Below the pieces are notes generated by a model that saw nothing but the letters and a program-made list of their open reading frames with translations, was not told the DNA's origin and did not search any database. A stretch of DNA of 64,000 nt, taken from the IMG/VR virus record IMGVR_UViG_2934156241_000002, positions 19,954 through 83,953 of that record. One strand, given 5' to 3'. This document shows, piece after piece, positions 1 to 64,000 of this stretch (the stretch's first letter is position 1; each line of letters starts with the position of its first letter). The position numbers were made by a program, and so were the translations under genes. The DNA is from a virus. Its lineage: Duplodnaviria > Caudoviricetes.

Positions 1-162
1 GGTCCCGGTGCCATGCCGGCGGTTGATCTCCTCCGCAACCTGCGCGTTGGTGTACTCGGTGAATTGCCCTGGTTTACCAGCGGTTTCGGTGGCGCTTGCC
101 TCGAAGAGAAGGTTCAGGCAGTCGGCGAAGCCGCGTGTCGGGGGGTGAGGAACTTCGGTCAC
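1..162 (-). CDS. XRE/EspR-like HTH regulator, 5' part (runs off the window edge)
   Basis: Manual translation from GTG at 162: VTEVPHPPTRGFADCLNLLFEASA...EYTNAQVAEEINRRHGTGT, resembling the FAxxLNxLF...T.AEVA N-terminus of EspR-type regulators. Divergent from the HATPase-like gene. Not in the ORF track. Confidence 0.55.
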   Translation of the reverse strand, partial: MTEVPHPPTRGFADCLNLLFEASATETAGKPGQFTEYTNAQVAEEINRRHGTGT

Positions 163-461
163 GTTGGAGGGTTCTCTCTTGGCGGGTAGTGAGGTGGCCA
201 ACCCTAGCCGCACGTCCTCCGATCGTTGGCCAGAGCCACGATTGGCGCAACGGATAGTTTGACGATCGGGCACGGAGGCTCTTTGATGGGCGGTGATCCA
301 TCACGGAACGCGCGGTTTGTTTTGCCGCCCGGCACGGATTCGACTCCGAAGGAGATCCTCGATGTCCACGCAGAACGCCCCGTTACGACGGCGTCAAGCC
401 TTCACGCATCACCCACGCTCGAACTAGCATTCGATATCGACTGTCAACGGAACGGATCCGC

Positions 462-932
462 GTGACGATCTCCGATGCCATACCGCACAACTGGCCCCCG
501 CGGCGCACCGCATCGGGGGAGAAGGACAACGCCCTCAGCCTGCTCACCGTGGAAATCTCCAGCATCGACTTCGCCATAGGTCCCGAGGCCTCGCCCGTGG
601 AGGCGATGGAGCGGGCCGGAGCGATGGTCGCGCTGTCACTGCCACAGTTCCTCGAAGGGACCCCGGGGGCCGAGGAGACATGTGCCAACGCTCAGGCCGT
701 GCTCACGGAGCTGGTGGACGTCACCGCCCGCAACAAGACGGGGCTGGACCTGGTGGGCCGCGTGGCATTCGACGGTGCGCACGTGACGGTGTCGGTGGGG
801 GACATGGGCTGTCCGCTGCCGGCGCCGGAGGCGGAACCGGGCCTCTACCTCGTGCACCGCGTCGCGGCCGAGGTGGGACAGTACGCCGGCAACATGGGCG
901 GCCGGGTCACCTGGGCCGCCGTTGCGGCTTGA
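462..932 (+). CDS. HATPase_c-like ATP-binding protein (degenerate anti-sigma/RsbW-type)
   Basis: VLTELV...VTVSVGD...GLYLVHRVAAEVG...GGRVTWA pattern typical of Streptomyces ATP-binding regulators divergent from XRE genes. N-box Asn is replaced. Confidence 0.65.
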   Translation: MTISDAIPHNWPPRRTASGEKDNALSLLTVEISSIDFAIGPEASPVEAMERAGAMVALSLPQFLEGTPGAEETCANAQAVLTELVDVTARNKTGLDLVGRVAFDGAHVTVSVGDMGCPLPAPEAEPGLYLVHRVAAEVGQYAGNMGGRVTWAAVAA

Positions 933-942
933 ATCACGACAG

Positions 943-970
943 CGCCCCCGGCCGGATTCCGGCGGGGGCG
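943..970. terminator. GC-rich hairpin between convergent genes
   Basis: cgccccc(g)gccgga-t-tccggcgggggcg inverted repeat. Confidence 0.55.
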
Positions 971-987
971 ACCAGGGCGAGCCGTGT

Positions 988-1305
988 CTACAAGTCCAGC
1001 ACGGCTCGGACGGCGCGCTCGACCCTCTCCATGTCCGCAGGGGTGACGAATCCGAGAAGTTTGCCTTCCTCGAAGCGCCGGGGCCGGAACTGGTGAATGT
1101 CCGGGGCCATGACCACCCCGCGAACCGGCTCGTCGATGGGGACGGTGACGAGTGTGTCCCGCGCGTCCTCGACTTCCTGGATCAGGGCGACGACGATGCC
1201 GCCCGGGTGAAGGCGGATCACCGCGTTGTTCTCGAGGACCAGGACCGTCCGGTCCCGGCCCACAGTGGGGACGCGCCACACAGAGCCACGCTGGATGTCG
1301 CTCAC
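988..1305 (-). CDS. PemK/MazF-family toxin
   Basis: IQRGSVWRV...RTVLVLEN...MERVERAVRAVLDL, 105 aa; 4-bp overlap with the upstream small gene. Confidence 0.8.
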   Translation of the reverse strand: MSDIQRGSVWRVPTVGRDRTVLVLENNAVIRLHPGGIVVALIQEVEDARDTLVTVPIDEPVRGVVMAPDIHQFRPRRFEEGKLLGFVTPADMERVERAVRAVLDL

Positions 1306-1532
1306 GCGGCGTCCTCGAGGTCCGTCTCCGCGGCCCCGAATACGTCGTCGGCCGGATCCCGGAGCCGCAGGCGCGCATACTCCAGCATCCCGTCGTTGAT
1401 CAGCTTCTCCTCAAGGGCTTGCTCGACGAAGGCGGAGAAGTTGGCGCCGCCGGCGAGCTTCGCACGAGCCTCAAGCTCAGAGGGCAGCGTGATGCTGACC
1501 TTGCTTCTTGGGGGCGTCCGGGGTGTCGTCAT
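1302..1532 (-). CDS. Ribbon-helix-helix antitoxin (76 aa)
   Basis: MTTPRTPPRSKVSITLPSELEARAKLAGGANFSAFVEQALEEKL: KVSITLP beta strand plus two helices and an acidic tail; directly upstream of the toxin. Confidence 0.75.
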   Translation of the reverse strand: MTTPRTPPRSKVSITLPSELEARAKLAGGANFSAFVEQALEEKLINDGMLEYARLRLRDPADDVFGAAETDLEDAA

Positions 1533-1538
1533 GACAAC

Positions 1539-1556
1539 CATCCTACCGGTGGGATG
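1539..1556 (-). promoter_or_regulatory. Candidate TA operator overlapping a -10 box
   Basis: Imperfect palindrome catcc(t)accggt(g)ggatg. On the minus strand TAGGAT lies 7 nt before the antitoxin ATG, consistent with a leaderless start. Confidence 0.45.
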
Positions 1557-1787
1557 ACTCAGGTGTAAGGTGTGATCGCCGCCACGAAAGTAGCGGCAAA
1601 TACGCAGAAGGGGCGTCAACCTGGCCCGGTTGACGCCCCAACTTCCTACCCGGTCCTCGCCAAAGGGGGTAGGGACTGCTTGGCACTGAGCATACAGGCC
1701 GCTCGGCGCGGTTCTCTGGTTCCGCGCCAGCCTGTGATACTCGAAACGCCCCAGTTCCTGCCTCTCTGTCCGAACAGAGAGAATTCC

Positions 1788-2090
1788 ATGAGCATCGCTC
1801 ACGTCAGCCAGGCCCTCAACACGACCGCCGATCTCAGCCCCGATCTCAGCCCCGCTGAACGCCTGGTTCTCGTCCTGCTCGCCGAGCACGCAACCAGCGA
1901 CGGCACGGCTTTCGCGAGCATCAGCCATCTCGCCCGGCGAGCGAACATCAGCCCGTCCACGGCCACTCGCTCCCTGCACCGGCTGACGGAAGCCAAATTG
2001 GTCCGAGCGGTCCGCGTCTCCACCACGGCCGGGGCGCCCGCCGGCTGGCACCTTCAGCTGACCGACGGCTCCACGGGGGCGCGGGCGTGA
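1788..2090 (+). CDS. Winged-HTH (HTH_36-like) protein
   Basis: LSPAERLVLVLLAEHA...AFASISHLARRANISPSTATRSLHRL; start placed at ATG 1788; overlaps the next gene. Confidence 0.7.
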   Translation: MSIAHVSQALNTTADLSPDLSPAERLVLVLLAEHATSDGTAFASISHLARRANISPSTATRSLHRLTEAKLVRAVRVSTTAGAPAGWHLQLTDGSTGARA

Positions 2091-3424
2091 CCATCAAGCA
2101 CATCGCGATGGTGCTTGAAGCTGAAGGGATCGACGGGGCGGAGAAACTGCTCCTGATCGCGTACTGCAACCGGACCGACGACTACGGGTACTGCTGGCCG
2201 GGCCAGCACCGTCTCGCCGACGACTGCGGCACGTCCGTGGCAACGGTCAAACGCGTCAAGAAGAGGCTCGTCGAGAAGGAGCTCATCGCCTCCAAGCGCC
2301 GCCTCGACCCGCGTACCGGCGAACCCATCACCAACCTCACCCGCGTGAACATCGAGCTGCTGGCAGCCATGAAACGCAAGCCCAGGGTCTACGACGACAA
2401 CGTCATCGAGCGGATCACATTCGCTGCTGATGTGCCGCTGCCCACGAAGAAGAAGAAGAAGGCTCCCCGCACTCAAACAGACGCTGACCAGCTGAAGGCT
2501 CAAGATGAGCCCGACCCTGTGGATAACGCGGACACCCCCTCTGACCAGCTGAAGGTTCAAGATGAGCCCGACCCCGGGCCCGAGATGAGCCCGACCTCAG
2601 GTCAACTTGGGCCCGGGGTGGTGGGTAACTTGAGCCCAGGGTCAGGTCAGGTTGATCCCCTAAACCTCAGCCACCCACCAGAGAAACCTCATACAACCGT
2701 CCTTCCATCCATCCCCACCTCTGCCGACGGCATCGGGCAGAAGGACGGAATGGACGGCCAAGTCGATCCCGTACGAGTGAGAGAGCAACCGCAGGTGGTC
2801 AAGCAGTCGGAGGGCGTGAGCCTTCTGCAGGCAGTTGCGTTTCGCCGGCCAGAACTCACGCTCACCGGGAGGGTCCTGACCGATCAGGGCCTCATGGTCA
2901 CCGGTCTGTTGGCCTCAGGGTGGGCTCCGCAGAACGTGATGGCGGAGCTGCTGCGCCCCCTCCCGGCTAAGACCAGGTCGGTGGGAGCGGTGATCTCCAA
3001 GCGGCTGGCAACCATGGCCAGCACTCCCGTTCCGAAGCCCATGCAGATGCCCATGCCGCGGATGGAGGAGCCGGGTCCGGTCGTCTGGGAGCAGTACGAG
3101 CAGACGAAGGTCCATCAGCGCCAGACCGTGCCCGATCGCAGCCCCCATCAGAGCAGCGGTTCGCACCATGGGTATGCGGCCGAGCGCTGGAAAGACTGTG
3201 CCGAGTGCTACGACCCGATCTTCACGTACACGGGCTCGGAAGTGTGCGCCAAGTGCCTGAGCTGGCCGGTGTGCAAGACCTGCTCCGTACGGGTCGCTCC
3301 TGAGGCAGCGTGCGACTTCTGTCACGTGGTGCCGGTGCAGACAAAGTTCGAGGTGTGCGAGGTCCACGGGGAGCAGTTCGTCCCAGGGACGGTCTGCTTT
3401 CAGTGCTCTGTGCCGCGACCGTGA
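2087..3424 (+). CDS. Replication initiator-like protein (N-terminal HTH_36, C-terminal Cys clusters)
   Basis: EKLLLIAYCN...CWPGQHRLADDCGTSVATVKRVKKRL as in phage O-like initiators; repeats in the middle of the gene; several CxxC/CxxH pairs at the C-terminus. Confidence 0.7.
   Translation: MTIKHIAMVLEAEGIDGAEKLLLIAYCNRTDDYGYCWPGQHRLADDCGTSVATVKRVKKRLVEKELIASKRRLDPRTGEPITNLTRVNIELLAAMKRKPRVYDDNVIERITFAADVPLPTKKKKKAPRTQTDADQLKAQDEPDPVDNADTPSDQLKVQDEPDPGPEMSPTSGQLGPGVVGNLSPGSGQVDPLNLSHPPEKPHTTVLPSIPTSADGIGQKDGMDGQVDPVRVREQPQVVKQSEGVSLLQAVAFRRPELTLTGRVLTDQGLMVTGLLASGWAPQNVMAELLRPLPAKTRSVGAVISKRLATMASTPVPKPMQMPMPRMEEPGPVVWEQYEQTKVHQRQTVPDRSPHQSSGSHHGYAAERWKDCAECYDPIFTYTGSEVCAKCLSWPVCKTCSVRVAPEAACDFCHVVPVQTKFEVCEVHGEQFVPGTVCFQCSVPRP
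2484..2596 (+). repeat. Iteron-like direct repeats around a DnaA box (candidate origin)
   Basis: 34-bp ctgaccagctgaagg(c/t)tcaagatgagcccgaccc at 2484-2517 and 2541-2574; partial copy at 2583-2596; TGTGGATAA at 2518-2526. Confidence 0.65.
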
Positions 3425-3428
3425 GCAG

Positions 3429-3464
3429 CACTGCCTGCCCCGGAGAGGTCCGAGGCAGGCAGTG
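3429..3464. terminator. Hairpin after the initiator-like gene
   Basis: cactgcctgcc(c)cgga-gagg-tccg(a)ggcaggcagtg. Confidence 0.6.
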
Positions 3465-3471
3465 AAGGCTC

Positions 3472-3580
3472 CTTGATAACGGGCCAGGGCCCTCTTTCCC
3501 TTGGTGCTTTTCGCGCGCACAGCCCACGCGCCTCGCGGCGCGGCTGGGCAGGAGGAGGGGTGCCCTGGCCCGTTATCAAG
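3472..3580. repeat. Perfect 19-bp inverted repeat with a 71-nt spacer
   Basis: cttgataacgggccagggc (3472-3490) and gccctggcccgttatcaag (3562-3580). Confidence 0.8.
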
Positions 3581-3604
3581 AAGATCACTCCTCGCCCATG
3601 CCGC

Positions 3605-3844
3605 CTACCGCTGCTCCCCGCCGACTCTCATCAGGAAGGTCACCTGCGGTGTCGGCTCCGTGCGCAGTACGCCGCGGCGGCGACCCCGGCGTACTGCCGA
3701 GGTGAGGGCTTCTCTGGGAAGGCCGGCCTCGCGCAGACGGCGCGAGGCCTCCGGCATGGTGATCCACTGCCCGTAGGGCAGGTCCATCAGGAAGGCGTCG
3801 ATCCCTGCGGTGGGCGCGGCGGCCGACGGCGTGCTCGTGCTCAT
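3605..3844 (-). CDS. Small basic protein, possibly DNA-binding
   Basis: 79 aa with a GAAGGAAG RBS; WITMPEASRRL...AVRRGRRRGVL looks wHTH-like. Confidence 0.55.
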   Translation of the reverse strand: MSTSTPSAAAPTAGIDAFLMDLPYGQWITMPEASRRLREAGLPREALTSAVRRGRRRGVLRTEPTPQVTFLMRVGGEQR

Positions 3845-4088
3845 CGAGGTCTTCCTTCGCTCGGGACGTCAGAGCCCACCCGGGTGCTCTCCCGGACAGG
3901 CCTGCAGGATGGCGAGATTACAGTACAGCGGTGAGACAAAGAGGCGTCCGTCGACCGGTGACCGCCGAAACATGGCCGGATATGCTGCCAAGGCGCCATA
4001 GCGGAAGACGATCTTCCTCAAATCCCCGGGATTTCAGGCCCGTCCACGCGACGAGCGCGATCACAGGCAGCAGGGGGGACACAACGCC

Positions 4089-4766
4089 GTGACCGACAGC
4101 ACAGAAACGGTTGACCAACTCATAGCGCGCGCGGCAGCAGGGGGAACTGACGCGCCGGCAGCCATGAGCGCCTTCTACGCCCAGCTGCACTCCACCGTGC
4201 ACAACTGGGTCCGCGGCTACATCCACAACCCGCACACCGCAGAGGACCTGTCCCAAGAGGTCTGGCTCAAGGTGGCAAAGAACATCGGTCGATACCGCCC
4301 CGGCACGAACTACATGGCGTGGCTCTCGACCATCACCCACAACACCGTCGTCGACTACCTGCGGACCTCGCAGCGGCGCCCCGTCGAGGTGCTGCACGCC
4401 GATCAGCTGCAACTCGACCGGCCCCGACCGGGCCTCACCTCCCACCAGGAAGCGGAACGCCGCCTGCTCGCCCAGGCGATCGAGACGCACATGGGCAAGC
4501 TCAAGCCCGACCAACGCCGCTGCCTCCACCTGAGATTTTTCGCTGGGTGCAATCCGGCGCATACTGCTCAGATTATGGGCAAGAGCGAAGGTGCAGTGCG
4601 CACTCTCACGCTACGGTCACTGCGCAAGCTCGCGCAGGTCCTTCCGCAGGGAGATTCCTCGACCGAGCTGGTCGAGGAACTGCTGACCATCGCAGTAGGC
4701 AGAGGAAATGTTGTCGGTATTCGGGTGCAGACACGGGGAAGGGCGACGCATGTTGCGACGCGCTGA
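4089..4766 (+). CDS. ECF sigma-70 factor, BldN-like
   Basis: Region 2 TAEDLSQEVWLK...AWLSTITHNTVVDY; region 4 QRRCLHLRFF...TAQIMGKSEGAVRTL. Confidence 0.9.
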   Translation: MTDSTETVDQLIARAAAGGTDAPAAMSAFYAQLHSTVHNWVRGYIHNPHTAEDLSQEVWLKVAKNIGRYRPGTNYMAWLSTITHNTVVDYLRTSQRRPVEVLHADQLQLDRPRPGLTSHQEAERRLLAQAIETHMGKLKPDQRRCLHLRFFAGCNPAHTAQIMGKSEGAVRTLTLRSLRKLAQVLPQGDSSTELVEELLTIAVGRGNVVGIRVQTRGRATHVATR

Positions 4767-5136
4767 TGGATCTGAGCGCCTGGAGCGCGCTCTCGACGAC
4801 GGACCCGTGCCCCACGACGCCGAGACGCGGCTGCTCCTGGCGGCCGCGGGCGCCCTGGCCCCCGGTTACCCCCGCAGTGCCTCCCGCGTGCAGGCGACGC
4901 ACGACGCGATGATGCTCGCTTTCGAGCGGACCTTGAATCCGCTGGAGACCCGGGCCGACGCCGGCAGCGACGACGGCCTGGACGAGACCGAGCTCCACCG
5001 CGAGGAAGTCGTTCTTCCCAGCGGCGGCCGCATAGTGATGTCCGACCTGGAGCACATCAGCCCGGAACGTCTCGAGGAAGCGACGCAGATGTACGCGGAC
5101 ATCCTCGAACGCAGGTCGAGGGATCACCAGTCTTGA
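4750..5136 (+). CDS. Putative anti-sigma domain protein
   Basis: Overlaps the 3' end of the sigma gene; ERLERALD...LLLAAAGAL helical pattern recalls the RsbN N-terminus. Confidence 0.5.
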   Translation: MLRRADGSERLERALDDGPVPHDAETRLLLAAAGALAPGYPRSASRVQATHDAMMLAFERTLNPLETRADAGSDDGLDETELHREEVVLPSGGRIVMSDLEHISPERLEEATQMYADILERRSRDHQS

Positions 5137-6650
5137 GCACCCCACCCATCGAGCGGATTGAGATCGAGGTCGGGGACGACTACCCCGTCGACGGCGCGCT
5201 GATCGAGCACAAGGGCAAGTACACGCTTCACCTGCGCCCCCTGCAGACGCTCGAGACCGCCACACGTCACGTGCAAAACGTCGTCCCCGGCATCACCCGC
5301 GAGGCCGCGGAACGGCTCATCCGTGTGCAGTGCCCGGAGTTCCGAAGCCTCGACGACATGCTCGGCGTGACCGACACCCCGGTCCTCAGTGTCGAACGCC
5401 TGCCCGGCCCGGACGTGCTGCCGGGCTCGGAGTCGGTGGGCCGCAGGCGGCGCCGCCGAGCGGTGCTTGTCGCCGCTCTCCTCCCCGCCCTCGCGGCGAG
5501 CTGGGCCGTCGGCCGGTACACCACGGCTGCCGACTCCACAACGCACCAGGACGCCGCGGTGAGCGCGCCCGACACGGCAGCTACAGACCAAGCGCCCTTC
5601 GAGAACACACAGTTCGAGTTCTTCTCCGGATTCAGCAAGATCGAATGCGATCCGATCAGCACGCTCGAAGCCGAGTGCACGGACGCCGATGGCATGGTGA
5701 TGGCGAGCAAGGCCGCCACCGGCCCGGACTCCACCATCTTCACCTTCTCCTACGGCAGCGAGCGAATAGGCCTGCGGATCTTCTACGACCCGGACTACGC
5801 GGCGACATGGGCGCGGCAAGACGGTTCACGCGAGCTGTACCCGCACATGAAGGTCCACGGCCGCTACGTGCTGTGGGGAACCGATCCTTCTCGGATCGCG
5901 GAGTACACGGATCTCCTGCAGGAGGCCGACCGATCGGCCGGCCCGCACGCCATGGGCGTCGCAACACCTCTTCCGCCCCGGCTCGCTGCCCTCACCCTCG
6001 GGACTCTCGGGCTGAGCAGCCACGAGGTCAACGAGATCATCGCCCGCCCCTTCAAGGCGGCGTACGACGCTCCCACCACGATGGCCGCCCGCCTCGTGCT
6101 TGGCCTGGACACCTCCCCTATGTGGAGCGGGAACGATGGCTACGACATCGTGGCCCTGGCCCTTGGTATCGAGCCCGGCGCTAAACACAGCGACGAAGTC
6201 GTGGTCGTACCGGTGACCGGCCCTGGGACGACGTCGCCGACCACGACCACGCCGTCGACGAGTACAAAGCCCCCGACAAACCCCGAGCCGAGCAAGCCGC
6301 CTCCGAGCACGACCGACACGGTGGTGACTCCGCCGGTGGTGACCCCGCCGGTGGTGACTCCGCCGGTGGTGACCCCGCCGGTGGCGGAAACCCCGACCCC
6401 GCCGGTGGTGACCCCGCCGGTGGCGGAAACCCCGACTCCGCCGGTGGTTGTACCGAGCACACCGGAGACCCCGACCGTTCCGCCGACGGACGAAGGAACG
6501 CCGACGGTCCCACCGGCGGACAGTGGGACGACCGACGGTCAGACCCCGGCCCCGGCCGACACCGTGACGCCGGATACTCCCACCGACCCAACCGACGAGC
6601 TCAGCGATGATCTGCTGATACTGGGGTCCGCCTGGACGGTCGCAGCCTGA
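5133..6650 (+). CDS. Single-pass membrane protein with Pro/Thr-rich extracellular tail
   Basis: RRRRRR followed by hydrophobic AVLVAALLPALAASWAV; VVTPP repeats; translationally coupled to the preceding gene. Confidence 0.75.
   Translation: MSTPPIERIEIEVGDDYPVDGALIEHKGKYTLHLRPLQTLETATRHVQNVVPGITREAAERLIRVQCPEFRSLDDMLGVTDTPVLSVERLPGPDVLPGSESVGRRRRRRAVLVAALLPALAASWAVGRYTTAADSTTHQDAAVSAPDTAATDQAPFENTQFEFFSGFSKIECDPISTLEAECTDADGMVMASKAATGPDSTIFTFSYGSERIGLRIFYDPDYAATWARQDGSRELYPHMKVHGRYVLWGTDPSRIAEYTDLLQEADRSAGPHAMGVATPLPPRLAALTLGTLGLSSHEVNEIIARPFKAAYDAPTTMAARLVLGLDTSPMWSGNDGYDIVALALGIEPGAKHSDEVVVVPVTGPGTTSPTTTTPSTSTKPPTNPEPSKPPPSTTDTVVTPPVVTPPVVTPPVVTPPVAETPTPPVVTPPVAETPTPPVVVPSTPETPTVPPTDEGTPTVPPADSGTTDGQTPAPADTVTPDTPTDPTDELSDDLLILGSAWTVAA
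6320..6450 (+). repeat. Coding 15-nt repeats (VVTPP/VAETPTPP)
   Basis: Tandem gtggtgac(t/c)ccgccg units. Confidence 0.8.
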
Positions 6651-6657
6651 ACAGCCC

Positions 6658-6692
6658 GAAGGGGCCCCGGACACAAAGTCCGGGGCCCCTTC
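6658..6692. terminator. Bidirectional terminator hairpin
   Basis: gaaggggccccggac-acaaa-gtccggggccccttc, perfect 15-bp stem between convergent genes. Confidence 0.85.
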
Positions 6693-6708
6693 TGCATGTG
6701 CCGATCGA

Positions 6709-7152
6709 TCAGAACGGCGGATCCTGGCTTGCCCACGCATCGTCGGCGCCGGGGCGGCCCTGCGCCGCGGTGGCCTGGCGTTGCGCCCCTCCGCCCTTGG
6801 TGACCTTGGCCGTGGCGTTCTTGAGGCTGGGGCCCACGTCCTCGACGTCCAGCTCGTAGACGGTGCGTTTGACGCCCTCACGGTCCTCGTAGGACCTCTG
6901 CTTGAGTCGTCCTTGGACGACGACACGCATGCCCCGGGTCAGGGACTCCGCGACGTTCTCGGCGGCCTGGCGCCAGACGGAGCAGGTCAGGAACAGGCCT
7001 TCGCCGTCCTTCCACTCGTTGGTGTCGCGGTCGAAGATGCGAGGGGTTGAGGCGACGCGGAACTTGGCAACGGCTGCGCCGGACGGGGTGAAGCGCAGCT
7101 CGGGGTCGTCGACCAGGTTGCCGACGACGGTGATGACGGTCTCGCCTGCCAC
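6709..7152 (-). CDS. ssb: Single-stranded DNA-binding protein
   Basis: [38 protein letters not shown]...DPPF, typical actinobacterial SSB. Confidence 0.97.
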
Positions 7153-7205
7153 GGAGAGCCTTTCGGAGTGGGGCCCGGCCTCGGGGCGCGGGCCGGGCTG
7201 GGAGG

Positions 7206-8141
7206 TCAGGAGAAGAGCAGCTTCCAGGTCAGGGATCCGGGCAGCCCGTCAGCGTCGCCGCTGAGCTCCGTGCGGGAGAGCTGGAAGGCGCGCACGTTCT
7301 TTCGGTCCGCGTCGCTCCACTTCGGTCCCGGGCCCGACACGTAGTACTTGCCGAACCCCTTCTTCACCAGCCGCTCACCGAGGGCGGTGATGTGTGAATT
7401 GCTCTTGCCCGGTCCGAAGTACCCGCGGCCGGGGAAGGGCGGGGCGGGCTTGGGAATCGGCGTGGGCTTCGGCCTGGCGGGTGCGCCGCCCCCGGGCGGA
7501 TTCGTAGCAGTGCCTCCGACGAGCGCCTTGGCCTTGGCCAGGATCTTGGCGAAGGGGATGTTCCCGGGGTCTCCGTGGTAGTTCTCCGGGGCGTGGAGGT
7601 GCCCGCAGATGCCCCGGAACTTGTTCCACTCGGCGAACGTCATGCGGGCTGACGTCTTGCCGTAGGAGGACGGGTAGGCCGGCCACTCGGACGGGCCGGA
7701 AAGCGGGATGGCGAGGTTCTTGTGCATCCACGCGATGAGCTCGGCGAGTGCGTCGTAGCACCACTCGGGGGCGGCCGGCCAGTAGATGTAGTCGACGCCC
7801 GCCTTCAGCTTGCCCCACGTCTTGGCGTGCTTCGGGTCGCAGGTGCCGACGAGTTCGAGCTGTACCACGTTGAGGGTGTTCGTCTCGACGCCGCCCGGGG
7901 CGTTGACCAGGGCGCGCGCGGATCGGTTCAGCGCGAAGTGCTGGTAGGCCGTGAACTTCCTGGTCTTGATGTTCGGCAGGACGGTCAGGTTCGGGGCCTC
8001 GGCGCCGTTGCTGTAGCTGACGACGCTGGTTCCTTCGGTGGTGTGCAGGGCGAGGACGTTGGGGTCCATCAGGTCGCCCTTGTACGTGTCGCCGTACCAG
8101 TGAGTCCCGCGGATGGCGCCCGGGTACAGGGTGGTGGTCAT
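7206..8141 (-). CDS. Endolysin (amidase-2-like domain plus C-terminal peptidoglycan-binding domain)
   Basis: [27 protein letters not shown]; C-terminal PFPGRGYF...VRAFQ...DADGLPG.TW; GGAGG RBS before ATG 8141. Confidence 0.88.
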
Positions 8142-8198
8142 GGTGCTTCCTCCGGTGCTGGTGGGCAGGGGAGGAGCACCGTGTCGGGCTCCGGTGGT

Positions 8199-8208
8199 TA
8201 ACGTCGCG
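8199..8208 (-). promoter_or_regulatory. Late-promoter upstream box (endolysin/ssb)
   Basis: CGCGACGTTA-N15-CACGGT. Confidence 0.65.
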
Positions 8209-8244
8209 TCGTGCTGGACCAGGTCCTGGCGGTGGACAACGGAG

Positions 8245-8883
8245 CTAGTCCAGGACTTCGGCGTCGACAACGCTTCCGTCCTCAAGTTCCGGTGGGTACT
8301 CGACGGCGAACAGGCTCTTGTCCAGGCGCTCGGCGAGCTCGCTCAGGTCGACGGGCTGCTCTTCAGCGCTGGCCGGTCCGCCGAGTCCGGTGATCTCGAC
8401 GGCGATTACGGCGTCCTTGCCGTACTGCTCACGGTGTTGGCGTTCGAGGTACCAGGCATCCGCGCGCCAGTCGGGGGCGGTGCGGTCTTCAACGGTCTCG
8501 GTGACGATCTCGCCGGAGACGGAGTCGCGGTACTGGCGTGTGGTGACCTTGGTGACGATCCCGCCGTCCGCGACCCTGCGGATGTTCGCCATGGCGCGCG
8601 CGGCCGCGGTTGCGCGGGCGGTGCGGACCTTCACGAACAGGGCGGCGTACTGGTCCGACTCCGGGTCGGCTACCTCACCCGCTTCGCGGGCCTCTATCTC
8701 GTCGCGGCCGCGGGCCATCCACGCCAGGAAACTGGACCGGGAGACCCCCGCCATTTCTGCGGCGAGCTCGACGGCAACGCCCGTGCGGGAGGCCGCGACG
8801 AGGCGCGCCTCGATCTCCTCGGAGAGCAGGCGCGGGCGGCCGCCGGGGGTGTTCTGCCGGCGGGCCTTGCGGCGGGTGGACAT
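8245..8883 (-). CDS. Terminase small subunit-like HTH protein
   Basis: GGRPRLL...AAEMAGVSRSSFLAWMARG...DWRADAWYLER, the usual pattern of actinophage small-terminase-like proteins. Confidence 0.6.
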   Translation of the reverse strand: MSTRRKARRQNTPGGRPRLLSEEIEARLVAASRTGVAVELAAEMAGVSRSSFLAWMARGRDEIEAREAGEVADPESDQYAALFVKVRTARATAAARAMANIRRVADGGIVTKVTTRQYRDSVSGEIVTETVEDRTAPDWRADAWYLERQHREQYGKDAVIAVEITGLGGPASAEEQPVDLSELAERLDKSLFAVEYPPELEDGSVVDAEVLD

Positions 8884-8903
8884 GGAGGGACCTCAGTGCG
8901 GTT

Positions 8904-9539
8904 TCAGCGGCCGGTGTTGAACAGGTGTCCGCAGGCGGGGCAGGCCGTGTGCGCGGCGCGGCCGTCGTCGTCGGGGCTGAGGCCGTCTCCGTGGTCGCCG
9001 TCGTCGGGCAGGTGGAGGGTGGGCTGTTCGTCCTCTCGGATGCCGCCGGGCAGTGTCTCGGGATCGACCTGGCTGAACAGCTTGTCCATCTCGTCGGCCG
9101 GGATGGCGAGGGAGTCGAACAGCTCTGCGTCCCCGGTGGCAAGGTCCTCAAGCACCGCGGCGAGCTCGCGGGGGTTCCAGCCGCCTTCGCCGGGGAGCCG
9201 GTTCAGCTTGATGGCGAGGGCTTCCGCCTCGTGGTCGGACGTGGAGGACCAGCCGCGCAGTACGGGTACGAGCCATCCCGCGTCCTCGTCGAGGACGACA
9301 CCGCCGGGGATGGTCATGCCGCGGCCCTGCATCTCGATCAGGGCCTCTCGGCGGCCGTGGCCGTGCAGGACGCATTGGGTGCGCTCGTCGACGACGGGGA
9401 CTTCGACCAGGCCGTGCATGCGAATCGCGTCGATGAGCAGCTCAAGTTCGTGGCGCTTGGGGTTTCGGGGTGCCGGGGTGAGGTCGGTGAGCGGCACGTA
9501 GGTGATGTAGCGCGGTGGGGCGGCGATCGTGTCGGTCAC
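8904..9539 (-). CDS. ParB/Srx N-terminal domain protein
   Basis: LTDLTPAPRNPKRH...PVVDERTQCVLHGHGRREAL...GGWN; C-terminal CPACGH. Confidence 0.8.
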   Translation of the reverse strand: MTDTIAAPPRYITYVPLTDLTPAPRNPKRHELELLIDAIRMHGLVEVPVVDERTQCVLHGHGRREALIEMQGRGMTIPGGVVLDEDAGWLVPVLRGWSSTSDHEAEALAIKLNRLPGEGGWNPRELAAVLEDLATGDAELFDSLAIPADEMDKLFSQVDPETLPGGIREDEQPTLHLPDDGDHGDGLSPDDDGRAAHTACPACGHLFNTGR

Positions 9540-9570
9540 GGCTGGTGCGGTCCTCTCCCATGCGTTGGTA

Positions 9571-9669
9571 CCGGCGATGGGCGAGGACTGCGAGCCCGCG
9601 GACTTCTACCGCGGCGCCCCGCCTCGCAAGCGGGACATGCCGTCATGGCCGGCCCTCGCCCGTCGCCGG
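9571..9669 (-). ncRNA. Candidate tRNA-like structured leader element
   Basis: 16-bp closing stem (one mismatch) enclosing three hairpins: catg-acgg-catg, cccgc-TTGCGAG-gcggg and ccgcgg-TAGAAGT-ccgcgg. Confidence 0.4.
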
Positions 9670-9776
9670 GCCGGTGCTGCCTTCGTTCCGGATGGGGCAG
9701 CTCCGGGGCCTTGCCAGCTTTCGGTGACGTCACCGGAAGTAGCAGAGCCGCGACGAAAGTTAGGGTGCCGCGGGGC

Positions 9777-9786
9777 TTACGTCGCC
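9777..9786 (-). promoter_or_regulatory. Late-promoter upstream box (ParB-N / small-terminase-like operon)
   Basis: GGCGACGTAA-N15-AACTTT, a variant copy. Confidence 0.5.
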
Positions 9787-9971
9787 CTCCCACCAACGGC
9801 GGTCTCATTGCTGTACTGTTTGTTTCGGCTGGGAGAGCGACCCAGCTACCTGGGCCTAGGTGTAACAAAAATCGGCGGTTGTCGTACTTCCATGTGTGAC
9901 GCCCCCGAGACATCCCCGCCCGGGACAAGTCCCAAACCCGGGCCGGCGTCCGGGGAAGGAAGGAACACCAC

Positions 9972-10577
9972 ATGGCGAACGACGCTGTTGAGGACACTCA
10001 GGCCGAACAGCCGGCCGGAGCGAGCCTGCTGCAAATCGGCCTGGTCGGCGCCCTGGCGCGGCTGATGACCGATCACCAGAAGACGGTCCTTACGCCGAAG
10101 ACGGACGGGCCCAAGGCCCCGCTGATCAAGGGCTACGTCGAGGGTGGCCAGTCCGACCTCGTCCTCCGCGTCGGGGACGACGTGATCGGCCGGTACAAGG
10201 TGAACCTGGCGCAGCCGAAGGTCGTGGTGGACCAGGACAACGAAGCGGCTCTCAACAGGTACGCCGACCAGAACGGCGGCACTGAGGTCGTCGTCCGCCG
10301 GAACAAGAAGTGGGAAGAGAGCCTGCTCAAGTACGCCAAGTACGACGAGGACACGGGCCTGATCATCGACACCCGCAACGGTCAGATCGTGCCCGGCCTC
10401 AAGTACGCGAAGGGCGGCGACCCTACGGGCAACCTGACCTTCACGTGGGAGCAGAAGGACGTCGGGAAGAAGCGGTTGCTGCGGCTCTACGAGTCGGGGG
10501 CCCTGGACCACCTCCTCAAGGACGCCCCTGAGCTGATGGCCGGTCCCCGGCCCTCCGCCGAGGACGCCCAGCACTGA
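9972..10577 (+). CDS. Hypothetical phage protein
   Basis: 201 aa with an AAGGA RBS; IIDTRNGQIVPGL recalls Gam/Gp157-type proteins only weakly. Confidence 0.7.
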   Translation: MANDAVEDTQAEQPAGASLLQIGLVGALARLMTDHQKTVLTPKTDGPKAPLIKGYVEGGQSDLVLRVGDDVIGRYKVNLAQPKVVVDQDNEAALNRYADQNGGTEVVVRRNKKWEESLLKYAKYDEDTGLIIDTRNGQIVPGLKYAKGGDPTGNLTFTWEQKDVGKKRLLRLYESGALDHLLKDAPELMAGPRPSAEDAQH

Positions 10578-10630
10578 CCGCACCGGGCCCGGCTCCCAAC
10601 GGCCGGGCCCCGCTTCCTTGAGGAACACCG

Positions 10631-10924
10631 ATGACTACCCCTACCGCCTTCATGGCTGAGGCACTTGCCAGCAGCATTTCCCACGCCGCGTTCCGTGTCC
10701 TGCACGTGCTCGCCCTGCACATGAATTCGGGGTGGGTCGACATCCCGCCCATCGCCGAAAAGTGCAGGATGACACCCCACCAGATCCGGCTGCCGCTCGC
10801 GGAACTGCGCGAGGTCCACCTGATCGAGCACGAGCGGCGCTACGAGACCGGCGCCACCGGCCGCAAGACCTGGCACACGTACGTGCGCCTCGTCGACGAC
10901 AGCACTTCCGAGGCAGCCGTATGA
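10631..10924 (+). CDS. Small winged-HTH protein
   Basis: AFRVLHVLAL...IAEKCRMTPHQIRLPLAELREVHLIE; GAGG RBS. Confidence 0.65.
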   Translation: MTTPTAFMAEALASSISHAAFRVLHVLALHMNSGWVDIPPIAEKCRMTPHQIRLPLAELREVHLIEHERRYETGATGRKTWHTYVRLVDDSTSEAAV

Positions 10925-11925
10925 GCAACACCCGCCCCCGCATCAAGCGGCGGACACCGTTCGTCATCGTCGAGTCGGCGACCGTCCGAGACGACCGCCT
11001 CAAGTACGCCGACCTGGGGCTGCTCACGTACCTCCTGGACCAGAGCGAGGAGTGGCAGGTCCGTTCCGAACAGCTCTCCAAGGGCGAGGGACGCGAGGGA
11101 CGCGACGCCGTCCGCAAGATGCTGCACCGACTTGCCTCCTGCGGGTACTACCGCCTGGAGCGCCGCCGCTTCCGTGACGGGAAGACGGCCATGGGCACGG
11201 CTGTCTCCGACCACCCCGTCGGCCAGTGGGCCGCCGACTACGTGACCTTCGGGGAAAAGCTCGACATCCCCGTCGTGGAGCAGGAGGACGGGTCCTTCCG
11301 CGTGAAGTACCCGGACGGCACGCTCGGCACCGACGGCTTCGAGACACCTGACAGGGACGCTGCGCCCCCGGGCGACGACGTACCGGAGGGCCCGGCGGAG
11401 GACGAGCCGAACCCGCCGGCCAAGGCGCCGCAGCCTGCTCGGCCCGTCACCGTGGCGAAGCGCGTTCCTCCCGCGAGGAAGACCACAGCCCCGAAGAAGA
11501 CCGCGCAAGAGCGGTCGGACGAGTCTGCGCAGAAGGCCGCGGAGAAGGCGCTCCTGGACGCAGACGCGGAAGAAGTCGCCAGTTGGTGGTGGGCGGAGGC
11601 GGAGCAGCGGTTCGGCCCGTACGTCGGCGACAAGAAGGGCTACGTCGCCATGCGGGGGCAGGTCCGGAACGCCCTGTTGAAGAACTACACCAAGAACCAG
11701 TGCGGCAAGGCGCTCATCCGTGCCGAGCGGCACTGGCCCACTGCCCAGCAGTGGCAGAACGCCCTGGGCATCGTCACCAACCACATTCAGCCCGGTGCCC
11801 GGGACGGCCGCGTCCCCTACAGCGACTCCGCCACCTGGGGCGCCACGGACAATGCCCCGTCGACCGTGGCGGCCGGCACCGACGACGCTGACGACGCCAC
11901 CTTCGGCGTGGTCGAACGACCGTAA
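10921..11925 (+). CDS. Phage replication initiator protein
   Basis: PFVIV...DDRLKYADLGLLTYLL...EGRDAVRKMLHRLASCGY; ATG 10921 overlaps the previous stop; followed by a helicase loader. Confidence 0.78.
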   Translation: MSNTRPRIKRRTPFVIVESATVRDDRLKYADLGLLTYLLDQSEEWQVRSEQLSKGEGREGRDAVRKMLHRLASCGYYRLERRRFRDGKTAMGTAVSDHPVGQWAADYVTFGEKLDIPVVEQEDGSFRVKYPDGTLGTDGFETPDRDAAPPGDDVPEGPAEDEPNPPAKAPQPARPVTVAKRVPPARKTTAPKKTAQERSDESAQKAAEKALLDADAEEVASWWWAEAEQRFGPYVGDKKGYVAMRGQVRNALLKNYTKNQCGKALIRAERHWPTAQQWQNALGIVTNHIQPGARDGRVPYSDSATWGATDNAPSTVAAGTDDADDATFGVVERP

Positions 11926-11930
11926 GGAGC

Positions 11931-12758
11931 GTGATCCCCATGACCATCACCGCCGACCCCGCGGCTCACGCCCTCGACGCGGGCATGCACGCTCTCGGCA
12001 GCCTCAGCGCGCATGTCCTCGGTGTGTTGGAGAGAGGCGGAGCGAACCTGGCCCAGCTCGGAATGCCTGCCCAGCCGGAGCCAGAGGACGGCCTGTGGGA
12101 CGACGTGAGCGTGCCGCAGACGCGGGCACGCCGGGACCTGTGGAAGCGGAGCATGACGGACGCGGCGCACGACGAGTACCTGCATTTTCGGTTCGAGCAC
12201 CTGGACCCGAACCAGAAGCCGAACACGCTGCGGAACTGGCTCGGCTCTCTCGTGGAGGGGAAGAAGCGCGGCGCCCGGCCGGAAGTCCTGAACATGATCG
12301 TCCCCGGCAACATCGGCAGCGGGAAGACGGCCGCACTCGCCGCTCTCGGCAACGAGGCCTCCGAGCGGGGTCTGGTCGTACGGTTCGTGAAGCACGCCAC
12401 CTACCTGACGTGGCGCCGGCCGGACTCCGCCCCTCACAACCTCACCGCGCACGAGGTGCGTGAACGGTTCGTCACCTGCGATCTGCTGATCCTCGATGAG
12501 CTCTGCGGCGAGATGGACATCACCGCCACGGAGTTCGCCCGCAAGGAGACGATCGACCTGATCGACTCCCGGGTCGCGGCCGGCCGACCCACGGCGTTCT
12601 CCACGAACCTGCGCAGCCGCAGTAAGCCGGGCAGCCCCGGTCTCGGCGTCGTGGACATCCTCGGAGAACGGCTGCTGTCCCGGCTCGAGGCCTCCGCGCA
12701 CCTGCTGAAGGTTCAGGGGCCGGACCGGCGGAAGCCCACGAAGGCACTCGACTGGTGA
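11931..12758 (+). CDS. DnaC/IstB-like helicase-loader ATPase
   Basis: Walker A GNIGSGKT, DLLILDEL, STNL, GERLLSRL, GPDRR. Confidence 0.88.
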   Translation: MIPMTITADPAAHALDAGMHALGSLSAHVLGVLERGGANLAQLGMPAQPEPEDGLWDDVSVPQTRARRDLWKRSMTDAAHDEYLHFRFEHLDPNQKPNTLRNWLGSLVEGKKRGARPEVLNMIVPGNIGSGKTAALAALGNEASERGLVVRFVKHATYLTWRRPDSAPHNLTAHEVRERFVTCDLLILDELCGEMDITATEFARKETIDLIDSRVAAGRPTAFSTNLRSRSKPGSPGLGVVDILGERLLSRLEASAHLLKVQGPDRRKPTKALDW

Positions 12759-12902
12759 ACGCCACCGCGGCGTACCGGCCCGGGAACTGACCCGCGGTGA
12801 GTACCGTCCGAGCGCCCGAGCGGAGGACGCTATATCGTTTGGTCGACCCGGAAGGCCACGAGCATAAGCCGACCGGGAAGACCCGAACGAAGGGATGGTG
12901 TC

Positions 12903-14096
12903 TTGCCGAAGCTGTCGTTTTTCCGCGCCCGAAGGGGCAACAATCCGGAACGGCCGCCGAGTTCTGGTGTACCTCCGCTCACCGGCTGGGAGTTGCTTGC
13001 CGCCACTCTCATCGTCCTGGGCGGCATCGCCGTCGGGGGCCTGGGCTTCTACGCGTCGTTCGACGCCGTGTCGACCAAGGCCGCGCAGTGGGGATTCACC
13101 GAGCCCTGGGTGCTCCCCACGGCCATCGACTCGGCCGTCCCCGTATTCACCGGGGCGTACCTCCTCCTCATCCGCATGGACATGCCGCTCGCGTGGGCGC
13201 GCCTCGTTCCCTGGGCGCTGAGCCTGACCACCTGCGCGCTGAACGTCGCGGCCGGCAACACCCTTTGGTCCAAGGTCGCGCACGGGGCCATGTCACTGCT
13301 CTGGGTCGCCGTCTCCGAGATCGCCGCGCACGTCTACGCCGTTCGGATCGGAGCGGTCACCGGCCGTCGGCGCCGCCTGGACAAGGTCCGGTGGTCGCGC
13401 TGGCTCCTCTCCCCGCTGCCTACCTTCCGGCTCTGGCGCCGGATGAAGCTGTGGGAGCTGGCCTCGTACGACACCGTGCTCAAGCTGGAGCAGGACCGTC
13501 TGGTGTACCAGGCCAAGCTGCAAGGCAAGTTCGGCCGGAACTGGCGCAAGAAGGCCCCAGTTGAAGCCGTGTTGCCGCTGCGCCTGGCCCGCAACGGCAT
13601 CCCCTTGGCCGAGACCGCCGCTGAGGGCCTGGCCGCAGCCGGCATCGATCCGACCCGCGTCCTGCCCGCCCGGCCCATCCCGGCCGAGCTGGAAGCGCCG
13701 AGGTCCGCGTCGGCCCCCCTAGCTGCAGCCGCCCCTCGGAAGCCGACGGTCACTGTCCCGGTCCAGCAGAAGACTCCCGCGCCCCCCGCGAAACTGGCCG
13801 GTCCGGAGCCCGCCGTGGACGAGCACGTTGGCAAGGATGACCGGGAGCCGATCTCCGAGAACGACCTGTACGACGTGGTCGTGGCCGCGCTAAAGGCAAA
13901 TGAAGCCTGGCGCTTCGCGCAAGGAGGAGACCTCACCGGTACAGGGATGGGCCGCCTGCTCCATCAGTCGTCCGGGAACGGCCGGAAGGTCCGCAACCGG
14001 ATCCTGACCCGCTACGCCTCCCACCTCAGCGACCAGGGAGTGGCCGTGCCGGAGAACTTCACCATCGAGGACCTGATGACCACAGCTAGCGTGTAG
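12903..14096 (+). CDS. DUF2637 / Spd-like membrane protein (plasmid-spread type)
   Basis: Four TM helices with FYASFDAV...LPTAID...ALNVAAG...AHGAM, then RWLLSPLPTFRLWRRMKLW. Confidence 0.75.
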   Translation: MPKLSFFRARRGNNPERPPSSGVPPLTGWELLAATLIVLGGIAVGGLGFYASFDAVSTKAAQWGFTEPWVLPTAIDSAVPVFTGAYLLLIRMDMPLAWARLVPWALSLTTCALNVAAGNTLWSKVAHGAMSLLWVAVSEIAAHVYAVRIGAVTGRRRRLDKVRWSRWLLSPLPTFRLWRRMKLWELASYDTVLKLEQDRLVYQAKLQGKFGRNWRKKAPVEAVLPLRLARNGIPLAETAAEGLAAAGIDPTRVLPARPIPAELEAPRSASAPLAAAAPRKPTVTVPVQQKTPAPPAKLAGPEPAVDEHVGKDDREPISENDLYDVVVAALKANEAWRFAQGGDLTGTGMGRLLHQSSGNGRKVRNRILTRYASHLSDQGVAVPENFTIEDLMTTASV

Positions 14097-14172
14097 GGCA
14101 TCCTGCCCCCACCCGTACCAATGCGGCGGGCCCCCGACCAGGGTGCCCGCCGCCTGCATGATCGGACCCACC

Positions 14173-14589
14173 ATGACACCGGAGATCCTGGCCCGGATCA
14201 CCGCCGCCCGTGCCGCCCGTGACCTTTCCGACCTCGCCCGGCAGGCAGTCGGCACGACAGCCGAGACGATCAGCCCCGCCGAACGCATCCGGAGCGCGCG
14301 CCGTCTCCGGAAGATGGCCAACGACCTGGTCGACCTGGTCGTCCTGGCCGAGGCCCTGGCCGGCGCCGACTGGCCCGAGATCACCGGCGCGCTGAGCCCC
14401 CGTCTGGACCCGGACACCGTGAAAGAGGAGTACGCCGAGTCGGTCGCCGAGTGGGCCGCCACGACCGAGGCCGAGGCGGAGGAAGCGGGCGCGGGGCTGG
14501 AGGACCTGGACAGCTGGTATGCCCGGCATCGCGAGGACCACGACCCTGACCTCGAGAAACCTGTCGCTGATCTGCTGAATCGGCGTTGA
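14173..14589 (+). CDS. Hypothetical protein
   Basis: Helical 138-aa ORF with high GC3; GADWPEITGAL is an HTH-like segment. Confidence 0.6.
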   Translation: MTPEILARITAARAARDLSDLARQAVGTTAETISPAERIRSARRLRKMANDLVDLVVLAEALAGADWPEITGALSPRLDPDTVKEEYAESVAEWAATTEAEAEEAGAGLEDLDSWYARHREDHDPDLEKPVADLLNRR

Positions 14590-14706
14590 GTTCAGCCTTC
14601 GGGCGGGTAGAATAGTACAGCGATGAGACCGGCGAGAGCTTAAGGCTGCCGCCAGCCCATCCTCCGCGGGAGAGCAACCCGCGGAAGCCCGAACGAAGGA
14701 ACCCCG

Positions 14707-16446
14707 ATGCCTGGTATCACCGCGCCTCAGCGCGAGCGCCGATCCCGGAAGCCGACCGGCCTCCCCAACCCCCCGCTGATGCTGCTCGTCGGACCGGAGA
14801 AGTCCGGGAAGAGCTACGAGGCCGCCCTCGGCACCAGCTCCGACCTGATCGGCACGACGTACTGGATCGAGATCGGCGGGTCCGAGGGCACCGCGGACTA
14901 CTACGGCCGCATTCGCGGCGCCCGGTACGAAATCGTCGAGCACAACGGCACCTACCAGGACATCCTCGACGCCGTCCGCTGGGCCATCGCACAGCCGCCC
15001 GTCAACGGCAAGCAGAACATGATCGTCGTGGACAACGGCAGCAACCTGTGGGACATGCTCAGTGACGAGCAAGCCCTCTTCGCCCGCCGCCGGGCAGTGC
15101 AGAAGGCGCAGAGGAACCGGCAGCGCAGCCCCGGCCTGGACGACCCGGTCGTCATCGACTCCGACCTGTGGAACCGTGCCAAGGACCGGTGGGGGGAGTT
15201 CCTGTGGCTGCTGCGCCGGCACTCCGGCCCGACCCTCCTGCTCGCCCGTCAGGAACTTGTCACGGCGTTCGAGAACGACAAGCCCACTCGGGACAAGACC
15301 CGCAAGATCAAGGCGGAGAAGAACCTCCCGGCCGCAGTCGACGCCATCGTGGAACTCCACACCTTCGGCGAGGCGCACCTGACCGGCGTCCGCACTCTGC
15401 ACTGGGACGTCAAGCCGGGGGAATCCGTCGGCTTCCCCGATTTCAGCGTTGACACCCTGCTGCGCCGCCTGGGATACGAGGACGCTGCTACCTCCCGGCA
15501 GGTCATCGAGTCTCGCCCGGAGGCGTACCTGCAGGAGCAGGAGCAGCGACAGGAGCAGCGACAGGGGCAGGGGCAGGGGCAGGGGCAGCAGCGCCAACAG
15601 CGGACGTCTGCGGAAACGGCGGTTGCGCCGCCAGCGCTCTCCGGAAAGCAGGCCGTAGACCTGATCCACAAGGCACACACCAACGAGTCCGACCCGGAAG
15701 CGTGCTTGCACGCTCTCCGTGAGGAGTGGGGCTTCCGCACTCTCCAGCAGATCCCGACCAAGACGAATATGTGGGGCGAACGGAACGCGGATGACCTCAT
15801 CACCGTGTGCCTCACCCACATCAAAGAGGAGGCTGCGAAACGGAAGCTGACCACGAAGGGGAACCAGCCGACCGAGCCGACCGCCGCACCGGCACCGCCG
15901 GGCAAGGCCGAGCCGGCGCGCGAACACAGCGAGCCCTCAAGCACGGCTCAGACAACCGTCAGGCCGCAGGCTGAGCAGCCACCGCTGGACGAGCACGAAG
16001 CACCTCCGCCGCCGGACCCGCAGGCCGAGGAACCTTCGCCGGCCGAGACCCCGGAGGAGACCAGTGCGGCCGAGGAGCCGCAGGACCTCCCGGCCCCGCC
16101 CCCGACGAAATCCTCGCAGCCCCGGAAGCGGGCCGCGCCGAAGTCCATGCGAGCGGACGATCCGAAGGCGATCGCGCGCCAGGCGTTGCGCGACGAGGCC
16201 GAAGTCCAAGCCCGGGTGAAGTTTGTGACGGTGGGTGAACACCTGGGGCCGATCGAAGAGGCCGGGGACCCTGGCCTGGGAGAGCTCCGGGACTTCGTTC
16301 AGCAGCATCGGGCCGAGGTCATCGCCCTCCTCGAAGAAGCCGACGAGGGGGACCTTGCCGAGGTGTACCGCCGGGCTCCCATGCCGGATCTCGGTATCAA
16401 GCAGAAGTTCGCCCAGTACCTCGATGGTGCGCGCGCCGAACGATGA
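14707..16446 (+). CDS. AAA_24/Sak4-like P-loop ATPase with low-complexity C-terminal region
   Basis: LLVGPEKSGKS Walker A, IVVDN, LLLARQ; Q/G repeat near 15532-15600. Confidence 0.75.
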   Translation: MPGITAPQRERRSRKPTGLPNPPLMLLVGPEKSGKSYEAALGTSSDLIGTTYWIEIGGSEGTADYYGRIRGARYEIVEHNGTYQDILDAVRWAIAQPPVNGKQNMIVVDNGSNLWDMLSDEQALFARRRAVQKAQRNRQRSPGLDDPVVIDSDLWNRAKDRWGEFLWLLRRHSGPTLLLARQELVTAFENDKPTRDKTRKIKAEKNLPAAVDAIVELHTFGEAHLTGVRTLHWDVKPGESVGFPDFSVDTLLRRLGYEDAATSRQVIESRPEAYLQEQEQRQEQRQGQGQGQGQQRQQRTSAETAVAPPALSGKQAVDLIHKAHTNESDPEACLHALREEWGFRTLQQIPTKTNMWGERNADDLITVCLTHIKEEAAKRKLTTKGNQPTEPTAAPAPPGKAEPAREHSEPSSTAQTTVRPQAEQPPLDEHEAPPPPDPQAEEPSPAETPEETSAAEEPQDLPAPPPTKSSQPRKRAAPKSMRADDPKAIARQALRDEAEVQARVKFVTVGEHLGPIEEAGDPGLGELRDFVQQHRAEVIALLEEADEGDLAEVYRRAPMPDLGIKQKFAQYLDGARAER

Positions 16447-17232
16447 GGTGACGTGACGTGACGCGCGCCCGGGGACCCATGGGCGCGCGTACGAACGTCG
16501 CTGTGTCGTCCACCTCGTCACGTCACCTCACCTCGCAGGACACGGCGCGCGCCTGCGCTCGATATGCGCGCCCGACCGATGCGCGGGCGCGCCAGCGCGC
16601 GATCGCCTGGGCGCGCCTCAGGGGCGCGCGGCCGCGCGCTTGGTCGAACGCGCGTCCAGGCGTGCCGCGCCCTCATCAGGCGCGCCGCGCGTTGATCAGG
16701 CGCGCCCTCGCCCGCGCGGCCGCGCGATCGGCCTGGGGCGCGCCGCGCGCCAGGCAATGCGCGCCCCGCCGATCGCGCGCGCGGTGTTCCTGGACGAAAC
16801 GATCGCGCGCCGCGCCCTCACAGCCGCTCGCCACGGCGCGCTCATGTGGCGCGCCTGCCGATTTGAAGGCGCGCGGCGCATGACCTGCACTTTTGCCGGA
16901 GCGCGCCTTGTTCAGTCAGGGCGCGCGCCTGCGGCCGGGCCGCCCGCTTAGTCCGCCGGGGGCGCGCGCGGCGGAGGCGGCGCGGGTCCTCGAGCTTGCC
17001 GGCGGCGGCGCGGTCCAGGCGTTCGGTGTGGCGCGCTCGTCTGCCGCGCCGCGCGCCCTTCCGGTGACCGCGGCGGCCCGGCGCGCTCTCGGCCGCGCGC
17101 TGTAGCGCGCCCGGGTACGACGAAGGGCGCGCCCCCAGGCGCGCCCTCTCTCACGATCCGATAGGTGATGGCGCGCCTCTACGGCGCGCCCTTCCCAGCG
17201 GCCCGGCGAACCGCGCGCGCGTCACGGCGCGC
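16429..17232. repeat. Dense array of GCGCGC/GGCGCGCC palindromes
   Basis: About 34 non-overlapping GCGCGC by manual count, with irregular spacers; 15-bp inverted repeat at 16444-16458 / 16516-16530. Confidence 0.85.
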
Positions 17233-18003
17233 TTCCTTCTTGCCCTCGCGCAGCTCCGCGCGGACCTGGTGCAGGAGCGTTGACAATTCCTCCGGATGCT
17301 TCTCCCCGAGGAGGCGAAGCGCACGCAGGCGGACGTTCGGCTCGGCCGGCATCCGCCCGTTTCGCGCCTCGGCATACTGGATGGCGTACCGCAGGAAACT
17401 CTGCTCCGCTGTCACGCGGTCTCGGAACTTCTGCACCCGGCCGTCGTGTTCCTTTCGCTTCTCGTCAGGCGCGGCCGCCGGCAGGAACCGCCCCGGGTCC
17501 TCTGCCATTACCTGACAGATGGCGTCGGACCTGACCGCTACTCTCGGTGAACGAAACGCGAGGGCTTGCACGCGTCGCGGGACCGGTCCGGTAACCGGCG
17601 CGTTGAGGACGAACGCTGTCCATCGTCGGGTGAACGTCTCATCGTCGAGCGCTGCGAGATGCTTGGCCTCTTCGTAGGCCAGGTCTTCGACGACGTCCTG
17701 GTACGGGCCCATCGCTTCTTGCAGGCTGGCGCGGAACGGGGCGAGGCGGGCCGCCTGCTCTCGCTTGGTCTCGTTCTCCTGCCTGGGCAGGAAGCTGCGC
17801 ACCGTCTTGATCGCGGTCTCCAGTGCGTCGAGTGTCCGCGGTGCCATCTGCGGTGAGGCGAGTGCTGCGGCCTGGACGTCGACCGGGGCGCCGGTCCGAT
17901 GGCCACCCATGACGTGGTGGACGACCACGTTGACGAACCCTTCGGGGGCCATGCTCGAAAGGCGTTTGAGCTCCGCCGCAATCTCGTCGTGCCCTGTGGC
18001 CAT
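17179..18003 (-). CDS. Hypothetical helical protein with an internal duplication
   Basis: Start MATGHDE after a GGAGG RBS; VQAAALASPQMA and VQALAFRSPRVA are repeated units. Confidence 0.7.
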   Translation of the reverse strand: MATGHDEIAAELKRLSSMAPEGFVNVVVHHVMGGHRTGAPVDVQAAALASPQMAPRTLDALETAIKTVRSFLPRQENETKREQAARLAPFRASLQEAMGPYQDVVEDLAYEEAKHLAALDDETFTRRWTAFVLNAPVTGPVPRRVQALAFRSPRVAVRSDAICQVMAEDPGRFLPAAAPDEKRKEHDGRVQKFRDRVTAEQSFLRYAIQYAEARNGRMPAEPNVRLRALRLLGEKHPEELSTLLHQVRAELREGKKEARRDARAVRRAAGKGAP

Positions 18004-18329
18004 GCGGTGTGGTCCTCCGGTTCGGGTGGTGCCCGTTGCTCTCGGGCCTCGGTGGGCGTTGTACCTGCCGGGACAGGGAGAGGTGGCCGTACCGAGCCGA
18101 GCGACAGCGTGTGCCGGTTCATCGCAGGAGCAACCGCTCCCCGGCCCCGAGTGCTCTGCACGCACCCGGTGGTCTCGAAGGCACTTTGTCAGGCCCGCCC
18201 TGGGAAAGGGACACCTCGGTGTCATGCCCAAGGCCTGACGGCTTCCTCAACGCTTGTCGCGGCAGCGGTACGGCCACCTCGAGTGCCGATGGTACCCGCC
18301 GACCAGGGGAAGGACGGGCGTCACCATCG

Positions 18330-18653
18330 CTATCCGGCCTGCTGAGGCGCCTTCTTCGTCGTCAGGGCCTCGATCCACGGGGCGAGCTTGCTCGGCTTCC
18401 ACAGGAGGTCGTAGCTCGTCTGGGAGGCCGCCAGCACGCCGACGACGGTCGCGGCCGTGAGCTGCCCATGCTGGAACTGGCTCCACCCGCCATCTGCGGC
18501 GACGGTGACAACGCCGGCGAGGAGTGCTGCCTCGACAGCGATGACCTTCTTGGCCTTCGCCGACCAGGCGGGCCGCTGCACGACCGCGGTCAGCAGCGGG
18601 AGGACGGCGCCGACCTGGCCGCCGATAGCGAGAGCGTTGAGCGTGGTGGTCAT
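18330..18653 (-). CDS. Holin
   Basis: 107 aa, three TM helices, LPLLTAVVQRPAWS...YDLLWKP; at the end of the tail cluster. Confidence 0.78.
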   Translation of the reverse strand: MTTTLNALAIGGQVGAVLPLLTAVVQRPAWSAKAKKVIAVEAALLAGVVTVAADGGWSQFQHGQLTAATVVGVLAASQTSYDLLWKPSKLAPWIEALTTKKAPQQAG

Positions 18654-18711
18654 AGGTTCTGCCCTTCATGCAAGGTTGCGTGTCGGGCGGACTGTGTGCG
18701 GCGTTGGCGTC

Positions 18712-18721
18712 TTGCGTCGCG
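18712..18721 (-). promoter_or_regulatory. Late-promoter upstream box (holin)
   Basis: CGCGACGCAA-N15-CACAGT. Confidence 0.65.
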
Positions 18722-18728
18722 TCCTTGC

Positions 18729-19142
18729 TCAGCCGCCCGGCCCGTCGTCGCTCAGGTCCTCGGCGATCTCCCGTGGCGGGGGCGGGGCAGGGCGCTCATG
18801 GAGCTTGACGACCAGGGCGCGGAGCTGGTGGATGTATTCGACCGCGGCCGCCTTCCACCGCCTCCACTGCCGCTGTTCCTCCTCCAGGCGCTCCACGCGG
18901 TTCTCCAGGGTGGTCACCCGCTCGAGCGTCTGAGCCTGCGCCGCGCGCTGTTGCTCCAGGAGCTGGGTGAAGCCCTGCGTCACGGTCTGGACGCTGCTCA
19001 CGAAGGTCGCGGCCTCGGCGGTGCGCGTGTCCATCGTGGTCTTGTGTTTGCCCTGGCGGTATACCAGCCATCCCCCGCCCAGCACGCCCGTCATGCCGAA
19101 GAGGGGGGTGAGGACAGGCGCCAGAGAGGTGAGCCACTCCAT
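18729..19142 (-). CDS. Membrane-anchored coiled-coil lysis-cassette protein
   Basis: N-terminal TM followed by a coiled coil (LERVTTLENRVERLEEE) and a C-terminal PPPP; GAGGAGG RBS. Confidence 0.7.
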   Translation of the reverse strand: MEWLTSLAPVLTPLFGMTGVLGGGWLVYRQGKHKTTMDTRTAEAATFVSSVQTVTQGFTQLLEQQRAAQAQTLERVTTLENRVERLEEEQRQWRRWKAAAVEYIHQLRALVVKLHERPAPPPPREIAEDLSDDGPGG

Positions 19143-19249
19143 GAGCGCCTCCTCGGGTCGACGGTTGTCAGGTGGGATGCGCGGGAGCCGGGACCCTCGA
19201 AAAAGGTCCGCGGCTCCCCGCAGCCCGAACGCTGCACGATGAGGCGTAC

Positions 19250-19259
19250 TAGCGTCCCG
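19250..19259 (-). promoter_or_regulatory. Late-promoter upstream box
   Basis: CGGGACGCTA-N15-CAGCGT. Confidence 0.6.
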
Positions 19260-19289
19260 GCCTGACTACTGACCTGCGCCCGGCGCCGC

Positions 19290-19499
19290 CTACGACACGC
19301 TCGGCTGCGGGTCGGTCTTGAGGGCGGTCAGGATCTCTATGGGCTGACCACAGCGGCCGTCCGTGACGTCAGGAGTCCCATCCAGATTCGAATAGACCTG
19401 GCCGCACCCCCAGATGCGCCCGTTGTTCCGGCACCCAGTGACGTGGCAGGTAACGGTCAGGTCGTAGAAGGTGTTCGGTTCGAAAGCGATGATGGCCAT
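19290..19499 (-). CDS. Small Cys-containing protein downstream of the tail fibre
   Basis: MAIIAFEPNTFYDLTVTCHVTGCRNNG...CGQPI; AAGGA RBS. Confidence 0.6.
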   Translation of the reverse strand: MAIIAFEPNTFYDLTVTCHVTGCRNNGRIWGCGQVYSNLDGTPDVTDGRCGQPIEILTALKTDPQPSVS

Positions 19500-19513
19500 G
19501 AGAGTGGGTCCTT

Positions 19514-22500
19514 TCAGGAGGAAACAATCAGGAACCAGACCGAAGTCGCGGTGACATTGCCTCGGCTGATCCAGACGGTGAGACCGTCGTTGGTGACGTT
19601 GGTCACTGTGACCTCGTTGACAGTGCCGGGCACCTGACTGTTCGCGGTCACGAAAGCGCGGTGCACGCTTCCGGGTAGTGGGCCGAGTCCCGTCACAGTG
19701 AGGGACGTCGGGGTATTCGCGGCGGTCGGCGTGATGGTGACCGTGCCGGTGATGATGCAGTCCGTGTAGAACCGGCCGTGGATTGTCGTCTGGTCGGCTG
19801 CGATGTCCACCGACTGCACGCCGAAGGAGTCTTGAAGGGTCAGGCCGTACTCGATGGAGGTATCCACCTGCGGCCCGATGATCTGCATAGCCTGCGAATC
19901 GGGAGCCGTCGCAATACGTCCGGGTGCCTTCTCCGCTGAGGCGCCCGTATGCAGGTACAGATTGCCGTCTGATCCGAGCTTGATCCGGCGGCCCGACGCG
20001 GCAGTCTGCACGGTGGAACCGGTGATGGTCTTGCCGTTGATGGCGGTCGCGTCCAGCTTGTCCGCGGTGATCGCGCCGTCCGCGATCTGCACCTGGCCCA
20101 GCACGGGCTGAATGGTGCTGTTGTCGAACTGCACGGTGCCGGCGCTCGAGTCGTACGTCGCCAGGCGGATCTCGACCGTGACCGTGCCCGCCGGGGCGGT
20201 GACGACACCCGCGATGGTGGACCACGCCCCCTTCGTGGGGGTGGCGTTGGTGACGAACCCGAAGACCACCCCGCCCACCGAGTCGATCCATCGGGCGTAG
20301 ATGCGGACGCTGTTGCCGTTCCAGTCGGTGGAGGGTTTCACGTCAGTGGCGAGGCGGAGCTGCTGGCCGGGCAGGATCGAGAACGTCGCAAGCTGCAGGG
20401 TGCGGATCACTGCAGTCGGGTTCACGGCGTTGACCTGAATGCTCTTGGCTGACCCGTTGCCGCTGTTCGCGATCGACCAATACGTCTGCCCGGCAACGAG
20501 CGCCGCGCCGCCCGATCCCTCGAACGAGGGGTCGGGCAACATGTTGTTGCCGCCGACGATCGCGAGCCGGTCCGCCGTGATGGCTCCCGCCTTGATGTGG
20601 GTGGCGTCGATCGAGCCGGCCGCGATCTGCGTGGCGGTGACCGAGTTCACGGCCATCTTGTCCGCCGTGATCGACAGCGCGGCCAGCTTGTCCGTGGTGA
20701 TCGCCAATGACGCGATCTTCTCCGCGGTCACGGCCAGGGCGACGAGTTTGTCGGTCGTGACGGCCCCGGCAAGGATCTTCGGAGCGGTGATCGCGCCGTC
20801 AGCGATCTGGACCCCGGGGACCACAGGCCGGACGGCCGCATTGTCGAACCAGACCTTGCCCGCTGTGCCATTCCCGGACTCGGCACGGATTCGGGCCTGG
20901 ACCGCGGTGGCGGGAGCGGCGGCGGTGGTCGTCAGCCGGGTCCAGGCGCCGCGCACGGGGGTGGTCGTGGAGGCCTTGCCGTAGCCGAGGATCGTGCCGT
21001 CCGCGGTCTCCCAGCGAACTTGGAGGTTGATCTCGGCCCCGGCCCAGTCCGCGGAGGCGTAGTAGTCGATTGCCAGGTACACCTGGTCGCCGGCGGTGGC
21101 GGGGAAGAAGGTGAGCTCGACGGACCGGTAGGCGGGTGTCGTTGACACGGCGCTGATCTGGAGAGAGGAAGCCGAGCCGTTCCCGAACGCCTTGTCCTGG
21201 GTGGCCCAGGCGAAGGGGGCGACGATCGCCGCGGTGTATGCGCCCTCGAAGCTGGGGTCGCTGAGGATGTTGCCGCTGCCGACGATGGTCAGCTTCTCGG
21301 CGGTGATGGCCCCGGCGGCGACGGCGACCGCGGTGACGGATGCGGCGGCGAGCTCGTTCACGCCGATTGCGTTCGCCGCGATCTCGCGTGCGGTGATCGC
21401 GTCTGCGGCGATCTTGGAGGCGGTCACCGCGTCCGCGGCCAGGTGGGCGGTCGCGACGGACCCGACGACGATGTTGGTGCCGTCGACTATGCCGGTCTTG
21501 AGGGCTTCTACGGTGACCGCGTCGACCTGCATCACGCCGGACCCCGACGTCGAGCCGGCTCCGTAGTTGAGCCACACCAGCGGGGAGATGAAGCGGACCG
21601 CGCTGTGCAGGACTCCCGGGGCCCGCGGGTCGAGGCACACGCCGCCGGTGCCCTGCGCTCCCGGCGCGGCCAGTCCCTTGACGTAGCCGGTGTAGGTGAC
21701 CCATCCGCCGCCGGCGGGCTGAGCGGCGGCCGAGGCCGCGCAGTAGTGCTGTGTGACGAAGTCGTTGGCGCCCGCCCGGTTGACCAGGGTTATCCCATCC
21801 GCGGCGATGCCGAGCACGCCTAGGTGCAGGGTGTCGGTGCCTGTGGTCGTTGCCGCGGTGGTCCGGACCCGCATTGACACCCGGTACAGGACGTCGGGGT
21901 CGTAGGCGATCTGCACGGCGCCGCGCAGCGCGGTGTGGCCGGTGGCCTGGCCGACGGTCTGCCCGGTCCGGGCGTCCAGGATGCCGGAGAGGTAGTCCCA
22001 GCGGGCGGTGGGGGCCTTGGTGAGGATCTGCCAGGCCGCTGGGTCGGCCATCGTGTCGACGTAGCGTTGGGCGGCCAGATCGCTGACGGCTCCACCGAGC
22101 GCGTTGAGCGTGACCGCGCCGGCGCCGATCTTGTCGAGGGTGACGGCGGCCTTGGCCAGCTTGTCGGCGAGCACCGCACCGTCGGCGAGTGCGGTGGTTC
22201 CGACGGCGCCCAGTGCGATCTTTGCCTGGGTGACGGCGGATTCGGCGAGTTTCTTCTCGTCGATGATTCCGTCGATGAGGTCCTGCGGTACGGCCTGGCG
22301 CGGCGTTCCGGCGGTGGCCGCGGAGGGCGGGCCTGTCATCGCCGCGGTGTTCGTCGCGACGAGGCGCGCCCACACCGTGGTGTAGCCCTCGACGGCGATG
22401 GTTGCTGAGCCGCCGTGGGGTGCGCTGATCGTGGCGGCGATCGTGGACAGGTCAGGCAGGAAATCGGGGCCGGTGCGGCTGACGTGGATCTGGATGGTGG

Positions 22501-22825
22501 CGTAGTCGGCGGGGGTGACGTCGGAGTCGGCCCACAGGCCGTCCCACGTGATGACGAGACCGGCCAGGGTCTCCTCAACGGCCGGAGGGGTCGGGGTGGG
22601 TGGCGGCGCGGAGTTGACCGCGACCAGGGCGACGGTGCCGTCGCCCTGAACCCCGAGCGAGGCCCGCAGGTTTCCGTCGTCGTCGTACACATCGAGGGAC
22701 CCGGACTCGATGCTCGCGTTCGTCAGGGGATTGGAGCCCTCCAGGGCCGCGAGGCGCCGCTCCAGGCCCCGGAGGTACGACGCGAATGCCTTGCTCTGCT
22801 CGCGCTCGTCGAGCCGAAAGTCCAC
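19514..22825 (-). CDS. Tail fibre / receptor-binding protein
   Basis: Start re-called at GTG 22825. LERRLAALE coiled coil, FN3-like segment, 10-aa (I/V)TAxKxAA repeats, two CBM-like modules beginning NxLxDPSFEG. Confidence 0.8.
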   Translation of the reverse strand: MDFRLDEREQSKAFASYLRGLERRLAALEGSNPLTNASIESGSLDVYDDDGNLRASLGVQGDGTVALVAVNSAPPPTPTPPAVEETLAGLVITWDGLWADSDVTPADYATIQIHVSRTGPDFLPDLSTIAATISAPHGGSATIAVEGYTTVWARLVATNTAAMTGPPSAATAGTPRQAVPQDLIDGIIDEKKLAESAVTQAKIALGAVGTTALADGAVLADKLAKAAVTLDKIGAGAVTLNALGGAVSDLAAQRYVDTMADPAAWQILTKAPTARWDYLSGILDARTGQTVGQATGHTALRGAVQIAYDPDVLYRVSMRVRTTAATTTGTDTLHLGVLGIAADGITLVNRAGANDFVTQHYCAASAAAQPAGGGWVTYTGYVKGLAAPGAQGTGGVCLDPRAPGVLHSAVRFISPLVWLNYGAGSTSGSGVMQVDAVTVEALKTGIVDGTNIVVGSVATAHLAADAVTASKIAADAITAREIAANAIGVNELAAASVTAVAVAAGAITAEKLTIVGSGNILSDPSFEGAYTAAIVAPFAWATQDKAFGNGSASSLQISAVSTTPAYRSVELTFFPATAGDQVYLAIDYYASADWAGAEINLQVRWETADGTILGYGKASTTTPVRGAWTRLTTTAAAPATAVQARIRAESGNGTAGKVWFDNAAVRPVVPGVQIADGAITAPKILAGAVTTDKLVALAVTAEKIASLAITTDKLAALSITADKMAVNSVTATQIAAGSIDATHIKAGAITADRLAIVGGNNMLPDPSFEGSGGAALVAGQTYWSIANSGNGSAKSIQVNAVNPTAVIRTLQLATFSILPGQQLRLATDVKPSTDWNGNSVRIYARWIDSVGGVVFGFVTNATPTKGAWSTIAGVVTAPAGTVTVEIRLATYDSSAGTVQFDNSTIQPVLGQVQIADGAITADKLDATAINGKTITGSTVQTAASGRRIKLGSDGNLYLHTGASAEKAPGRIATAPDSQAMQIIGPQVDTSIEYGLTLQDSFGVQSVDIAADQTTIHGRFYTDCIITGTVTITPTAANTPTSLTVTGLGPLPGSVHRAFVTANSQVPGTVNEVTVTNVTNDGLTVWISRGNVTATSVWFLIVSS

Positions 22826-22885
22826 GCTGTGCCCCCTGCCGCTCCTGTGGTGGTCAAGGGCGGCAGGGTGCGCGGTGGGCGGGGC

Positions 22886-22895
22886 TAGTGTCGCG
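22886..22895 (-). promoter_or_regulatory. Late-promoter upstream box (tail fibre)
   Basis: CGCGACACTA-N15-CACCCT. Confidence 0.7.
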
Positions 22896-22901
22896 GGCTG
22901 G

Positions 22902-24101
22902 TCAGCCGTAGAAGTCGGAGCGGGTGAGGCTGAGGACGGCGACGCCCTCGGCCGGATCGATCTCCTCGGCGATGATGCGGTGCCAGATGGCCATTTCGCC
23001 GATCCACGGCACCTCGACCTGGACGAGAATGCGGTCACCGAGCGCCCAGCTGCCGAGCCCGGCGTTGAGGTGCTGACGAATCGCGATGGACGGCACGACC
23101 AGCCGGGCGGAGTGCTTGGCCCGCTCCGTCTGCCCGTAGGACGTCAGTGTTTTGAGGTTCGCGGTGGACTTTCGGCTGATGACCCGGGCGCGGCGTAGGC
23201 GCTTGTCGTCGATGACGACTCGGGCCCGCGCTGTCTTCTGCCCGACCCCCTTACCCAGGACGTAGACCTGGTTGGCGTAGAAGTCGCCCGGCCCCTGTGG
23301 AGTGGCCTTCGCGATGATGTTCTCGCCCTCAGCGAAGCGGAGGTCGGTGCGGGCTCGGCCCAGGCGTTTGTTGCCCAGGTCGATGTGATGCAGCATCTTC
23401 TCCTTGGTGCCGTCCCACCGGTGGCTCTCGGTGTAGTCGGCCTTCGCCAGGTTCATCACGTCCGTGATCACGGCGCCGCAGTCAGGGTTCTCCCACCACA
23501 GCAGGTTCCACGGGTCCTCGCCGTTGCTCGCGCCGAGCAGGTAACCCGAATCGTGCTTGTCGATGGTGAGACCGAGTGAGCCGTGGTGATAGCTCTGGAG
23601 GTGACCCCAGATTTCGCGGACGACGTCGTATGCGTCCCATCTCGGGCTGATCTTGTCCTTCGGCCGCGGGGGCATCTTCCGCTTCGGGCTCGTCTTGTCG
23701 ATGTACCCGTCGTGGTTCTTGTCCTTCCCGTCGTACGCCCACTTCTGCGGGATCTTGATCCCGGCCTGGATGGACCGGCCGAAGTACGGCATGCCGTTCG
23801 GGTAGGCGGTGTAGCCGGCGCATTCGACCTTCACCGACTGGCCCTCGTACGACAGATTCGTGACGATGCCGCCCCATCGGATCTTTCCGTTGAACTCGGC
23901 GAACAAGGACGTGCCCCACTCAGCGAAGAGCGGCAGGCCGTCCGGCTTGGCCATCAGTCGGGAGTACTCGGGATTGATCGTGCCCTGCATCAGTCCTGGC
24001 CCGTTCAGCTCGCGACGCGGGACGCCGGACGCAACGAATGGAACGTCCCAGTCCAGGAAGTCGCCGGTCGTGGTGCGCTGTGCGATGTACCGCCAGGACA
24101 T
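22902..24101 (-). CDS. Minor tail protein (baseplate hub/Tal-like)
   Basis: RELNGPG...IRWGGIV...ANQVYVLGKG...LGDRILVQ; position in the tail-tip cluster. Confidence 0.78.
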   Translation of the reverse strand: MSWRYIAQRTTTGDFLDWDVPFVASGVPRRELNGPGLMQGTINPEYSRLMAKPDGLPLFAEWGTSLFAEFNGKIRWGGIVTNLSYEGQSVKVECAGYTAYPNGMPYFGRSIQAGIKIPQKWAYDGKDKNHDGYIDKTSPKRKMPPRPKDKISPRWDAYDVVREIWGHLQSYHHGSLGLTIDKHDSGYLLGASNGEDPWNLLWWENPDCGAVITDVMNLAKADYTESHRWDGTKEKMLHHIDLGNKRLGRARTDLRFAEGENIIAKATPQGPGDFYANQVYVLGKGVGQKTARARVVIDDKRLRRARVISRKSTANLKTLTSYGQTERAKHSARLVVPSIAIRQHLNAGLGSWALGDRILVQVEVPWIGEMAIWHRIIAEEIDPAEGVAVLSLTRSDFYG

Positions 24102-25063
24102 CAGGCCGCCACCGGTGCCTGCGAGAACGTGATCTCGGCGGACAGCGTGGTGCCGGTGTCCGCGCGGATCAGCCCAGTGGCCCCCACGCTGCCGATCCCC
24201 TCGATGCCCACGGGCATAACGGTGCCCCGGGCCTCGGGCGGGATCAGGAACGTGTGTCCGGCCTGAAGCGTCAGCCGGCCCGCTGCCTCGGCCAGGTACG
24301 GCATTCCCGGGCCCTGCTGGTCACCTGCGTACGCGCGCAGCTCTCCGCGGGCCAGCACGGCATCGGGGTGCGTAAGGCCGGTGGTCTGCGCGTGCACGGT
24401 GACGTGGGTGGCCCACTCCGGCACGGTCTGTTGCCACAGGGCGCCGAGCGGGTACTGCTCCCAGGCATCCGTGATCGGGCCGAGGTCATCGGCTGTGGGC
24501 CACGCTGCGTACAGATACTCGCGCCGGAACTCCGAGCGGGGCCGGGCCATCCGGCGCAGGTCAACGATCAGGCCGGCGGTCACTGAGGGCGTGGACGCGG
24601 GAAGGTCGATGCGGGCCAGAGTGATGGCGGTGGAGTCCGGCTCGATGTCCTGGACGCTCGTGGTGCCCGGTGGCACGTCCGGGATGACCCGGGTGAAGAC
24701 ATACGGGCCGATCGCCGGGTCCTCCGGCTCGGGCCATACCTCTCCGCCGTAAGGGTCCTCAATCCGGGCAACGATCAGGTCGCTGCGGGGCCCGTCCGCG
24801 GCGGTCGGCTCGATGTCCACCGATTCAGTGGTGGCCATGCGGGCGGCGTAGGACTGCGAGCCGCCCGCCCCCCGGCGTTTGGCGATCATCGCCCCAATGG
24901 ACACCTGAACGCCCGCGCCGGGGAGTTCAAGCGCAGAGACCCGCAAGTCGGTGGGGCCGATGATGCCCTCACCGCCACCGGCCGCCGCGTCCACGATCAG
25001 CCGCAGCGTCTCCTCCGAGGCCGCGGTGCCCTCGACGAACCAGGGGATTCCGTCCCATGCCAT
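24101..25063 (-). CDS. Minor tail protein
   Basis: PRSDLIVARIEDP...ITLARIDLPAST...IVDLR pattern of actinophage minor tail proteins. Confidence 0.78.
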   Translation of the reverse strand: MAWDGIPWFVEGTAASEETLRLIVDAAAGGGEGIIGPTDLRVSALELPGAGVQVSIGAMIAKRRGAGGSQSYAARMATTESVDIEPTAADGPRSDLIVARIEDPYGGEVWPEPEDPAIGPYVFTRVIPDVPPGTTSVQDIEPDSTAITLARIDLPASTPSVTAGLIVDLRRMARPRSEFRREYLYAAWPTADDLGPITDAWEQYPLGALWQQTVPEWATHVTVHAQTTGLTHPDAVLARGELRAYAGDQQGPGMPYLAEAAGRLTLQAGHTFLIPPEARGTVMPVGIEGIGSVGATGLIRADTGTTLSAEITFSQAPVAA

Positions 25064-25114
25064 GTGTGCCTCCGAATCGGATCAGGTCCGCGGAGGCTGG
25101 CCTGCTGGTGGGCC

Positions 25115-25124
25115 TAGCGTCGCG
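25115..25124 (-). promoter_or_regulatory. Late-promoter upstream box
   Basis: CGCGACGCTA-N15-CAGCCT. Confidence 0.7.
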
Positions 25125-25127
25125 GGC

Positions 25128-26180
25128 TCACCACCCCGCGAACGCATCCCGCCAGATGATCTCGACGCGAGGTCCCTGCTTCTGCGCAGTTGTCGTGCGG
25201 GTGTAGTCGAGCCGGGCGTGCCACGTGCCGGGTGGAATCGTCATCTCGGCCAGGCGCGGGCTCGCCCGCGTCAGCTTGTGGGCAACGGACGAATAGCTCC
25301 CATTCGGCAGGTACTTCACCACGGTCCGCGCGAAGGAGCGGGCATCGATGGTGACGTACTCCCCTGACTTCAGCGTCAGGGCGAGCTGGACAGCCCACCG
25401 GTCGGTCAGCGTGATCTTCGGGTTGGCGCACGGCCCATGGATTGTGATGATCGGGTACGTGGACAACTGCCCCGCCTGCACGATGCTTGCCGTACGGCGT
25501 GAGTTGCCCGGGTCCCACGGCTCGATGGGGTGATGCGATATGACCCGGCCGGGCACCGGTCGCATGTACCGAAGGGGGTACTCCCACAGAGTGGCCGTCT
25601 TCTCCGTGACGTCCAGGAACTTGTCGTCGATTGCCACGAAGTCCGCGACGACCGGCGTATACCCCTGGCTGGACAGTTCGCCGCCGCCCTCAGCGAACCT
25701 CCGGGGCCGGCCAAACAGGAACCGTGTCCGCCCGGCCTTTCGGTGGCGCAGCCACGCGACCCGGCCAGCCCCGGCCCGGACCGAGTCTGCCCGCCACACC
25801 TGGCGCATCATCGCGATCCCGTCGGCGTTCCAACTTGCCCGGTTGCCTGTGCGCTTGAGGAGCTCCAGGATATGCGGCTCGTCCGGCCAGTCACCGATCA
25901 CCCGCCCCTTGATGATCTTGCGCGGATACGTGCGATCGGCGGGGGCGTTGACCGTGTCGATGCCGAGCTCCATCGTCACCGTGACGGAGCGCTGGTAGTC
26001 GAGCCCCAACCGCACCCCGTCCTCGCCGGGCAGTGGCTGGTCGCCGACATCCGGGTCCGCGAACGCGATCGACGGTTCCTTCAGACAGTAGATGCCGGAC
26101 CGGAACCGGCCGAAGGTGAGCCCCGCACCAGGCAGGTCGTCGCGTCCGCTGTATCCGAGGAACCAGTCGCCGTCCTTCAC
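25128..26180 (-). CDS. Distal tail (Dit-like) protein
   Basis: Directly after the tape measure; FGRPRRF, PIITIHGPCANPKI, IPPG, WRDAF. Confidence 0.78.
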   Translation of the reverse strand: MKDGDWFLGYSGRDDLPGAGLTFGRFRSGIYCLKEPSIAFADPDVGDQPLPGEDGVRLGLDYQRSVTVTMELGIDTVNAPADRTYPRKIIKGRVIGDWPDEPHILELLKRTGNRASWNADGIAMMRQVWRADSVRAGAGRVAWLRHRKAGRTRFLFGRPRRFAEGGGELSSQGYTPVVADFVAIDDKFLDVTEKTATLWEYPLRYMRPVPGRVISHHPIEPWDPGNSRRTASIVQAGQLSTYPIITIHGPCANPKITLTDRWAVQLALTLKSGEYVTIDARSFARTVVKYLPNGSYSSVAHKLTRASPRLAEMTIPPGTWHARLDYTRTTTAQKQGPRVEIIWRDAFAGW

Positions 26181-29100
26181 TGCAGGCCACCTCCGCCCAG
26201 CCTGAGGCGGCGCAGTTCGAACATGGCGTCCTCCAGTGCGTTGGCCGTGGTGCCCACGGCGCCGATGTTCAAGTTCAGGTCCCCGCCCACGAGCGCACCG
26301 CTTGCCTGGGAAACGGCGGTACGTGAGGTAGTGGTCTTGCGGACGGAGGAGCTTCGGTGCTCGAGGACGGCTCCGTTTGCGTAGCCCCGCATTGCGCCAC
26401 GTCCGGGGTAAAGGACAGTGCCGCCGAACATCTCGGCAACCCTTCCGAGGATCGCCTCGGAGCGCTTGCGCTTGGAGGGTGCGAGCGGAATGTAGGCCTC
26501 GCCTGGGTACGTTTCCGGCTCCGCCCAGAGCCGCATTTCTCCGGCCTTGGCGATCTGCGCGATGTGCTGCTCCGCGCCGTTCGCGAAGGCCTTCACCCGG
26601 CCTGCAACCTTGCGGATCCCGCCGTCGGCGTACTTTACGATTCCGCCGTCCGCCTTGGGCACGATGGACGGTGAGCCCTGCGAGGTGTACTTCACGACGA
26701 CGTTCACAGTCCGGCCAGTAAGACTGTTGATCTTCGACTGGATTGCCTGCACCTGCGAGATGGCGCTCTTGTTCGGGGCGGTGATCCGGACCGTCTTGCC
26801 GTTCGACCCATCCACCGTTTTGATCTTGTATCCCAGATCCTTCAGCGCTGCCTGGGCGGTCTTCGTCGGCGTTTTGACCTCGACCGACTTGCCCTTGAGG
26901 CCTGTGATCTTGGACTGGACGTTCTTGAGGTCTCCTGCCGCCTGCTGGATGATCGCTTTGACGGTGACGGTCTTCTTGTTCGGTGCGTTCGCGATGTCGC
27001 TGGCCAGCGCAGCGATGTTCACCCGGGCAGCGCCGGTGGGTGCTGTAACGACCACTTTCTTGCTGCCCTGGATGCGCTGCACCGTGAAGCCGAGCGCTTC
27101 GAGCTGGCTGCGGGCTTCGGCGGTGGGGGCCGTGATCTGAATCGACTTGCCCGGCTTGATGCTCTCAAGGGTTCGACGCAAGCCCAGGAACTCGGTCGTT
27201 GCTTCGCTGACCCCTTGGGTGGCCATCAGCGTCGTGATGGTGGACGGCACGAGGCCCATCTGGTCGGCGAGCGCCTTGGCCTGGTCCTTCGGGATGCCCA
27301 TGTCTCGGGCGAGCTGAATTGCCTTCGCACGGGCCTTGTCCATGGCTCCCTGCGACTTGTCCATCGCCACCGACATGGGCATGAGTCCTTGCTCGGCGGC
27401 TTCCTGCGATCTCGTGGCGACGGCGAGCATCGAATCGCGGAGCTCGGTGAGCTGAGAGTTGAGGTTCTGGCCGTTGCGCGTGGTGGTGTTGACCAGACCG
27501 TCGTTGGCGACGAGCGCCTTTCCCCACCCTTCGGCGCGGTCGATGTTCCCCTTCATCGCGTCGTCGATCTGAAGCATGACGGAGTTGAGCTGGGTCTCGG
27601 CGTCGTGGAACGACTGCGTGTTCCCGTTGAGGGAGTCGAGCGCCCGCTTGAGCGCGTCAACCCGCTCATCCGCGGACTTCGTCTTGTCCCCGAAGGTCTG
27701 CACCGCAGAGTTCAGCCGCCCGTACGCGGTCGTGCCCAGCACACCGGATCCGGTCATGGCATCGGCGAGCTGCTTGTTCTTCTTCTGGCTCTCCTCCAGC
27801 TCGCCGCGGACCTCTCCCAGTGCGTCCTTCGCCCGGATCGCGGCGAGGCCTTCGGCATCCCATCCCTTGGCCGCGCCTGTCGCGGTGGTGGCGTACTCCT
27901 CATGGGCATCGGCGGTCAGCTGCAGTTCCTTCTGCAGCTCCGCGAGCGTCTTGCCCTGACCGAGGTAGGCGTCCGTCAGGGGGCCGAGACCCACGCCGGC
28001 CTTCTGCATCATGTCGACGAGCTTGCCCTTGCCCTTGGCCAGCTCGGTGTCCTGCAGAAGCTGTGCGGCCTGGGCGCGGACGTTCGCGTCGATCGCCCCG
28101 CCGGACTGCGCCAGGGCCTGACCGAGGGCATCCACGCGTTCTTTGTGCGCCTGTGTCGCGCGGGCCGCGGCCTGCTGCCGGGAGGCCAGGATGCCCAGCC
28201 CGATCGTGACGCCGGCTATCGCGATGCCGAGAGGCCCGCCGAGCGCGGACGTGATCCCGCCGATGGCGCGGGAGGCGACACGGTTGGCTGCGCCGATGCC
28301 GCGGAGGCTGCCCGTCAGTCGGCCGGCTCCGGCCGCCGCTCCCGTGTAGGCGAGGCGCATCCGCTGCCACGCGTTGATCTGCGGGCCCATGACGCCGGGG
28401 CCCATCGTGCCGCGCATGGTGGTGCCGAGCGTGCGCACGGACGTGCCCGCCGCGGTGACGGAGGTACCGAAGCCGCGGAGCATCGTGGCGACGCCGCTTA
28501 CGACTTTCAGGGCCAGCATCGTGCCGAGGAACACCGCCAGCGCGGTGTTCGCTCCGGGGATCACGCCCATGATCGTGTTGAAGATCTGCAGCAGGCCGTT
28601 GAGAGTGACGAGCAGTACGCCGAGCCCGCTTCCGGCCGAGGACAGGTCCCCGATCGCGTTGGCTATGTTGGAGATGACGCTGACGACGGCCGGGCCGATG
28701 GTGTTGCCGATCGCGCTGAAGACGGTGCCCAGCGCGGGCCCGAGTTCGGTACGGATCTGACGGACCAGGTCAGTGATTCCGCCGTCCTGCATGGCGTGGC
28801 CGATGCCCCGCATCATGTCTCCGAAGAGCATGTTGACCTCGTGGAACACCGGCGCGGCGTCGCTGAACATCTTCTTCATGGCCTTCTGGCCGACGCCCGA
28901 ATTGGCCCAGCGGTCGAACCGCTGCATCGTTCCCTCGAACCCGTCGAACATGGCGTCGCCGGTGTCCATGGCGGCCTTCCCGACGCCGCCGAGCCCCTTG
29001 ACGAGGCTGCTGGTGGTCCGGCCGAGCTGAACGGCCTTGTCGCCGGCGTGGTCGAGGAACCTGGCGAGGCTGCCGGTTTCCCGCCCTGCCTGGACGGAGG

Positions 29101-30232
29101 CCCGCATGTACTGCGTGAGCCGTGCGCCACCCCGCGAGACCCGTTCAGCGAAGGGGCCCGATGCCACGAGGAAGTCGAGGGTGGTCCGGCCGAAGTTGCC
29201 CAGACTCTTGGTGATGCTGCCGAGGACACGGGAGTTCGACGCGGTGATCGTCTTGAAGTCCTTGCGGAACACGCCGGTCTGCATGAACTTGGCGCCGCGC
29301 TCCGCCATGGAACCCATCTGGGACGCGGAGTCGCCGAATGCCTTCTTGAGAAGCGGGAACGCTGACTTGGCCAGCGGCTTGATGTCGTCGGTGACCTTGG
29401 AGAAGAACCGCTCGCTGACGTCCATGCGGAGTTTGCGCCATCCGACGGACAGCTCAGTCACCGCGGAAACGGTCTTGCGGGCCGACTTCGAGAGTTTGCC
29501 CAGCGCCTCGTCGAGCTTGCCTTGCTGCGCCTCGGTGATCTTGCCGTCGTCGGCGAGCATCTGCTGCGCCTTCATGGACTGGTTGACGGCTTCGCCGAAC
29601 CCGTTGAACGCCATCTTCGTGCCGATCAGCGCGGTACCGGCGGCGGCGATCATGCCGGGAACTGCGCCGAGGACGCCCACGGCCGGGGCCATGGACGACA
29701 CCAGGGCAGTCAGCCCCGCTCCGTACTGCCCGATCAGAGCGACCGCGGGCTCGAGCAGCGAGACCAGGGCGCCGATGCCGAGCATTCGCAGACCACCGCG
29801 GCCGCGCCCCGGCATGCGCATCCGCACGGGCACGTTGACCGGGGTTCGGTCGGCTTCTCCCTGTGCGCCGGCGATCAGGCCCCGCAGCCCGGGAAGGAGA
29901 CCGTCACCGCGGCGGCCGCCTCCTCCGTCGCCTTCGGGCCGGACGGGAAGGTTCAGGTCGGCTTCGCCGAGACGCCGGCGAACGCTGTCGAGCTCGGCGC
30001 GGAACCGGTCCTCGTCGATCTTGACGCGAATGGTGGCGGTGACGCCCTTGGACGCTTCCTCAACAGCCTTCTTGAGCCGCTTGCGGAGGCCCTTCTCGTC
30101 GACCTTGACCTTCACCGCGGCGGCCAGGCCCTCGGCGGCTGCCTCAACCTCTGCCCGGAGCTTCTGCGCGAACCCCGAAAGGTCAGCGACGACCGGCACG
30201 TCGAGGCGACCGGCCTGCAGGCCCTCAGCCAC
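26177..30232 (-). CDS. Tape measure protein
   Basis: 1351-aa Ala/Gly-rich helical protein with TM segments; C-terminal ADGG repeats and WAEPET..EAYIPL. Confidence 0.92.
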   Translation of the reverse strand: MAEGLQAGRLDVPVVADLSGFAQKLRAEVEAAAEGLAAAVKVKVDEKGLRKRLKKAVEEASKGVTATIRVKIDEDRFRAELDSVRRRLGEADLNLPVRPEGDGGGGRRGDGLLPGLRGLIAGAQGEADRTPVNVPVRMRMPGRGRGGLRMLGIGALVSLLEPAVALIGQYGAGLTALVSSMAPAVGVLGAVPGMIAAAGTALIGTKMAFNGFGEAVNQSMKAQQMLADDGKITEAQQGKLDEALGKLSKSARKTVSAVTELSVGWRKLRMDVSERFFSKVTDDIKPLAKSAFPLLKKAFGDSASQMGSMAERGAKFMQTGVFRKDFKTITASNSRVLGSITKSLGNFGRTTLDFLVASGPFAERVSRGGARLTQYMRASVQAGRETGSLARFLDHAGDKAVQLGRTTSSLVKGLGGVGKAAMDTGDAMFDGFEGTMQRFDRWANSGVGQKAMKKMFSDAAPVFHEVNMLFGDMMRGIGHAMQDGGITDLVRQIRTELGPALGTVFSAIGNTIGPAVVSVISNIANAIGDLSSAGSGLGVLLVTLNGLLQIFNTIMGVIPGANTALAVFLGTMLALKVVSGVATMLRGFGTSVTAAGTSVRTLGTTMRGTMGPGVMGPQINAWQRMRLAYTGAAAGAGRLTGSLRGIGAANRVASRAIGGITSALGGPLGIAIAGVTIGLGILASRQQAAARATQAHKERVDALGQALAQSGGAIDANVRAQAAQLLQDTELAKGKGKLVDMMQKAGVGLGPLTDAYLGQGKTLAELQKELQLTADAHEEYATTATGAAKGWDAEGLAAIRAKDALGEVRGELEESQKKNKQLADAMTGSGVLGTTAYGRLNSAVQTFGDKTKSADERVDALKRALDSLNGNTQSFHDAETQLNSVMLQIDDAMKGNIDRAEGWGKALVANDGLVNTTTRNGQNLNSQLTELRDSMLAVATRSQEAAEQGLMPMSVAMDKSQGAMDKARAKAIQLARDMGIPKDQAKALADQMGLVPSTITTLMATQGVSEATTEFLGLRRTLESIKPGKSIQITAPTAEARSQLEALGFTVQRIQGSKKVVVTAPTGAARVNIAALASDIANAPNKKTVTVKAIIQQAAGDLKNVQSKITGLKGKSVEVKTPTKTAQAALKDLGYKIKTVDGSNGKTVRITAPNKSAISQVQAIQSKINSLTGRTVNVVVKYTSQGSPSIVPKADGGIVKYADGGIRKVAGRVKAFANGAEQHIAQIAKAGEMRLWAEPETYPGEAYIPLAPSKRKRSEAILGRVAEMFGGTVLYPGRGAMRGYANGAVLEHRSSSVRKTTTSRTAVSQASGALVGGDLNLNIGAVGTTANALEDAMFELRRLRLGGGGLQ

Positions 30233-30662
30233 TACGGACCATTCCTCTCTGCATGGCGGCCATGAGCATCTGCTGATGGCCGGTCATGCGGGGTGCCTGC
30301 GGCTCCGGCTGCGGCGGTGGCACTCGGCCAGGGCGGCGGTGCGTTGGTGCTTCGGAGCGTTGCGGGCGAACGATGGTGGTCGGCTCCTCGCGCCGCTTGT
30401 CCGCGGCCAGGAGCCCGATCTCGTCGACGATCAGCGCCATGAGCTCCAGGACCTTGGTCCAGCCGCCGAGAGGGGCGGAACGGACCTGGGAGTCGTCGGG
30501 CAGGCCGTCGACGAGGGAGATCAGCCGTCGGACTCCGAGGAATCCGGGCTGGCCGGGACGGAGCCAGACTCGGCGGGCGTCGATCCGGTGGAATCGGGAG
30601 AGGTCGGACTCGACGTCGGGGAATCGCTCTCGGAGGAGGCGCCCAACCGAAAGAGTTTTCCC
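30225..30662 (-). CDS. Tail assembly chaperone, -1 frameshift extension (G-T product)
   Basis: The -1 frame after GGGAAAA reads TLSVGRLLRERFPDVESDLSRFHRID...LVDGLPDDS...GWT, open to the stop at 30225. Confidence 0.85.
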   Translation of the reverse strand, partial: GKTLSVGRLLRERFPDVESDLSRFHRIDARRVWLRPGQPGFLGVRRLISLVDGLPDDSQVRSAPLGGWTKVLELMALIVDEIGLLAADKRREEPTTIVRPQRSEAPTHRRPGRVPPPQPEPQAPRMTGHQQMLMAAMQRGMVRSG

Positions 30663-31045
30663 AGCTCGACTCCGTAGACCCTGGTGAGGCCGGTTGTCAG
30701 GCGGACGTAGTCGCCGATCGATGGGCGCTTCTCCAGGAACTGGGTGTGCTGCTCGCCGAGGAGGATTGCGTACGTCGCACGGATCGCGGCGAGGAACTTC
30801 CGCGGCAGGGACGGACGGCGGAAGAGGGCGGCGATGACTTCCGCGACGCCGGCGTCGCCGTCGGTCGAGTCGATGACTTCGCCGAGGAGGCCGACCAGGT
30901 CCAGGTCTTCGGACAGGATCGGGTCGAGGGCGTCGGCCGGCAGCTCCGCCGGGAAGATGTACTGGTCGCCGTTGAACTTCACCGGGATGCCGTCCGGGTA
31001 CTGAACCTCGCGGCGTTCGGCGTCCAGGTCGATGACGTACGACAT
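30521..31045 (-). CDS. Tail assembly chaperone (G product)
   Basis: MSYVIDLDAERRE...YGVELGK, between the major tail and tape measure genes. Confidence 0.85.
   Translation of the reverse strand: MSYVIDLDAERREVQYPDGIPVKFNGDQYIFPAELPADALDPILSEDLDLVGLLGEVIDSTDGDAGVAEVIAALFRRPSLPRKFLAAIRATYAILLGEQHTQFLEKRPSIGDYVRLTTGLTRVYGVELGKLFRLGASSESDSPTSSPTSPDSTGSTPAESGSVPASPDSSESDG
30656..30662 (-). other. Programmed -1 ribosomal frameshift site G GGA AAA
   Basis: Canonical X XXY YYZ heptamer in frame at the L-G-K codons. Confidence 0.88.
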
Positions 31046-31121
31046 GTGCGTGACCTCTCGTGAATGCGTGGCTGGATCGCAGGAGTGCGGCAGCGCGCGG
31101 ACACTCGCAAGCCGTGAGTGC

Positions 31122-31131
31122 TTGTGTCGCG
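31122..31131 (-). promoter_or_regulatory. Late-promoter upstream box (chaperone/TMP), inside a long hairpin
   Basis: CGCGACACAA-N15-GAGTGT; inverted repeat gcggcagcgcgcg...cgcgcgctgccgc at 31087-31140. Confidence 0.55.
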
Positions 31132-31146
31132 CGCTGCCGCGAGAGG

Positions 31147-31734
31147 TCAGGCAGTCGCGAAGGCGGGGTCGTCCGTGAGGACGTACCAGGCGTCCAGGTC
31201 GTCGCCGCCCTGGACCGCCAGGCGCAGCGGCAGCACGGCCTCCTTCGTCTTGGCGAGGTCCTTGCTGACGCCTTCCATCTGCATGGCGCGGGGGATGATG
31301 TAGCGGTAGTGCTTGCCGCCGTCGATGACCTCGACGACGGCCATGACCTCCGTGCGGGATCCGATGCGCGGAGGCGTGAACTTGTAGTGCGTCGACGCCG
31401 GCGGACCGGTCACCGTCACGGTGGCGATGGTGCCGCCGCCGTACACCGCTCGGAAGTTGTTGCCGGACCACTGCTGCAGGTCGACCTCGATCGTGGCGGC
31501 GTCCTGAGTCTGGAAGGTCCTCGTGGGATACGAGGACTGGGCGCTGCGGACCTGCTCGAAGTTCGGCTCGCTGTTGAACTTCAGCGAGTCCTCGGTGGTG
31601 AGTCCGACGTTCCGCAGGGCTTCGGGCATCGGTGACGTGGCGTCGGCCGGGGCCGTAGAACCGACGGGGCCCAGGAAGATCCTGGTGATGGATGGGATGA
31701 CGATTTCGTTGTTGTTGGCGCTCTCGCCTGCCAT
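31147..31734 (-). CDS. Major tail (tube) protein
   Basis: IFLGPVGSTAP...VGLTTEDSLKF...RYIIPRA, siphovirus tube pattern; start ATG 31734. Confidence 0.87.
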   Translation of the reverse strand: MAGESANNNEIVIPSITRIFLGPVGSTAPADATSPMPEALRNVGLTTEDSLKFNSEPNFEQVRSAQSSYPTRTFQTQDAATIEVDLQQWSGNNFRAVYGGGTIATVTVTGPPASTHYKFTPPRIGSRTEVMAVVEVIDGGKHYRYIIPRAMQMEGVSKDLAKTKEAVLPLRLAVQGGDDLDAWYVLTDDPAFATA

Positions 31735-31792
31735 GACGGCTTCTCCAAGGTGTCCGGGTGCTGGGGCGGACACCTTGGAGAGCCGGGGCGGT

Positions 31793-31802
31793 TAGCGTCG
31801 CG
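31793..31802 (-). promoter_or_regulatory. Late-promoter upstream box (major tail)
   Basis: CGCGACGCTA-N15-CAAGGT. Confidence 0.7.
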
Positions 31803-31805
31803 TCG

Positions 31806-32231
31806 TCACGGATGGAGGGTTACGGCGAGGTTCATCAGCCACCGTGGCTGGCCGTCGACGAGCGGGGACCAGACCAGGAGTCCGGACGGGCTGATGCCGT
31901 TGATGACCGGCCGGCCGGGCGTGTGGGGGGCTTCCACGATGGTCTGGGCTGCTGTGGCGCACAACAGGAGGATGCGGCGCAGTTCGGCCTTGCCCGGCCA
32001 TCCGCCAGGGTCGCCGTGCACTTCCAGTGTCACTTCGGGTGCGGTGGCCCAGCGGAGGTCGCGCAGGTCTCCTCCGGGCCCGTGGCCGATGACCAGGTGT
32101 GGCCAGGGGGCTTCGGCGATGCCGGACACGCGTCCGCGGCCGCCGAGGGCTTCGGCGGCCGCGTCGCTCTGCTGGAGCCAGGCCAGGAGTACGGACACGG
32201 GATCGGCGTCCGCGAGGGTGAGGTCGGTCAT
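31806..32231 (-). CDS. Tail terminator-like protein
   Basis: 141 aa immediately upstream of the major tail gene; DPVSVLLAWL...VTLEVHG...QPRW. Confidence 0.7.
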   Translation of the reverse strand: MTDLTLADADPVSVLLAWLQQSDAAAEALGGRGRVSGIAEAPWPHLVIGHGPGGDLRDLRWATAPEVTLEVHGDPGGWPGKAELRRILLLCATAAQTIVEAPHTPGRPVINGISPSGLLVWSPLVDGQPRWLMNLAVTLHP

Positions 32232-32494
32232 CAGGTGCGGGCGGTGAAGCCCTGGCCCCGGAGGCGGCGGGCGTAGTCGGGGGACACGAGGATCTTGGCG
32301 CCTGGGGTGTAGTCGGTCCCGCTGATCCGCAGGTGATGAGACAGAGTGACGGTCTCCGGCTCCTGGCCGAGGCCGAGAGGCGGGCCGACAACGGCCGGGG
32401 CGCGGCGAGTCGGCTCGGTGGTGTCGATGACGGTGTCGGGGACGGGCTCGGCCGCCGTGGCGGTGTTCTTCTTGATGGTCGTGTTCGTAGCCAT
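32231..32494 (-). CDS. Small virion-associated hypothetical protein
   Basis: VTLSHHLRISGTDYTPGAKILVSPDYARRLRGQG; no RBS, predicted leaderless. Confidence 0.65.
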   Translation of the reverse strand: MATNTTIKKNTATAAEPVPDTVIDTTEPTRRAPAVVGPPLGLGQEPETVTLSHHLRISGTDYTPGAKILVSPDYARRLRGQGFTART

Positions 32495-32521
32495 GGCGGG
32501 CACTGTGCGGACGGGATCGGT

Positions 32522-32531
32522 TTGTGTCGCG
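32522..32531 (-). promoter_or_regulatory. Late-promoter upstream box, leaderless start
   Basis: CGCGACACAA-N14-CACAGT-N7-ATG(32494). Confidence 0.7.
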
Positions 32532-32601
32532 TTCACCAGTTGCGGAGCGGTGAGGGGCGGTAGCCTGCGGCAGCGAATCAGCAAGTCCTGTGGGGGGATG
32601 C

Positions 32602-32904
32602 ATGAGAACGCGACGTGCGGTGGCGACTGCTGCCGTGGCGGGTGCTTTGGTCTTGGTCGGCGCATGCAGCAGTGCCGAGGAGCCGGAGCCGGCGGAGCGC
32701 CCGTCGAGCGGGCCGGACTACGAGGCGGCGATGGAACGTTGTGCGCTGTCTCGGCTGCAGAACGGTGGTGAGGAGGACCCGACAACTGAGTCGTGGGCGT
32801 ATGGGGACGCGTACACCACGTGCACGTACGGCCGGTCGTTCGATGATCAGAGCTCGCCGGCGCGTGGCTGGGGCGCGGCTGACCCGGGATACTGGGACGA
32901 CTGA
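32602..32904 (+). CDS. Lipoprotein on the strand opposite the structural operon
   Basis: MRTRRAVATAAVAGALVLVGA-C signal peptide and lipobox; fills the gap between two minus-strand genes. Confidence 0.7.
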   Translation: MRTRRAVATAAVAGALVLVGACSSAEEPEPAERPSSGPDYEAAMERCALSRLQNGGEEDPTTESWAYGDAYTTCTYGRSFDDQSSPARGWGAADPGYWDD

Positions 32905-32912
32905 GCCCCGCG

Positions 32913-33446
32913 TCAGCGGCGGGCGGCGACGATGGCGGCCGCACGGGACATGAAGTGTGTGCCGTCCGCGACCATGTTGCCCGGGTAGACCGTTCCGACT
33001 TCCGCCTCGACGACGTTCGGGGCCTGGACGGAGACGGTGACCGTGACCCGCCTCCCGGCAACCACGGGTTGGCCGGTGTTGATGTGCCGGGCGATGCCGT
33101 CCGGGTCCTTGTGAGTGGTGCAGCGGCAGTGCTTGAGGTTCGCGATGGCGCGGGACGTACGGTCGCGCGGTTCGAGCATGTATGTGGAGGCGCCGACGCC
33201 GCGGTGCTTGCGGTCCCAGTCCATGGAGTTGATGGTGAAGCGCAGGTTGCCGGGGACTACTTGGCCCTGAGCGGCGACGTGAGTGGGGCGCACTCGGTCG
33301 TCGCCCATCGTCACCCAGCGCTTGGTCGGCGGCGCCAACCGCTTCGCTTCAACCTCCACTTTCTGCGCGATGCGATGTACGGCCGGGGCGACTATCCGAG
33401 CGAGGGACTGCTCAAGACCCTGGGCGGGCGTGAACTTCGCCATCAC
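32913..33446 (-). CDS. Neck/tail-completion (HK97 gp10-like) protein with a MuF-like insert
   Basis: EAKRLAP and HFMSRAA flank KRWVTMGDDRVRPTH...HCRC. Confidence 0.65.
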   Translation of the reverse strand: MMAKFTPAQGLEQSLARIVAPAVHRIAQKVEVEAKRLAPPTKRWVTMGDDRVRPTHVAAQGQVVPGNLRFTINSMDWDRKHRGVGASTYMLEPRDRTSRAIANLKHCRCTTHKDPDGIARHINTGQPVVAGRRVTVTVSVQAPNVVEAEVGTVYPGNMVADGTHFMSRAAAIVAARR

Positions 33447-33775
33447 GGGACCTCAGGAGGGTTGAGAGTGGCGGTGGCCTGGACATAGTCGACGTCCGGA
33501 CAGCCGGGCACGCGGTGGTTACGGGTGCTCGTCAACGTCCAGGCCCGACCGGTCTCGTCGGAGATGGTGTCGCCATCCTTGACCGGCCAGGCCTGCGGAT
33601 CCAGGCGCACCGTCCATGAGCCGTCGGCCTGCTCCAGCACCGACCCGGGCCACGTACCGCGTGGCTCGGGCCGGACGTTCGGATTCGGCGGTACGGGCAC
33701 CCCGTTGGCGTCGCGCACCCAGGGGTGCGGGAGCGCATACACGGTCAGCAGGGCGTTCGAGAGGACGACGGCCAT
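33443..33775 (-). CDS. Head-to-tail stopper-like protein
   Basis: 110 aa, RDANG...VKDGDTI, neck position. Confidence 0.6.
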   Translation of the reverse strand: MAVVLSNALLTVYALPHPWVRDANGVPVPPNPNVRPEPRGTWPGSVLEQADGSWTVRLDPQAWPVKDGDTISDETGRAWTLTSTRNHRVPGCPDVDYVQATATLNPPEVP

Positions 33776-33777
33776 GG

Positions 33778-34413
33778 TCAGCCAGCTCCGGCGGCGACAA
33801 GGGCCTTGGAGACGGCCAACTTGACCGCGGTGACGTACGACGTGAACGCGGCTGTGATGTTCTTGCGGTTGGCCCGGGTCATGTCGCCGTTGAGAAAGAA
33901 CGCCGCGCGCTGGGCGGTGCTGATCTCAAGCTGAACGCCCATGCCGCGACTGTTCCGATTACAGATGTTCTTGGGGTCGTTCCCGTTCAGCTCCTCGGTG
34001 GCGAGCTGAACGGTGAACCCGGCGTCCTTGAGGCACTGGCCGATCTGATCGCGGAGGTTGTAGTCCCGTCCTCCGAGGTAAGTGAGCGCTGTCGCGCCCG
34101 TCGCGCCGTGCCACGAGACGACGTGGGTTGCGACCTGCGCCATCGTGAGGGCCTGCGGCTCGTCGTACCGGGTGGAGGTGATGTGCAGGGCGTCGTTTGT
34201 GCCAGTGGGCATGAAGGCGTCAAGGCTGTAGAAGTCGTGGATGTCGGCCGCTGCCGCGTCCGCGAGTTCGGTCGTGCCCGTCTCGATCCCGCCTCCGTGG
34301 ATGGCGAGGTGCAGCAGGGTGGAGACCTGGGAAATGCGCCAGATCCGTTGATAGTCGATGCCCTCGATCTGGCCGCCGGCCAGCTCACCATAGGAGTGGT
34401 AGAGGTCGCCCAT
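33778..34413 (-). CDS. Poly-gamma-glutamate hydrolase family (PghP/DUF867-like)
   Basis: AIHGGGIETGTTELA, LHITSTRYDEP, SWHG, NICN, GVQLEIS. Confidence 0.88.
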   Translation of the reverse strand: MGDLYHSYGELAGGQIEGIDYQRIWRISQVSTLLHLAIHGGGIETGTTELADAAAADIHDFYSLDAFMPTGTNDALHITSTRYDEPQALTMAQVATHVVSWHGATGATALTYLGGRDYNLRDQIGQCLKDAGFTVQLATEELNGNDPKNICNRNSRGMGVQLEISTAQRAAFFLNGDMTRANRKNITAAFTSYVTAVKLAVSKALVAAGAG

Positions 34414-34434
34414 CGGGTGCGCTCCTTTCGTGGA

Positions 34435-35301
34435 TCAGCGGTACCGGCGGCCGCGGTACGTGGAGTACGGCCAGGGTGGGCGCGACGGTCGGTTGAGTGG
34501 TTGGTAGAGGCGGCGGCGTAGCCGGTTCAGGGACTCGAGCGCGGGGAGCGCTCCGGCCTGCCCCGCGGTGGGCGCGGTCTCGTAGGAAATGGACTGTCCT
34601 TCTGCGCTCACCGAGGACACGCGACGCCCCGAGCTGCCGACTCCGCCGGGGCGCTGCCGCTCGGACTCTGCGGCATGAGCTGTGACGTAGCGGACGATGG
34701 TCTCCTCCGCGGTCCCGTTGAGGCCCACCAGGAGGTCGACGTCGTACGTCCCATCTCCGTGCGGCCGGTAGGCGATGACCTCCACCAGGTCGTCCTGGTC
34801 GGGCAGGGGCCACGACTCCGCGTGGTCGAGGTTGCCGGTGTAGTACGGCGTGACCGCGCGCAAGGTGAGGGCCCGCGGCAGGACGGGGCGGTTCAGGTAA
34901 CCCACCACGTCGGCCTGCGCGTTGCGGATGGCTGTTTCCAGTGCGCTGCGCTGGTCGGCTGTGATCGGGAGCGGCACGCCGAGCGAGTCGGCGACGGCTT
35001 CCGGGGAGGTGACGAGGCCCATGCCCATGGGCAAGTCGAGGCGCACGGATGTGTCCTTGACCGGCTGGGCGCCGTCGCTGGGGGTGAAAGTCACCATGCC
35101 CCAGTAGCGACCGGGCGGTACCTCGGGCAGGTCGAACCGGTACGCGCCGGGACGAAGCCGAGTGACCGTGGTCGCCGCGGCGGCCACGGGGCCGCTGCGG
35201 TCGGCCGTGCCGTACAGGTCCAGGCGGCTGACAGCTCCGCCGGCCGGTTCGGGGTCGTAGTGCGCCCCGCCGTAGATGGGTTCGTAGTCGACGACCGACA
35301 C
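34435..35301 (-). CDS. Head-to-tail adaptor-like protein
   Basis: AIRNAQADVVGYLNRP...VSSVSAEGQSISY, with an extra N-terminal beta domain. Confidence 0.65.
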   Translation of the reverse strand: MSVVDYEPIYGGAHYDPEPAGGAVSRLDLYGTADRSGPVAAAATTVTRLRPGAYRFDLPEVPPGRYWGMVTFTPSDGAQPVKDTSVRLDLPMGMGLVTSPEAVADSLGVPLPITADQRSALETAIRNAQADVVGYLNRPVLPRALTLRAVTPYYTGNLDHAESWPLPDQDDLVEVIAYRPHGDGTYDVDLLVGLNGTAEETIVRYVTAHAAESERQRPGGVGSSGRRVSSVSAEGQSISYETAPTAGQAGALPALESLNRLRRRLYQPLNRPSRPPWPYSTYRGRRYR

Positions 35302-35313
35302 TCCAGGTCTTCC

Positions 35314-35817
35314 TTACTTCTCGGTGTCGGTCGTGGCGGCCTGCGCGACCAGGCGCTCGCGGATACGGGCGGCGACGCTCTCGGAGACGTGGGCGCCCTT
35401 GGGCTGCAGCAGTCGCTCGACGGGGTTGCGGTGCGGCCCCAGGAACGTCCGCTCGATCAGCCGGACTGTGCAGATGAGGGTGGAGCCGTATGGGGTGACT
35501 CGCAGGAACACGGCGTCGGTGTCGGTCGGCGGCTGCTTGGTCGCGTCGTCAAGGATGACTTCTGCCAGGTCGTCGGGGATGACGTCGGTCGGGGAGGCGT
35601 AGCCGGGAGCGGCAGGGGGTGCGGGCGTCTCGTGGACCGTCGGCGGTTCGAGCGGGGCGGCGTCGGGAGCCTTCGGGCCTGCCTCGGTGGCCTCCGTAGT
35701 GGTTGCCTCGGTGCTGGCGTTCTCAAGCTCCGTGGTGACCTGTGCGGTCTCGGTGGTGTCGTTGGCCGCGGTCTTCGCGGTGGCGGCCTTACGGGGTCGG
35801 GTGGTGTTGACGGCCAT
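35314..35817 (-). CDS. Hypothetical head-associated protein
   Basis: Low-complexity N-terminus; C-terminal RLLQPKGAHV; GGGAG RBS. Confidence 0.65.
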   Translation of the reverse strand: MAVNTTRPRKAATAKTAANDTTETAQVTTELENASTEATTTEATEAGPKAPDAAPLEPPTVHETPAPPAAPGYASPTDVIPDDLAEVILDDATKQPPTDTDAVFLRVTPYGSTLICTVRLIERTFLGPHRNPVERLLQPKGAHVSESVAARIRERLVAQAATTDTEK

Positions 35818-35876
35818 GATGGCTCCCTGTCGGGTGGTGGTCCGGGTCGGCGCGCACCCTGCACAGCGGGCGGCGC

Positions 35877-35886
35877 TTATGTCGCG
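35877..35886 (-). promoter_or_regulatory. Late-promoter upstream box
   Basis: CGCGACATAA-N15-CAGGGT. Confidence 0.7.
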
Positions 35887-35939
35887 TGCTGCTGGGCCCG
35901 GGACGGCCCCTGTCTGGGCGGTCCCGGGCGCCTGCCTGG

Positions 35940-36404
35940 TCAGGCGGTGTAGGTGAAGCCGTTGGTCTTGGTGACGTTGCCGGCGTCGTCGGCGAGGACG
36001 ACGTTAACCGCTCCGGCTGCACCTGCGGGCGTCTTGACTCGGAGCTCGGTCGTGGAAGTGACCTTGAGCTCCGTTCCGGCGGTGGCGCCGAAGTTCACCG
36101 CGGACGCGCCGTCGAACCCGGTGCCTGTGATGGTGACGGTCGTGCCGCCCGCGGCCGCCCCGGTGGCGGGCGAGATGGTGGCGATGGTGGCCGTGGTGAA
36201 CAGCCGGTCGATCACGGACTGAGGAACGATGTCTCCGGCCTCGTAGAGCAGGTGGCGGCGAGACCCCTCGGGGCGGCCGTCGCCGCGACCGTACGGCTCG
36301 GTCAAGTAGACGTTCTCGGTGATCCGCTTGGGCGGGTCGGTGACGGCGACCGCGGGGAACGCCGCCTTCGTGATTCGCTGTCCGGTCGCTCGGTAGAGGC
36401 CCAT
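35940..36404 (-). CDS. IPT/TIG (Ig-like) domain virion protein
   Basis: ISPATGAAAGGTTVTITGTGF...VNFG...FTY; start ATG 36404 with a GAAGGA RBS. Confidence 0.85.
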   Translation of the reverse strand: MGLYRATGQRITKAAFPAVAVTDPPKRITENVYLTEPYGRGDGRPEGSRRHLLYEAGDIVPQSVIDRLFTTATIATISPATGAAAGGTTVTITGTGFDGASAVNFGATAGTELKVTSTTELRVKTPAGAAGAVNVVLADDAGNVTKTNGFTYTA

Positions 36405-36454
36405 GGGTGTCCTTCCGTAGTTGATGGCTACGAAGGATGAACCGGGGTGACGAC

Positions 36455-36464
36455 TACCGTCGCG
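36455..36464 (-). promoter_or_regulatory. Late-promoter upstream box
   Basis: CGCGACGGTA-N15-CATCCT. Confidence 0.65.
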
Positions 36465-36480
36465 CCTGCCCGATCCGGCG

Positions 36481-36498
36481 CTTGCACAATTGTGCAAG
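36481..36498. promoter_or_regulatory. Perfect 18-bp palindrome, candidate protein-binding site (copy 1)
   Basis: CTTGCACAATTGTGCAAG. Confidence 0.6.
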
Positions 36499-36516
36499 AA
36501 CGATCTTGGTCGAGTT

Positions 36517-37764
36517 TCACAGGAGCCGGAGGTCGTCCCAGCCGTCCGGGCCGACGCTGAACACCATGAGCCCGGACGCGGACACTTCGCCGCTGCGGGC
36601 GGTGTACCAGTCGGACCCGTTGTCGAGCGTCGGCGCCTGGAGCCACAGGCGGCCGTTGCCGACCTGCTGCGCTCGCCAGTGGTGAAAGTGCCCGGTGATG
36701 AGGATGTCCGCGTCCGCGATCGGCTGCCGGCCGAACGTCTGGCCTCGCCACCAATCCACGGCCTTGTCCGGTCGCGCGTACTGGTGTCCGTGCGCCAGGC
36801 CCACGATGGTTCCGGCGACGTCCAGCGATACCGATTCCCGCCACCGCTCCGGCATGACGAAGCTGACGTGTCCGTAGGCGTCCTCGTTGCGGGCGTAGGC
36901 ATCGGCGATCTGCGACAGGACCTCTATGCCCCAGTCGTCGCTGGGCGGTCCGACGGCCTCACGGTTGCGGCGCACCCGCCCGTGGTTGGAACCGCACGTC
37001 GCGGCGACGACCCGATCGAAGCGCCCGGCGAGGCGGTCCAGGCCCTCGAACGTGATCCGGCGGTGGACGCGGACCATCTCGGTCATCGTCAGATCGTTGG
37101 TGTGCGCCTGCTGCGCAGTGTTCTCGACGTTCTCGACGCAGTCCCCGGCATCCAACCAGTACGCGGCCGTGGGGCCACGACCGAGGGCCTTGAGGTCGCG
37201 TACGTGGTCGTCGAGCTTGTCGAAGCGATCGGCTACACGCGCAACAAGTTCGCGAGTTCCGCCGTCCCTGCCGACTTTCCCGGCCTGGGCGTCGGCGTAA
37301 ACGACGATCAGGGCCCGCTGTGCCGCGTCGAGCACGGTACGGGGCTTGCGGCGGCGGCGCAGCGCGTCGCGCACGAGGGCGTCGACGTCGCCGGTGGACA
37401 GCCATGCTGAGGCTGCCGGTTCGATGACGTACCGGCAGCGCCACACAGCGCGGGTGACCGCGTCCTCGCCCTCGGCATCACGGTGCCAGGCGGCCGGGTC
37501 ATGCCGGGCCTCAGCAAGTCGGACTCGGAATCCATCCGGGATGGCGAGTCCCATCTCCTCGACCCGCTCGCGCCAGTCGGCCTCTCCGGCGGGCGGCTGC
37601 TCGGCGGGCGGGGCGGTGACGACCATCGACCCGCCCGGCTCGTACCGCACCCCGCTTTCCCAACCACGGGGGACGGCCGGCTGGAGCCGCTGCGTCTGCG
37701 TCGGCTGAGATTGGTCGTGGGAGGCCGGTTCGAGGAGCGCTTGCAGGTCGTTGCTCAGGCTCAT
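36517..37764 (-). CDS. Calcineurin-like metallophosphoesterase (Mre11/SbcD-like)
   Basis: ADAQAGK, GDCVE, GSNHG, AHGH, GHFHH; start ATG 37764 coupled to the upstream stop. Confidence 0.85.
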   Translation of the reverse strand: MSLSNDLQALLEPASHDQSQPTQTQRLQPAVPRGWESGVRYEPGGSMVVTAPPAEQPPAGEADWRERVEEMGLAIPDGFRVRLAEARHDPAAWHRDAEGEDAVTRAVWRCRYVIEPAASAWLSTGDVDALVRDALRRRRKPRTVLDAAQRALIVVYADAQAGKVGRDGGTRELVARVADRFDKLDDHVRDLKALGRGPTAAYWLDAGDCVENVENTAQQAHTNDLTMTEMVRVHRRITFEGLDRLAGRFDRVVAATCGSNHGRVRRNREAVGPPSDDWGIEVLSQIADAYARNEDAYGHVSFVMPERWRESVSLDVAGTIVGLAHGHQYARPDKAVDWWRGQTFGRQPIADADILITGHFHHWRAQQVGNGRLWLQAPTLDNGSDWYTARSGEVSASGLMVFSVGPDGWDDLRLL

Positions 37765-38036
37765 CGCTCGCACCGGCATCCGTTGGACTGGCCACGGCGT
37801 CGGTGGCGGGCGACCGTGGACGCGGTGACCGGGTCGCCGTACCGGCTGAGCGTGTCGGCGAGGGCCCGAGCGGGGACACGGGGGGCGTCCAGCGCTGCGC
37901 GGAGGGAAGCTGCGGCCTTCTCGTCCGCGACGGCCAGGAAGGCGCCGACGCTGCAATACGGTCCTCGGTGCATAGCGGGGGCGCTGGCGAGCGCGTCCAG
38001 CTCCTCTACGAGGCCAAGGGGTTGTTTCTCGATCAC
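37761..38036 (-). CDS. Small HTH/Zn-ligand protein coupled to the phosphoesterase
   Basis: GPYCSVG...STVARHRRRG...CRC; GGAGG RBS before GTG 38036. Confidence 0.7.
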   Translation of the reverse strand: MIEKQPLGLVEELDALASAPAMHRGPYCSVGAFLAVADEKAAASLRAALDAPRVPARALADTLSRYGDPVTASTVARHRRRGQSNGCRCER

Positions 38037-38070
38037 CAGCGTCCTCCGTCGTCGTGATGGTGGTGCGTGG

Positions 38071-38106
38071 AGGGGGTGCACCCGTGTATGCCCGGGTGCA
38101 CCCCCT
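38071..38106 (-). terminator. Terminator hairpin after the major capsid gene
   Basis: agggggtgcacccg-N8-cgggtgcaccccct, 14-bp stem. Confidence 0.8.
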
Positions 38107-38120
38107 TACCGGCGTTCCGG

Positions 38121-39410
38121 TCAGCCGGTCGGCTCGGTCCACTGGCCGATGACGAAGCTCTCGGGCCGCGGGACCTCGAGCGCCAGGCGCTCGTCCGCGC
38201 GGAAGGTGATCAGCCCCTTCTCGAAGTTCTCGCCATTCTCGGAGCTGACGGTGACGGAGACGTTCTCCCGGTCGTGGAGCTGGGCGCCGAGCCCGAACGC
38301 TCCGATGAGGAAGTCCGTGTCGGCCATCGCCGTGGTCTCGACCACGTTGAGCCTCCAGACCTTCTTCTCGGCGCCGATGGCTACGGCGATGGCGACGCGG
38401 AAGGCTCCGTTGTCGTCCTCTTCGACCTCGACGTGCTCCCACATCGTCGGGGACAGGACGATGCCGGTCGGCTCGTACTCGGCCAGAAGCGCCTTGGTGA
38501 TTGCGCGCCGGATCTGGACGGAGTACTTGTCGCTGTTCAGTCCGGTGTACTGCTGCACGCCGGGGGTGTTGTAGATGCCGGTCAGGGACTGGCCGTCACC
38601 GACGGAGTGCAGGAGGTCCCAGTCCTCGGCGAACTTCACGCCCTCGGTCATCCTGGTGTTGATGAACGTCTTCAGGCGCGGTTCGTCGGACAGGATGTTC
38701 TTGTGGGCGTCCAGCAGGTGGGCTACTTCGGCGACCGGGTACATCACCGGGGTCAGCGAAAGCTTCGACCGAGGGGCACGGCCCCAGGTGTCGGTGTCCG
38801 CACCGGTCGCCGGCGAACTGCCGTCGGCGGCGTAGCGCTCCTTCACCTGGCGGGCGTTGTTCGTCCAGCCAGTCTCTCGGGCGCCGTAGAGAACGGTCTG
38901 CTTGGTCGAGGACTTCGGGAACAGGTCGCGCACGTGCCACTTGCGGTAGGCCCGCTCGGCGATGCCCAGGTTCTGGACGCTGCCGAGGGTCTGGTGCGTG
39001 ACCGTGCCCGCGGACAGGGAGAAGATCGACTTCCCCTCCATCGCCGCGCGGATGTACGGACGGTCGTCGAACCCGGCGGAGGTGGCGCGCTTGAAGGCGT
39101 CGGACTCGACGAACAGGTCACCGAGCGACTTCTGCTCCATGCCGCGCACCTGGCCGTAGTGGCTGGCCGCAGCCGGCTGGGTGTCCGGCGCGTCGAGGTA
39201 CTGCTTGATCTCGACCAGGCCCTGCTCGGCGTCGATGAGGCTCTTGATCTCCTGCGCCTCGCTGGAGACCTTGCGGAAGGCAGTGGCCTGTTCGGTCGAG
39301 ACGACGAAGTTGCCGTCTTCGACCTTGAACGCCTGGCTGATCGTCTCGGCCTCGGCGCTCTTGACCTGGAGCTGCTTCTGCAGCTCCTTGATGCGAGCGT
39401 TGTCGGGCAT
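38121..39410 (-). CDS. Major capsid protein (HK97 fold, N-terminal delta domain)
   Basis: Coiled-coil N-terminus, KSLGDLFVES, GDGQSLTGI, FEKGLITFRADERLALEVPRPESFV; start ATG 39410. Confidence 0.93.
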   Translation of the reverse strand: MPDNARIKELQKQLQVKSAEAETISQAFKVEDGNFVVSTEQATAFRKVSSEAQEIKSLIDAEQGLVEIKQYLDAPDTQPAAASHYGQVRGMEQKSLGDLFVESDAFKRATSAGFDDRPYIRAAMEGKSIFSLSAGTVTHQTLGSVQNLGIAERAYRKWHVRDLFPKSSTKQTVLYGARETGWTNNARQVKERYAADGSSPATGADTDTWGRAPRSKLSLTPVMYPVAEVAHLLDAHKNILSDEPRLKTFINTRMTEGVKFAEDWDLLHSVGDGQSLTGIYNTPGVQQYTGLNSDKYSVQIRRAITKALLAEYEPTGIVLSPTMWEHVEVEEDDNGAFRVAIAVAIGAEKKVWRLNVVETTAMADTDFLIGAFGLGAQLHDRENVSVTVSSENGENFEKGLITFRADERLALEVPRPESFVIGQWTEPTG

Positions 39411-39512
39411 TGCTGGTTCTCCCTGGTGCTGGGGGCGGTTGACGTGCGTCGCTCGCCCGGCCAGCACCGGGACGCCTCAACGCGAGGCGGAATAGAAGAC
39501 GGCGGGGGTGGT

Positions 39513-39522
39513 TAACGTCGCG
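39513..39522 (-). promoter_or_regulatory. Late-promoter upstream box (capsid)
   Basis: CGCGACGTTA-N15-TTCTAT; the -10 is atypical. Confidence 0.6.
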
Positions 39523-39632
39523 TGCTGCCCGCTCAGGCCGTCAGGAGCGGGCAGCACATTGGGTTTGACCTGCTGTTTTGTAACTCATGACGCTGGGCGG
39601 GGCGCTGCAGACAGTGCGTGGAGGTGTGCGAC

Positions 39633-41576
39633 TCAGCCCCGCATCAAGGCGAGTGCGGACTTCACCTCGTCCTCGCTCATGCGCACTGTCCCCTCCTCGT
39701 CCTCGTCCTCGTCGTCGATGTCGTCTTCGACGGGCGGCGGGGGCCCCGTGGTCGGCGCTTCGCCGGGTACTTCGTCGTCGTCCTCTTCGCTGAATGTGTA
39801 CTCGTCCCACAGGTCCATTCCGGTCGGTCCGGCCGTCGGAGCGGAGGCGGGCACCGCCTCGACCTTCTCCCGGTCGTCGTCAACGTTCAGGCCCTTCGCG
39901 GAGAGAGCGGCGATCAGCGTGCGCACCTTGTCCCGTACTCCCTCCAGATGAGTCGGCTCCGCCTCCACGGAGGTGATGCGGGCGGTCGCGTCGGCGAGCG
40001 CTTCGACGGTGGGCTGCACGATTCGGGCGTCGACGTCCTCGGCTTCTGTGGCCGCGCGCTGCGCGCCCGTCCCTTCCGGAAGGACAACGGTGGCAAGTTC
40101 AACGGGCTGTGGCGTACCGAGGCTGATGTCGCCCGGACCGGTGGCCGTGTAGGGGATCGAGTAGTGGCTGCTGGTGCCCAGCTCCTCGGCGTGCACGGAC
40201 ACGATGACGCGGTCCGGGTACGTGCCCTCGATGCACGTCCACGTCTCGCCGCCCTGGTTGAGGAGTTCGCGGACACTGTCGGACAGGCGGGCGCGGAACT
40301 GTTCCAGGGACTCGGGCAGGGGATTGGGGGACATCGCGGAAACCTCCGGGAGGGACATGAAACGGCTCTTGGCCTCGGCAACCGTGGAACGGGCGGACTT
40401 GTGCTCGATGCGCGGCACAGCCCGTGCGGCGGCCACCGCGGCGCGCGCAGACTTCGCTTCCGCGGCGCCGAGCACGGCATAGGTACTCATCACGCCGGCG
40501 GCGAACTGCTGCGCCTCGGTGTTGGGCTTCGGGCTGGCGGTGCCCTGGGGCAGACTGGCACCGGCCAGAAGAGACCACGGAAAGTCCCGGCACTCAGGCC
40601 GGAGCAGCGGCATGTCGGGGAGGGCCGTGATCGGCCACCAGGCGGTGACCTCGGTGGCGTCGCCTGTGGGGTCGTCCGGATTGGCCACGCGCCGCTCGCT
40701 GTGCGGACGGTTGAGGGGGATGTAGGACTCGCCGGGGACCATGGCGACGAACCCGCGGTAGATGCCGTTCGGAGCGGTCCAGGAACCGACGACGCTCGTC
40801 GGGCCGGGAAGGTCCGCGCCTACTTCTTCCTGCCACTCGCGCACAGCGGCGGCGAGCGGGTCCTCGCCGTCCTCCAGGTGCCCGCCCGGGATCTCCCAGG
40901 TACCTGCGGCTGGATCGTCGTCGTCGAGGGCACGCTGGAGCAGCAGGAGACGACCGGTGTCCTCGGCCTTGACCGCCAGTCCGGCAACCTTGATACGGCC
41001 TCCGTCCGTCGGCTGGTCGAGCTCTACGGCGCCCGGCGTCGCCTTGTACTCCATGCCCGGATTGGCCGCGGCCTTCACCTCGAGCGCGCGGGTCATGGGG
41101 TGCGCGCCGTGAAGGACGGGGCTCACCTCGAACAGGTCGAGTCGGTGGATGACGCGGACGCCATCACTGCGGCGGGTGGCGCCTTCGGTTGGTACCCGGT
41201 AGCCGATGGAGAACGCGGCTTCGTCGTGCTTGAACCACTGCATCACCTGCTCGTAGGCGTCGCGGCCCTTACTCGTGCGCCGGTTGTACTCGACGCTGGC
41301 GACCAGGGCGCCGGCCTCGGCCGGCCAGTCGGGGACGTCGGCGAACCGGGGGTCGCCGGGCATCCACTCCTCGACGTCAAGAACGACGCCGACGACCTCT
41401 TTCCATTCGTGGTGCCAGACGGCTTTGACGCGGCGGTTGGCGAGGGTGCGTGTGAAGGCGCCGGGGGTGATGAGGTCGTTGACCTCGTCGACTATGCCGG
41501 TGACGGCGTAGATTGCCCGGCTGGTGCCTCGCAGGGGGTTCGGGTGTGACGATCTGGTGGGTGGAGCGCTCGGCAC
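39633..41576 (-). CDS. HK97-type prohead protease fused to a Nudix hydrolase
   Basis: DLITPGAF, WHH, FSIGY, LFEVSPVLHGA; Nudix box GGHLEDGEDPLAAAVREWQEEVG; GGAGG RBS before GTG 41576. Confidence 0.88.
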   Translation of the reverse strand: MPSAPPTRSSHPNPLRGTSRAIYAVTGIVDEVNDLITPGAFTRTLANRRVKAVWHHEWKEVVGVVLDVEEWMPGDPRFADVPDWPAEAGALVASVEYNRRTSKGRDAYEQVMQWFKHDEAAFSIGYRVPTEGATRRSDGVRVIHRLDLFEVSPVLHGAHPMTRALEVKAAANPGMEYKATPGAVELDQPTDGGRIKVAGLAVKAEDTGRLLLLQRALDDDDPAAGTWEIPGGHLEDGEDPLAAAVREWQEEVGADLPGPTSVVGSWTAPNGIYRGFVAMVPGESYIPLNRPHSERRVANPDDPTGDATEVTAWWPITALPDMPLLRPECRDFPWSLLAGASLPQGTASPKPNTEAQQFAAGVMSTYAVLGAAEAKSARAAVAAARAVPRIEHKSARSTVAEAKSRFMSLPEVSAMSPNPLPESLEQFRARLSDSVRELLNQGGETWTCIEGTYPDRVIVSVHAEELGTSSHYSIPYTATGPGDISLGTPQPVELATVVLPEGTGAQRAATEAEDVDARIVQPTVEALADATARITSVEAEPTHLEGVRDKVRTLIAALSAKGLNVDDDREKVEAVPASAPTAGPTGMDLWDEYTFSEEDDDEVPGEAPTTGPPPPVEDDIDDEDEDEEGTVRMSEDEVKSALALMRG

Positions 41577-41635
41577 GGCGGGAAACCTCCGGCGGTGGAC
41601 AGTGGGCCGCCGGGCACCGTGCCGTTCGCGTCTGC

Positions 41636-41845
41636 CTAATGTCCTGTGCTGGCCGTGGGCTGGTCCGTGGCGTCTTCCGTCTCCGACCGCGCCATGGACC
41701 AACCGCGCATCCAGTAGCGGTGCCCGAACTGCTGCTCCGCGTTGCCGGCCCGGTTGTAGGGGCTGGAGTCGGCCGGGTCTCCGGCCTGGTAGGCGGCCTT
41801 GCCTTCCTGCTGCAGCGTCAGGCAGGCCTGGCGGTTCAACTCCAC
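41636..41845 (-). CDS. Rmf/CrpP-fold-like small protein
   Basis: EGKAAYQAG...SPY...YWMRGW; GAGGGAG RBS before GTG 41845. Confidence 0.6.
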   Translation of the reverse strand: MELNRQACLTLQQEGKAAYQAGDPADSSPYNRAGNAEQQFGHRYWMRGWSMARSETEDATDQPTASTGH

Positions 41846-41858
41846 GTCGTCAGCTCCC

Positions 41859-42449
41859 TCACTGGAACATCGAATCCTGTACGCCACGATCGGACGGAGG
41901 GGCGTTCTCGGGCTGATCGGTGCCTTCGGCCTGGCTGTGCGTGCGGGTCATCTGCGCGCCGTCGACGTCGATCGCCCACGCGTCCGGGTCGGTGTAGCGC
42001 CACACCTGGCCGGTTCCGTCCCGGACCCACCCTGTGAGTGTGCCGTCCGGGGCCCGGTCCAGCCAAGCCTGTTCGCCGTTGCTGCCGGTGTATGCGGACC
42101 ATGAGTCGGCCGGGTCGGTCTCGTCGCCCTCGTCGTACATGTCTCCGGCCCACGGGCGTGAGTCGTCGGGCGGGGGTTCTACTTCGGCAGTCGGTTCCTC
42201 GCTGGGCAGGGGGGCGGCGCTCTCGGAGCCCTCCGCAGGGGGCTCGGCGGCGGGATCCGCCGGAGACGCAGCAGGGTCTCCTGGTGGCGTTTGCGGGTCA
42301 GAGGGAAGCTCCCCGAAGGCGGCCGAGGGGTCTTCCTCCTCGAGCACCTCGTCGTCGGCGGTTTCCGCCTGGTCGTCGTCTTCTTCGTCGTCCCCGAACG
42401 GCTTACCGCCCTTGGGGAGAGCCTTGATGGCGAATCCGTATCTGGTCAC
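41859..42449 (-). CDS. Acidic hypothetical head-module protein
   Basis: D/E/P-rich N-terminus; Trp-rich domain AWLDRAPDGTLTGWVRD; predicted leaderless GTG 42449. Confidence 0.7.
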   Translation of the reverse strand: MTRYGFAIKALPKGGKPFGDDEEDDDQAETADDEVLEEEDPSAAFGELPSDPQTPPGDPAASPADPAAEPPAEGSESAAPLPSEEPTAEVEPPPDDSRPWAGDMYDEGDETDPADSWSAYTGSNGEQAWLDRAPDGTLTGWVRDGTGQVWRYTDPDAWAIDVDGAQMTRTHSQAEGTDQPENAPPSDRGVQDSMFQ

Positions 42450-42475
42450 GGGCGGAGGATGGCGGGTGCCGCCGC

Positions 42476-42485
42476 TTGTGTCCCG
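42476..42485 (-). promoter_or_regulatory. Late-promoter upstream box, leaderless start
   Basis: CGGGACACAA-N14-CATCCT-N6-GTG(42449). Confidence 0.65.
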
Positions 42486-42520
42486 GCCACACCCGCCACC
42501 AATCCGCCCAAGATCATGCC

Positions 42521-42534
42521 TGCACAATTGTGCA
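42521..42534. promoter_or_regulatory. 14-bp palindrome (copy 2 of the 36481 site)
   Basis: TGCACAATTGTGCA; its flanks match copy 1 in inverted orientation. Confidence 0.6.
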
Positions 42535-42544
42535 AGCGCTCGGA

Positions 42545-42814
42545 TTACCCGGAAACACGGGCTTCCCGAGGCGCACCGCGCCCCTCTTCCAGGACGCTGG
42601 TGTACTCCCGCAGCACGGCGAGCACAGTCGCCTCATCGTCCCCGCTGACCGCCCGCACGGGGCCGGTCGGAGACAGGGAGATGGGGCGGCTCTGGTGGAG
42701 CTCCACCAAGGCCGCTGCACGATGCGACCCGATCACCGGGCGGTCGGCCCGCCCGGTGATCTGCACTGTGTAGGTCGCGCCGTCGTCGAACCTGCCGGTG
42801 ACGGTGAACGGCAA
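42545..42814 (-). CDS. Small protein directly downstream of the giant gene
   Basis: AAGGAG RBS overlapping the giant-gene stop; TTG start; MPFTVTGRFDDGATY..., 89 aa. Confidence 0.7.
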   Translation of the reverse strand: MPFTVTGRFDDGATYTVQITGRADRPVIGSHRAAALVELHQSRPISLSPTGPVRAVSGDDEATVLAVLREYTSVLEEGRGAPREARVSG

Positions 42815-42824
42815 GGCGTTCTCC

Positions 42825-45800
42825 TTATCGTGTGGCGAGCAGGCCCAGAAGGAATGCCCGCAGGTCGTCGTCCAAATACCAGTCGCCGCTGAACATCGCC
42901 TGAACGGATCGGGCGAGAGTGTCACCGGTGTCCGTTTGTGTCTGCGTCCGGGACAGGAGTCGCCCCAGCGCGGTGTACCGCATGCGTCGCGCCCCGGGCC
43001 GGCCGGTGTGGGTCTGCGTGAACCAGAACACCCTCTGTGCGGCGTCGAGGTCACCGAGATGCTGCGCAAGGTGCTGCGCCAGAGCGTTGCCAGCGGTTCC
43101 AAGCCCTCCGTCGGCGAGGTCGGCGACCGTGATGCGCTGCCCGTTCGCGTCGTAGCGGCCCTCAGGCCCGTTCACGGCCGTCACCCGGCGGGTGGCCGGA
43201 GTGTTGAGCCAGGATCGCGGGATGAGGCGCTGAACGCCCCGTACCGACCCTTCCGCATCGGAGTCGCTGTCCGGCGCGAACACGAGGCTGGTGTTGCCTT
43301 CCGGTCCCATGTCGCGGATGTCAGCGAGGGCGGCCGCGACCGCGTCAGGCACCGCCGCGGCGTACCGGGCGCGCAGTGCCTCGTACTCGCGTCGGGCGCC
43401 GTTAACCTCCATGCGGGCAGCGGTGATCTCGACCTCGAGTTCCGGGTCATCCGGGAGGGTCGAGCTGCTGCGTGCTGCCTGCAGGTTGACCAGGCGCCGC
43501 TCGCTGGTGGCCACGTAGTCGTCCGCGTGCTGCAGAGTGCTATGCGGGTCCTCGCCGAAGTCGTCGCCCAGAGCTCCAGCCAGACGGCGGGTCACCTCTT
43601 GGTCGACGTCGCTGCCGGCCGCACGAAGAGCGGCCATGTGACGCAGTGCGGTAAGGCCGGGGCCGCCGTCGACGGCACGGTCCGGTGTCCAGTGGACACG
43701 GTCCGACCGTTCCGGGAGGCGACCGGCGGCAAGCTGCGTCCACGTGGTGGGGCGCCACCACGTGACCCTGCGGGGGGCCTGTCCGAAGCGGCCGGGCTCC
43801 GGCATCAGCCCTGCCCAGTGGGCGACTCGGGAAGCCAGCGACTCACCGTCGGTGGTGGGCAGCGTGACCGCTCGGTGAAGACGGGCGAGCCGGCGGGACT
43901 CCGGCCACTGGCGGACGCGGCGAACGAGCCGGCCGAGGAACGCGCGAAGACGCCTCATTCGCTCGCGCGCGCCGCGCCACTTTTCGCCGATCTCCTGGGC
44001 ACCGGCCTTCACCAGTTCCACAAGGCGCTTCGCCATCCGGATAAGAAGTGCCACGATCCGGGCCAGGAGCCCCGGCTGCCGACCGGCGTCCGGAGACACA
44101 GTGGCCACACGGCGTGCGATACGGCGAGCGGTGGACTGCCGGGTTCCAGCGAGCTGCTGAGTCAGACCCCGTGCGATCCGGTCGGCGTCGCCCGGGTCGA
44201 CGCCCGCGGCCTGGAGCTGCCGCAGCAGGGCATTCACCGCATCGGCAGTGTGCCCGGCAACGGTGCGCGCGATGTCGTCATCGCCGTCCGCCTCGGGCCG
44301 GAGTGCGCCTGCAATGCCGTCAGGTATGAGGCTCAGCAGGTCTCGTGCGCGTGCCGCCAGGTCCTCGTCGCTTTCGTCGGGAAGTGGCTCGAGGTCGTTG
44401 ATGGTGCGCAGCGCGGCCCGGACGGTTGCCCTGTGAGAATCGATACGGGCCCGCTGGAGGGCCTGCAGCGCTGCATCGCGATCGGGTCCGGTGACGCCCG
44501 CAGCGTCGAGGGCGGCGATGGAGTCCTGGCGGGCCGACCGTCGGGCATTGCGCAGGGCGGCACGGGTGAGGCGCTGCGCGATGCGCTCGCGCAGGGCGTG
44601 AATGTCCCCGGGCGGCTCGGTGCCGGCTATCGCTTCGTCGATGATGCGTGCGGCCAGGCCGCGGACGTGGTCGTTGACGATCCGGTCGACGTCGTTCTGC
44701 GGACCCGGGTTGGGGTCGCGGGGAGCTCCGATCGGGGGGAGGGCGGGGGTGGGCCGGTTCCGCTCGTAGACGCTGACCTCGCGGCCGGAGTGCAGTCCGA
44801 AGTCGTGCACGTTGCCGTCGTCGTCGATGCCGGTGAGCTGCATCCACCACCCGTTGCGGTGCGGGGCGCTGATGATCGTCAGGCGTCGGTGCCCGTTGAG
44901 CTGGTACCCGGTCCGGGAGGTGGGGGCGTCGATTAGGTCGCCGACCCGAAGGTTGCCTGGCCGTACCCGGGTCACGGGCAGCGAAGGTGTTGCCGGGGCG
45001 CTCGGAGCGGCCGGTGTGCTCGGAGCCGGGGAGGTGTCGTCGGAGTCCGGCGCCGTCGGTGCGTCCGGCTCGGCCTCGGGAAGCTGCCATACCGGCATGG
45101 CGCCGTGAACGATGCGGCGGCGCCACTGCTGGTTCTCGTCCGCAAGGAGCAGGCTGCGCACGCCGCCGGGGCCGTCTTCGGCGTCGATGACGCGGAACAC
45201 GTGCACTTGGTCGCCGCGGCGTTCGTCGGGCATTGCCACCATGTCGCCCTCGCTGAGCTGGGCGGCGTTCGAGGGGCGCGGCCGGTCCAGGCCCGGGGGC
45301 GGGGTCCGGCCGGCGGCCTGATCGAGGTGGTCAGCGGCCCGCAGTGCGGCCCGCCCTTCCATCGTTGAGGGGTCGGCTGTCGAGCGGAGCTGAGCAGCGA
45401 GTGCTGCGGCCTGCTCCGGCGTGACCGGAAGGTCGCCGGTGATACGCGCTGCCGCCTGCTGTGCGTCCGGATCGTCGTCCGGCCCGTCGGCATGATCGTC
45501 GATGACGGCCCGGTCGTCCGGGGTGAGGGCGGGATCGACAGTCGGTCCCGTCACGGGGTCCACACGGTTCCGCGGGCCATGCACAGTCATGTCGTCGTCC
45601 GCGTCGGGGGCGTCGTCGGGGCCGAGGTCGGGGGTTTCGCCGTCCCTGCCCTGCGCCCGCGGGAGCACCGCGGAGGCGTCGACCTCGATCTCGCCCACCT
45701 CTCCTGTGGTCGTGTCCGCGTACTCGATGGTCACCCGGTCCCCGTCCCTGCGGGTGCCGGTGACCGCGATGGTGGCGATCGTGTCGTCGAGGTCCAGGAC

Positions 45801-48800
45801 GACGATGTCGCCCTCCTTGAGGTCCGCGGCCGCCGGAGTATCGATTCCCGCCACCGGGCTGGTGGTCGGGGCGTCGTCGCGGACTTCGCCGGTCACTCGG
45901 AGGCCTTCGGCGCTGCGCGTGATGTTGCCTTCAGCAGTGGCGATGGTGACCTCGTCGCCGTTGACCTCGTCCACGGGGCCCAGGCGGGCGCCGTCGGTGT
46001 CGCTGACGATGTGCTGTGGGCGCACCCGCTGCCCGGACGTGGTCCAGCCGTCGGGGCGTTCGCCACCGGTGACCGTGAGCGAGGACGGTGAGACAGCGGC
46101 GTCGTCTCGGCCGTCGCTCCAGTGCACGGAGACGGTGGTACTGGTGGCTCCGGTGACGGTCCCTTCCCGTTGGTTGGAGCCGACGGTGCTGCCGGGGAAC
46201 ATGCCTCGGCCGTTGCGGTCCGCGGGTATGACGTCGGGCAAGCCACCGGCCCGGAGAGCGCTCTGTGCGCCGCTGACCGGGGAACCGGGCACGACGTCAT
46301 CAGGCGATTCGGCGCGCGCCGCGGTGGCATTGATCGAGGTGTAGACGTTCCCGGCGGCGCCGGTGCCGTCAGGGTTCTCGGTGATCCAGGTCCGCCACAT
46401 CTGTTCGGTGCGCCCGCGGCGGGTCACGTCGACGCGTACGGGCGACGTGTAGACGTACCCGGCTCGCTGAGTCTTCCGGCCCTTCTTCGTGGTGCCGTCC
46501 ATACGGACCATGTCGCCGGGCGCCAGGTCCTCAACACGGGCCCAGTGCGCGGGCTGGCCACCGATCGGTTCCGGGGCCGGCTCCGACTCGGGCTCCACCT
46601 GCGAACGGGCAGTGTCCTCCGGGGGATTCACGGGTTCGTCGGGCGTCGGAACTGCGGGGGACAGCGCGTCGCTGTCGCCCTGCGGCTCGTCGGTGCCGCG
46701 GGGCCGCTGCTCGTCACTATCCGGATCCTTCCCGTGCGGCCGCTGATGGTCGCTCTCCGGATCTCCGAGGCCGTTGAGGAGCTTTCCGGCCCAGAAGGAG
46801 CGGTTGTTGAGTCTGCCGCGCTGTCCCATTGTTCGCCTGGTGTCGGGCAGGAGATCGCTCAGCCCCGCGAAGTCGTCGCGGGCCTGCACCAGGTCGTCCC
46901 GCAGGTCCCCGCTCGGGGACTGATGGCCGCGGAAGGCTTCTAGCAAGGTGGTCAGCCGGTCGTGTCGGGCGCGTGCCTCGGGGACGTTGAGGAGCGACTC
47001 CGGCAGCTCCCACGCCCTGTTTGTCAGGTGCCCAGTCACCGTGCGCCAGACGTCCTCACTCGGGTTCGTAGGGTCCACGGGGCCGTCCCGCAAGGCACGG
47101 ACGACGAGGTTCGCGATGGCCGTATCACGGCTCTGGGAACGGCTGCTCCGGTCGATGTCCAGGCCGAAGAATGGTTCGGCGTCCCATACCGGGCTCCGGT
47201 TGGGATTCGACCGGTAGATGTTGCGGATGTGGCCGATCTGCCGGCCGTGGAGCCACACGGTCTCGCCGTCTCCGATAGGGCGCAGATCGGCCCGGTCGGC
47301 GAACTCCCGCATTTTGTCGTGGCCGCCGAACCGGAACGTGGCGTCTTCCGTGCTCTCAACGTCCCGGGACGGTGCGGGGGCGACGTCGTCGGCCGTGACT
47401 GTGACCGTGTCTTCGGAACCTCCGGCTTCGGCCGTGTCTTCGGAACCTCCGGCTTCGGCCGTGTCTTCGGAACCTCCGGCTTCGGCCGCGCGGCGCTGCT
47501 CCTCCTCGTGAAGGTCGCGGGCAGTGCGTTCGTTTTCGTGGCGCGACCGCTTGAACTGGTTGAAGGTGAGGCGGCCGCCGTTCGCGTCGAACCAGTCCTG
47601 CAGTTCTTCGCTCGCGACGTTTTTCCACCGATCGAACTGGGACATGCTCCCGCCAGAGAAGAGCTCCCGCTCGTCGATCGGTCCGGCCTCGTGCTGTCGG
47701 CGGAAGAAGTACCCGTTGGTGGCGGCGATAGCAGCCAGGTAGCGGGCCTCATCGATGTCAGCGAACTCGGCGCGCAGGGCACGGTCGACTTCTCGCTGCC
47801 GGTACTGCGTGTACGTGAGCCGGCCGTTTCCGGTGGTCTCGCCGTCGCCGTCGAACCAGCGGTTCAGCTCCGGCGAGGCCAGTTCCTTCGCACGCTTGTT
47901 GCTGTACTTGCTGCCGGAGAACAGGGCCCGCGGGTCGATGCCTTGGGCCTCGGCCTCATGGCGGAGCATGCGCCCGCCGGTGGCCTGCATGGCTGCCTGG
48001 AAACGCTCCTCATCGAGGGCGTCGAACTCTCGGCGCAGGCCTCCGGGGGTGGCCGGAGCGGGCTGCGTGACGTCTGTGTCACCGAAGCCGAGAGCCTGGT
48101 CCATGGCGCGGCCGCGGCTCTCCGCCTCGTCGGCGTCCGCTGGCGGCGTGTCCGGCACAGCGGCGCGGATCCGCTCGTCGACGTACCCGTCGCGGCGGTC
48201 CATCTCCGCCATGACGCGGAGCTCATCCGCTGGGCCAAGGCCCTGTCGGAAAGCGGCCTCGAGGGCGGCGTCGTCCAGACCGGTGAGGTCGTCGGGCAAC
48301 GTGAAGGCGCCGTTGCGCTCCTGCTCGTAGTCGTCCTGAACAGCGCGAAGCGCCTGGGGGAGGTTACGGCCTTCCCCGTCGCGCCACGCGGCGACGCTTG
48401 CCGGGCCCCACGCCTCATGCCAGTCGAAGGGGGCGCCGTTGCGATCGGTGATCTCATCGAACCGTCCGGCTAGGGCGCGCGCCTCCTCGGGGTCGTCGGA
48501 GGTCAGGATGATGCCAGGCAGGTTGGTGCCGTTGCGGGCCTGGGCGAAGCGCCACAGGGTGGTGCCGTCCTCCTGCTGTTCCGGCCACGTCACCAGTCCA
48601 CCGCCCGGAGAGAGCTGCAGGCCTTTCCGCTCGGAGGCCTGCGTCAGAGCGGCGCGGCGCTCGGGGGTGTCCTCAGCTGCGGTGAGCCCGTCGCCATTGC
48701 GCCAGGCACGACGAAGGGATTCAACGTCGCGGTGCCTGGCGGGCCGGTTCCCTCGGCCGTTGCTCGCCCTTCCCTCTCCGGGACCGCCTTCGCCGCGGCT

Positions 48801-51800
48801 GCCGTCGGACGCGGGTATGGGCAGGCGGGGCAGGCCAGGGCCGCCGGGACCACCCGGGCCGCCACCTCCAGGCCCACCGCGGCCGTTGCCACGGCGGCGG
48901 CGACGGCGACGCCGGCGCTGCTCGCTGTCCTCGTCCTCGTTTTCGTTCTCCGGGTCCGGTTCGCCCTCGCCGCCGTCCGGCTCGCTGGCAGGGACTGCGC
49001 TGTCGTCTTCGCTTTCCTCGTCGTCGTCCAGCTCGCCGCCAGGGCGGCTGCTTTCGCCCTCATCGGCCGGAATGCCGTCGGGGCCGCTACCGTCGTCCTC
49101 GTCATCGGCCGGGGCATCATCGGGGTCCGGAGCCGCGTCATCATCCGTGGCCGGCAGCGACTCCTCGTCGCCTTCGCCGTCCTCGTCCTCATCCGGCGTC
49201 GGGCTGGGGCCGTTCTGCTCGTCATCCTCGTTGTGCGCGAGGCGGTCGACGCGGTCGGTCAGACTGATGGTGAGCAGGTTGGCGAGGGTGGGTTCGTCGC
49301 CCTCCGGTCCCACATGCAGACGCCACGCCGGTTCCGGCTTCCCCTGGACTGTTCTGGTGACTCGCAAGGGCTCGGCCAGGAGGTGCCCAGACAGGGTTTT
49401 GTCGGACCCGCGGTTCGTCAGCCCGGTCACCCTGACTCGGTCGCCGACGGTGAGGCGGTCCGGCGCGACGATGTTGCCCTCGGCCTCAGCCTCTTGCTGC
49501 TTCTGGCGTTCCTGCTCCTCCGCAGCCCTTCTCGCCGCTCGCATCGCGGCGATCCGCTCCTCCTCTGCCTTCCTCTCCGCTATCCGCTTCTTCTCGGCCG
49601 CGATGAACTCGCGAACGGGTTCCGAGTCCTTATCGGCCCGCACCACGTTGTAGTCGGCCGGCGTGAAACCGAAGCCACCATCAGAGTTGTCCGGGTTGAA
49701 GGTGAGTTCGTCACCAACCACCGACGTCTCTGTGTGCAGCCATGTTGCGTGCTTCGTCCCGCGCGAGTTGGTGTCAAACTTGACGACGGCGTATCCGTCG
49801 CCAGCAGCGATGATGTCGCCCTGCTTCAGCTGCCGGTACGTCGTCAGATGCTCGCCTTCGCGGAGCGGACGCAGGTCTATGGATGCGTTGTGCGCTTCCA
49901 CGGAGAAGGCCCGCAACGCCTGGGCGAATTCGGAAGTATCACCGTCGTGATTGATGTGCGGCCACGCACGGCTGGCGGCCCCGCGAAGGTGGTCAGCGGC
50001 CACGTCACGGTCACCGTTGGCCAGTGCCTCTTCGGCTTCCCGCATTGTCTCCGGGATGGAACCGAGGCCGCCCAGTTCGTCGGCGTCCTCACCCGCTGCC
50101 TGCGCTGCTTCTTCCAGGGCCCTGAACCGTGTCTTCAAGGCCTCCGGCAGCGGCCCATCGGCCAAGACCGCAATGGGCGTTTCGGCGTCCGCTTCCGATG
50201 GGCTGGCCGCGGGACCATCGGCAGCGTCCGGCTGGCTCTGGTCCGCCTCGTTCTCCGGTATCTCCTCATCGGGGTACCGCAGGCGCAGCTCGGAGTCGCT
50301 GTTGTAGAACCGCTCCCGGCCGTCGTCGGTGACGATGCGGGTACGGCCGCGGCCGGTACGTACGGGGGGCTCCGCCACGGTGTGGGTATGGCCGTCTGCA
50401 TCGGTGTACCGATCGCCTTCCTCAAGATCGGCGGCGTTTCGCATACGGGCCGGCCGCAGGGCCGTGGTGTCGCGTCCCTCGGCTGCGGCGAACATGTCCG
50501 GTGTGCCGAGCTCGTCGGCGGGCCGGTCCTCGGGGTTGTCCAGGTCTGGGGCGTTGTCCGCCTGGGGCGTGGTCTGGTCGTCGACGTCGAAGAGGCCGCC
50601 GGGTGTCTCGGTGGTGCGTTTCGGCTTCGGGGCGGGCTTCGGGGCGCGGCCGGCGCGGCGGGCCTCTTCCGCTTCGAGGACCTGCAGGCGGGTTCGGTCC
50701 GCTCCGGAGAGGTCTCCGGCCATGTCCTGGCCCATCAGGTCCACGATCTCGTCGCGGAGTTCCGCGTCGTCCATGGTGGACGGCGCCTTCGACCCGCCGG
50801 GGCGTAGGGCGTCGAGTTGGTCGGACACCTCGTCCGGGGTCAGGGTGACGGTCTCGTTGCTGTCGCTCTCGCCTGCTGGTTGCTGCGTGTCCGGCGCATC
50901 GGCGGGCGGTTCGTCGCCGCTGGCATCCGTGTCCTCCGAGGTACTGAACGGGTCGGCATCGCCCTCCTCGTCGCTCTCGTCGTCGCTTCCGCCCGTCGGT
51001 GTGTCGACCGGTGGCTCGTCGTCGTTGCCGCCCGCGCCAGAGGCGGGGGACAACGCCTCTTCTTCGGCCGGCACGTCAACGTTTGAGTCGGTGGCGGCCG
51101 AGTCGCGTTCGTTGTCGGGCGTCTGCGGAGCGTCGTTGCCCGGCGTGGGGTTGGGCTCGGGGCGGAGGCGGGCGAGAGTGTCGCGTACTTCGTCCTCGGG
51201 GAGGTGCACCGTGTCGTCCTGCTCCGGCGCCGGGTTGTCCAGGTCCCACTGCATGAGGGCGAACTCGGCCTCTTCGACGGCTGCCTGTAGCGGCTCGCGC
51301 TCCTCACGGCGCGCCGTGGCGATCTTGTCGCGGTCGGCCTGCTTGTACTTCTTCTTGTCGAGTTCGTCGGGGTCGATCTCAGGCTTCGCGTCGAGGTTCG
51401 TGATGCGGCCGACGATTTCCTCGAGCAGGTTCGCCCGTGTACGGGCGTGGTTGATCTGGGGCGTGAGATCGGCGGCGGCGTGCGCGGACTGGAGGAGTGC
51501 GATCTGCTCGTCCAACTCGGGCACCTTGGCTCGGTCCGACTCCTGCAGGGCGGGTGCCTTGTCGAGCGCGTTGGACAGTCGGGTGATCATGCCCGACCCG
51601 GCGCCCTTCTTCTGCAGGTCGTTTACCGTCCGCTCGAACGTCGAGTTCCGCAGGTCGGGGAACCCGACGTGTGCGAAGAGTTGGCCGTTCGCGTCTCGTT
51701 CGGTGCGGACGCCGAAGTCGAGGCCGCGAAACTGGCCCAGGACGTGCCAGGGGCCCATTCCCTCGCGGTCGTGCTCCAGGAGGCGGGCGGTGATCTGCCG

Positions 51801-54800
51801 GTGCAGGGCCTTGCCAGCGTCGGAGCGCTCCCCGTACGGGGATCCGCCGAGCGTCATGCTGAACCGGTCGTCGGCTGCCTGGATGCGAGGGAGGGCCTGC
51901 TCGCGCCGCTGGAGGCCTTCGCGGGTGTCCTGGGCTTCCTGGCCCAGATCCTGGAGGGCTTCGCCGCGGCGGATGCGTTCGGCGGCCTCGTTGTGCTGGT
52001 CGATCTCAAGTTCCTTGAGCGCGCGGCGGGCCTTCATGAGCTGGCTCATGTAGGGGTTGCCGCCGATCTCGGCTTCCATGGTCTCGTAGTCGAACTCGGC
52101 GCCGTCGATCTCCTGGACGACGTCGCTGGAGTCGCCGTCCTCCGGCTCCGGCCGCTGGATGTCGATCAGGCCCGCGGCCTTCGCAGCGACGAATCCGGCC
52201 TTCCAGCCGTCCATGGAGCCCTTGGTCGCGAAGATGTCGATCTCGACCTCGGGGTTCATGTTCCCGTAGCGCAGGACACGGCCGTTGCGCTGCTCCATCT
52301 GCGCGGCGCCCCAGTCGAGGTCGACGTGGGAGAGGGAGATCATGCGGTCCTGGGCGTTCATGCCCACACCCGCGACGGCGCTGGAGCCGATCATGACGGA
52401 GATGTCGCCCTCGCGGGCGCGGCGGAACAGCTCCGTCATGTCCTCGGGCTTGCCGGTCTTCTTGGCGTCCTGGACGAAGGCGATCTTGTCCTCGGGGATG
52501 CCACCGGCCACCATGAGGCGCTTGAGCTCGGCGTAGGCGTCGAAGTTGCCCTTGTTCTTGCCGCCCGGTACGCCTTCGTTCAGGAAGATCATCTGGAGGG
52601 CGCCCGGGACGGGGTGGTCCGCGTTCTTGCCGTACGCGACCTTGTAGGTCCGGTCCTTCGTGGCGTGGTACCGCTCGATGTGCCGGTCCGCGACGGCCTT
52701 GAGCTTGTTGCCGGCCGGGGCGTTCGGATCGACGATGCGGGGGTCCAGGGCCACGCTGGTGCCCTCGTTGGACACCGCGAGCATGTTGTCCTCGTGGCGG
52801 TCGACCTCGCCTGTGTGTATCGCGCGGCCGCGTTCGACGAGCCCCTTGAGGCGCTTCTTCTGGTCGGGCGTCGCGTCGACCATGATCAGGTTGGGGGCGC
52901 CGCCCTTGACCTTGGGCCGGGGGATACCGACGTCGGCCGCCCGCTTGGTGTCGGTGGTCAGGCCCCACATGGTCTTCATGGCGCGCTTGTTGTGGAACTC
53001 GGAGAACCGCTCCACGACGCGCAGGCCGGAGCCGTCGGGCGCGTTCTCGATGCGCAGGGTCTTGCGGCCGAAGGTGTTGGCCCACAGATCCGGGGCGCCC
53101 GCCCTGTAGGCGTCCAGCACCCACGGGGAGGCGAACGACAGCATGGTGAACTGCTCGCTGATGCTGTTGGACATCGGCGTGCCGGTGGCGAGGGTGATCG
53201 TGGCCCGGCCCTGGCGACGGCGGTGCAGGTCGGTGGTCTTCTGGTGCAGGTCAACGCCGCGGATGGATGCCGGGTCGCCGCCGCCCTCCTTGGAGCGGAA
53301 GCCGACGCCCTTGTACCGGTGGGCCTCGTCGACAACGAAGTAGTCGAAGCCGAGGTCGTCCCAGTACGTCTCGCCGGGACGCCGCATCGGGGCAGCGTTT
53401 TTGTTGATGTTCTTGCTGACCGTCGCGATGCGCTGCTCGATCTTCGCGACGATGAAGGGGTGGCTCGGGTTGGTAGCGTCCTCGTACTGGCGGTCAAGCT
53501 GCTCGCGCAGCGCCTCCAGTTCCCGGAACGCGTAGTCGTCCTGCGCCTCCGGGCTCATCTTGATGGCGCCGAACGCTTCTTCGGTGAAGATGACCAGGTC
53601 AGGGCGGTTTGCGCGCAGCCATTCCAGGGTGCTGCCGCGCCGGTCGCCGGCCAGGTCCGCCGTAGTGATCAGGTGGATGTCGGCGTTCGGGTACAGGAAC
53701 CGGGCCTCGTCGGCCCACTGCTTGGCCAGTCCGTTCGGGACCACGGCCATCGGCTTGTTGATCTGCCCGGACGCCTTGAGCGCCTGGGTGCCTATGACGA
53801 GCGTTCCGGTCTTGCCGAGACCGACCTCGTGGGCGAGGATCACGCCTCGTTCGAACTGCATCCGCGCGGCGCCGGAGAGCTGCCAGGGGTGCGGCGTCCG
53901 GTCGGGGGTGTAGCCCTCGAGCGTGGGCGACATGCCCTCGTACGAACGGACGATGTGCCCGTTCATGATGCGGTTGTACGAGTCGGTGAGGACCGTCAGC
54001 CGGTCTGCGTTCGCCGTGGCGTACTTGGCGAACTCGGCACGCATCTGGTCGGCCTTCTGCCGAATCAGACGGGACGTAACCTCGTCGACTTCCTTGCGCT
54101 TTTCGTCCTCGTAGACGGTCAGCGAGCCGTAGCCGAGGATCGCGCGGGCGATCTCCGCGGCGTTCTTGCCCTTGTTGCCCTTGATGCCCTTGCCCGGGTC
54201 GGGCTTGACGGCGGGAACGCCGTACATGACGTTGTTCGCCTCGGGCACACGGCCGGTGTTGAGGATCCAGCCGTACCGGTCGTCGTGCGCAACGTTGAGG
54301 GTGCGATCACCCAGGTACTCGCGGAGGAAGCCCTGCAGGAGTTCCGGCGGCGTCCAGTGGGCGCCCATCTCGGGCGTGAACTGGCCGATGGTCCGGTCGC
54401 GGGGCTGGACGGCCTCCAGCGACGCCACGTTGACGGCATACGCCGGATCCCGCTCGGCGGCCTTGCGGGCGGCGTCGAGCTTGTCGCGAACGGCACCGGA
54501 CAGGTACGCGCTGGCCAGTTCGAGGCGGCCGGTGGCCGGGTCGGTGAAGACCTCGGTGCCGAGCCGCTTCAACGCCTCCTGCGGGGTGACGTCGAGGAGC
54601 CGTGCGACCTCCCCGAGGTCCACCTCACCGTTCGCGGCGACGACTGCGGCCAGGGCCGCCTTCGGATCGTCGGTCGACGTCAGCGGCTGGCGGCGTGCAG
54701 CGGCGCGCTCGGTGAAGATGCGGGAGAGAACCGGCTCACCCGTCTTGGCGTCCCACCGCTCCAGGGCGAGGACGGCCCCGGCGTCCGGGTCGGCCCGAAA

Positions 54801-57800
54801 GTAGCCCCACGCGGTCGGGCGGTCGTTCTTCGTGCGGTGCTGGCCCGGCCTGGACAGCGGCCCGTGCTTTTCGACGTAGGCGGCGTGCAGGTTCCGGAGC
54901 TCGGCGCGCAGCGCTTCGGCGCGGTCCTCCTCGTCATTCTTCCGGTCGAGCTCGCGAAGTCCGGCGGCGACGTCGCGGAGCCGCATGAGGTCGCGGAGCT
55001 GGGCAGTGTTGCCGTCGGCCGGCTCCATCCGGACCGGTTCGGCGCCGTTGACGTGCTGGTAGAACGCGCCGTCGTCGCCCTCGTACAGGCGGCCGGTCCA
55101 GTCGTTGGCGTGCTTCTCCCGGGCAGTCTGGAGCTGCACCGCGGGCCGGTCGTCGCCGTCGGGGTGCGGTGCGTAGCCGCGGCCGTCGGCCTTCGCCTTG
55201 GTGGCGATGTCGTCGAGCGCGGCACGCAGCTGCTCAGCGGCCTTGGCCGCGTCGCCCTTGACGGTGACTTCGGGTCCGAACGGGCCGGACTGTGTGGTCA
55301 GCTCGCCGAGGATGTGCTCGGGGTGCTCGTCGAAGTACGCGTTGACGTGGTGCGGTGTGCCGTTGATGTCCCGCTCGGGGGCGTCCAGCCACGACGTGTC
55401 GGCCGGCTCGCTGCCGTCCTCGCGGCGGCGGAACACCAGGACGTCGGTAGTGACCCCGGTGCCGGCGTCGTTGAACACACCGGACGGGAGTCGGACGGCG
55501 CCCACCAGGTCGCCGTACTTGGCCATCTGGCGGCGGGCCTTGTCGCCCTTGGAGTCCAGCGTCTGGCGTGAGGTGATGACGGCGGTGATCCCGCCGGGCC
55601 GGACGAGGGCTATCTCCTTGGTGACGAACCCGTTGTGCAGGCTCTCGGCCGGGTACCGCTTGTCGTCGAACGGGATACGGGCGAAGGGAACGTTGCCGAT
55701 CGCGGCATCGAACGTCCCAGGGTGGGCGTCGGTCTCGGCGAAGGACTCGTTGAGGATGTTGGCGTGGGGGTAGATCGCCTGAGCGATCCGGGCCGTGGTC
55801 GGATCGAGCTCGACACCGGTCAGGCGTGCACCATCGGGGGCGACGCCGAAGAACGTGCCCGCGCCGGAACCGGCCTCCAGGACGTCACCGCGGTCGAACC
55901 CGAGCGCGCGCAGACCATCCCACATCGCATCGGCGATCGGCTGCGGCGTGTAGTGCATGGACAGCACACCGCGGGACGCCTGCCGGAACTCGATTGGGGT
56001 GAGAACCCTCTGCAGCTCACGGCGGATATCGTCGTACTCGGACCACCGCTCGTGGTCACGGTCAAACTTGCCGTGCCGCGTGCCGCCCTGCTGGTAGCGG
56101 GGCTCCTTCGCGTTCGGCTCGGTGGCGAAAATAACGGGGACCGAGCCCCACCCGGACCAACGGGCAAGGATGCGCTTCTCGTCGTCGGTGGCCGGCCGGT
56201 TCTCAGCCTCCAGGGCCTTGAGGACCCTGATCGCCTCGACGTTGGCGGTAGCGCGGGCGCGAGCGCCCTTCGGTACGTCGGCCGGGTCCGGCCGGAACCG
56301 CGCTACGCGTCGTACATCAGATCCCTGATCTCCTGCAGGTGCTGCTCCATCGCCGTCTGCTCCGGAGCCGTCTCCGCCCCGGGCTCCGGCTCGGGCAGGA
56401 GCTCCGCCAGAACCATCGCCGTCGCGTCCGCCCTGATCTGCCTGATCCGGCCGGCTGCCGCCTCGTACTCCTCCGGCTCCGGAACCGCGCTCTCCAGCGC
56501 CTCCTCGGCCACCAGAATCCTGCTCTCGATCTCCTGGGCTTTCGCCGTCACGAACGCCTCGGGGTCGGTCATCGCTGCCCATTCCTTGGGCAGGTGCGTC
56601 CGCCAGTGATCCCGGACCGTCGGGCTGAACATGTTCATCGTCGTCGCCTCCCAGCGCTGCACGGAGTGCGGCCTGCTGTGCCTCGATCTCCTCGCGGGAG
56701 ATGACCTTCTGGTCGTCGTCCCCGCCATTCTTGCGGACTGCCTCCCGCGTCGCCTCAATCGTGTGCAGAGCCACGTTGATGGAAGCGAGCCGGGTCTTGG
56801 CCTTCGACCGGTCCGAGCTGTCCGAGTCCCGGTCCGTGGCCTGCACGGATACCTTGCGTGCCAGCTCCTCCGTCACCCGGTTCAGCTCGGCGAGCAGGCC
56901 TTCGGGAACCGACAGGTTCCGGCCCTTGATGTGGCGGCCCTTCTTGTTGCTGGGGATCAGCGGGTTCACACCGTCGTGCCAGCCGTACTGGCTCGCGAAC
57001 AGGCCGTACAGGTACTGCCGTTCTGCTGACGCCGTTGACAGGCGGTCGCCGAGCCGGTTGCTCTGGTACAGCTCGAAGAACATCTTCGGAACGAACACGC
57101 GATGCGCCCGGCCCCAGGTGCGTTCGCCGATACGGTCGTCGTCGGTGTCGTACGCGCGGACCATCGCGGCCAGAGCTGCGGCACGCGAGTGGTAGACCTC
57201 GGGGCCGTGCCCCCAGCTTTCCTTGCCCCAGGTCCATCCGAGTTTTGGGCGGGCGTGGCCGGTCGTCGCGATGTAGTCGATGAACCCGTAGCCACTGCGG
57301 CCGTCGATGCTGATCTGGCCGTTGGAGTCCGGGTTGTCGATCCTGACGAGTAGCTGCTCAACATCGGGGGTCGTGTCGCGGCGGTTCAGCTCTGCCTCGA
57401 TCGCCGCCATCCGGTCCTTGCGGGCCGCCTTGATGTCGTCTGTCTCGGAGTACGAGGAACGTGTGGCTTGGAGCTCGCTGTACTCCTTGATCAGCTTCTC
57501 GGTGTCGACACCGTCCGGGGATTCACGGTCCGTGATGGCACGCTTCTCGCGCTCGCGCCGCTCCCGCTTCACGTCGTCCATCCGCGCCTGCAGGACCTGC
57601 TGCGCCTCGGGGGGCGCCTTCCGGAAGTCGCGGACGATCAGATCGTGGTACTCGTCCGTCAGGGCTTCGTCGTCGAGGTCTGCGACCGGGGGCCGGTCGG
57701 CGATCTGCTCGGCGCGGCGGCGCTGCTGCTCGCCGACGAGCCGGTCGTGGCGGGCCTGCAGGGCCTGTCGAACGGTCTGCTCCGCGGTGTGGTCGTCACC

Positions 57801-60362
57801 GGCCGCCTGGTGCAGGGTCGCCCTGTCCGCCGCGGTCTTGCGCGCGCGTCCCAGCGCGGCGTTGTCGAGGGTGGTCGGGTCGGTGTCGTCGTCGAGGACG
57901 GCCTGGGAACGCCGGCGCCGCTCCGCGTAGATCGCTCGTTCGGCGTCGTTGGCGTCCTCGCCCTTGCGTCGTCCGTAGGTTCCGCGCTCCCGCTGTGATT
58001 CCTGGACGCGGGTCTCGATGTCGGAGTCGCTGAGCGCCGACGCGTCCCGGAGCGCGTTGTCGTCGCGTTCCTGCCTGCGACGCGCAATTTCGGCGTCGAT
58101 GAGTTCGAGTTCGTTCCCGACGCGCTTTCGCGCGGACTCAGACCGGGCGCTCGCCGTGGTCCGCCATCGGGCCTGCTGCATCGTCGTGAGCTGCGCATCG
58201 TCGGCGTCGGCGATCTTCTTGCGCAGCGTCTCGGTCTCGTCGACGGCGTTGTCCGGGGCGCCGGGGGCGCCTGCACCGGTCTCGTCGGTGATGTGGATGC
58301 TGCGGCCCTGGCGGGCGAGCTTGGCCAGTACCTCCGAGATCCGTTCGTCGCGCGTCGTGTCCGTCATGTTCGACTGCGTCGACCAGCCGTTCAGCGACGG
58401 AGCCCACTTAATGGCACGGGTGGAACCGATCGCGGAGTAGTCCCCCTCGTCGCGCTTCACCGTGCCGCGGAACACCATGACGCGCTTCGGGGGCCGGCCG
58501 TCCTTGCCGGGCTTCATCACCCACGCCGCGGTGACGCGGTCGCGCTCGTTGGGGTTCTGGGCGGCGCGGAGCAAGCGGGCCGCGACGGCGGCGCCCTGCT
58601 TCGGGTTCTGCGGTACGGGGATGGTGACGCCGTCGATGGTGACCTTCGGCGGGTAGCCGCGCCCGCTGGTGACGGCGACCTGCCCGTCCGGGCCATACAG
58701 GGTGAACGCGCCACCGTGGCTGACGTAGTGGTAGCCGTCGACCCCGTCAACCGGCTCGGCGTCGGCCGGCAGTACGACGGCCTGCGGCTCATCCGGGGTC
58801 ACCTGGGGGACGGGCGGGGCCGCCCTGTCAGGTATGCCGGGTGCGGCCGACCCTGGGGCGATCTCCGGGACGTCCTCACCAGTGCCCGCCGCGGTGTTCT
58901 CGCGCTGCCACCTCGCTGCGGCGTCGGTGATGACCTCGGTCACGGAGCGGTTGTCGTCGGAACGCCAGGTCAGGAGACGGGTGTCCGGGTCAGACAGGTC
59001 GAGCGGATTCCCGTCACCGCCCTTGGGCGGGTTCTCAACGAAGGACCGAGCGAAGGCCTGCGCATCTCGCATCGCCGGCCAACGGGGACTGAACTGCGTC
59101 CCGGTGGCCGTGGCACGCAGATACCACTCGCCGTTTTCGTCCTGGCCGACGACGAACTGGCCGCGGCCGACGAGCTTCAGCCTGTCGTTATTGATCAGCT
59201 CATCGAGTACCTGCGCCGCTCGCTGCATCCGGGCGTCATCCGGACCCGCCTGGAGCGCGCGGTCGCGGCCATCGCGCCAGTGGGCTCGAACGGCCTGGAG
59301 GGTGCTGAACCGCTGCCCGCCCGGCCCGGGGCCGCCGGGGGCCGGGGTGCTGCTCTCCGGGGGCTTCGGTGCAGCCGCAGGGGCGGTGGTGCTGTCGAAC
59401 TCCTTGCGGGCTCGGATGATGGCGCCCTGCACGTTCTCGCCCTTGGTGGAGCGCCAGTCACGGGCCTCACGGTCAAGGCTCGGGTGGGAGAAGTCGAACG
59501 GCTGGTTGAACTGAGTGAGCTGCCCGTTGACGGCGCTCTTGTCGAGGTGTTCGGCGAACCGGGCCGCGTCCTGCGCGGTTTCGAAGTCACCGGCGGCGTC
59601 GACGCGCTGGCCGGTGCCCGTGGCCGTGAGGTACCAGCGGCCGGTCCGATCGTCACGCAGGATCGCGAGACGGCCGGACGGCGTGACCCGCAGGTCGTCA
59701 TCGATGGCGACCGAGCGCAGGAAGGTGGCCATGTCCTGGCTCGTACCGGGCTGCTGTGCGATCTGTGTGAAGTGGCGCCGGACGGCTGCGGTATCGGCGT
59801 ACCGGGCCCCGGCGGCATGCTGCCGGTTCGGCAGCGCATCGAAGTGAACCGGGTGGCTGCCGTCCTCGGGCTCGTCCTGGTCGTCCTCGTCGTCCGGGCC
59901 GTCGCCGGCATCGTCGCCGATGGGGCGGCCGCGGTCATCCTCGTCGTGAGGGTCGTTCGGGGTGCTCGGGTCGCCGTCGTCGTCGTGAACGACCCCGTTG
60001 CCACGCCGCTCGTCCTTGAGGCGCTTCTCGTCCTCTTCCGCAACCTTGTCTTCGTCGTCGGTGGGCTTGGATCCGTCCGGCCGGGCCACCATGCTGACCC
60101 ACTTGGCACTGGTGGTGTGCCTGCGCCCCTTGAATTCGTTGGGGCCGGTCTGGTCCTGCACGAGGATGCGGTCGTGCGGGAGCGCGCGGACGACGCGTGC
60201 GAGGTCGCCGCCCCACAGCCGGACCGTTCCGCCGGTCTCGATGAACCGGCCCTTCGAGTCCCGGGGGTGCAGGGCGGGATTCCACGGCTGTCGTATGACC
60301 TTGACCTCGAGGTCGCGACTCAGGTCCTGCGACTCAGCCTGTGCAGTGGGGCGATTCAGCAT
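42825..60362 (-). CDS. Giant (about 5,845 aa) DarB-like protein: N6-methyltransferase plus SNF2 helicase core with long accessory arms
   Basis: VLEAGSGAGTF and IGNVPF (MTase); AHEVGLGKT, DEAH and QRNGRVLRYGN (SF2); N-terminal HPRDSKGRF. Start re-called to ATG 60362 from promoter spacing. Confidence 0.9.
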   Translation of the reverse strand: MLNRPTAQAESQDLSRDLEVKVIRQPWNPALHPRDSKGRFIETGGTVRLWGGDLARVVRALPHDRILVQDQTGPNEFKGRRHTTSAKWVSMVARPDGSKPTDDEDKVAEEDEKRLKDERRGNGVVHDDDGDPSTPNDPHDEDDRGRPIGDDAGDGPDDEDDQDEPEDGSHPVHFDALPNRQHAAGARYADTAAVRRHFTQIAQQPGTSQDMATFLRSVAIDDDLRVTPSGRLAILRDDRTGRWYLTATGTGQRVDAAGDFETAQDAARFAEHLDKSAVNGQLTQFNQPFDFSHPSLDREARDWRSTKGENVQGAIIRARKEFDSTTAPAAAPKPPESSTPAPGGPGPGGQRFSTLQAVRAHWRDGRDRALQAGPDDARMQRAAQVLDELINNDRLKLVGRGQFVVGQDENGEWYLRATATGTQFSPRWPAMRDAQAFARSFVENPPKGGDGNPLDLSDPDTRLLTWRSDDNRSVTEVITDAAARWQRENTAAGTGEDVPEIAPGSAAPGIPDRAAPPVPQVTPDEPQAVVLPADAEPVDGVDGYHYVSHGGAFTLYGPDGQVAVTSGRGYPPKVTIDGVTIPVPQNPKQGAAVAARLLRAAQNPNERDRVTAAWVMKPGKDGRPPKRVMVFRGTVKRDEGDYSAIGSTRAIKWAPSLNGWSTQSNMTDTTRDERISEVLAKLARQGRSIHITDETGAGAPGAPDNAVDETETLRKKIADADDAQLTTMQQARWRTTASARSESARKRVGNELELIDAEIARRRQERDDNALRDASALSDSDIETRVQESQRERGTYGRRKGEDANDAERAIYAERRRRSQAVLDDDTDPTTLDNAALGRARKTAADRATLHQAAGDDHTAEQTVRQALQARHDRLVGEQQRRRAEQIADRPPVADLDDEALTDEYHDLIVRDFRKAPPEAQQVLQARMDDVKRERREREKRAITDRESPDGVDTEKLIKEYSELQATRSSYSETDDIKAARKDRMAAIEAELNRRDTTPDVEQLLVRIDNPDSNGQISIDGRSGYGFIDYIATTGHARPKLGWTWGKESWGHGPEVYHSRAAALAAMVRAYDTDDDRIGERTWGRAHRVFVPKMFFELYQSNRLGDRLSTASAERQYLYGLFASQYGWHDGVNPLIPSNKKGRHIKGRNLSVPEGLLAELNRVTEELARKVSVQATDRDSDSSDRSKAKTRLASINVALHTIEATREAVRKNGGDDDQKVISREEIEAQQAALRAALGGDDDEHVQPDGPGSLADAPAQGMGSDDRPRGVRDGESPGDREQDSGGRGGAGERGSGAGGVRGGSRPDQADQGGRDGDGSGGAPARAGARGGDGSGADGDGAAPAGDQGSDVRRVARFRPDPADVPKGARARATANVEAIRVLKALEAENRPATDDEKRILARWSGWGSVPVIFATEPNAKEPRYQQGGTRHGKFDRDHERWSEYDDIRRELQRVLTPIEFRQASRGVLSMHYTPQPIADAMWDGLRALGFDRGDVLEAGSGAGTFFGVAPDGARLTGVELDPTTARIAQAIYPHANILNESFAETDAHPGTFDAAIGNVPFARIPFDDKRYPAESLHNGFVTKEIALVRPGGITAVITSRQTLDSKGDKARRQMAKYGDLVGAVRLPSGVFNDAGTGVTTDVLVFRRREDGSEPADTSWLDAPERDINGTPHHVNAYFDEHPEHILGELTTQSGPFGPEVTVKGDAAKAAEQLRAALDDIATKAKADGRGYAPHPDGDDRPAVQLQTAREKHANDWTGRLYEGDDGAFYQHVNGAEPVRMEPADGNTAQLRDLMRLRDVAAGLRELDRKNDEEDRAEALRAELRNLHAAYVEKHGPLSRPGQHRTKNDRPTAWGYFRADPDAGAVLALERWDAKTGEPVLSRIFTERAAARRQPLTSTDDPKAALAAVVAANGEVDLGEVARLLDVTPQEALKRLGTEVFTDPATGRLELASAYLSGAVRDKLDAARKAAERDPAYAVNVASLEAVQPRDRTIGQFTPEMGAHWTPPELLQGFLREYLGDRTLNVAHDDRYGWILNTGRVPEANNVMYGVPAVKPDPGKGIKGNKGKNAAEIARAILGYGSLTVYEDEKRKEVDEVTSRLIRQKADQMRAEFAKYATANADRLTVLTDSYNRIMNGHIVRSYEGMSPTLEGYTPDRTPHPWQLSGAARMQFERGVILAHEVGLGKTGTLVIGTQALKASGQINKPMAVVPNGLAKQWADEARFLYPNADIHLITTADLAGDRRGSTLEWLRANRPDLVIFTEEAFGAIKMSPEAQDDYAFRELEALREQLDRQYEDATNPSHPFIVAKIEQRIATVSKNINKNAAPMRRPGETYWDDLGFDYFVVDEAHRYKGVGFRSKEGGGDPASIRGVDLHQKTTDLHRRRQGRATITLATGTPMSNSISEQFTMLSFASPWVLDAYRAGAPDLWANTFGRKTLRIENAPDGSGLRVVERFSEFHNKRAMKTMWGLTTDTKRAADVGIPRPKVKGGAPNLIMVDATPDQKKRLKGLVERGRAIHTGEVDRHEDNMLAVSNEGTSVALDPRIVDPNAPAGNKLKAVADRHIERYHATKDRTYKVAYGKNADHPVPGALQMIFLNEGVPGGKNKGNFDAYAELKRLMVAGGIPEDKIAFVQDAKKTGKPEDMTELFRRAREGDISVMIGSSAVAGVGMNAQDRMISLSHVDLDWGAAQMEQRNGRVLRYGNMNPEVEIDIFATKGSMDGWKAGFVAAKAAGLIDIQRPEPEDGDSSDVVQEIDGAEFDYETMEAEIGGNPYMSQLMKARRALKELEIDQHNEAAERIRRGEALQDLGQEAQDTREGLQRREQALPRIQAADDRFSMTLGGSPYGERSDAGKALHRQITARLLEHDREGMGPWHVLGQFRGLDFGVRTERDANGQLFAHVGFPDLRNSTFERTVNDLQKKGAGSGMITRLSNALDKAPALQESDRAKVPELDEQIALLQSAHAAADLTPQINHARTRANLLEEIVGRITNLDAKPEIDPDELDKKKYKQADRDKIATARREEREPLQAAVEEAEFALMQWDLDNPAPEQDDTVHLPEDEVRDTLARLRPEPNPTPGNDAPQTPDNERDSAATDSNVDVPAEEEALSPASGAGGNDDEPPVDTPTGGSDDESDEEGDADPFSTSEDTDASGDEPPADAPDTQQPAGESDSNETVTLTPDEVSDQLDALRPGGSKAPSTMDDAELRDEIVDLMGQDMAGDLSGADRTRLQVLEAEEARRAGRAPKPAPKPKRTTETPGGLFDVDDQTTPQADNAPDLDNPEDRPADELGTPDMFAAAEGRDTTALRPARMRNAADLEEGDRYTDADGHTHTVAEPPVRTGRGRTRIVTDDGRERFYNSDSELRLRYPDEEIPENEADQSQPDAADGPAASPSEADAETPIAVLADGPLPEALKTRFRALEEAAQAAGEDADELGGLGSIPETMREAEEALANGDRDVAADHLRGAASRAWPHINHDGDTSEFAQALRAFSVEAHNASIDLRPLREGEHLTTYRQLKQGDIIAAGDGYAVVKFDTNSRGTKHATWLHTETSVVGDELTFNPDNSDGGFGFTPADYNVVRADKDSEPVREFIAAEKKRIAERKAEEERIAAMRAARRAAEEQERQKQQEAEAEGNIVAPDRLTVGDRVRVTGLTNRGSDKTLSGHLLAEPLRVTRTVQGKPEPAWRLHVGPEGDEPTLANLLTISLTDRVDRLAHNEDDEQNGPSPTPDEDEDGEGDEESLPATDDDAAPDPDDAPADDEDDGSGPDGIPADEGESSRPGGELDDDEESEDDSAVPASEPDGGEGEPDPENENEDEDSEQRRRRRRRRRGNGRGGPGGGGPGGPGGPGLPRLPIPASDGSRGEGGPGEGRASNGRGNRPARHRDVESLRRAWRNGDGLTAAEDTPERRAALTQASERKGLQLSPGGGLVTWPEQQEDGTTLWRFAQARNGTNLPGIILTSDDPEEARALAGRFDEITDRNGAPFDWHEAWGPASVAAWRDGEGRNLPQALRAVQDDYEQERNGAFTLPDDLTGLDDAALEAAFRQGLGPADELRVMAEMDRRDGYVDERIRAAVPDTPPADADEAESRGRAMDQALGFGDTDVTQPAPATPGGLRREFDALDEERFQAAMQATGGRMLRHEAEAQGIDPRALFSGSKYSNKRAKELASPELNRWFDGDGETTGNGRLTYTQYRQREVDRALRAEFADIDEARYLAAIAATNGYFFRRQHEAGPIDERELFSGGSMSQFDRWKNVASEELQDWFDANGGRLTFNQFKRSRHENERTARDLHEEEQRRAAEAGGSEDTAEAGGSEDTAEAGGSEDTVTVTADDVAPAPSRDVESTEDATFRFGGHDKMREFADRADLRPIGDGETVWLHGRQIGHIRNIYRSNPNRSPVWDAEPFFGLDIDRSSRSQSRDTAIANLVVRALRDGPVDPTNPSEDVWRTVTGHLTNRAWELPESLLNVPEARARHDRLTTLLEAFRGHQSPSGDLRDDLVQARDDFAGLSDLLPDTRRTMGQRGRLNNRSFWAGKLLNGLGDPESDHQRPHGKDPDSDEQRPRGTDEPQGDSDALSPAVPTPDEPVNPPEDTARSQVEPESEPAPEPIGGQPAHWARVEDLAPGDMVRMDGTTKKGRKTQRAGYVYTSPVRVDVTRRGRTEQMWRTWITENPDGTGAAGNVYTSINATAARAESPDDVVPGSPVSGAQSALRAGGLPDVIPADRNGRGMFPGSTVGSNQREGTVTGATSTTVSVHWSDGRDDAAVSPSSLTVTGGERPDGWTTSGQRVRPQHIVSDTDGARLGPVDEVNGDEVTIATAEGNITRSAEGLRVTGEVRDDAPTTSPVAGIDTPAAADLKEGDIVVLDLDDTIATIAVTGTRRDGDRVTIEYADTTTGEVGEIEVDASAVLPRAQGRDGETPDLGPDDAPDADDDMTVHGPRNRVDPVTGPTVDPALTPDDRAVIDDHADGPDDDPDAQQAAARITGDLPVTPEQAAALAAQLRSTADPSTMEGRAALRAADHLDQAAGRTPPPGLDRPRPSNAAQLSEGDMVAMPDERRGDQVHVFRVIDAEDGPGGVRSLLLADENQQWRRRIVHGAMPVWQLPEAEPDAPTAPDSDDTSPAPSTPAAPSAPATPSLPVTRVRPGNLRVGDLIDAPTSRTGYQLNGHRRLTIISAPHRNGWWMQLTGIDDDGNVHDFGLHSGREVSVYERNRPTPALPPIGAPRDPNPGPQNDVDRIVNDHVRGLAARIIDEAIAGTEPPGDIHALRERIAQRLTRAALRNARRSARQDSIAALDAAGVTGPDRDAALQALQRARIDSHRATVRAALRTINDLEPLPDESDEDLAARARDLLSLIPDGIAGALRPEADGDDDIARTVAGHTADAVNALLRQLQAAGVDPGDADRIARGLTQQLAGTRQSTARRIARRVATVSPDAGRQPGLLARIVALLIRMAKRLVELVKAGAQEIGEKWRGARERMRRLRAFLGRLVRRVRQWPESRRLARLHRAVTLPTTDGESLASRVAHWAGLMPEPGRFGQAPRRVTWWRPTTWTQLAAGRLPERSDRVHWTPDRAVDGGPGLTALRHMAALRAAGSDVDQEVTRRLAGALGDDFGEDPHSTLQHADDYVATSERRLVNLQAARSSSTLPDDPELEVEITAARMEVNGARREYEALRARYAAAVPDAVAAALADIRDMGPEGNTSLVFAPDSDSDAEGSVRGVQRLIPRSWLNTPATRRVTAVNGPEGRYDANGQRITVADLADGGLGTAGNALAQHLAQHLGDLDAAQRVFWFTQTHTGRPGARRMRYTALGRLLSRTQTQTDTGDTLARSVQAMFSGDWYLDDDLRAFLLGLLATR
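47405..47485 (-). repeat. 27-bp tandem repeat x3 (AEAGGSEDT) in the giant gene
   Basis: Three identical copies of ccgtgtcttcggaacctccggcttcgg. Confidence 0.9.
56303..56638 (-). CDS. TnpV-like protein nested out of frame in the giant gene
   Basis: GGGAGG-N8-ATG; MNMFSPTVRDHWRTHLPKEWAAMTDPEAFV...YEAAAGRIRQIRADATAMVLAELL. Confidence 0.75.
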   Translation of the reverse strand: MNMFSPTVRDHWRTHLPKEWAAMTDPEAFVTAKAQEIESRILVAEEALESAVPEPEEYEAAAGRIRQIRADATAMVLAELLPEPEPGAETAPEQTAMEQHLQEIRDLMYDA

Positions 60363-60390
60363 GCGGCGGACCATGCACAGCGCAGGTGGT

Positions 60391-60400
60391 TAGCGTCGCG
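60391..60400 (-). promoter_or_regulatory. Late-promoter upstream box (giant gene), leaderless start
   Basis: CGCGACGCTA-N15-CATGGT-N7-ATG(60362). Confidence 0.72.
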
Positions 60401-60412
60401 CCCTCCGGTCCG

Positions 60413-60625
60413 TCACATCGACTCGGTGAGGATGTGAATCAGGAACCACCCGCTGAAGCCGATCCAGCCCGCGGCGAAGACAGCTCTGCCGACCTTGTTC
60501 GTCCGGGTGCGGAACAGTCTTCGGGTGTTCTCGCTGAGGGTGTCGCCGTCCTTCTTGTTGGCCAGAGCGAGGCCTTCGGCGACGGCGAACGCGAGAGTCC
60601 AGGCGCTCCAGATGTAGGGCCACAT
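60413..60625 (-). CDS. Small two-TM membrane protein
   Basis: MWPYIWSAWTLAFAVAEGLAL...DTLSE...WFLIHIL; AAGGAG RBS. Confidence 0.7.
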   Translation of the reverse strand: MWPYIWSAWTLAFAVAEGLALANKKDGDTLSENTRRLFRTRTNKVGRAVFAAGWIGFSGWFLIHILTESM

Positions 60626-60630
60626 GGCGG

Positions 60631-63093
60631 TTACTCCTTGGGGTTGGTGTCGTAGTGGAGGCGGCAGCGGCAGTTGACCGTGAGGGCGATCGGGGCGAAG
60701 GGGTCGCCCGGGTAACGGAGGTTCGCTCCGGCGACGGTGTACGGGGTGCCGACGGGCAGCGTCTTGCCCTGCAGGGCCTTGTGGGCGGGGCGTACACGGT
60801 CGTCCCCGCGGGTGACCCAGGTTCGGACGACGTCGGGGCCTGCGTGCTCTGCGGCCGCGTCTGCGGCGCCGTTGATGGTGGCGACGGCGCACGTCTCGGC
60901 GATCCGGGCGATCAGGGCTGGCTCTGCGGACATGTAGAAGCCGGTGACAGCGCTCTCGAGGTCCCAGATGCCTTCGGCGTCGAGCTGGACAGTGCGCAGG
61001 ACTTCGGCGAGCTCGGCGAGGAAACCGGTGATGGCCTCGCCGGCGTACGCCGCGGTGACGATGGCGGCCGCGGCCGCGGCCGGGGGCACGGTGTCTGCGC
61101 CGGCGAGGGCCTGCCCCACCTTTCGGGCGGTGGCGATGGCAGCCTGCTGCAAGATCGGTGTGAGTGTCTGGCTGATCGCCTCTGCCCAGCGGGCGGCGCT
61201 GACGACACGGTCCTGGTCAAGGTCCGCGTCGACGTGCCGTACGTCGACGTCGTTGTCGGGCTCCCAGTAACGCGTGCCCTTACGGATCTTCGGTGCGCGG
61301 AGACGGGCGAGGATGACGCCCTCCTGCCGCGCCAGAAGGGCGGTGACAGCTGCGGCCACGGCCATGGACAGGGCGTCGAAGTCGGCATCGGTGACTTCGT
61401 GCCCGTCGTCCTTCGGGAGGGCCTTCGTCTCGACCGTTTCCCGGGCGGACGCCACGTCTTCGGCAGCGGTGCCGGGCAGTCCGGTCTCCTCCTGGGTTTC
61501 GCGGGCGTGCGCCACATCGGCGGCCGCGTCCCCGGGGCCGGGGCTGGAGGCGGAGGCGCGGGCCGCGGCAACGGCGTCGGTGGCCGACTGCGTCGATCCT
61601 GCGGGCAGGGCAAGCGGTTCTCCCAGTGCCCGCGCTGCCGCGACGTCGGCGGCGCCCTGACCTGGATCGAGGGCGCGCGCGGCGGCAACATCCGCGGCCG
61701 CGGTGTCCGGTGACGAACCAGGGGGCAGCGGAGCACCGGTGGGAAGAGTGCCGGCCGGGCCTTCGGCTGCGGGGTCGGGTCCGAGGCCGAGCGCTGCGGC
61801 GTCCGCCGCGTTGGCCGGTACGGGTGCCTTCTGCGGGCTGATCCACAGGGCCCTGGACTGCGGGACACCGAATGGCAGCCGTCCCGCGATCTTCCGGTAC
61901 TCGTCGATGGTGATGAGTCCGGCTTCCCACTCCTTGCGGGCCTCTTCACGTTCCTGGCGCCGGGGGAACTCGAGGGCCTGGACGCCTGAGGTGTCGAACC
62001 GCACCACCCAGCCGTCGTCGACGGCGTCGTCGAATCCAGAGGCGACCAGGTTGAGGTGGGGCAGTTCGGTGTGGTCCCAGAACGTCCATTCCTCGCGGTC
62101 CGCGTTGGCGTACGTCCGCTCGGAGGCGTTGCCAACGATGGACTCGGGTACGCCGAACGCGGCCAGGATTTCGCCCTTGGACGTGCCGGACAGCGTTTCG
62201 TACGCCATCTCGCGGGGCCGGGCGGAGGTGTCGACGTAGTTGATGCCGCCGGGCCCCGTGCCGACGAGGGTGAGCTGGCCGGCGTTGTGCGCGCCGGGGA
62301 CCAGGCGCTGCTGGATCCGGTCGACTTCTCGGGGGTCGACGCCGTCAAGGTCGATCCCGACGATCCCGCCGGGGCGGCCGTCGTTGTCGATGAAGCTGAT
62401 GTTGTACGTGCGGGCCTTGACGTCGAGATCGATGGAGAGCCCTGCGGCCTCGAGCGGGGTCACGCCGCAGAACGGGTCGGTGGGGTGCGGATCTCTGATC
62501 CAGATGACGTACTTGGGCAGCAGTTCGCGGACCTGGCCGCTGTAGTCGGTGAACTCGAAGTGCGCGATGTAGTCGGCGTTCCTGGCGTCCGGGATGATCT
62601 GGACGCGGTCAGGGGGGAGGAGATCGAGGCGTACGAGGGTGCCGCCGCGGCTGTACGTCTTCTCGATGAACACGCCCTTCTTGGACAGAAGGAGCTGGGC
62701 GCTCAACCGCTTCTTGAAGACGTCACCGGTCTCCAGGGGGTTGGCCTTCTTGTTGAGCAGTCTCAACAGGGGGTGGTCGTCGAGGGTTTCCTCGAAACGG
62801 CGTTCGTCGCCGCCGCGCCCGATCTGGATTGGGAGCGTGCTGACGTGCTTGCTGATGGCCTCGACGGACTTGAACGTCCAGATGGAGCGTTCGTAGCCCT
62901 CGACGATGACGCGCTCCATGTCCCAGCCGTCTGCACGGCCGGGGGTGCCCCACATGTTGGTGACGCCGGCGTACGACATCGAGACGTACGAGTTGCCCGC
63001 GAGAAGGTCTTTCGTTTCCCGGGCGGGCGGCGGGGGAGCTGCGGTGCGTGGGACAAGGAGGCCCCGGAGCGCGGGAAGGAACAGGCGGGGCAT
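60631..63093 (-). CDS. Portal protein fused to a MuF (head morphogenesis) domain
   Basis: HPLLRLL..NP, LLPPDRV, GVTPLEAA, ILAAFGVP, ITIDEYR; C-terminal WVTRGDDRVRPAH...YPGDP...NCRC. Confidence 0.9.
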   Translation of the reverse strand: MPRLFLPALRGLLVPRTAAPPPPARETKDLLAGNSYVSMSYAGVTNMWGTPGRADGWDMERVIVEGYERSIWTFKSVEAISKHVSTLPIQIGRGGDERRFEETLDDHPLLRLLNKKANPLETGDVFKKRLSAQLLLSKKGVFIEKTYSRGGTLVRLDLLPPDRVQIIPDARNADYIAHFEFTDYSGQVRELLPKYVIWIRDPHPTDPFCGVTPLEAAGLSIDLDVKARTYNISFIDNDGRPGGIVGIDLDGVDPREVDRIQQRLVPGAHNAGQLTLVGTGPGGINYVDTSARPREMAYETLSGTSKGEILAAFGVPESIVGNASERTYANADREEWTFWDHTELPHLNLVASGFDDAVDDGWVVRFDTSGVQALEFPRRQEREEARKEWEAGLITIDEYRKIAGRLPFGVPQSRALWISPQKAPVPANAADAAALGLGPDPAAEGPAGTLPTGAPLPPGSSPDTAAADVAAARALDPGQGAADVAAARALGEPLALPAGSTQSATDAVAAARASASSPGPGDAAADVAHARETQEETGLPGTAAEDVASARETVETKALPKDDGHEVTDADFDALSMAVAAAVTALLARQEGVILARLRAPKIRKGTRYWEPDNDVDVRHVDADLDQDRVVSAARWAEAISQTLTPILQQAAIATARKVGQALAGADTVPPAAAAAAIVTAAYAGEAITGFLAELAEVLRTVQLDAEGIWDLESAVTGFYMSAEPALIARIAETCAVATINGAADAAAEHAGPDVVRTWVTRGDDRVRPAHKALQGKTLPVGTPYTVAGANLRYPGDPFAPIALTVNCRCRLHYDTNPKE

Positions 63094-63440
63094 CAGGCGG
63101 CCCCCTCGTCATCACGGGAGGTGAGCCACAGGCCGTGAAGGGCCACAGCAGCGGATACACCGATCCAGCCGAAGGGAGTGGCCAGGGCGAACGCGCAGAC
63201 GATGAGGCCTGCGCAGCCGGAGGTGATCGCGGCTGCGCAGAGGATGCGGGTCCAGCGTGCTGCGTCGGGCTTCGGCTTGAGGAGGAGGCCCAACGCGATG
63301 AGGCCGCCGGAGGCGGCGGAGAGGCCGGCCGCCCAGTGGAGTGTGCCCAGCGCCACGAGGATGCCGAGCAGGCCGGACGCGGTGAGGAACAGGCCGGCGG
63401 CTTCACGCGCGAGCGCCCAGGAGGTTCGCTGAGTAGTCAC
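63093..63440 (-). CDS. Small multi-pass membrane protein upstream of the portal
   Basis: Four hydrophobic segments; start re-called to leaderless GTG 63440. Confidence 0.7.
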   Translation of the reverse strand: MTTQRTSWALAREAAGLFLTASGLLGILVALGTLHWAAGLSAASGGLIALGLLLKPKPDAARWTRILCAAAITSGCAGLIVCAFALATPFGWIGVSAAVALHGLWLTSRDDEGAA

Positions 63441-63468
63441 GCCGCGCACAGTGGACAGTGGGCGGCGC

Positions 63469-63478
63469 TAGTGTCGCG
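63469..63478 (-). promoter_or_regulatory. Late-promoter upstream box (portal operon), leaderless start
   Basis: CGCGACACTA-N15-CACTGT-N7-GTG(63440). Confidence 0.72.
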
Positions 63479-63481
63479 TGG

Positions 63482-64000
63482 TCAGCGTGGGGGCCTGGAC
63501 ACTCCTCCCACGTAGGCCTCGATCCCGCGGCGCTGAATTCGGCCGCCCGGCACGACGCGGGAAGCGGGGGGCGGCTTGGGGATGTTCCGCTTCGCGCGAG
63601 TGCTCTGGTCTCCGCCGATCAAGTGCCGGTTGTCGACTTTCGCAGCGCAGTCATCTCCCGAGACCTCGTCCAGCGGGCGGCGGCACCCTTTGCAGTAGAC
63701 CTCCAAGGCGTCGATGCGCTGTCCCTCGACCGTCTTGAAGCTGCCCCGGTGATCTGCGATCTTCGCGATCTTGGATGTGACCTGTACTTCTGCGGCGACC
63801 ACCCACACGTGCGAGAGGTCCGGGGCCTTGCCGGGTTTCTCGGCGGCCGCCGGTTCCACCACGGGGGTGGCCGGGACAGGCTGGTCGACGAGCGTGGCCG
63901 ACGTCGCGACTCCTGGCTCGGGGGCGAGCCAGGAGCACAGCGACTCCTGCAGGCGCGAGCGGCCGGTCTCGGATGAAAGGGGGGCTATTGCGGTCGTCAC
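63482..64000 (-). CDS. Hypothetical protein with CxxC (start may lie outside the window)
   Basis: HVWVVAA...EVYCKGCRRP...HLIGG. Confidence 0.6.
   Translation of the reverse strand: MTTAIAPLSSETGRSRLQESLCSWLAPEPGVATSATLVDQPVPATPVVEPAAAEKPGKAPDLSHVWVVAAEVQVTSKIAKIADHRGSFKTVEGQRIDALEVYCKGCRRPLDEVSGDDCAAKVDNRHLIGGDQSTRAKRNIPKPPPASRVVPGGRIQRRGIEAYVGGVSRPPR

Follow-up and report, generated by a model that had tools for sequence, protein, structure and literature searches.

An 18-residue peptide found at the very end of the head-maturation protease of a Streptomyces phage occurs twice more inside a giant enzyme of the injected type, 5849 residues long. It may be a docking element for the prohead interior that was copied into a DarB-like cargo protein, a reading to which we give an about even chance of being correct. 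The object of analysis was a 64-kb stretch of phage DNA (the window), and all features described here, including the three full copies, are located on its minus strand. The strict motif TV.[LM]..DEV...L..[LM]R, searched as a regular expression in all six frames of the window, gave three matches: the translated protease C-terminus (TVRMSEDEVKSALALMRG, 39636..39689) and two sites in the giant protein, copy A (TVHLPEDEVRDTLARLRP, residues 3055-3072, 51159..51212) and copy B (TVTLTPDEVSDQLDALRP, residues 3175-3192, 50799..50852). The twofold recurrence and the consensus reported in the initial annotation were thus reproduced, as were its coordinates for the protease tail and copy B, while those for copy A were one base off. 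The regular expression for the 9-residue core adds only one weak site in the six frames, TVTVTADDV (47382..47408, residues 4323-4331). It had been described as a weaker occurrence near 47400 and is indeed present, but it comprises the first half of the motif without the helix half and is no full member. This site directly follows three tandem repeats of AEAGGSEDT, is succeeded by Ala/Pro-rich sequence, and has a partial counterpart in locus L011 and in the cultured phage Gilgamesh.

The flanks of the copies are acidic, compositionally biased, and of low complexity, and the consensus was set after the fact, so that a chance resemblance within such sequence had to be considered. When the last 18 residues of the protease were slid along the giant without gaps and scored with BLOSUM62, copies A and B received scores of 43 and 30, respectively, and the next best site 22. 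None of 2000 composition-preserving local shuffles (60-aa block) reached the observed scores; the best score in any of them was 38, and the second-best stayed below 30 throughout. Moreover, an independent tail profile derived from other genomes recovers the sites in the giants, and the motif is kept in 78 of 91 giants. Together, the shuffles, the independent profile, and the conservation in giants effectively refute chance resemblance, and its probability is close to nil. At the nucleotide level the three copies are no more than 56-65% identical, and therefore they do not result from a recent DNA duplication.

The protease gene (39633..41576) was identified by Pfam, PHROG, and homology searches and matches PHROG 80, head maturation protease. 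Its GTG start at 41576 was assigned by homology to gp52 of Gilgamesh, with 67.6% identity between the two proteins. The gene encodes a fusion of an S78 protease domain (about 41055-41510; Pfam PF04586, E 1.6e-11), a Nudix domain (about 40620-40976; PF00293, E 1.2e-16), a conserved C-terminal domain, a tether, and the tail, right after which comes the stop codon (39633-39635). Both composition and AlphaFold2 confidence define the tether (39690..39893) as acidic and disordered: residues 562-633 have pLDDT values below 50, except residue 613, and the 70 aa preceding the tail include 26 D/E and 3 K/R. Within it, L589, W590, and D591 (39804-39812) are the same in all 19 sequences compared, amid an otherwise hypervariable linker.

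The gene for the giant polyvalent protein (42825..60374, from the list of open reading frames and its translation) is located between the protease gene and a gene directly upstream that encodes a portal protein with a C-terminal MuF-like domain (60631..63093). The portal matches PHROG 2662 (E 3.4e-80) and Pfam Phage_portal and Phage_Mu_F, with the head morphogenesis (MuF) matches at residues 726-817. The core of the giant, residues about 1332-3044 (51243..56381), is a DarB-like N6-methyltransferase and SNF2 helicase module; it matches PHROG 10089, "DarB-like antirestriction" (E 8.8e-145 and 5.8e-118), as well as Pfam N6_Mtase, SNF2-rel_dom, ResIII, and Helicase_C. This core and the genome position fit the reading of the giant as packaged cargo. 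Copy A starts 10 residues past the end of the DarB-like module, and copy B, found in 14 of 14 related loci, immediately precedes the next conserved module. The linker between them (50853..51158; pLDDT below 50) is hypervariable and contains 32 D/E and 1 K/R in 102 aa, so that the acidic surroundings noted initially were found at both the giant and the protease. Among relatives this linker varies in length and content, with extra motif copies (L018-L021 and L030) and an inserted small module being gained or lost.

The initial annotation had named homologues as the place to check the motif, and it is conserved there: the tail matches the regular expression in 105 of 120 protease homologues, as do the 78 of 91 giants mentioned above. 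Of the 15 negative proteases, 13 carry obvious variants of the tail. The giant homologues range from 3419 to 6321 aa, and the named ones are nearly all from Streptomyces; those with the motif have one to three copies, and 3 others are near-misses. A hidden Markov model built only from the protease tails of other genomes was searched against the six-frame open reading frames of 1.1 million residues and, beyond proteases, matched the post-helicase sites of giants alone, at the position of copy A (E 4e-5 to 8e-3). The combined motif profile produced 50 matches in giants and 24 at protease C-termini, and none in any other protein among 4945 open reading frames. In the protease tail the mean column identity is 0.74, compared with 0.40 over the preceding 40 residues; for copy B it is 0.83, compared with 0.49 upstream. 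Invariant residues of the motif, copy B included, show synonymous codon variation, and by these comparisons selection acts on the motif at the protein level.

The motif is also portable, surviving variable acidic flanks and the swapping of neighboring modules. The tail is kept in proteases fused to either a Nudix or a 2H phosphoesterase domain, with or without an extra insert, and giants with a UvrD-type helicase in place of SNF2 have an A-type copy (P0163, P0198, and P0214, one each). A relaxed form of the tail is found at the end of 28 out of 63 distant representatives (50% identity) of protease or scaffold-like type, among them stand-alone proteins of about 220-250 aa as well as protease fusions. 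The relaxed pattern had no matches in 51,837 residues of capsid proteins and none in 69,819 residues of proteases outside the last 60. Judged from this distribution, the tail is of old origin and belongs to the C-terminus of a broad family of proteases or scaffold-like proteins.

The insertion, deletion, and swapping of modules exactly between the copies could also mean that the motif is structural punctuation with no shared partner, a helix-capped end-piece that closes off modules or holds linkers in an extended state and was spread between genes by recombination at module borders, in which case the resemblance between the protease and the giant would be functionally meaningless. Copy B is only about 12 residues ahead of two more helices and could belong to them. 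However, the low nucleotide identity between copies and the variable synonymous sites make DNA-level recombination sites unlikely. The distance of 18 residues from the motif start to the C-terminus is fixed in 104 of 120 protease homologues, and among the 28 distant representatives with the motif 21 keep it as well. This points to a terminal binding function, and confinement to two head-module proteins would not be expected of a generic linker element. We regard such a spread of end-pieces as quite improbable.

In AlphaFold2 models of low overall confidence (mean pLDDT 52 and 61), each copy is a lone amphipathic helix of 11-12 residues with pLDDT 60-75 between flanks below 50. The tail helix comprises residues 635-646 of 647 (pLDDT about 60-63) and comes after a disordered stretch, the helix of copy A (3060-3070, pLDDT 73) is followed by disorder, and that of copy B (3180-3190, pLDDT 75) is preceded by it. 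The 18-residue unit can accordingly be described, as modelled, as a short strand (T-V-x-L), a helix cap (S/T/D-x-D-E), and the amphipathic helix, which places V9, L13, and L/I/V/M16 on one face. A predicted lone helix within disorder fits the form of a docking peptide.

The capsid protein is the inferred docking partner. This HK97-type major capsid protein of 429 aa (38121..39410; PHROG 10) matches Pfam Phage_capsid (E 4.5e-29) with its C-terminal half only. About 94 residues form an N-terminal segment, by analogy a delta domain, ahead of an invariant E-x-K / S-L-G-D boundary; in 69 sequences E92, K94, and F100 are invariant, and S95, L96, G97, and D98 are at least 90% conserved. Among the distinct tail strings listed, 59 of 60 contain E-V-K-(A/S), which resembles this capsid boundary, and the motif could instead be a processing signal: a recognition or exosite element for the head protease or a cut site between modules of the giant, the tail being a site of autoprocessing. 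The copies are indeed at module junctions within disordered linkers, and passages of PMC5512222 already propose processing of polyvalent proteins. Nevertheless, 17-18 residues with helical periodicity far exceed the length of a cleavage site, and the motif is absent from the capsid protein, the substrate expected to bear a cut site. E-x-K-S, a putative cut motif, occurs three times in the capsid protein and four times in the protease, but not in the giant, where 0.45 occurrences would be expected. The giant copies do not retain the lysine of position 10; over all instances, tails included, this position is S in 30%, R in 22%, A in 18%, and K in 14%. Overall, a role in processing is improbable.

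Not all relatives show the full recurrence. Giants lacking the helicase, which account for 5 of the 13 negative giants and also include that of Gilgamesh, retain just the initial half of copy B (V-x-L-S-P-D-E-V), after which the sequence turns Ala-rich; not every giant of the family therefore needs a full copy. In a plasmid of Thermobispora bispora the genes for portal, giant, protease, and capsid protein follow one another in the same order, and the capsid proteins are 46% identical. The protease tail of this relative has diverged, and its 3842-aa giant contains no significant recurrence of the tail, since 33% of shuffles reach the best local score. Within genomes, the similarity between tail and giant was 39.5 compared with 38.0 +/- 0.8 in permuted pairs, an excess that is only marginal (reached by 3.2% of permutations) in a set of 27 pairs, assigned with a contig-length heuristic and with phylogeny uncontrolled. 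Another difference concerns the free end: the copies in the giant are internal with proline next, whereas 104 of the 105 positive protease tails begin exactly 18 residues before a free C-terminus. Should binding depend on the free end, the internal copies may bind differently from the protease tail.

A conserved N-terminal domain of the giant (H-P-R-D-x-K-G-R-F ...) is present in the window, Gilgamesh, and Thermobispora (three relatives inspected), and in the latter two the internal motif is half or absent. Because it adjoins the portal-MuF fusion, this domain may be the primary loading signal, by analogy with P1 DarB, whose signal is N-terminal according to passages of PMC9024508. The giant could then be loaded mainly through this domain, and the motif could dock on another common partner, such as the portal-MuF fusion, the conserved C-terminal domain of the protease, a second motif helix in mutual pairing, or a host protein after injection. 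The MuF-like domain of the upstream portal is of a kind described in parts of PMC5512222 as an anchor of head-internal proteins. Restriction to two proteins and a helix within disorder would suit any shared partner equally. On the other hand, neither motif profile matched any further open reading frame of the searched loci, and the capsid-targeting element of the HK97 protease reportedly lies at the extreme C-terminus. The capsid-binding peptides studied in 80alpha (passages of PMC5644958) and SPN3US (passages of PMC7411985) likewise occupy the extreme C-terminus of a protease or scaffold. Docking on a partner other than the capsid protein thus seems rather unlikely. Of the capsid-targeting signal shared by the two proteins that was proposed initially, a shared binding function is favored by conservation, confinement to two proteins, the age of the tail, and the modelled helix, while the proposal that it loads the giant cargo is weakened by the helicase-less giants, the Thermobispora relative, and the N-terminal domain.

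For docking in the prohead interior, we infer which partner is bound, that the giant is packaged, and how it is released, as follows. The original home of the peptide would be the extreme C-terminus of an HK97-type head protease. There, at the end of a lengthy tether that is disordered and acidic, it would attach the protease, together with its fused Nudix or 2H enzyme, to the capsid protein, probably at the N-terminal scaffold-like segment or the inner surface. In the Streptomyces phage-plasmid family represented here, the DarB-like giants would have gained one to three such copies internally, displayed at module junctions on linkers that are acidic and disordered. With these, a giant of roughly 630 kDa could bind the same sites multivalently and be trapped on closure of the shell. 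It would become free for ejection together with the DNA once the protease has digested the scaffold segment. Cargo-loading peptides of encapsulins are similarly short, mostly C-terminal, and carried on a flexible linker, and they attach cargo to the inside of an HK97-fold shell, but they belong to another sequence class and to a non-viral compartment without a protease or DNA packaging.

The HK97 protease studied by Duda, Oh and Hendrix in 2013 reportedly has a C-terminal targeting region, not a defined short peptide; the initial annotation had given a short C-terminal peptide as established. For the SPN3US protease gp245, a packaging signal was inferred in the C-terminal domain (passages of PMC7411985). 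The phage described here resembles these systems (HK97 gp4, SPN3US gp245) in that its S78 protease has the catalytic domain at the N-terminus and a distinct element at the extreme C-terminus, and in that its HK97-type capsid protein carries an extra N-terminal segment. In contrast to them, the element is a defined strand-plus-helix of 18 residues. It is carried on an acidic tether about 70 residues long, an enzyme (Nudix or 2H) and another domain lie between it and the catalytic domain, and it is copied inside a second protein.

According to passages of PMC5644958, an amphipathic helix of 11 residues with a hook, which binds the capsid protein at one site, is common to the C-termini of the 80alpha scaffold and SaPI1 CpmB. 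Two different proteins with the same short peptide are found here as well, with a modelled helix of 11-12 residues, but there is no RIIK-type hook, the copies of the second carrier are internal and several, this carrier would be a cargo enzyme rather than a size-determining scaffold, and the capsid protein, unlike that of 80alpha, includes a scaffold-like segment at its own N-terminus. In P1 DarB, the first 30 residues suffice to direct a reporter to the capsid, and the authors found no N-terminal consensus among Dar proteins (passages of PMC9024508). As with DarB, a short peptide is proposed here to address an anti-restriction-type protein with a DarB-like core to the head. The P1 and T4 signals are N-terminal, with those of T4 clipped off, whereas the candidate tags here occur more than once in the interior of the protein and are of the same kind as the tail of the protease itself.

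Phage-type polyvalent proteins were described by Iyer, Burroughs, Anand, de Souza, and Aravind in 2017 (PMC5512222) and predicted in passages of that paper to be packaged and injected. The same passages link packaging to MuF or portal fusions and discuss peptidase domains; an internal peptide like the protease tail is not described in these polyvalent-protein passages. Like the proteins portrayed there, the giant has many modules, is encoded beside portal/MuF genes, and combines a methyltransferase-helicase core with swappable modules.

The last 18 residues of the S78 head-maturation protease (TVRMSEDEVKSALALMRG, positions 39636–39689, minus strand) recur twice within the giant DarB-like polyvalent protein of the same virus. 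Read from translation, copy A is TVHLPEDEVRDTLARLRP (51159–51212, minus strand, residues 3055–3072) and copy B is TVTLTPDEVSDQLDALRP (50799–50852, minus strand, residues 3175–3192). The initial annotation had claimed three full occurrences of the motif in the protease tail and the giant; all are present, and the consensus TVx(L/M)xxDEVxxxLxx(L/M)R, searched as a regular expression in six frames, matches these three sites only. It had also listed a weaker site in the giant, TVTVTADDV near position 47400, which was found with the nine-residue core at 47382–47408, the only site that the core adds in all six frames, and which falls outside the full consensus. Sliding the tail along the giant without gaps (BLOSUM62) gave scores of 43 and 30 at the two copies, the next best being 22. 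No score above 38 was obtained in 2,000 shuffles keeping the local composition, and the second-best score was always below 30; the probability of a chance resemblance is regarded as negligible. Nucleotide identity among the three copies is 56%–65%, so they do not represent a fresh DNA duplication, and the flanks of the copies are strongly acidic. A perfect threefold tandem repeat of the nine-residue unit AEAGGSEDT (47406–47486, minus strand) directly precedes the weak half-motif.

The window, with a GC content of about 69%, covers 64 kb of one 84-kb contig; a record of the same giant protein also exists for a 126-kb contig. Between about 18 and 64 kb, the minus strand encodes a structural block of siphovirus type, in which the portal gene with a C-terminal MuF-like domain (60631–63093), the giant ORF of 5,849 residues (42825–60374), a small ORF, the protease fusion (39633–41576) and the HK97-type major capsid protein (38121–39410) occur in this order, all on the minus strand. 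The major tail protein, a 1,351-residue tape measure and tail proteins are encoded beyond the capsid gene on the same strand. The giant is encoded within the head-gene block, beside the portal and MuF. The order portal-MuF, giant, protease and capsid protein is also found in Streptomyces phage Gilgamesh (129 kb), the closest named phage, whose protease is 67.6% identical, and in a Thermobispora bispora plasmid. Homologues of the capsid protein occur mainly on Streptomyces contigs of ~120–136 kb, several of which are labelled plasmids, and the protein is present on seven PLSDB Streptomyces plasmids of 125–133 kb (e.g., CP108533, NZ_CP107934, and CP109288). The element is therefore a member of a Streptomyces phage-plasmid family of roughly 125–135 kb, to which the cultured phage Gilgamesh also belongs. 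Between the head and tail genes lie a poly-gamma-glutamate hydrolase-like gene (33778–34413, minus strand; PHROG 4175, E 2.2e-38) and a second, short MuF-like gene (32913–33446, minus strand).

Conservation of the motif in homologues had been set beforehand as a test, and it was found in 105 of 120 proteases and 78 of 91 giants. The protease homologues were cluster representatives at 90% identity; the regular expression matched within the last 30 residues, in 104 cases exactly 18 residues from the end, and 13 of the 15 negative tails were evident variants. All 14 protease-bearing IMG/VR loci (L002–L015) carried the tail at the end of the protein, one of them as a variant plus an extension, and the acidic linker ahead of it was hypervariable. 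The matching giants contained one (47 proteins), two (20) or three (11) copies. The 13 giants without a match comprised three near-misses, one degenerate form, five with the first half only followed by an Ala-rich stretch, and four without an anchor; gp48 of Gilgamesh is of the first-half-only type. Copy B was present in all 14 loci with a helicase-bearing giant (L017–L030). Copy A was recognized by the regular expression in seven of them; the remaining seven have, according to the alignment, a degenerate A-type version with the pattern V-R-L-[S/P]-x-x-E-V-x-x-x-L-x-x-x-R. The consensus drawn from 101 distinct instances reads T81 V96 x L96 x x D82 E86 V96 x x x L100 x x (I/V/L/M) R81 P80, where numbers are percentages. 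The closing residues are R or Q and then S or G in the tail, and R-P in the internal copies. Codons at the invariant residues differ between genomes. Mean column identity was 0.74 in the tail versus 0.40 upstream of it, and 0.83 in copy B versus 0.49 upstream; the value for copy A (0.30) was disregarded because the alignment splits this copy over several columns. That the peptide is punctuation without any partner appears improbable.

A first profile, for which only the tails of proteases from other genomes were used, was searched against 1.1 million residues of six-frame ORFs. Beyond proteases, it matched only the post-helicase sites of giants, with E values from 4e-5 to 8e-3. The significant matches of the profile of all instances were 50 in giants and 24 at the C-termini of proteases; the rest of the 4,945 ORFs had none. 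A search with the last 255 residues of the protease against 1.84 billion representatives found 63 proteins, and a relaxed motif ends 28 of these distant proteins; it lies 17–20 residues from the end, with an acidic stretch ahead of it. The relaxed motif had no matches in 51,837 capsid-protein residues or, leaving aside the last 60 residues, in 69,819 residues of the proteases. Annotation of 14 distant matches showed seven protease fusions, whose modules are RNA-ligase/2H-like, Nudix or others, five proteins of ~217–248 residues without an informative match, and two for which the only match was a family of unknown function. It follows that the tail is far older and more widespread than the copies in the giants, which, judged from their sequences, look like later acquisitions.

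The protease fusion contains an S78 catalytic domain (Pfam PF04586, E 1.6e-11; PHROG 80, head maturation protease, E 7.9e-17). The tail behaves as a separable C-terminal element: it makes up the final 18 residues, with ~70 disordered residues ahead of it, and survives swaps of the middle modules. Most relatives have a Nudix domain between the protease and the tail, in one clade it is replaced by a 2H phosphoesterase (two H-x-T motifs in the alignment; Pfam PF02834 and PF13563), and some relatives have a further insert matching PHROG 6439. All these changes leave intact the tail and, some 40 residues ahead of it, an invariant L-W-D. The head protease is a carrier of exchangeable enzymes, and the enzymes fused to it are probably packaged by riding on it. 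Variants of the protease modules were seen in L013–L015, L023, and L027. The AlphaFold2 model of the protease (19 sequences, mean pLDDT 52) consists of the protease domain, a weakly modelled middle part and a folded C-terminal domain at residues 424–560, followed by residues 562–633 with pLDDT below 50, except residue 613, and a terminal helix at residues 635–646 of 647 with pLDDT of about 60–63.

In the giant, the DarB-like module spans residues ~1332–3044 (PHROG 10089, "DarB-like antirestriction", E 8.8e-145 and 5.8e-118) and includes an N6-adenine methyltransferase and an SF2 helicase core (Pfam N6_Mtase, SNF2-rel_dom, ResIII, and Helicase_C). Copy A starts 10 residues past its end. The AlphaFold2 model of residues 3000–3400 (15 sequences, mean pLDDT 61) shows a long helix closing the helicase module, copy A as a short helix at 3060–3070 (pLDDT 73), ~100 residues with pLDDT below 50, copy B as a short helix at 3180–3190 (pLDDT 75), and then another pair of helices together with a small beta domain (pLDDT ~90). 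Thus, according to the AlphaFold2 models, each copy consists of a strand-like T-V-x-L, an S/T/D-x-D-E cap and a helix of 11–12 residues. V9, L13 and residue 16 are predicted to share one face of this helix, and each copy would be presented on acidic, disordered tethers. Between A and B, additional copies and a small module are gained in relatives. One A-type copy is found in each of P0163, P0198, and P0214, homologous giants with a UvrD-type helicase in place of SNF2. A run of nine arginines (residues 3820–3828; 48891–48917, minus strand), also present in gp48 of Gilgamesh, has a long acidic stretch on its N-terminal side and a Gly/Pro-rich segment on its C-terminal side. Residues ~4197–4276 (47547–47786, minus strand) match the C-terminal parts of PHROG 1752 ("head maturation protease", E 6e-17, two stretches) and PHROG 12049 ("head morphogenesis", E 8e-13), and thus represent a domain common to the ends of head proteins in other phages.

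To our knowledge, little has been described of how giant polyvalent proteins enter phage heads; those entry signals that are documented sit at the N-terminus, as in T4 internal proteins and P1 DarB, or act via MuF or portal fusion. The T4 targeting signal of injected proteins is removed by the head protease. The C-terminal region of the HK97 protease is said, in work by Duda from 2013, to target the capsid. Both targeting peptides and peptides common to scaffold-like proteins are already known. In studied systems, peptides that bind the capsid protein are located at the very C-terminus of a head protease or scaffold. The capsid protein has ~94 N-terminal residues before an invariant E-x-K / S-L-G-D boundary, and the Pfam capsid model match starts only at residue 221 of the 448-residue ORF, i.e., at about residue 202 of the 429-residue protein; by analogy, the N-terminal segment was read as a delta-type scaffold domain. 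The simplest account of the sequences, to which we give roughly even chances, is that the tail would dock the protease fusion to the procapsid interior and the internal copies of the giant would use the same site. We propose only tentatively that the ancient tail helix, seen on protease or scaffold-like proteins across many actinobacterial phages, could be a general cargo-loading code which one lineage copied internally, several times and on acidic tethers, into a 0.6-MDa injected anti-restriction protein.

The C-terminal part of the SPN3US protease was inferred to be needed for prohead entry (PMC7411985), the 80alpha scaffold SP and SaPI1 CpmB share a C-terminal 11-residue amphipathic helix and hook that binds the capsid-protein N-arm (PMC5644958), and P1 DarB is packaged via a short N-terminal signal (PMC9024508). 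As in SP and CpmB, a predicted amphipathic helix of ~11 residues occupies the extreme C-terminus of the protease, although the giant copies are internal. The tail lacks an RIIK-like hook and has no sequence homology to SP or CpmB, and the likeness is an analogy only. P1 DarB is the prototype of the giant's core, but unlike the N-terminal signals of T4 and P1, the copies lie at residues 3055 and 3175 of 5,849. Neither a description of this motif nor an internal multi-copy imitation of a protease tail in a giant DarB-like protein was found in open-access papers and preprints. If docking is correct, the phage would load its largest cargo by imitating the address label of its own protease, a solution different from the documented signals in that a protease-shared tag is usable internally and in several copies. 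The peptide would then be a portable, position-independent tag for foreign proteins in HK97-type capsids and a small handle for loading HK97-type shells; it could also serve as a sequence rule by which packaged proteins are predicted, and work in Streptomyces would gain a concrete, mutable target of 18 residues.

Several observations count against docking. Gilgamesh-type giants have only half of the motif; a proline follows the internal copies, while the protease tail keeps a fixed distance to its free end. Co-variation of the tail and giant copies within genomes was marginal, with phylogeny not controlled. In the Thermobispora bispora plasmid, with the same gene order and a capsid protein of 46% identity, the protease tail has diverged, and its recurrence in the giant of this plasmid was not found (33% of shuffles reach the best score). 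Alternatively, the peptide could bind another common partner and the giant be loaded through its N-terminus, which we consider rather unlikely. The N-terminal 100 residues contain no full motif copy. The N-terminal domain, shared by the window, Gilgamesh and Thermobispora (the three relatives inspected), adjoins the portal-MuF fusion, which also counts against docking by the peptide; this domain is a candidate portal/MuF-docking or loading domain. It carries H-P-R-D-S-K-G-R-F and T-V-R-L-W-G-G at residues 36–56 (60207–60269, minus strand). A supposed fourth copy at residues 50–56 (TVRLWGG...) was rejected, as it had no score in the tail slide and lies within this conserved, probably folded domain. 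No virion proteome of any family member and no papers on Gilgamesh were found in the open-access literature.

A second alternative, that the peptide is a processing signal, is unlikely: the motif is too long and is absent from the capsid protein, and E-x-K-S, the candidate cleavage sequence, occurs four times in the protease and three times in the capsid protein versus zero times in the giant. We infer that a cut site at the giant's motif is conceivable, but no tie to cleavage was found. Should the partner differ or the motif mark processing, ~90 giants, more than 120 proteases and modules swapped around a fixed peptide would still make a clean system. In the protease, a unit E-x-K-S-A-R-x-x-V is repeated three times within 30 residues (ORF residues 415–445, ~40370–40470, minus strand), in the segment that joins the Nudix domain to the C-terminal domain. 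The unit is similar to the major capsid protein's invariant E-x-K / S-L-G-D boundary, and, from its sequence, units of the E-x-K-S type are a candidate cleavage motif of the head protease.

Other protease tails were also observed. Acidic linkers also occur in two distant S78 proteases, those of Gordonia phage ChisanaKitsune and Brevibacterium phage Cantare, but their C-termini are different, and no obvious recurrence was seen in the last 80 residues of neighbouring proteins, as judged by eye and without statistics. A second tail type, a conserved D-S-T-A-P-S-A-(L/M)-P stretch leading into a helix (proteins P0358, P0377, P0388, P0390, and P0393), ends another branch of protease or scaffold-like proteins, including that of Thermobispora. 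There may be exchangeable classes of tail, each suited to its own capsid protein.

Follow-up and report, generated by a model that had tools for sequence, protein, structure and literature searches.

Within a window of 64,000 nucleotides, the whole stretch of DNA analysed here, a small TnpV-like gene lies entirely inside a giant DarB-like gene, on the same strand and in another frame. We consider it likely that the two form a genuine, fully nested gene pair, in which the small gene, with a Shine-Dalgarno (SD) sequence of its own, occupies a stretch that the giant gene reads as a disordered linker. Dual coding of the shared DNA is strongly supported by comparison with related loci, and we infer that both frames are translated. 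Its source record is an IMG/VR provirus, and the window represents a siphovirus-like prophage or phage-plasmid of Streptomyces. The features referred to below are the following.

42825..60374, minus strand: giant ORF, the gene of a DarB-like polyvalent protein that is probably virion-packaged, 5,849 codons, uninterrupted across the nested gene
56303..56638, minus strand: nested TnpV-like gene, ATG at 56638..56636 and TAG at 56305..56303, 111 amino acids without the stop, read in frame +1 relative to the giant ORF
56652..56647, minus strand: Shine-Dalgarno-like GGGAGG, separated from the nested ATG by the 8-nt spacer CGACGACG, read directly from the sequence
56304..56639, minus strand: giant-frame linker, giant codons 1246-1357, rich in G, R, D and A and predicted to be disordered
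55995..56303, minus strand: LPD36-like helical domain (ARFRPDP...ANVEAIRVLK...LARWSGWGS), starting one codon past the nested stop, matched by inspection
55374..55760, minus strand: N6 adenine DNA methyltransferase core, giant residues 1539-1667, Pfam N6_Mtase 21.4-23.1 bits (cut-off 20.4)
52263..53852, minus strand: SNF2-type helicase region, giant residues 2175-2704, Pfam SNF2-rel_dom 29.7 bits (cut-off 24.9)
60631..63093, minus strand: portal protein gene, just upstream of the giant gene, PHROG 2662 (E 3.4e-80), part of the head-morphogenesis module

The giant gene and the small gene within it

The giant protein is matched by PHROG 10089 ('DarB-like antirestriction') with E-values of 1.6e-137 and 8.7e-161, and its gene is located between the portal gene and the genes of the prohead protease and the major capsid protein. 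According to Pfam and PHROG, the giant ORF encodes one polypeptide in which an SNF2/SF2 helicase follows an adenine N6 methylase. ResIII and Helicase_C score slightly below their Pfam cut-offs in the SNF2 region, and neither Pfam nor PHROG matches about 2,800 residues of the C-terminal part and 1,246 of the N-terminal part. On the complete plasmid CP108533.1, the giant homologue is annotated as a single CDS of 17,541 nt. The DarB-like giant protein is probably packaged into the virion and injected to counter restriction, a role that we regard as putative.

The LPD36-methylase-SNF2 module of polyvalent proteins is described in the relevant passages of Iyer, Burroughs and Aravind 2017 (PMC5512222), where LPD36 is defined by four helices, a GXGU / GXG[GAS] motif and a position directly N-terminal to the methylase; those passages make no mention of TnpV, frameshifts or overlapping genes. 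Our assignment of LPD36 was made by inspection against this definition and carries no profile score. The GWGS motif corresponds to 56142-56153 (giant residues 1408-1411) and lies within predicted helices that span residues 1371-1467.

Over the interval that it shares with the small gene, the giant frame is translated as DDDEHVQPDGPG...GDQGSDVRR. An AF2 model of giant residues 1167-1468 gives residues 1243-1351 a pLDDT below 50 and no secondary structure, with block-mean pLDDT values in the flanks of 54-77 upstream (one block at 54) and 72-93 downstream. The predicted disorder in the giant chain coincides exactly with the overlap. An earlier note on this DNA had described the giant frame as G/R/D-rich over the interval and the nested gene as ending right before the methyltransferase region. 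Both descriptions agree with our results, as the residues quoted there are found in the interval, the giant frame loses its third-position GC, and the nested stop is placed one codon ahead of the LPD36-methylase-SNF2 module.

The same note had reported a same-strand ORF of 111 amino acids with GGGAGG 8 nt before its ATG, which can be read directly from the sequence, the ORF being 56303..56638. An ORF listing also gives a longer form that starts at a TTG (56303..56758); the SD and the N-termini of the homologues, which are called as stand-alone proteins of 105-112 aa, favour the ATG as the probable start. By nested codon position, the GC content of the nested interval is 0.69/0.44/0.91. Because the nested GC3 is 0.91, the third-position codon signature of the genome belongs to the nested frame inside the interval: GC3 of the nested frame is 0.88-0.92 there, and that of the giant frame is 0.44-0.54, against 0.82-0.96 in the flanks. 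AF2 models the nested protein with a pLDDT of 90.6 and five helices.

For comparison, 36 related loci were collected (21 from genomes and 15 from IMG/VR), which together with that of the window make 37 Streptomyces-type copies; these close copies share descent, and counts across them are not independent. The start is kept throughout the 37 copies, the stop is TAG in 36 of them, and by eye most carry a purine-rich SD (GGGAGG or GAAGGGG-type) at a comparable position before the ATG or GTG. Weaker variants of the SD, such as GAGAGG, also occur among the copies, and conservation of the SD could in part reflect giant-frame residues.

Kinship with TnpV and occurrence in distant elements

The Pfam family PF14198 (TnpV), which we take to be named after tnpV of the clostridial elements Tn4451/Tn4453, gave no match at E<=1 to the nested protein, either in its 110/111-aa or in its 151-aa form, and the curated cut-off of 27 bits was not reached. 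When the whole record was searched in six frames, PF14198 had no match at E<=10. The nested protein had no match in Pfam at E<=1 or in PHROGs at E<=1e-3, and its relatives had no meaningful match in NCBIfam.

A link to TnpV emerges through these relatives. When 1.84 billion representatives were searched with the nested protein by phmmer, with no length limit, 136 relatives were found at E<=1e-3, all of 75-275 aa. PF14198 matches 23 of 135 relatives at E<=0.005 in one register (protein 2-81 to profile 24-111). One of them, P0117, found from the nested protein at a phmmer E-value of 2.8e-4, scores 34.4 bits on PF14198 and so exceeds the cut-off; the other 22 remain below it. Among 57 relatives, 20 match PF14198 at E<=1, and the Atlas clusters nearest to the nested protein carry the TnpV name. 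By remote and transitive homology, the nested protein is thus placed as a remote branch of the TnpV superfamily, with which it shares a size of about 110-130 aa, an all-helical composition and a mobile-element setting, although it reaches no Pfam TnpV score itself. The earlier description of the protein as TnpV-like accordingly stands by way of the transitive link and falls short where a family score of the window's own protein is concerned. Solved structures, searched with the family profile, yielded a lowest E-value of 0.61, and Foldseek of the nested-protein model against PDB and BFVD returned nothing at E<=1e-3; the fold therefore offers no functional lead.

By tblastn, the nested protein found two plasmid records only, with no match in the phage collection; the relatives in phage records were identified by profile search. 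Among 12 distant actinomycete loci, the frame of the methylase-helicase, which is the -1 frame relative to the TnpV-like gene, is open across that gene in 11, and methylase-helicase genes of about 1,790 aa that lack the long N-terminal extension also span it. The giant genes of proteobacterial phages and of gut conjugative-type contigs do so too. Of 19 phage records sampled, at least 12 contain an HMM-supported TnpV or TnpV-like ORF that is shifted by +1 against the giant ORF around it. In three gut contigs, the +1 relation holds for bona fide TnpV genes (89-141 bits), which again lie within giant ORFs. When phages from different host genera are compared, their homologous nested ORFs share 38-64% identity, and an SD with ATG or GTG precedes the nested ORF in the 12 distant loci and in most of 12 phage ORFs. 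The +1-frame ORFs of Pseudomonas phage 8P, Pseudomonas phage USP_18 and a Helicobacter prophage have no significant TnpV match, and in a Streptococcus phage TnpV stands alone. Judged from these records, the nesting appears to be ancient and widespread. The earlier proposal that the giant gene of this element arose by read-through fusion of a two-gene cassette does not match these data, in which the nesting is found so widely, even in the genes of about 1,790 aa.

Maintenance of both frames and competing explanations

In 34 of the 36 related loci, no stop interrupts the giant frame between about -3,700 nt and the locus end, and in none of the 37 copies does it contain a stop inside the nested gene. 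In the other two loci, L009 (a remnant) and L017 (a frameshift), the giant frame is broken and the small gene is intact. Nested codons ending in T occupy 263 of 2,557 sites (10.3%) where T is safe and are absent from all 1,213 sites at which a T would introduce a stop into the giant frame. Counted by alignment column, T-ending codons are found in 21 of 47 safe columns and 0 of 23 dangerous ones (Fisher p=3.3e-5), and single-coding controls have 5.0-5.2% T at equivalent dangerous sites. Comparison of the copies shows selection that keeps both frames open, with the giant frame apparently constrained mainly against stops.

These results also bear on programmed frameshifting, an explanation that we consider improbable. 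According to it, the small ORF would be a domain: ribosomes in the TnpV frame would slip by -1 near its end to produce a TnpV-methylase-helicase fusion, or ribosomes in the giant frame would slip by +1 to produce the N-terminal part joined to TnpV. Sinorhizobium phage PBC5 fits such a scheme, as its TnpV-like segment is in frame with an upstream ORF of 812+ aa and is overlapped by the methylase frame, and so does MT836741, where two overlapping frames take the place of the single giant one. The absence of a start codon of its own from the downstream part fits as well: the first ATG, GTG or TTG in the giant frame past the nested stop lies at +29 to +338 nt, at variable places in the 37 copies, and the conserved RFRP...ANVEAIRVLK begins 1-2 codons past that stop. 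However, Atu_ph08 and POI1126, which are relatives of PBC5, have a single continuous giant ORF, and X_XXY_YYZ heptamers in the nested frame number zero in 37 of 37 copies. Slippage would need no more than a short overlap, but the giant frame stays free of stops along the entire gene, and T is absent from every dangerous site. Moreover, an SD and an ATG or GTG stand ahead of most nested ORFs, in the close copies (by eye), the distant loci and the phages alike, and 136 of 136 phmmer relatives are small proteins. Re-initiation past the nested stop was considered as well and rejected, because by inspection no NTG codon is located in the giant frame near the stop.

It is very improbable that the N-terminal protein, TnpV and the methylase-helicase are separate genes, with the open frame across TnpV as a by-product of high GC. 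By resampling, the chance of the giant frame being open across such a gene at 69% GC is 0.19-0.35, and gene callers often give the small gene as a stand-alone one. An alternative-frame ORF of 111 codons is not remarkable by itself at this GC content; it is the comparative tests that place it well beyond chance. The upstream part has no stop and the downstream part no start, stop avoidance is specific to the interval when set against the controls, and the layout is also found at 38-54% GC, where the chance is at most 0.0034. The probability of an open frame by chance was 0.0002, 0.0004, 0.0034 and <0.0002 in four mid- or low-GC records among those sampled, each taken individually, and <0.00025 for VvAW1 and a Helicobacter prophage. 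A further argument against separate genes is the giant homologue of phage JC1, which was virion-associated by mass spectrometry according to the passage of PMC9144972 that deals with it.

Within clades, dN/dS is 0.43-0.46 in the nested frame versus 1.27-1.60 in the giant frame over the same columns. The latter values give no sign of residue-level constraint in the giant frame, and the former point to purifying selection on the small frame that is only moderate. Between clades, the ratios (0.75 nested, 0.87 giant, 0.83 third frame) are uninformative. The nested dS of 0.175-0.19 is lower than the flank dS of 0.28-0.46, which hints at extra constraint. Amino-acid identity is slightly higher in the nested than in the giant frame (0.82 vs 0.74; 0.54 vs 0.50), and the variable columns by nested codon position number 67, 66 and 79 of 111. 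A small-frame ratio that is not very low, together with the lack of a direct family match for the window's copy, would suit a small ORF that encodes no functional protein, being either a relic in decay or a mere shadow of the giant frame. We give this reading a very slim chance: the codon signature is in the small frame and not in the giant one, dN/dS of the giant frame exceeds 1 on the shared columns, and none of the 37 copies, with identities down to 53%, has lost the nested start or stop. The confident AF2 model of the small protein and the identity of nested ORFs across phages of different host genera speak against it as well, as do the remnants L009 and L040, in which the giant gene is lost and the small ORF is intact.

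The chance that the frame relations of this record stem from faulty sequencing or assembly is practically negligible, as the same relations recur in 34 of 36 independently assembled relatives and in the complete plasmid CP108533.1, which leaves no room for an assembly join in the giant ORF.

Possible origin and role, and comparison with known systems

Under the nested gene pair that we favour, the 112 codons before LPD36 would serve as a disordered G/R/D-rich linker in the giant frame and would encode a helical protein of 111 aa in the +1 frame. The small protein would be translated from the late mRNA of the giant gene by internal initiation at its own SD and ATG. None of the sequencing runs listed as RNA contains the sequence. 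Among the titles and abstract openings listed, we found no literature establishing any function of TnpV, and the function of the nested protein is a guess from linkage: it may be a dedicated partner of the methylase-helicase module, made in cis and acting as an assembly, packaging or activity factor. Codon usage and the existence of stand-alone TnpV elsewhere suggest that the small frame is older than the giant one; later, as the methylase-helicase gene was extended at its N-terminal end, it would have overprinted the small gene. A broader idea, which we put forward only tentatively and think rather unlikely, is that TnpV, far from being an accessory transposon gene, is an obligate partner, encoded in cis, of polyvalent anti-restriction proteins that are injected or transferred, and that this holds across bacterial phyla. 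It would be nested so as to be made beside the nascent giant chain, and as a chaperone or adaptor it would load the methylase-helicase module into capsids or a transfer channel. If this were true, the overlap would rank among the most widely conserved same-strand dual-coding regions in prokaryotic mobile elements.

An example of an embedded out-of-frame gene is comS, located inside srfAB of Bacillus subtilis. Another is the lambda-type Rz/Rz1 spanin pair of Bcep22-like phages, as described in the passages of PMC9144972 on these genes. With both, the present case shares a small complete gene with a start of its own, enclosed by a larger gene that is on the same strand and in another frame, both presumably made from one transcript. 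Here, in contrast, the large gene reads the shared DNA as a predicted disordered spacer, and the codon signature lies in the small gene, a pattern that suggests overprinting of the small gene by the large one. A further difference is that the pairing, as read from the sequences, is common to Actinomycetota, phages of Proteobacteria and low-GC elements.

The giant protein resembles P1 DarB and the LPD36-methylase-SNF2 polyvalent proteins in its PHROG 10089 match, its N6 methylase and its SNF2 helicase and, by inspection, in a helical domain with GWGS before the methylase; its gene also belongs to a head-gene module. P1 DarB differs in having the methylase core as its first part, and none of the P1 reading frames contains a TnpV-like ORF. 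P1 Ulx was considered as a counterpart of TnpV and dismissed, as ulx is located downstream of darB and the family profile finds nothing in P1 (E<=10).

No published description of TnpV-like nesting was found in literature listings and abstract openings or in the passages of PMC5512222 and PMC9144972 drawn on here. TnpV, a Pfam family without an established function, gains a fixed genomic partner in the DarB-like methylase-helicase module, and with such a partner its function becomes directly testable by mutations that are silent in one frame. The arrangement also offers a clear instance of apparent overprinting: a long gene reads a seemingly older small gene as a disordered linker, in a layout that persists across very distant hosts.

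The expectation that annotation pipelines would miss the nested gene is borne out by CP108533.1 and the phage records seen, in which the giant CDS alone is annotated and the small gene is absent. Because gene callers forbid long same-strand overlaps, the small gene is either dropped or called alone, and the domain architectures and gene counts of these elements are systematically wrong as a result.

Anatomy of the nested pair and its close copies

The window, with a G+C content of 65-72%, comprises bases 19954-83953 of an 83,953-base IMG/VR provirus record. Within it, a small TnpV-like gene is nested in a giant DarB-like gene on the same strand, as the earlier note had described; the coordinates, the Shine-Dalgarno (SD) sequence and the filler encoded in the giant frame were all correct when re-read.

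Features of the nested pair (window coordinates)
42825..60374, minus: giant ORF of 5,849 codons (ORF listing, translation)
56638..56636 (ATG) to 56305..56303 (TAG), minus: nested ORF of 111 aa, in the +1 frame within the giant ORF
56652..56647, minus: GGGAGG (SD), with an 8-nt spacer to the nested ATG (direct reading of the sequence)

The ORF listing also holds a longer, TTG-initiated version of the nested ORF (56303..56758); the ATG is preferred because homologues begin with MNMF or MSMF at this codon and the SD stands before it. Across the overlap, the giant frame is translated as DDDEHVQPDGPG...GDQGSDVRR, followed by ARFRPDPADVPKGARARATANVEAIRVLK... A giant-frame ATG or GTG lies 56 nt into the overlap (about 56580, minus strand; GMG/GVG) and is conserved in clade 1, which includes the window, and missing from clade 2 copies. 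This codon may be a shadow of the conserved EW of the small protein, or a shorter DarB-like isoform may start from it. Elsewhere in the window, the nested protein has a second, weak match (window 8560-8697, minus strand; record 28513-28650; E 0.0076; 35% identity over residues 41-86, within a 215-aa open frame) that is probably due to chance.

A word-indexed search returned 10 proteins of 105-112 aa, 54-83% identical to the nested protein, several of them Streptomyces hypothetical proteins, and pattern scans with their alignment (A1) located 36 loci, 21 of them from Streptomyces genomes and 15 from IMG/VR contigs (53-85% identity). Among the 37 copies, including the window, the small ORF always starts with ATG or GTG and stops with TAG in 36 and TAA in one; in most, a purine-rich SD was judged by eye to stand at a comparable upstream position. 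In 34 of the 36 related loci, the giant frame stays open over all of the fetched DNA beyond a point roughly 3,700-3,900 nt upstream of the small gene. It is broken in L009 and in L017, the latter with one frame change directly after the stop of the small gene. L009, a Streptomyces sp. contig, carries only an approximately 650-nt giant-gene remnant (residues ~1209-1435; ~1203-1435 for L009 and L040 together) around an intact small ORF. A similar remnant of ~650 nt with an intact small ORF occurs in L040 (S. hirsutus plasmid NZ_CP109265.1, about 165.8-166.4 kb), where the ORF is annotated as a stand-alone hypothetical protein and adjoins an IS5 transposase; in both remnants, the frame changes near residues 1373-1377.

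The expectation that annotation would miss the nested gene was borne out in CP108533.1, a complete, circular 130-kb plasmid (93.6% identity) encoding a portal protein and DnaE. The order there is portal, small ORF and one 17,541-nt 'hypothetical protein' CDS; only the giant CDS is annotated at this place, and the nested gene is not.

Constraint on the two reading frames

A codon-position scan of the giant gene gave a third-position G+C of 0.82-0.96 everywhere except at about 56,700-56,320, where it is only 0.44-0.54 and the peak (0.88-0.92) falls on the giant first position, which is the nested third position. The nested gene itself has 0.69/0.44/0.91 by codon position; therefore, the local coding signature is that of the small frame. 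When synonymous codons of the nested protein were resampled, the giant frame stayed open in 19-35% of trials. Because an open alternative frame is this cheap at such G+C, the case for dual coding rests on comparison.

Within the small gene, the giant frame is free of stops in all 37 copies, against 1.0-1.8 stops per copy expected from resampling. As these copies are related to one another, sites were counted as well, in 48 sequences (37 close, 11 distant). A third position was called dangerous when the next codon starts with AA, AG or GA, so that a T there would make TAA, TAG or TGA in the giant frame. Nested codons end in T at 263 of 2,557 safe sites vs 0 of 1,213 dangerous ones; counted column by column over the 37 close copies, a T appears in 21 of the 47 safe alignment columns and in 0 of the 23 dangerous ones (Fisher one-sided p=3.3e-5). 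Single-coding controls do use T at dangerous sites, both in the giant gene outside the interval in 35 loci (5.2%, 1,170/22,402; safe 6.3%) and in 14 other window genes (5.0%, 67/1,330; safe 7.7%), so this avoidance is confined to the overlap.

Two rival accounts, a fusion of the two frames by ribosomal frameshifting and translation of the downstream part as a separate gene, concern how that part is reached. The strongly conserved RFRP...ANVEAIRVLK...LARWSGWGS begins 1-2 codons past the nested stop. The first giant-frame ATG, GTG or TTG past that stop lies 29-338 nt away, at a position that differs between copies, and the nested frame lacks an X_XXY_YYZ slippery heptamer in all 37 copies. With neither a nearby conserved start nor a slippery heptamer, ribosomes leaving the overlap must already be in the giant frame.

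A further rival holds that the small ORF is a dead relic. The earlier note had proposed comparing dN/dS in both frames, which was done by the Nei-Gojobori method on a protein-guided codon alignment.

Median dN/dS of within-clade pairs (two clades)
Nested frame: 0.43 and 0.46
Giant frame, same columns as nested: 1.60 and 1.27
Third frame: 1.09 and 0.86
Upstream flank: 0.38 and 0.36
Downstream flank (900 nt): 0.10 and 0.14

Thus, within clades, the small frame appears to be under moderate purifying selection; between clades, the values no longer separate the three frames (0.75, 0.87, 0.83). In amino-acid identity to clade 2, the window reaches 0.54 for the nested frame and 0.50 for the giant frame, and 67, 66 and 79 of 111 columns are variable at the three nested codon positions. 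The nested-frame dS (0.19 and 0.175) is lower than that of the flanks (0.28-0.46), which hints at extra constraint at silent sites of the small gene. The giant frame in the overlap is constrained against stops and perhaps weakly in other ways. As for sequencing error, the open giant frame recurs in the related loci counted here.

The nested layout in distant actinomycetes and phages

Profile A2 matched 15 of 401 genomes of the class, and 12 loci were fetched from these. In 11 of the 12, a TnpV-like gene is followed by a methylase-helicase ORF with FRP..DLAPSG..ANLDAI..LARWSGWG; both such ORFs tested matched PHROG 10089 (DarB-like antirestriction) at E=0. In all 11, no stop interrupts the methylase-helicase frame (-1 to the small gene) anywhere within the small gene, an outcome with a chance of 0.25-0.48 per locus. 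In five of the 11, an ORF of ~1,790 aa opens with a conserved MARRK.QIDGQLSLESLWA peptide only about 25 codons ahead of the ATG of the small gene; since these ORFs span the small gene, nesting is independent of the window's long N-terminal extension. The ~1,790-aa DarB-like ORFs of loci L060-L065 have a conserved start peptide, M.RR..QIDGQ(L/M)SLESLWA, just upstream of the nested gene, and other lineages carry similar hydrophobic-acidic motifs (QLSLW, QLTLWD, LDFDA) in its place.

A tblastn search with the N-terminus of the LPD36-methylase region returned 120 phage records, 19 of which were sampled with an HMM of alignment A3 over ORFs, Pfam scans and a six-frame search for PF14198 (Pfam TnpV). 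A TnpV or TnpV-like ORF lies in the giant ORF's +1 frame in 12 of the 19: Burkholderia BcepIL02, Erwinia PEp14, Pseudomonas Itty13, Klebsiella SopranoGao, Ralstonia Gerry, Agrobacterium Atu_ph08, Vibrio VvAW1, Ochrobactrum POI1126, the 39%-GC contig OR846775, and gut contigs MT836741, MT835575 and MT837363. Four of these ORFs score above the Pfam cut-off, at 28.7, 141.3, 133 and 89.5 bits. Outside the 12, the +1 ORF of Pseudoalteromonas Y7 is linked by blastp to Gerry's nested ORF (1.4e-4), and unassigned +1 ORFs of 90-134 aa lie at the corresponding place in Pseudomonas 8P, Pseudomonas USP_18 and a Helicobacter prophage. In a Streptococcus phage, TnpV stands alone, 29 kb off; one sampled gut contig and P1 have no TnpV-like ORF.

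In Sinorhizobium PBC5, the TnpV-like part shares its frame with the upstream ORF (gp22), which may reflect an indel, a sequencing error or a genuine frameshift arrangement. The DarB-like gene is divided there between gp22 and gp21 (NC_003324.1, about 24.5-26.5 kb; L075/L077); the unannotated gap between them contains the LPD36-methylase start, and the methylase frame overlaps the TnpV-like part by about 575 nt. For Itty13, RefSeq apparently places the giant gene on the wrong strand: CDSs gp01-gp03 lie opposite to a DarB-like open frame of 2,312+ codons spanning the whole locus (NC_070969.1 2987-9922; L073).

In the lower-G+C records, resampling expects 5.3-8.6 giant-frame stops within the TnpV gene, and none was observed. 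At such G+C, the open-frame test is decisive for single records.

Probability of an open giant frame, P(open)
MT836741: 0.0002
MT837363: 0.0004
MT835575: 0.0034
OR846775: <0.0002
VvAW1: <0.00025
Helicobacter prophage: <0.00025
SopranoGao: 0.0022
Y7: 0.0037

Nested proteins of phages from different host genera are 38-64% identical, and the nesting is, judged from these comparisons, old and widespread.

The two proteins, their interpretation and surroundings

The small protein itself matches no Pfam, PHROG or NCBIfam family. When 1.84 billion representatives were searched exhaustively with phmmer, 136 relatives reached E<=1e-3, all of 75-275 aa and aligning mostly from their own N-termini. PF14198 matched 23 of 135 scanned relatives at E<=0.005, in the same register (20 of 57 at E<=1), and one relative, P0117, alone exceeds its curated cut-off (34.4 vs 27 bits). 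In a protein-language-model Atlas, the small protein adjoins Actinomycetota clusters auto-named TnpV protein. The proposed TnpV likeness therefore stands as remote homology through relatives, and the window's protein misses the threshold of PF14198 itself. AlphaFold2 modelled it confidently as five helices (mean pLDDT 90.6; 143-sequence alignment A3), which matched no solved or viral predicted structure at E<=1e-3. Among the listings and abstract openings covered by a literature search, no paper assigning TnpV a function was found.

Families in the giant protein
Residues ~1177-3048: PHROG 10089, 'DarB-like antirestriction' (E 1.6e-137 and 8.7e-161)
Residues 1408-1411: GWGS, in the helical stretch directly after the overlap
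Residues 1539-1667: N6_Mtase (Pfam)
Residues 2175-2704: SNF2/ResIII/Helicase_C (Pfam)

A segment covering giant residues 1167-1468 was modelled with AlphaFold2 (34-sequence alignment A4) as helical on both sides of the overlap (block-mean pLDDT 54-77 upstream, 72-93 downstream). Residues 1243-1351 (segment residues 77-185) have no predicted structure (pLDDT <50) and coincide almost exactly with overlap codons 1246-1357. An LPD36 domain sits N-terminal to the methylase of polyvalent proteins (Iyer, Burroughs and Aravind, PMC5512222, as far as consulted), and the helical GWGS stretch would fit it. No Pfam or PHROG family matched residues 1-1,246 (56639-60374) or the last ~2,800 (42825-51230); long low-complexity stretches, acidic and G/P-rich, occur in these ends, as does an 'EAGGSEDTA' repeat present three times.

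The comparisons show that the anatomy is conserved, that selection acts against stops in the giant frame and on the small protein, and that no other route leads into the downstream frame; true dual coding is the simplest account of these results. The giant gene would cross a pre-existing small gene in the -1 frame, the shared DNA serving the giant protein as a disordered spacer just before the LPD36-methylase-helicase module, while the small gene retains its own SD, start and stop. We infer that both frames are translated and, because the linkage is fixed across phyla, that the small protein and the methylase-helicase module act together. Like Rz/Rz1 and comS, the nested TnpV-like gene is a gene within a gene. 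In the parts consulted, PMC5512222 does not describe a gene inside a DarB-like gene (TnpV, frameshift and overlapping: 0 occurrences each), and the Bcep22-like phage paper PMC9144972 notes Rz1 embedded in Rz with no mention of such a gene; no description of TnpV-like nesting was found among the literature listings and abstract openings covered. The nested pair in the window is real, one more case of a recurrent and apparently unannotated layout.

Around the giant gene lie genes for portal, a prohead protease-NUDIX fusion, major head protein, tape measure, tail proteins and endolysin. From its DarB-like family and this head-gene context, the giant protein is most likely a capsid-packaged, injected anti-restriction protein. 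The C-terminal ~90 residues of the portal (60631-63093, minus strand) match 'head morphogenesis' (MuF-like) profiles, and a separate 177-aa ORF (32913-33446, minus) matches the same profile regions. The fusion, unusual in a head module, is a 689-aa ORF (39633-41702, minus) with head-maturation-protease (65-216) and MutT/NUDIX hydrolase (236-299) matches. A 211-aa ORF in the structural module (33778-34413, minus) matches a poly-gamma-glutamate hydrolase PHROG (E 2.2e-38).
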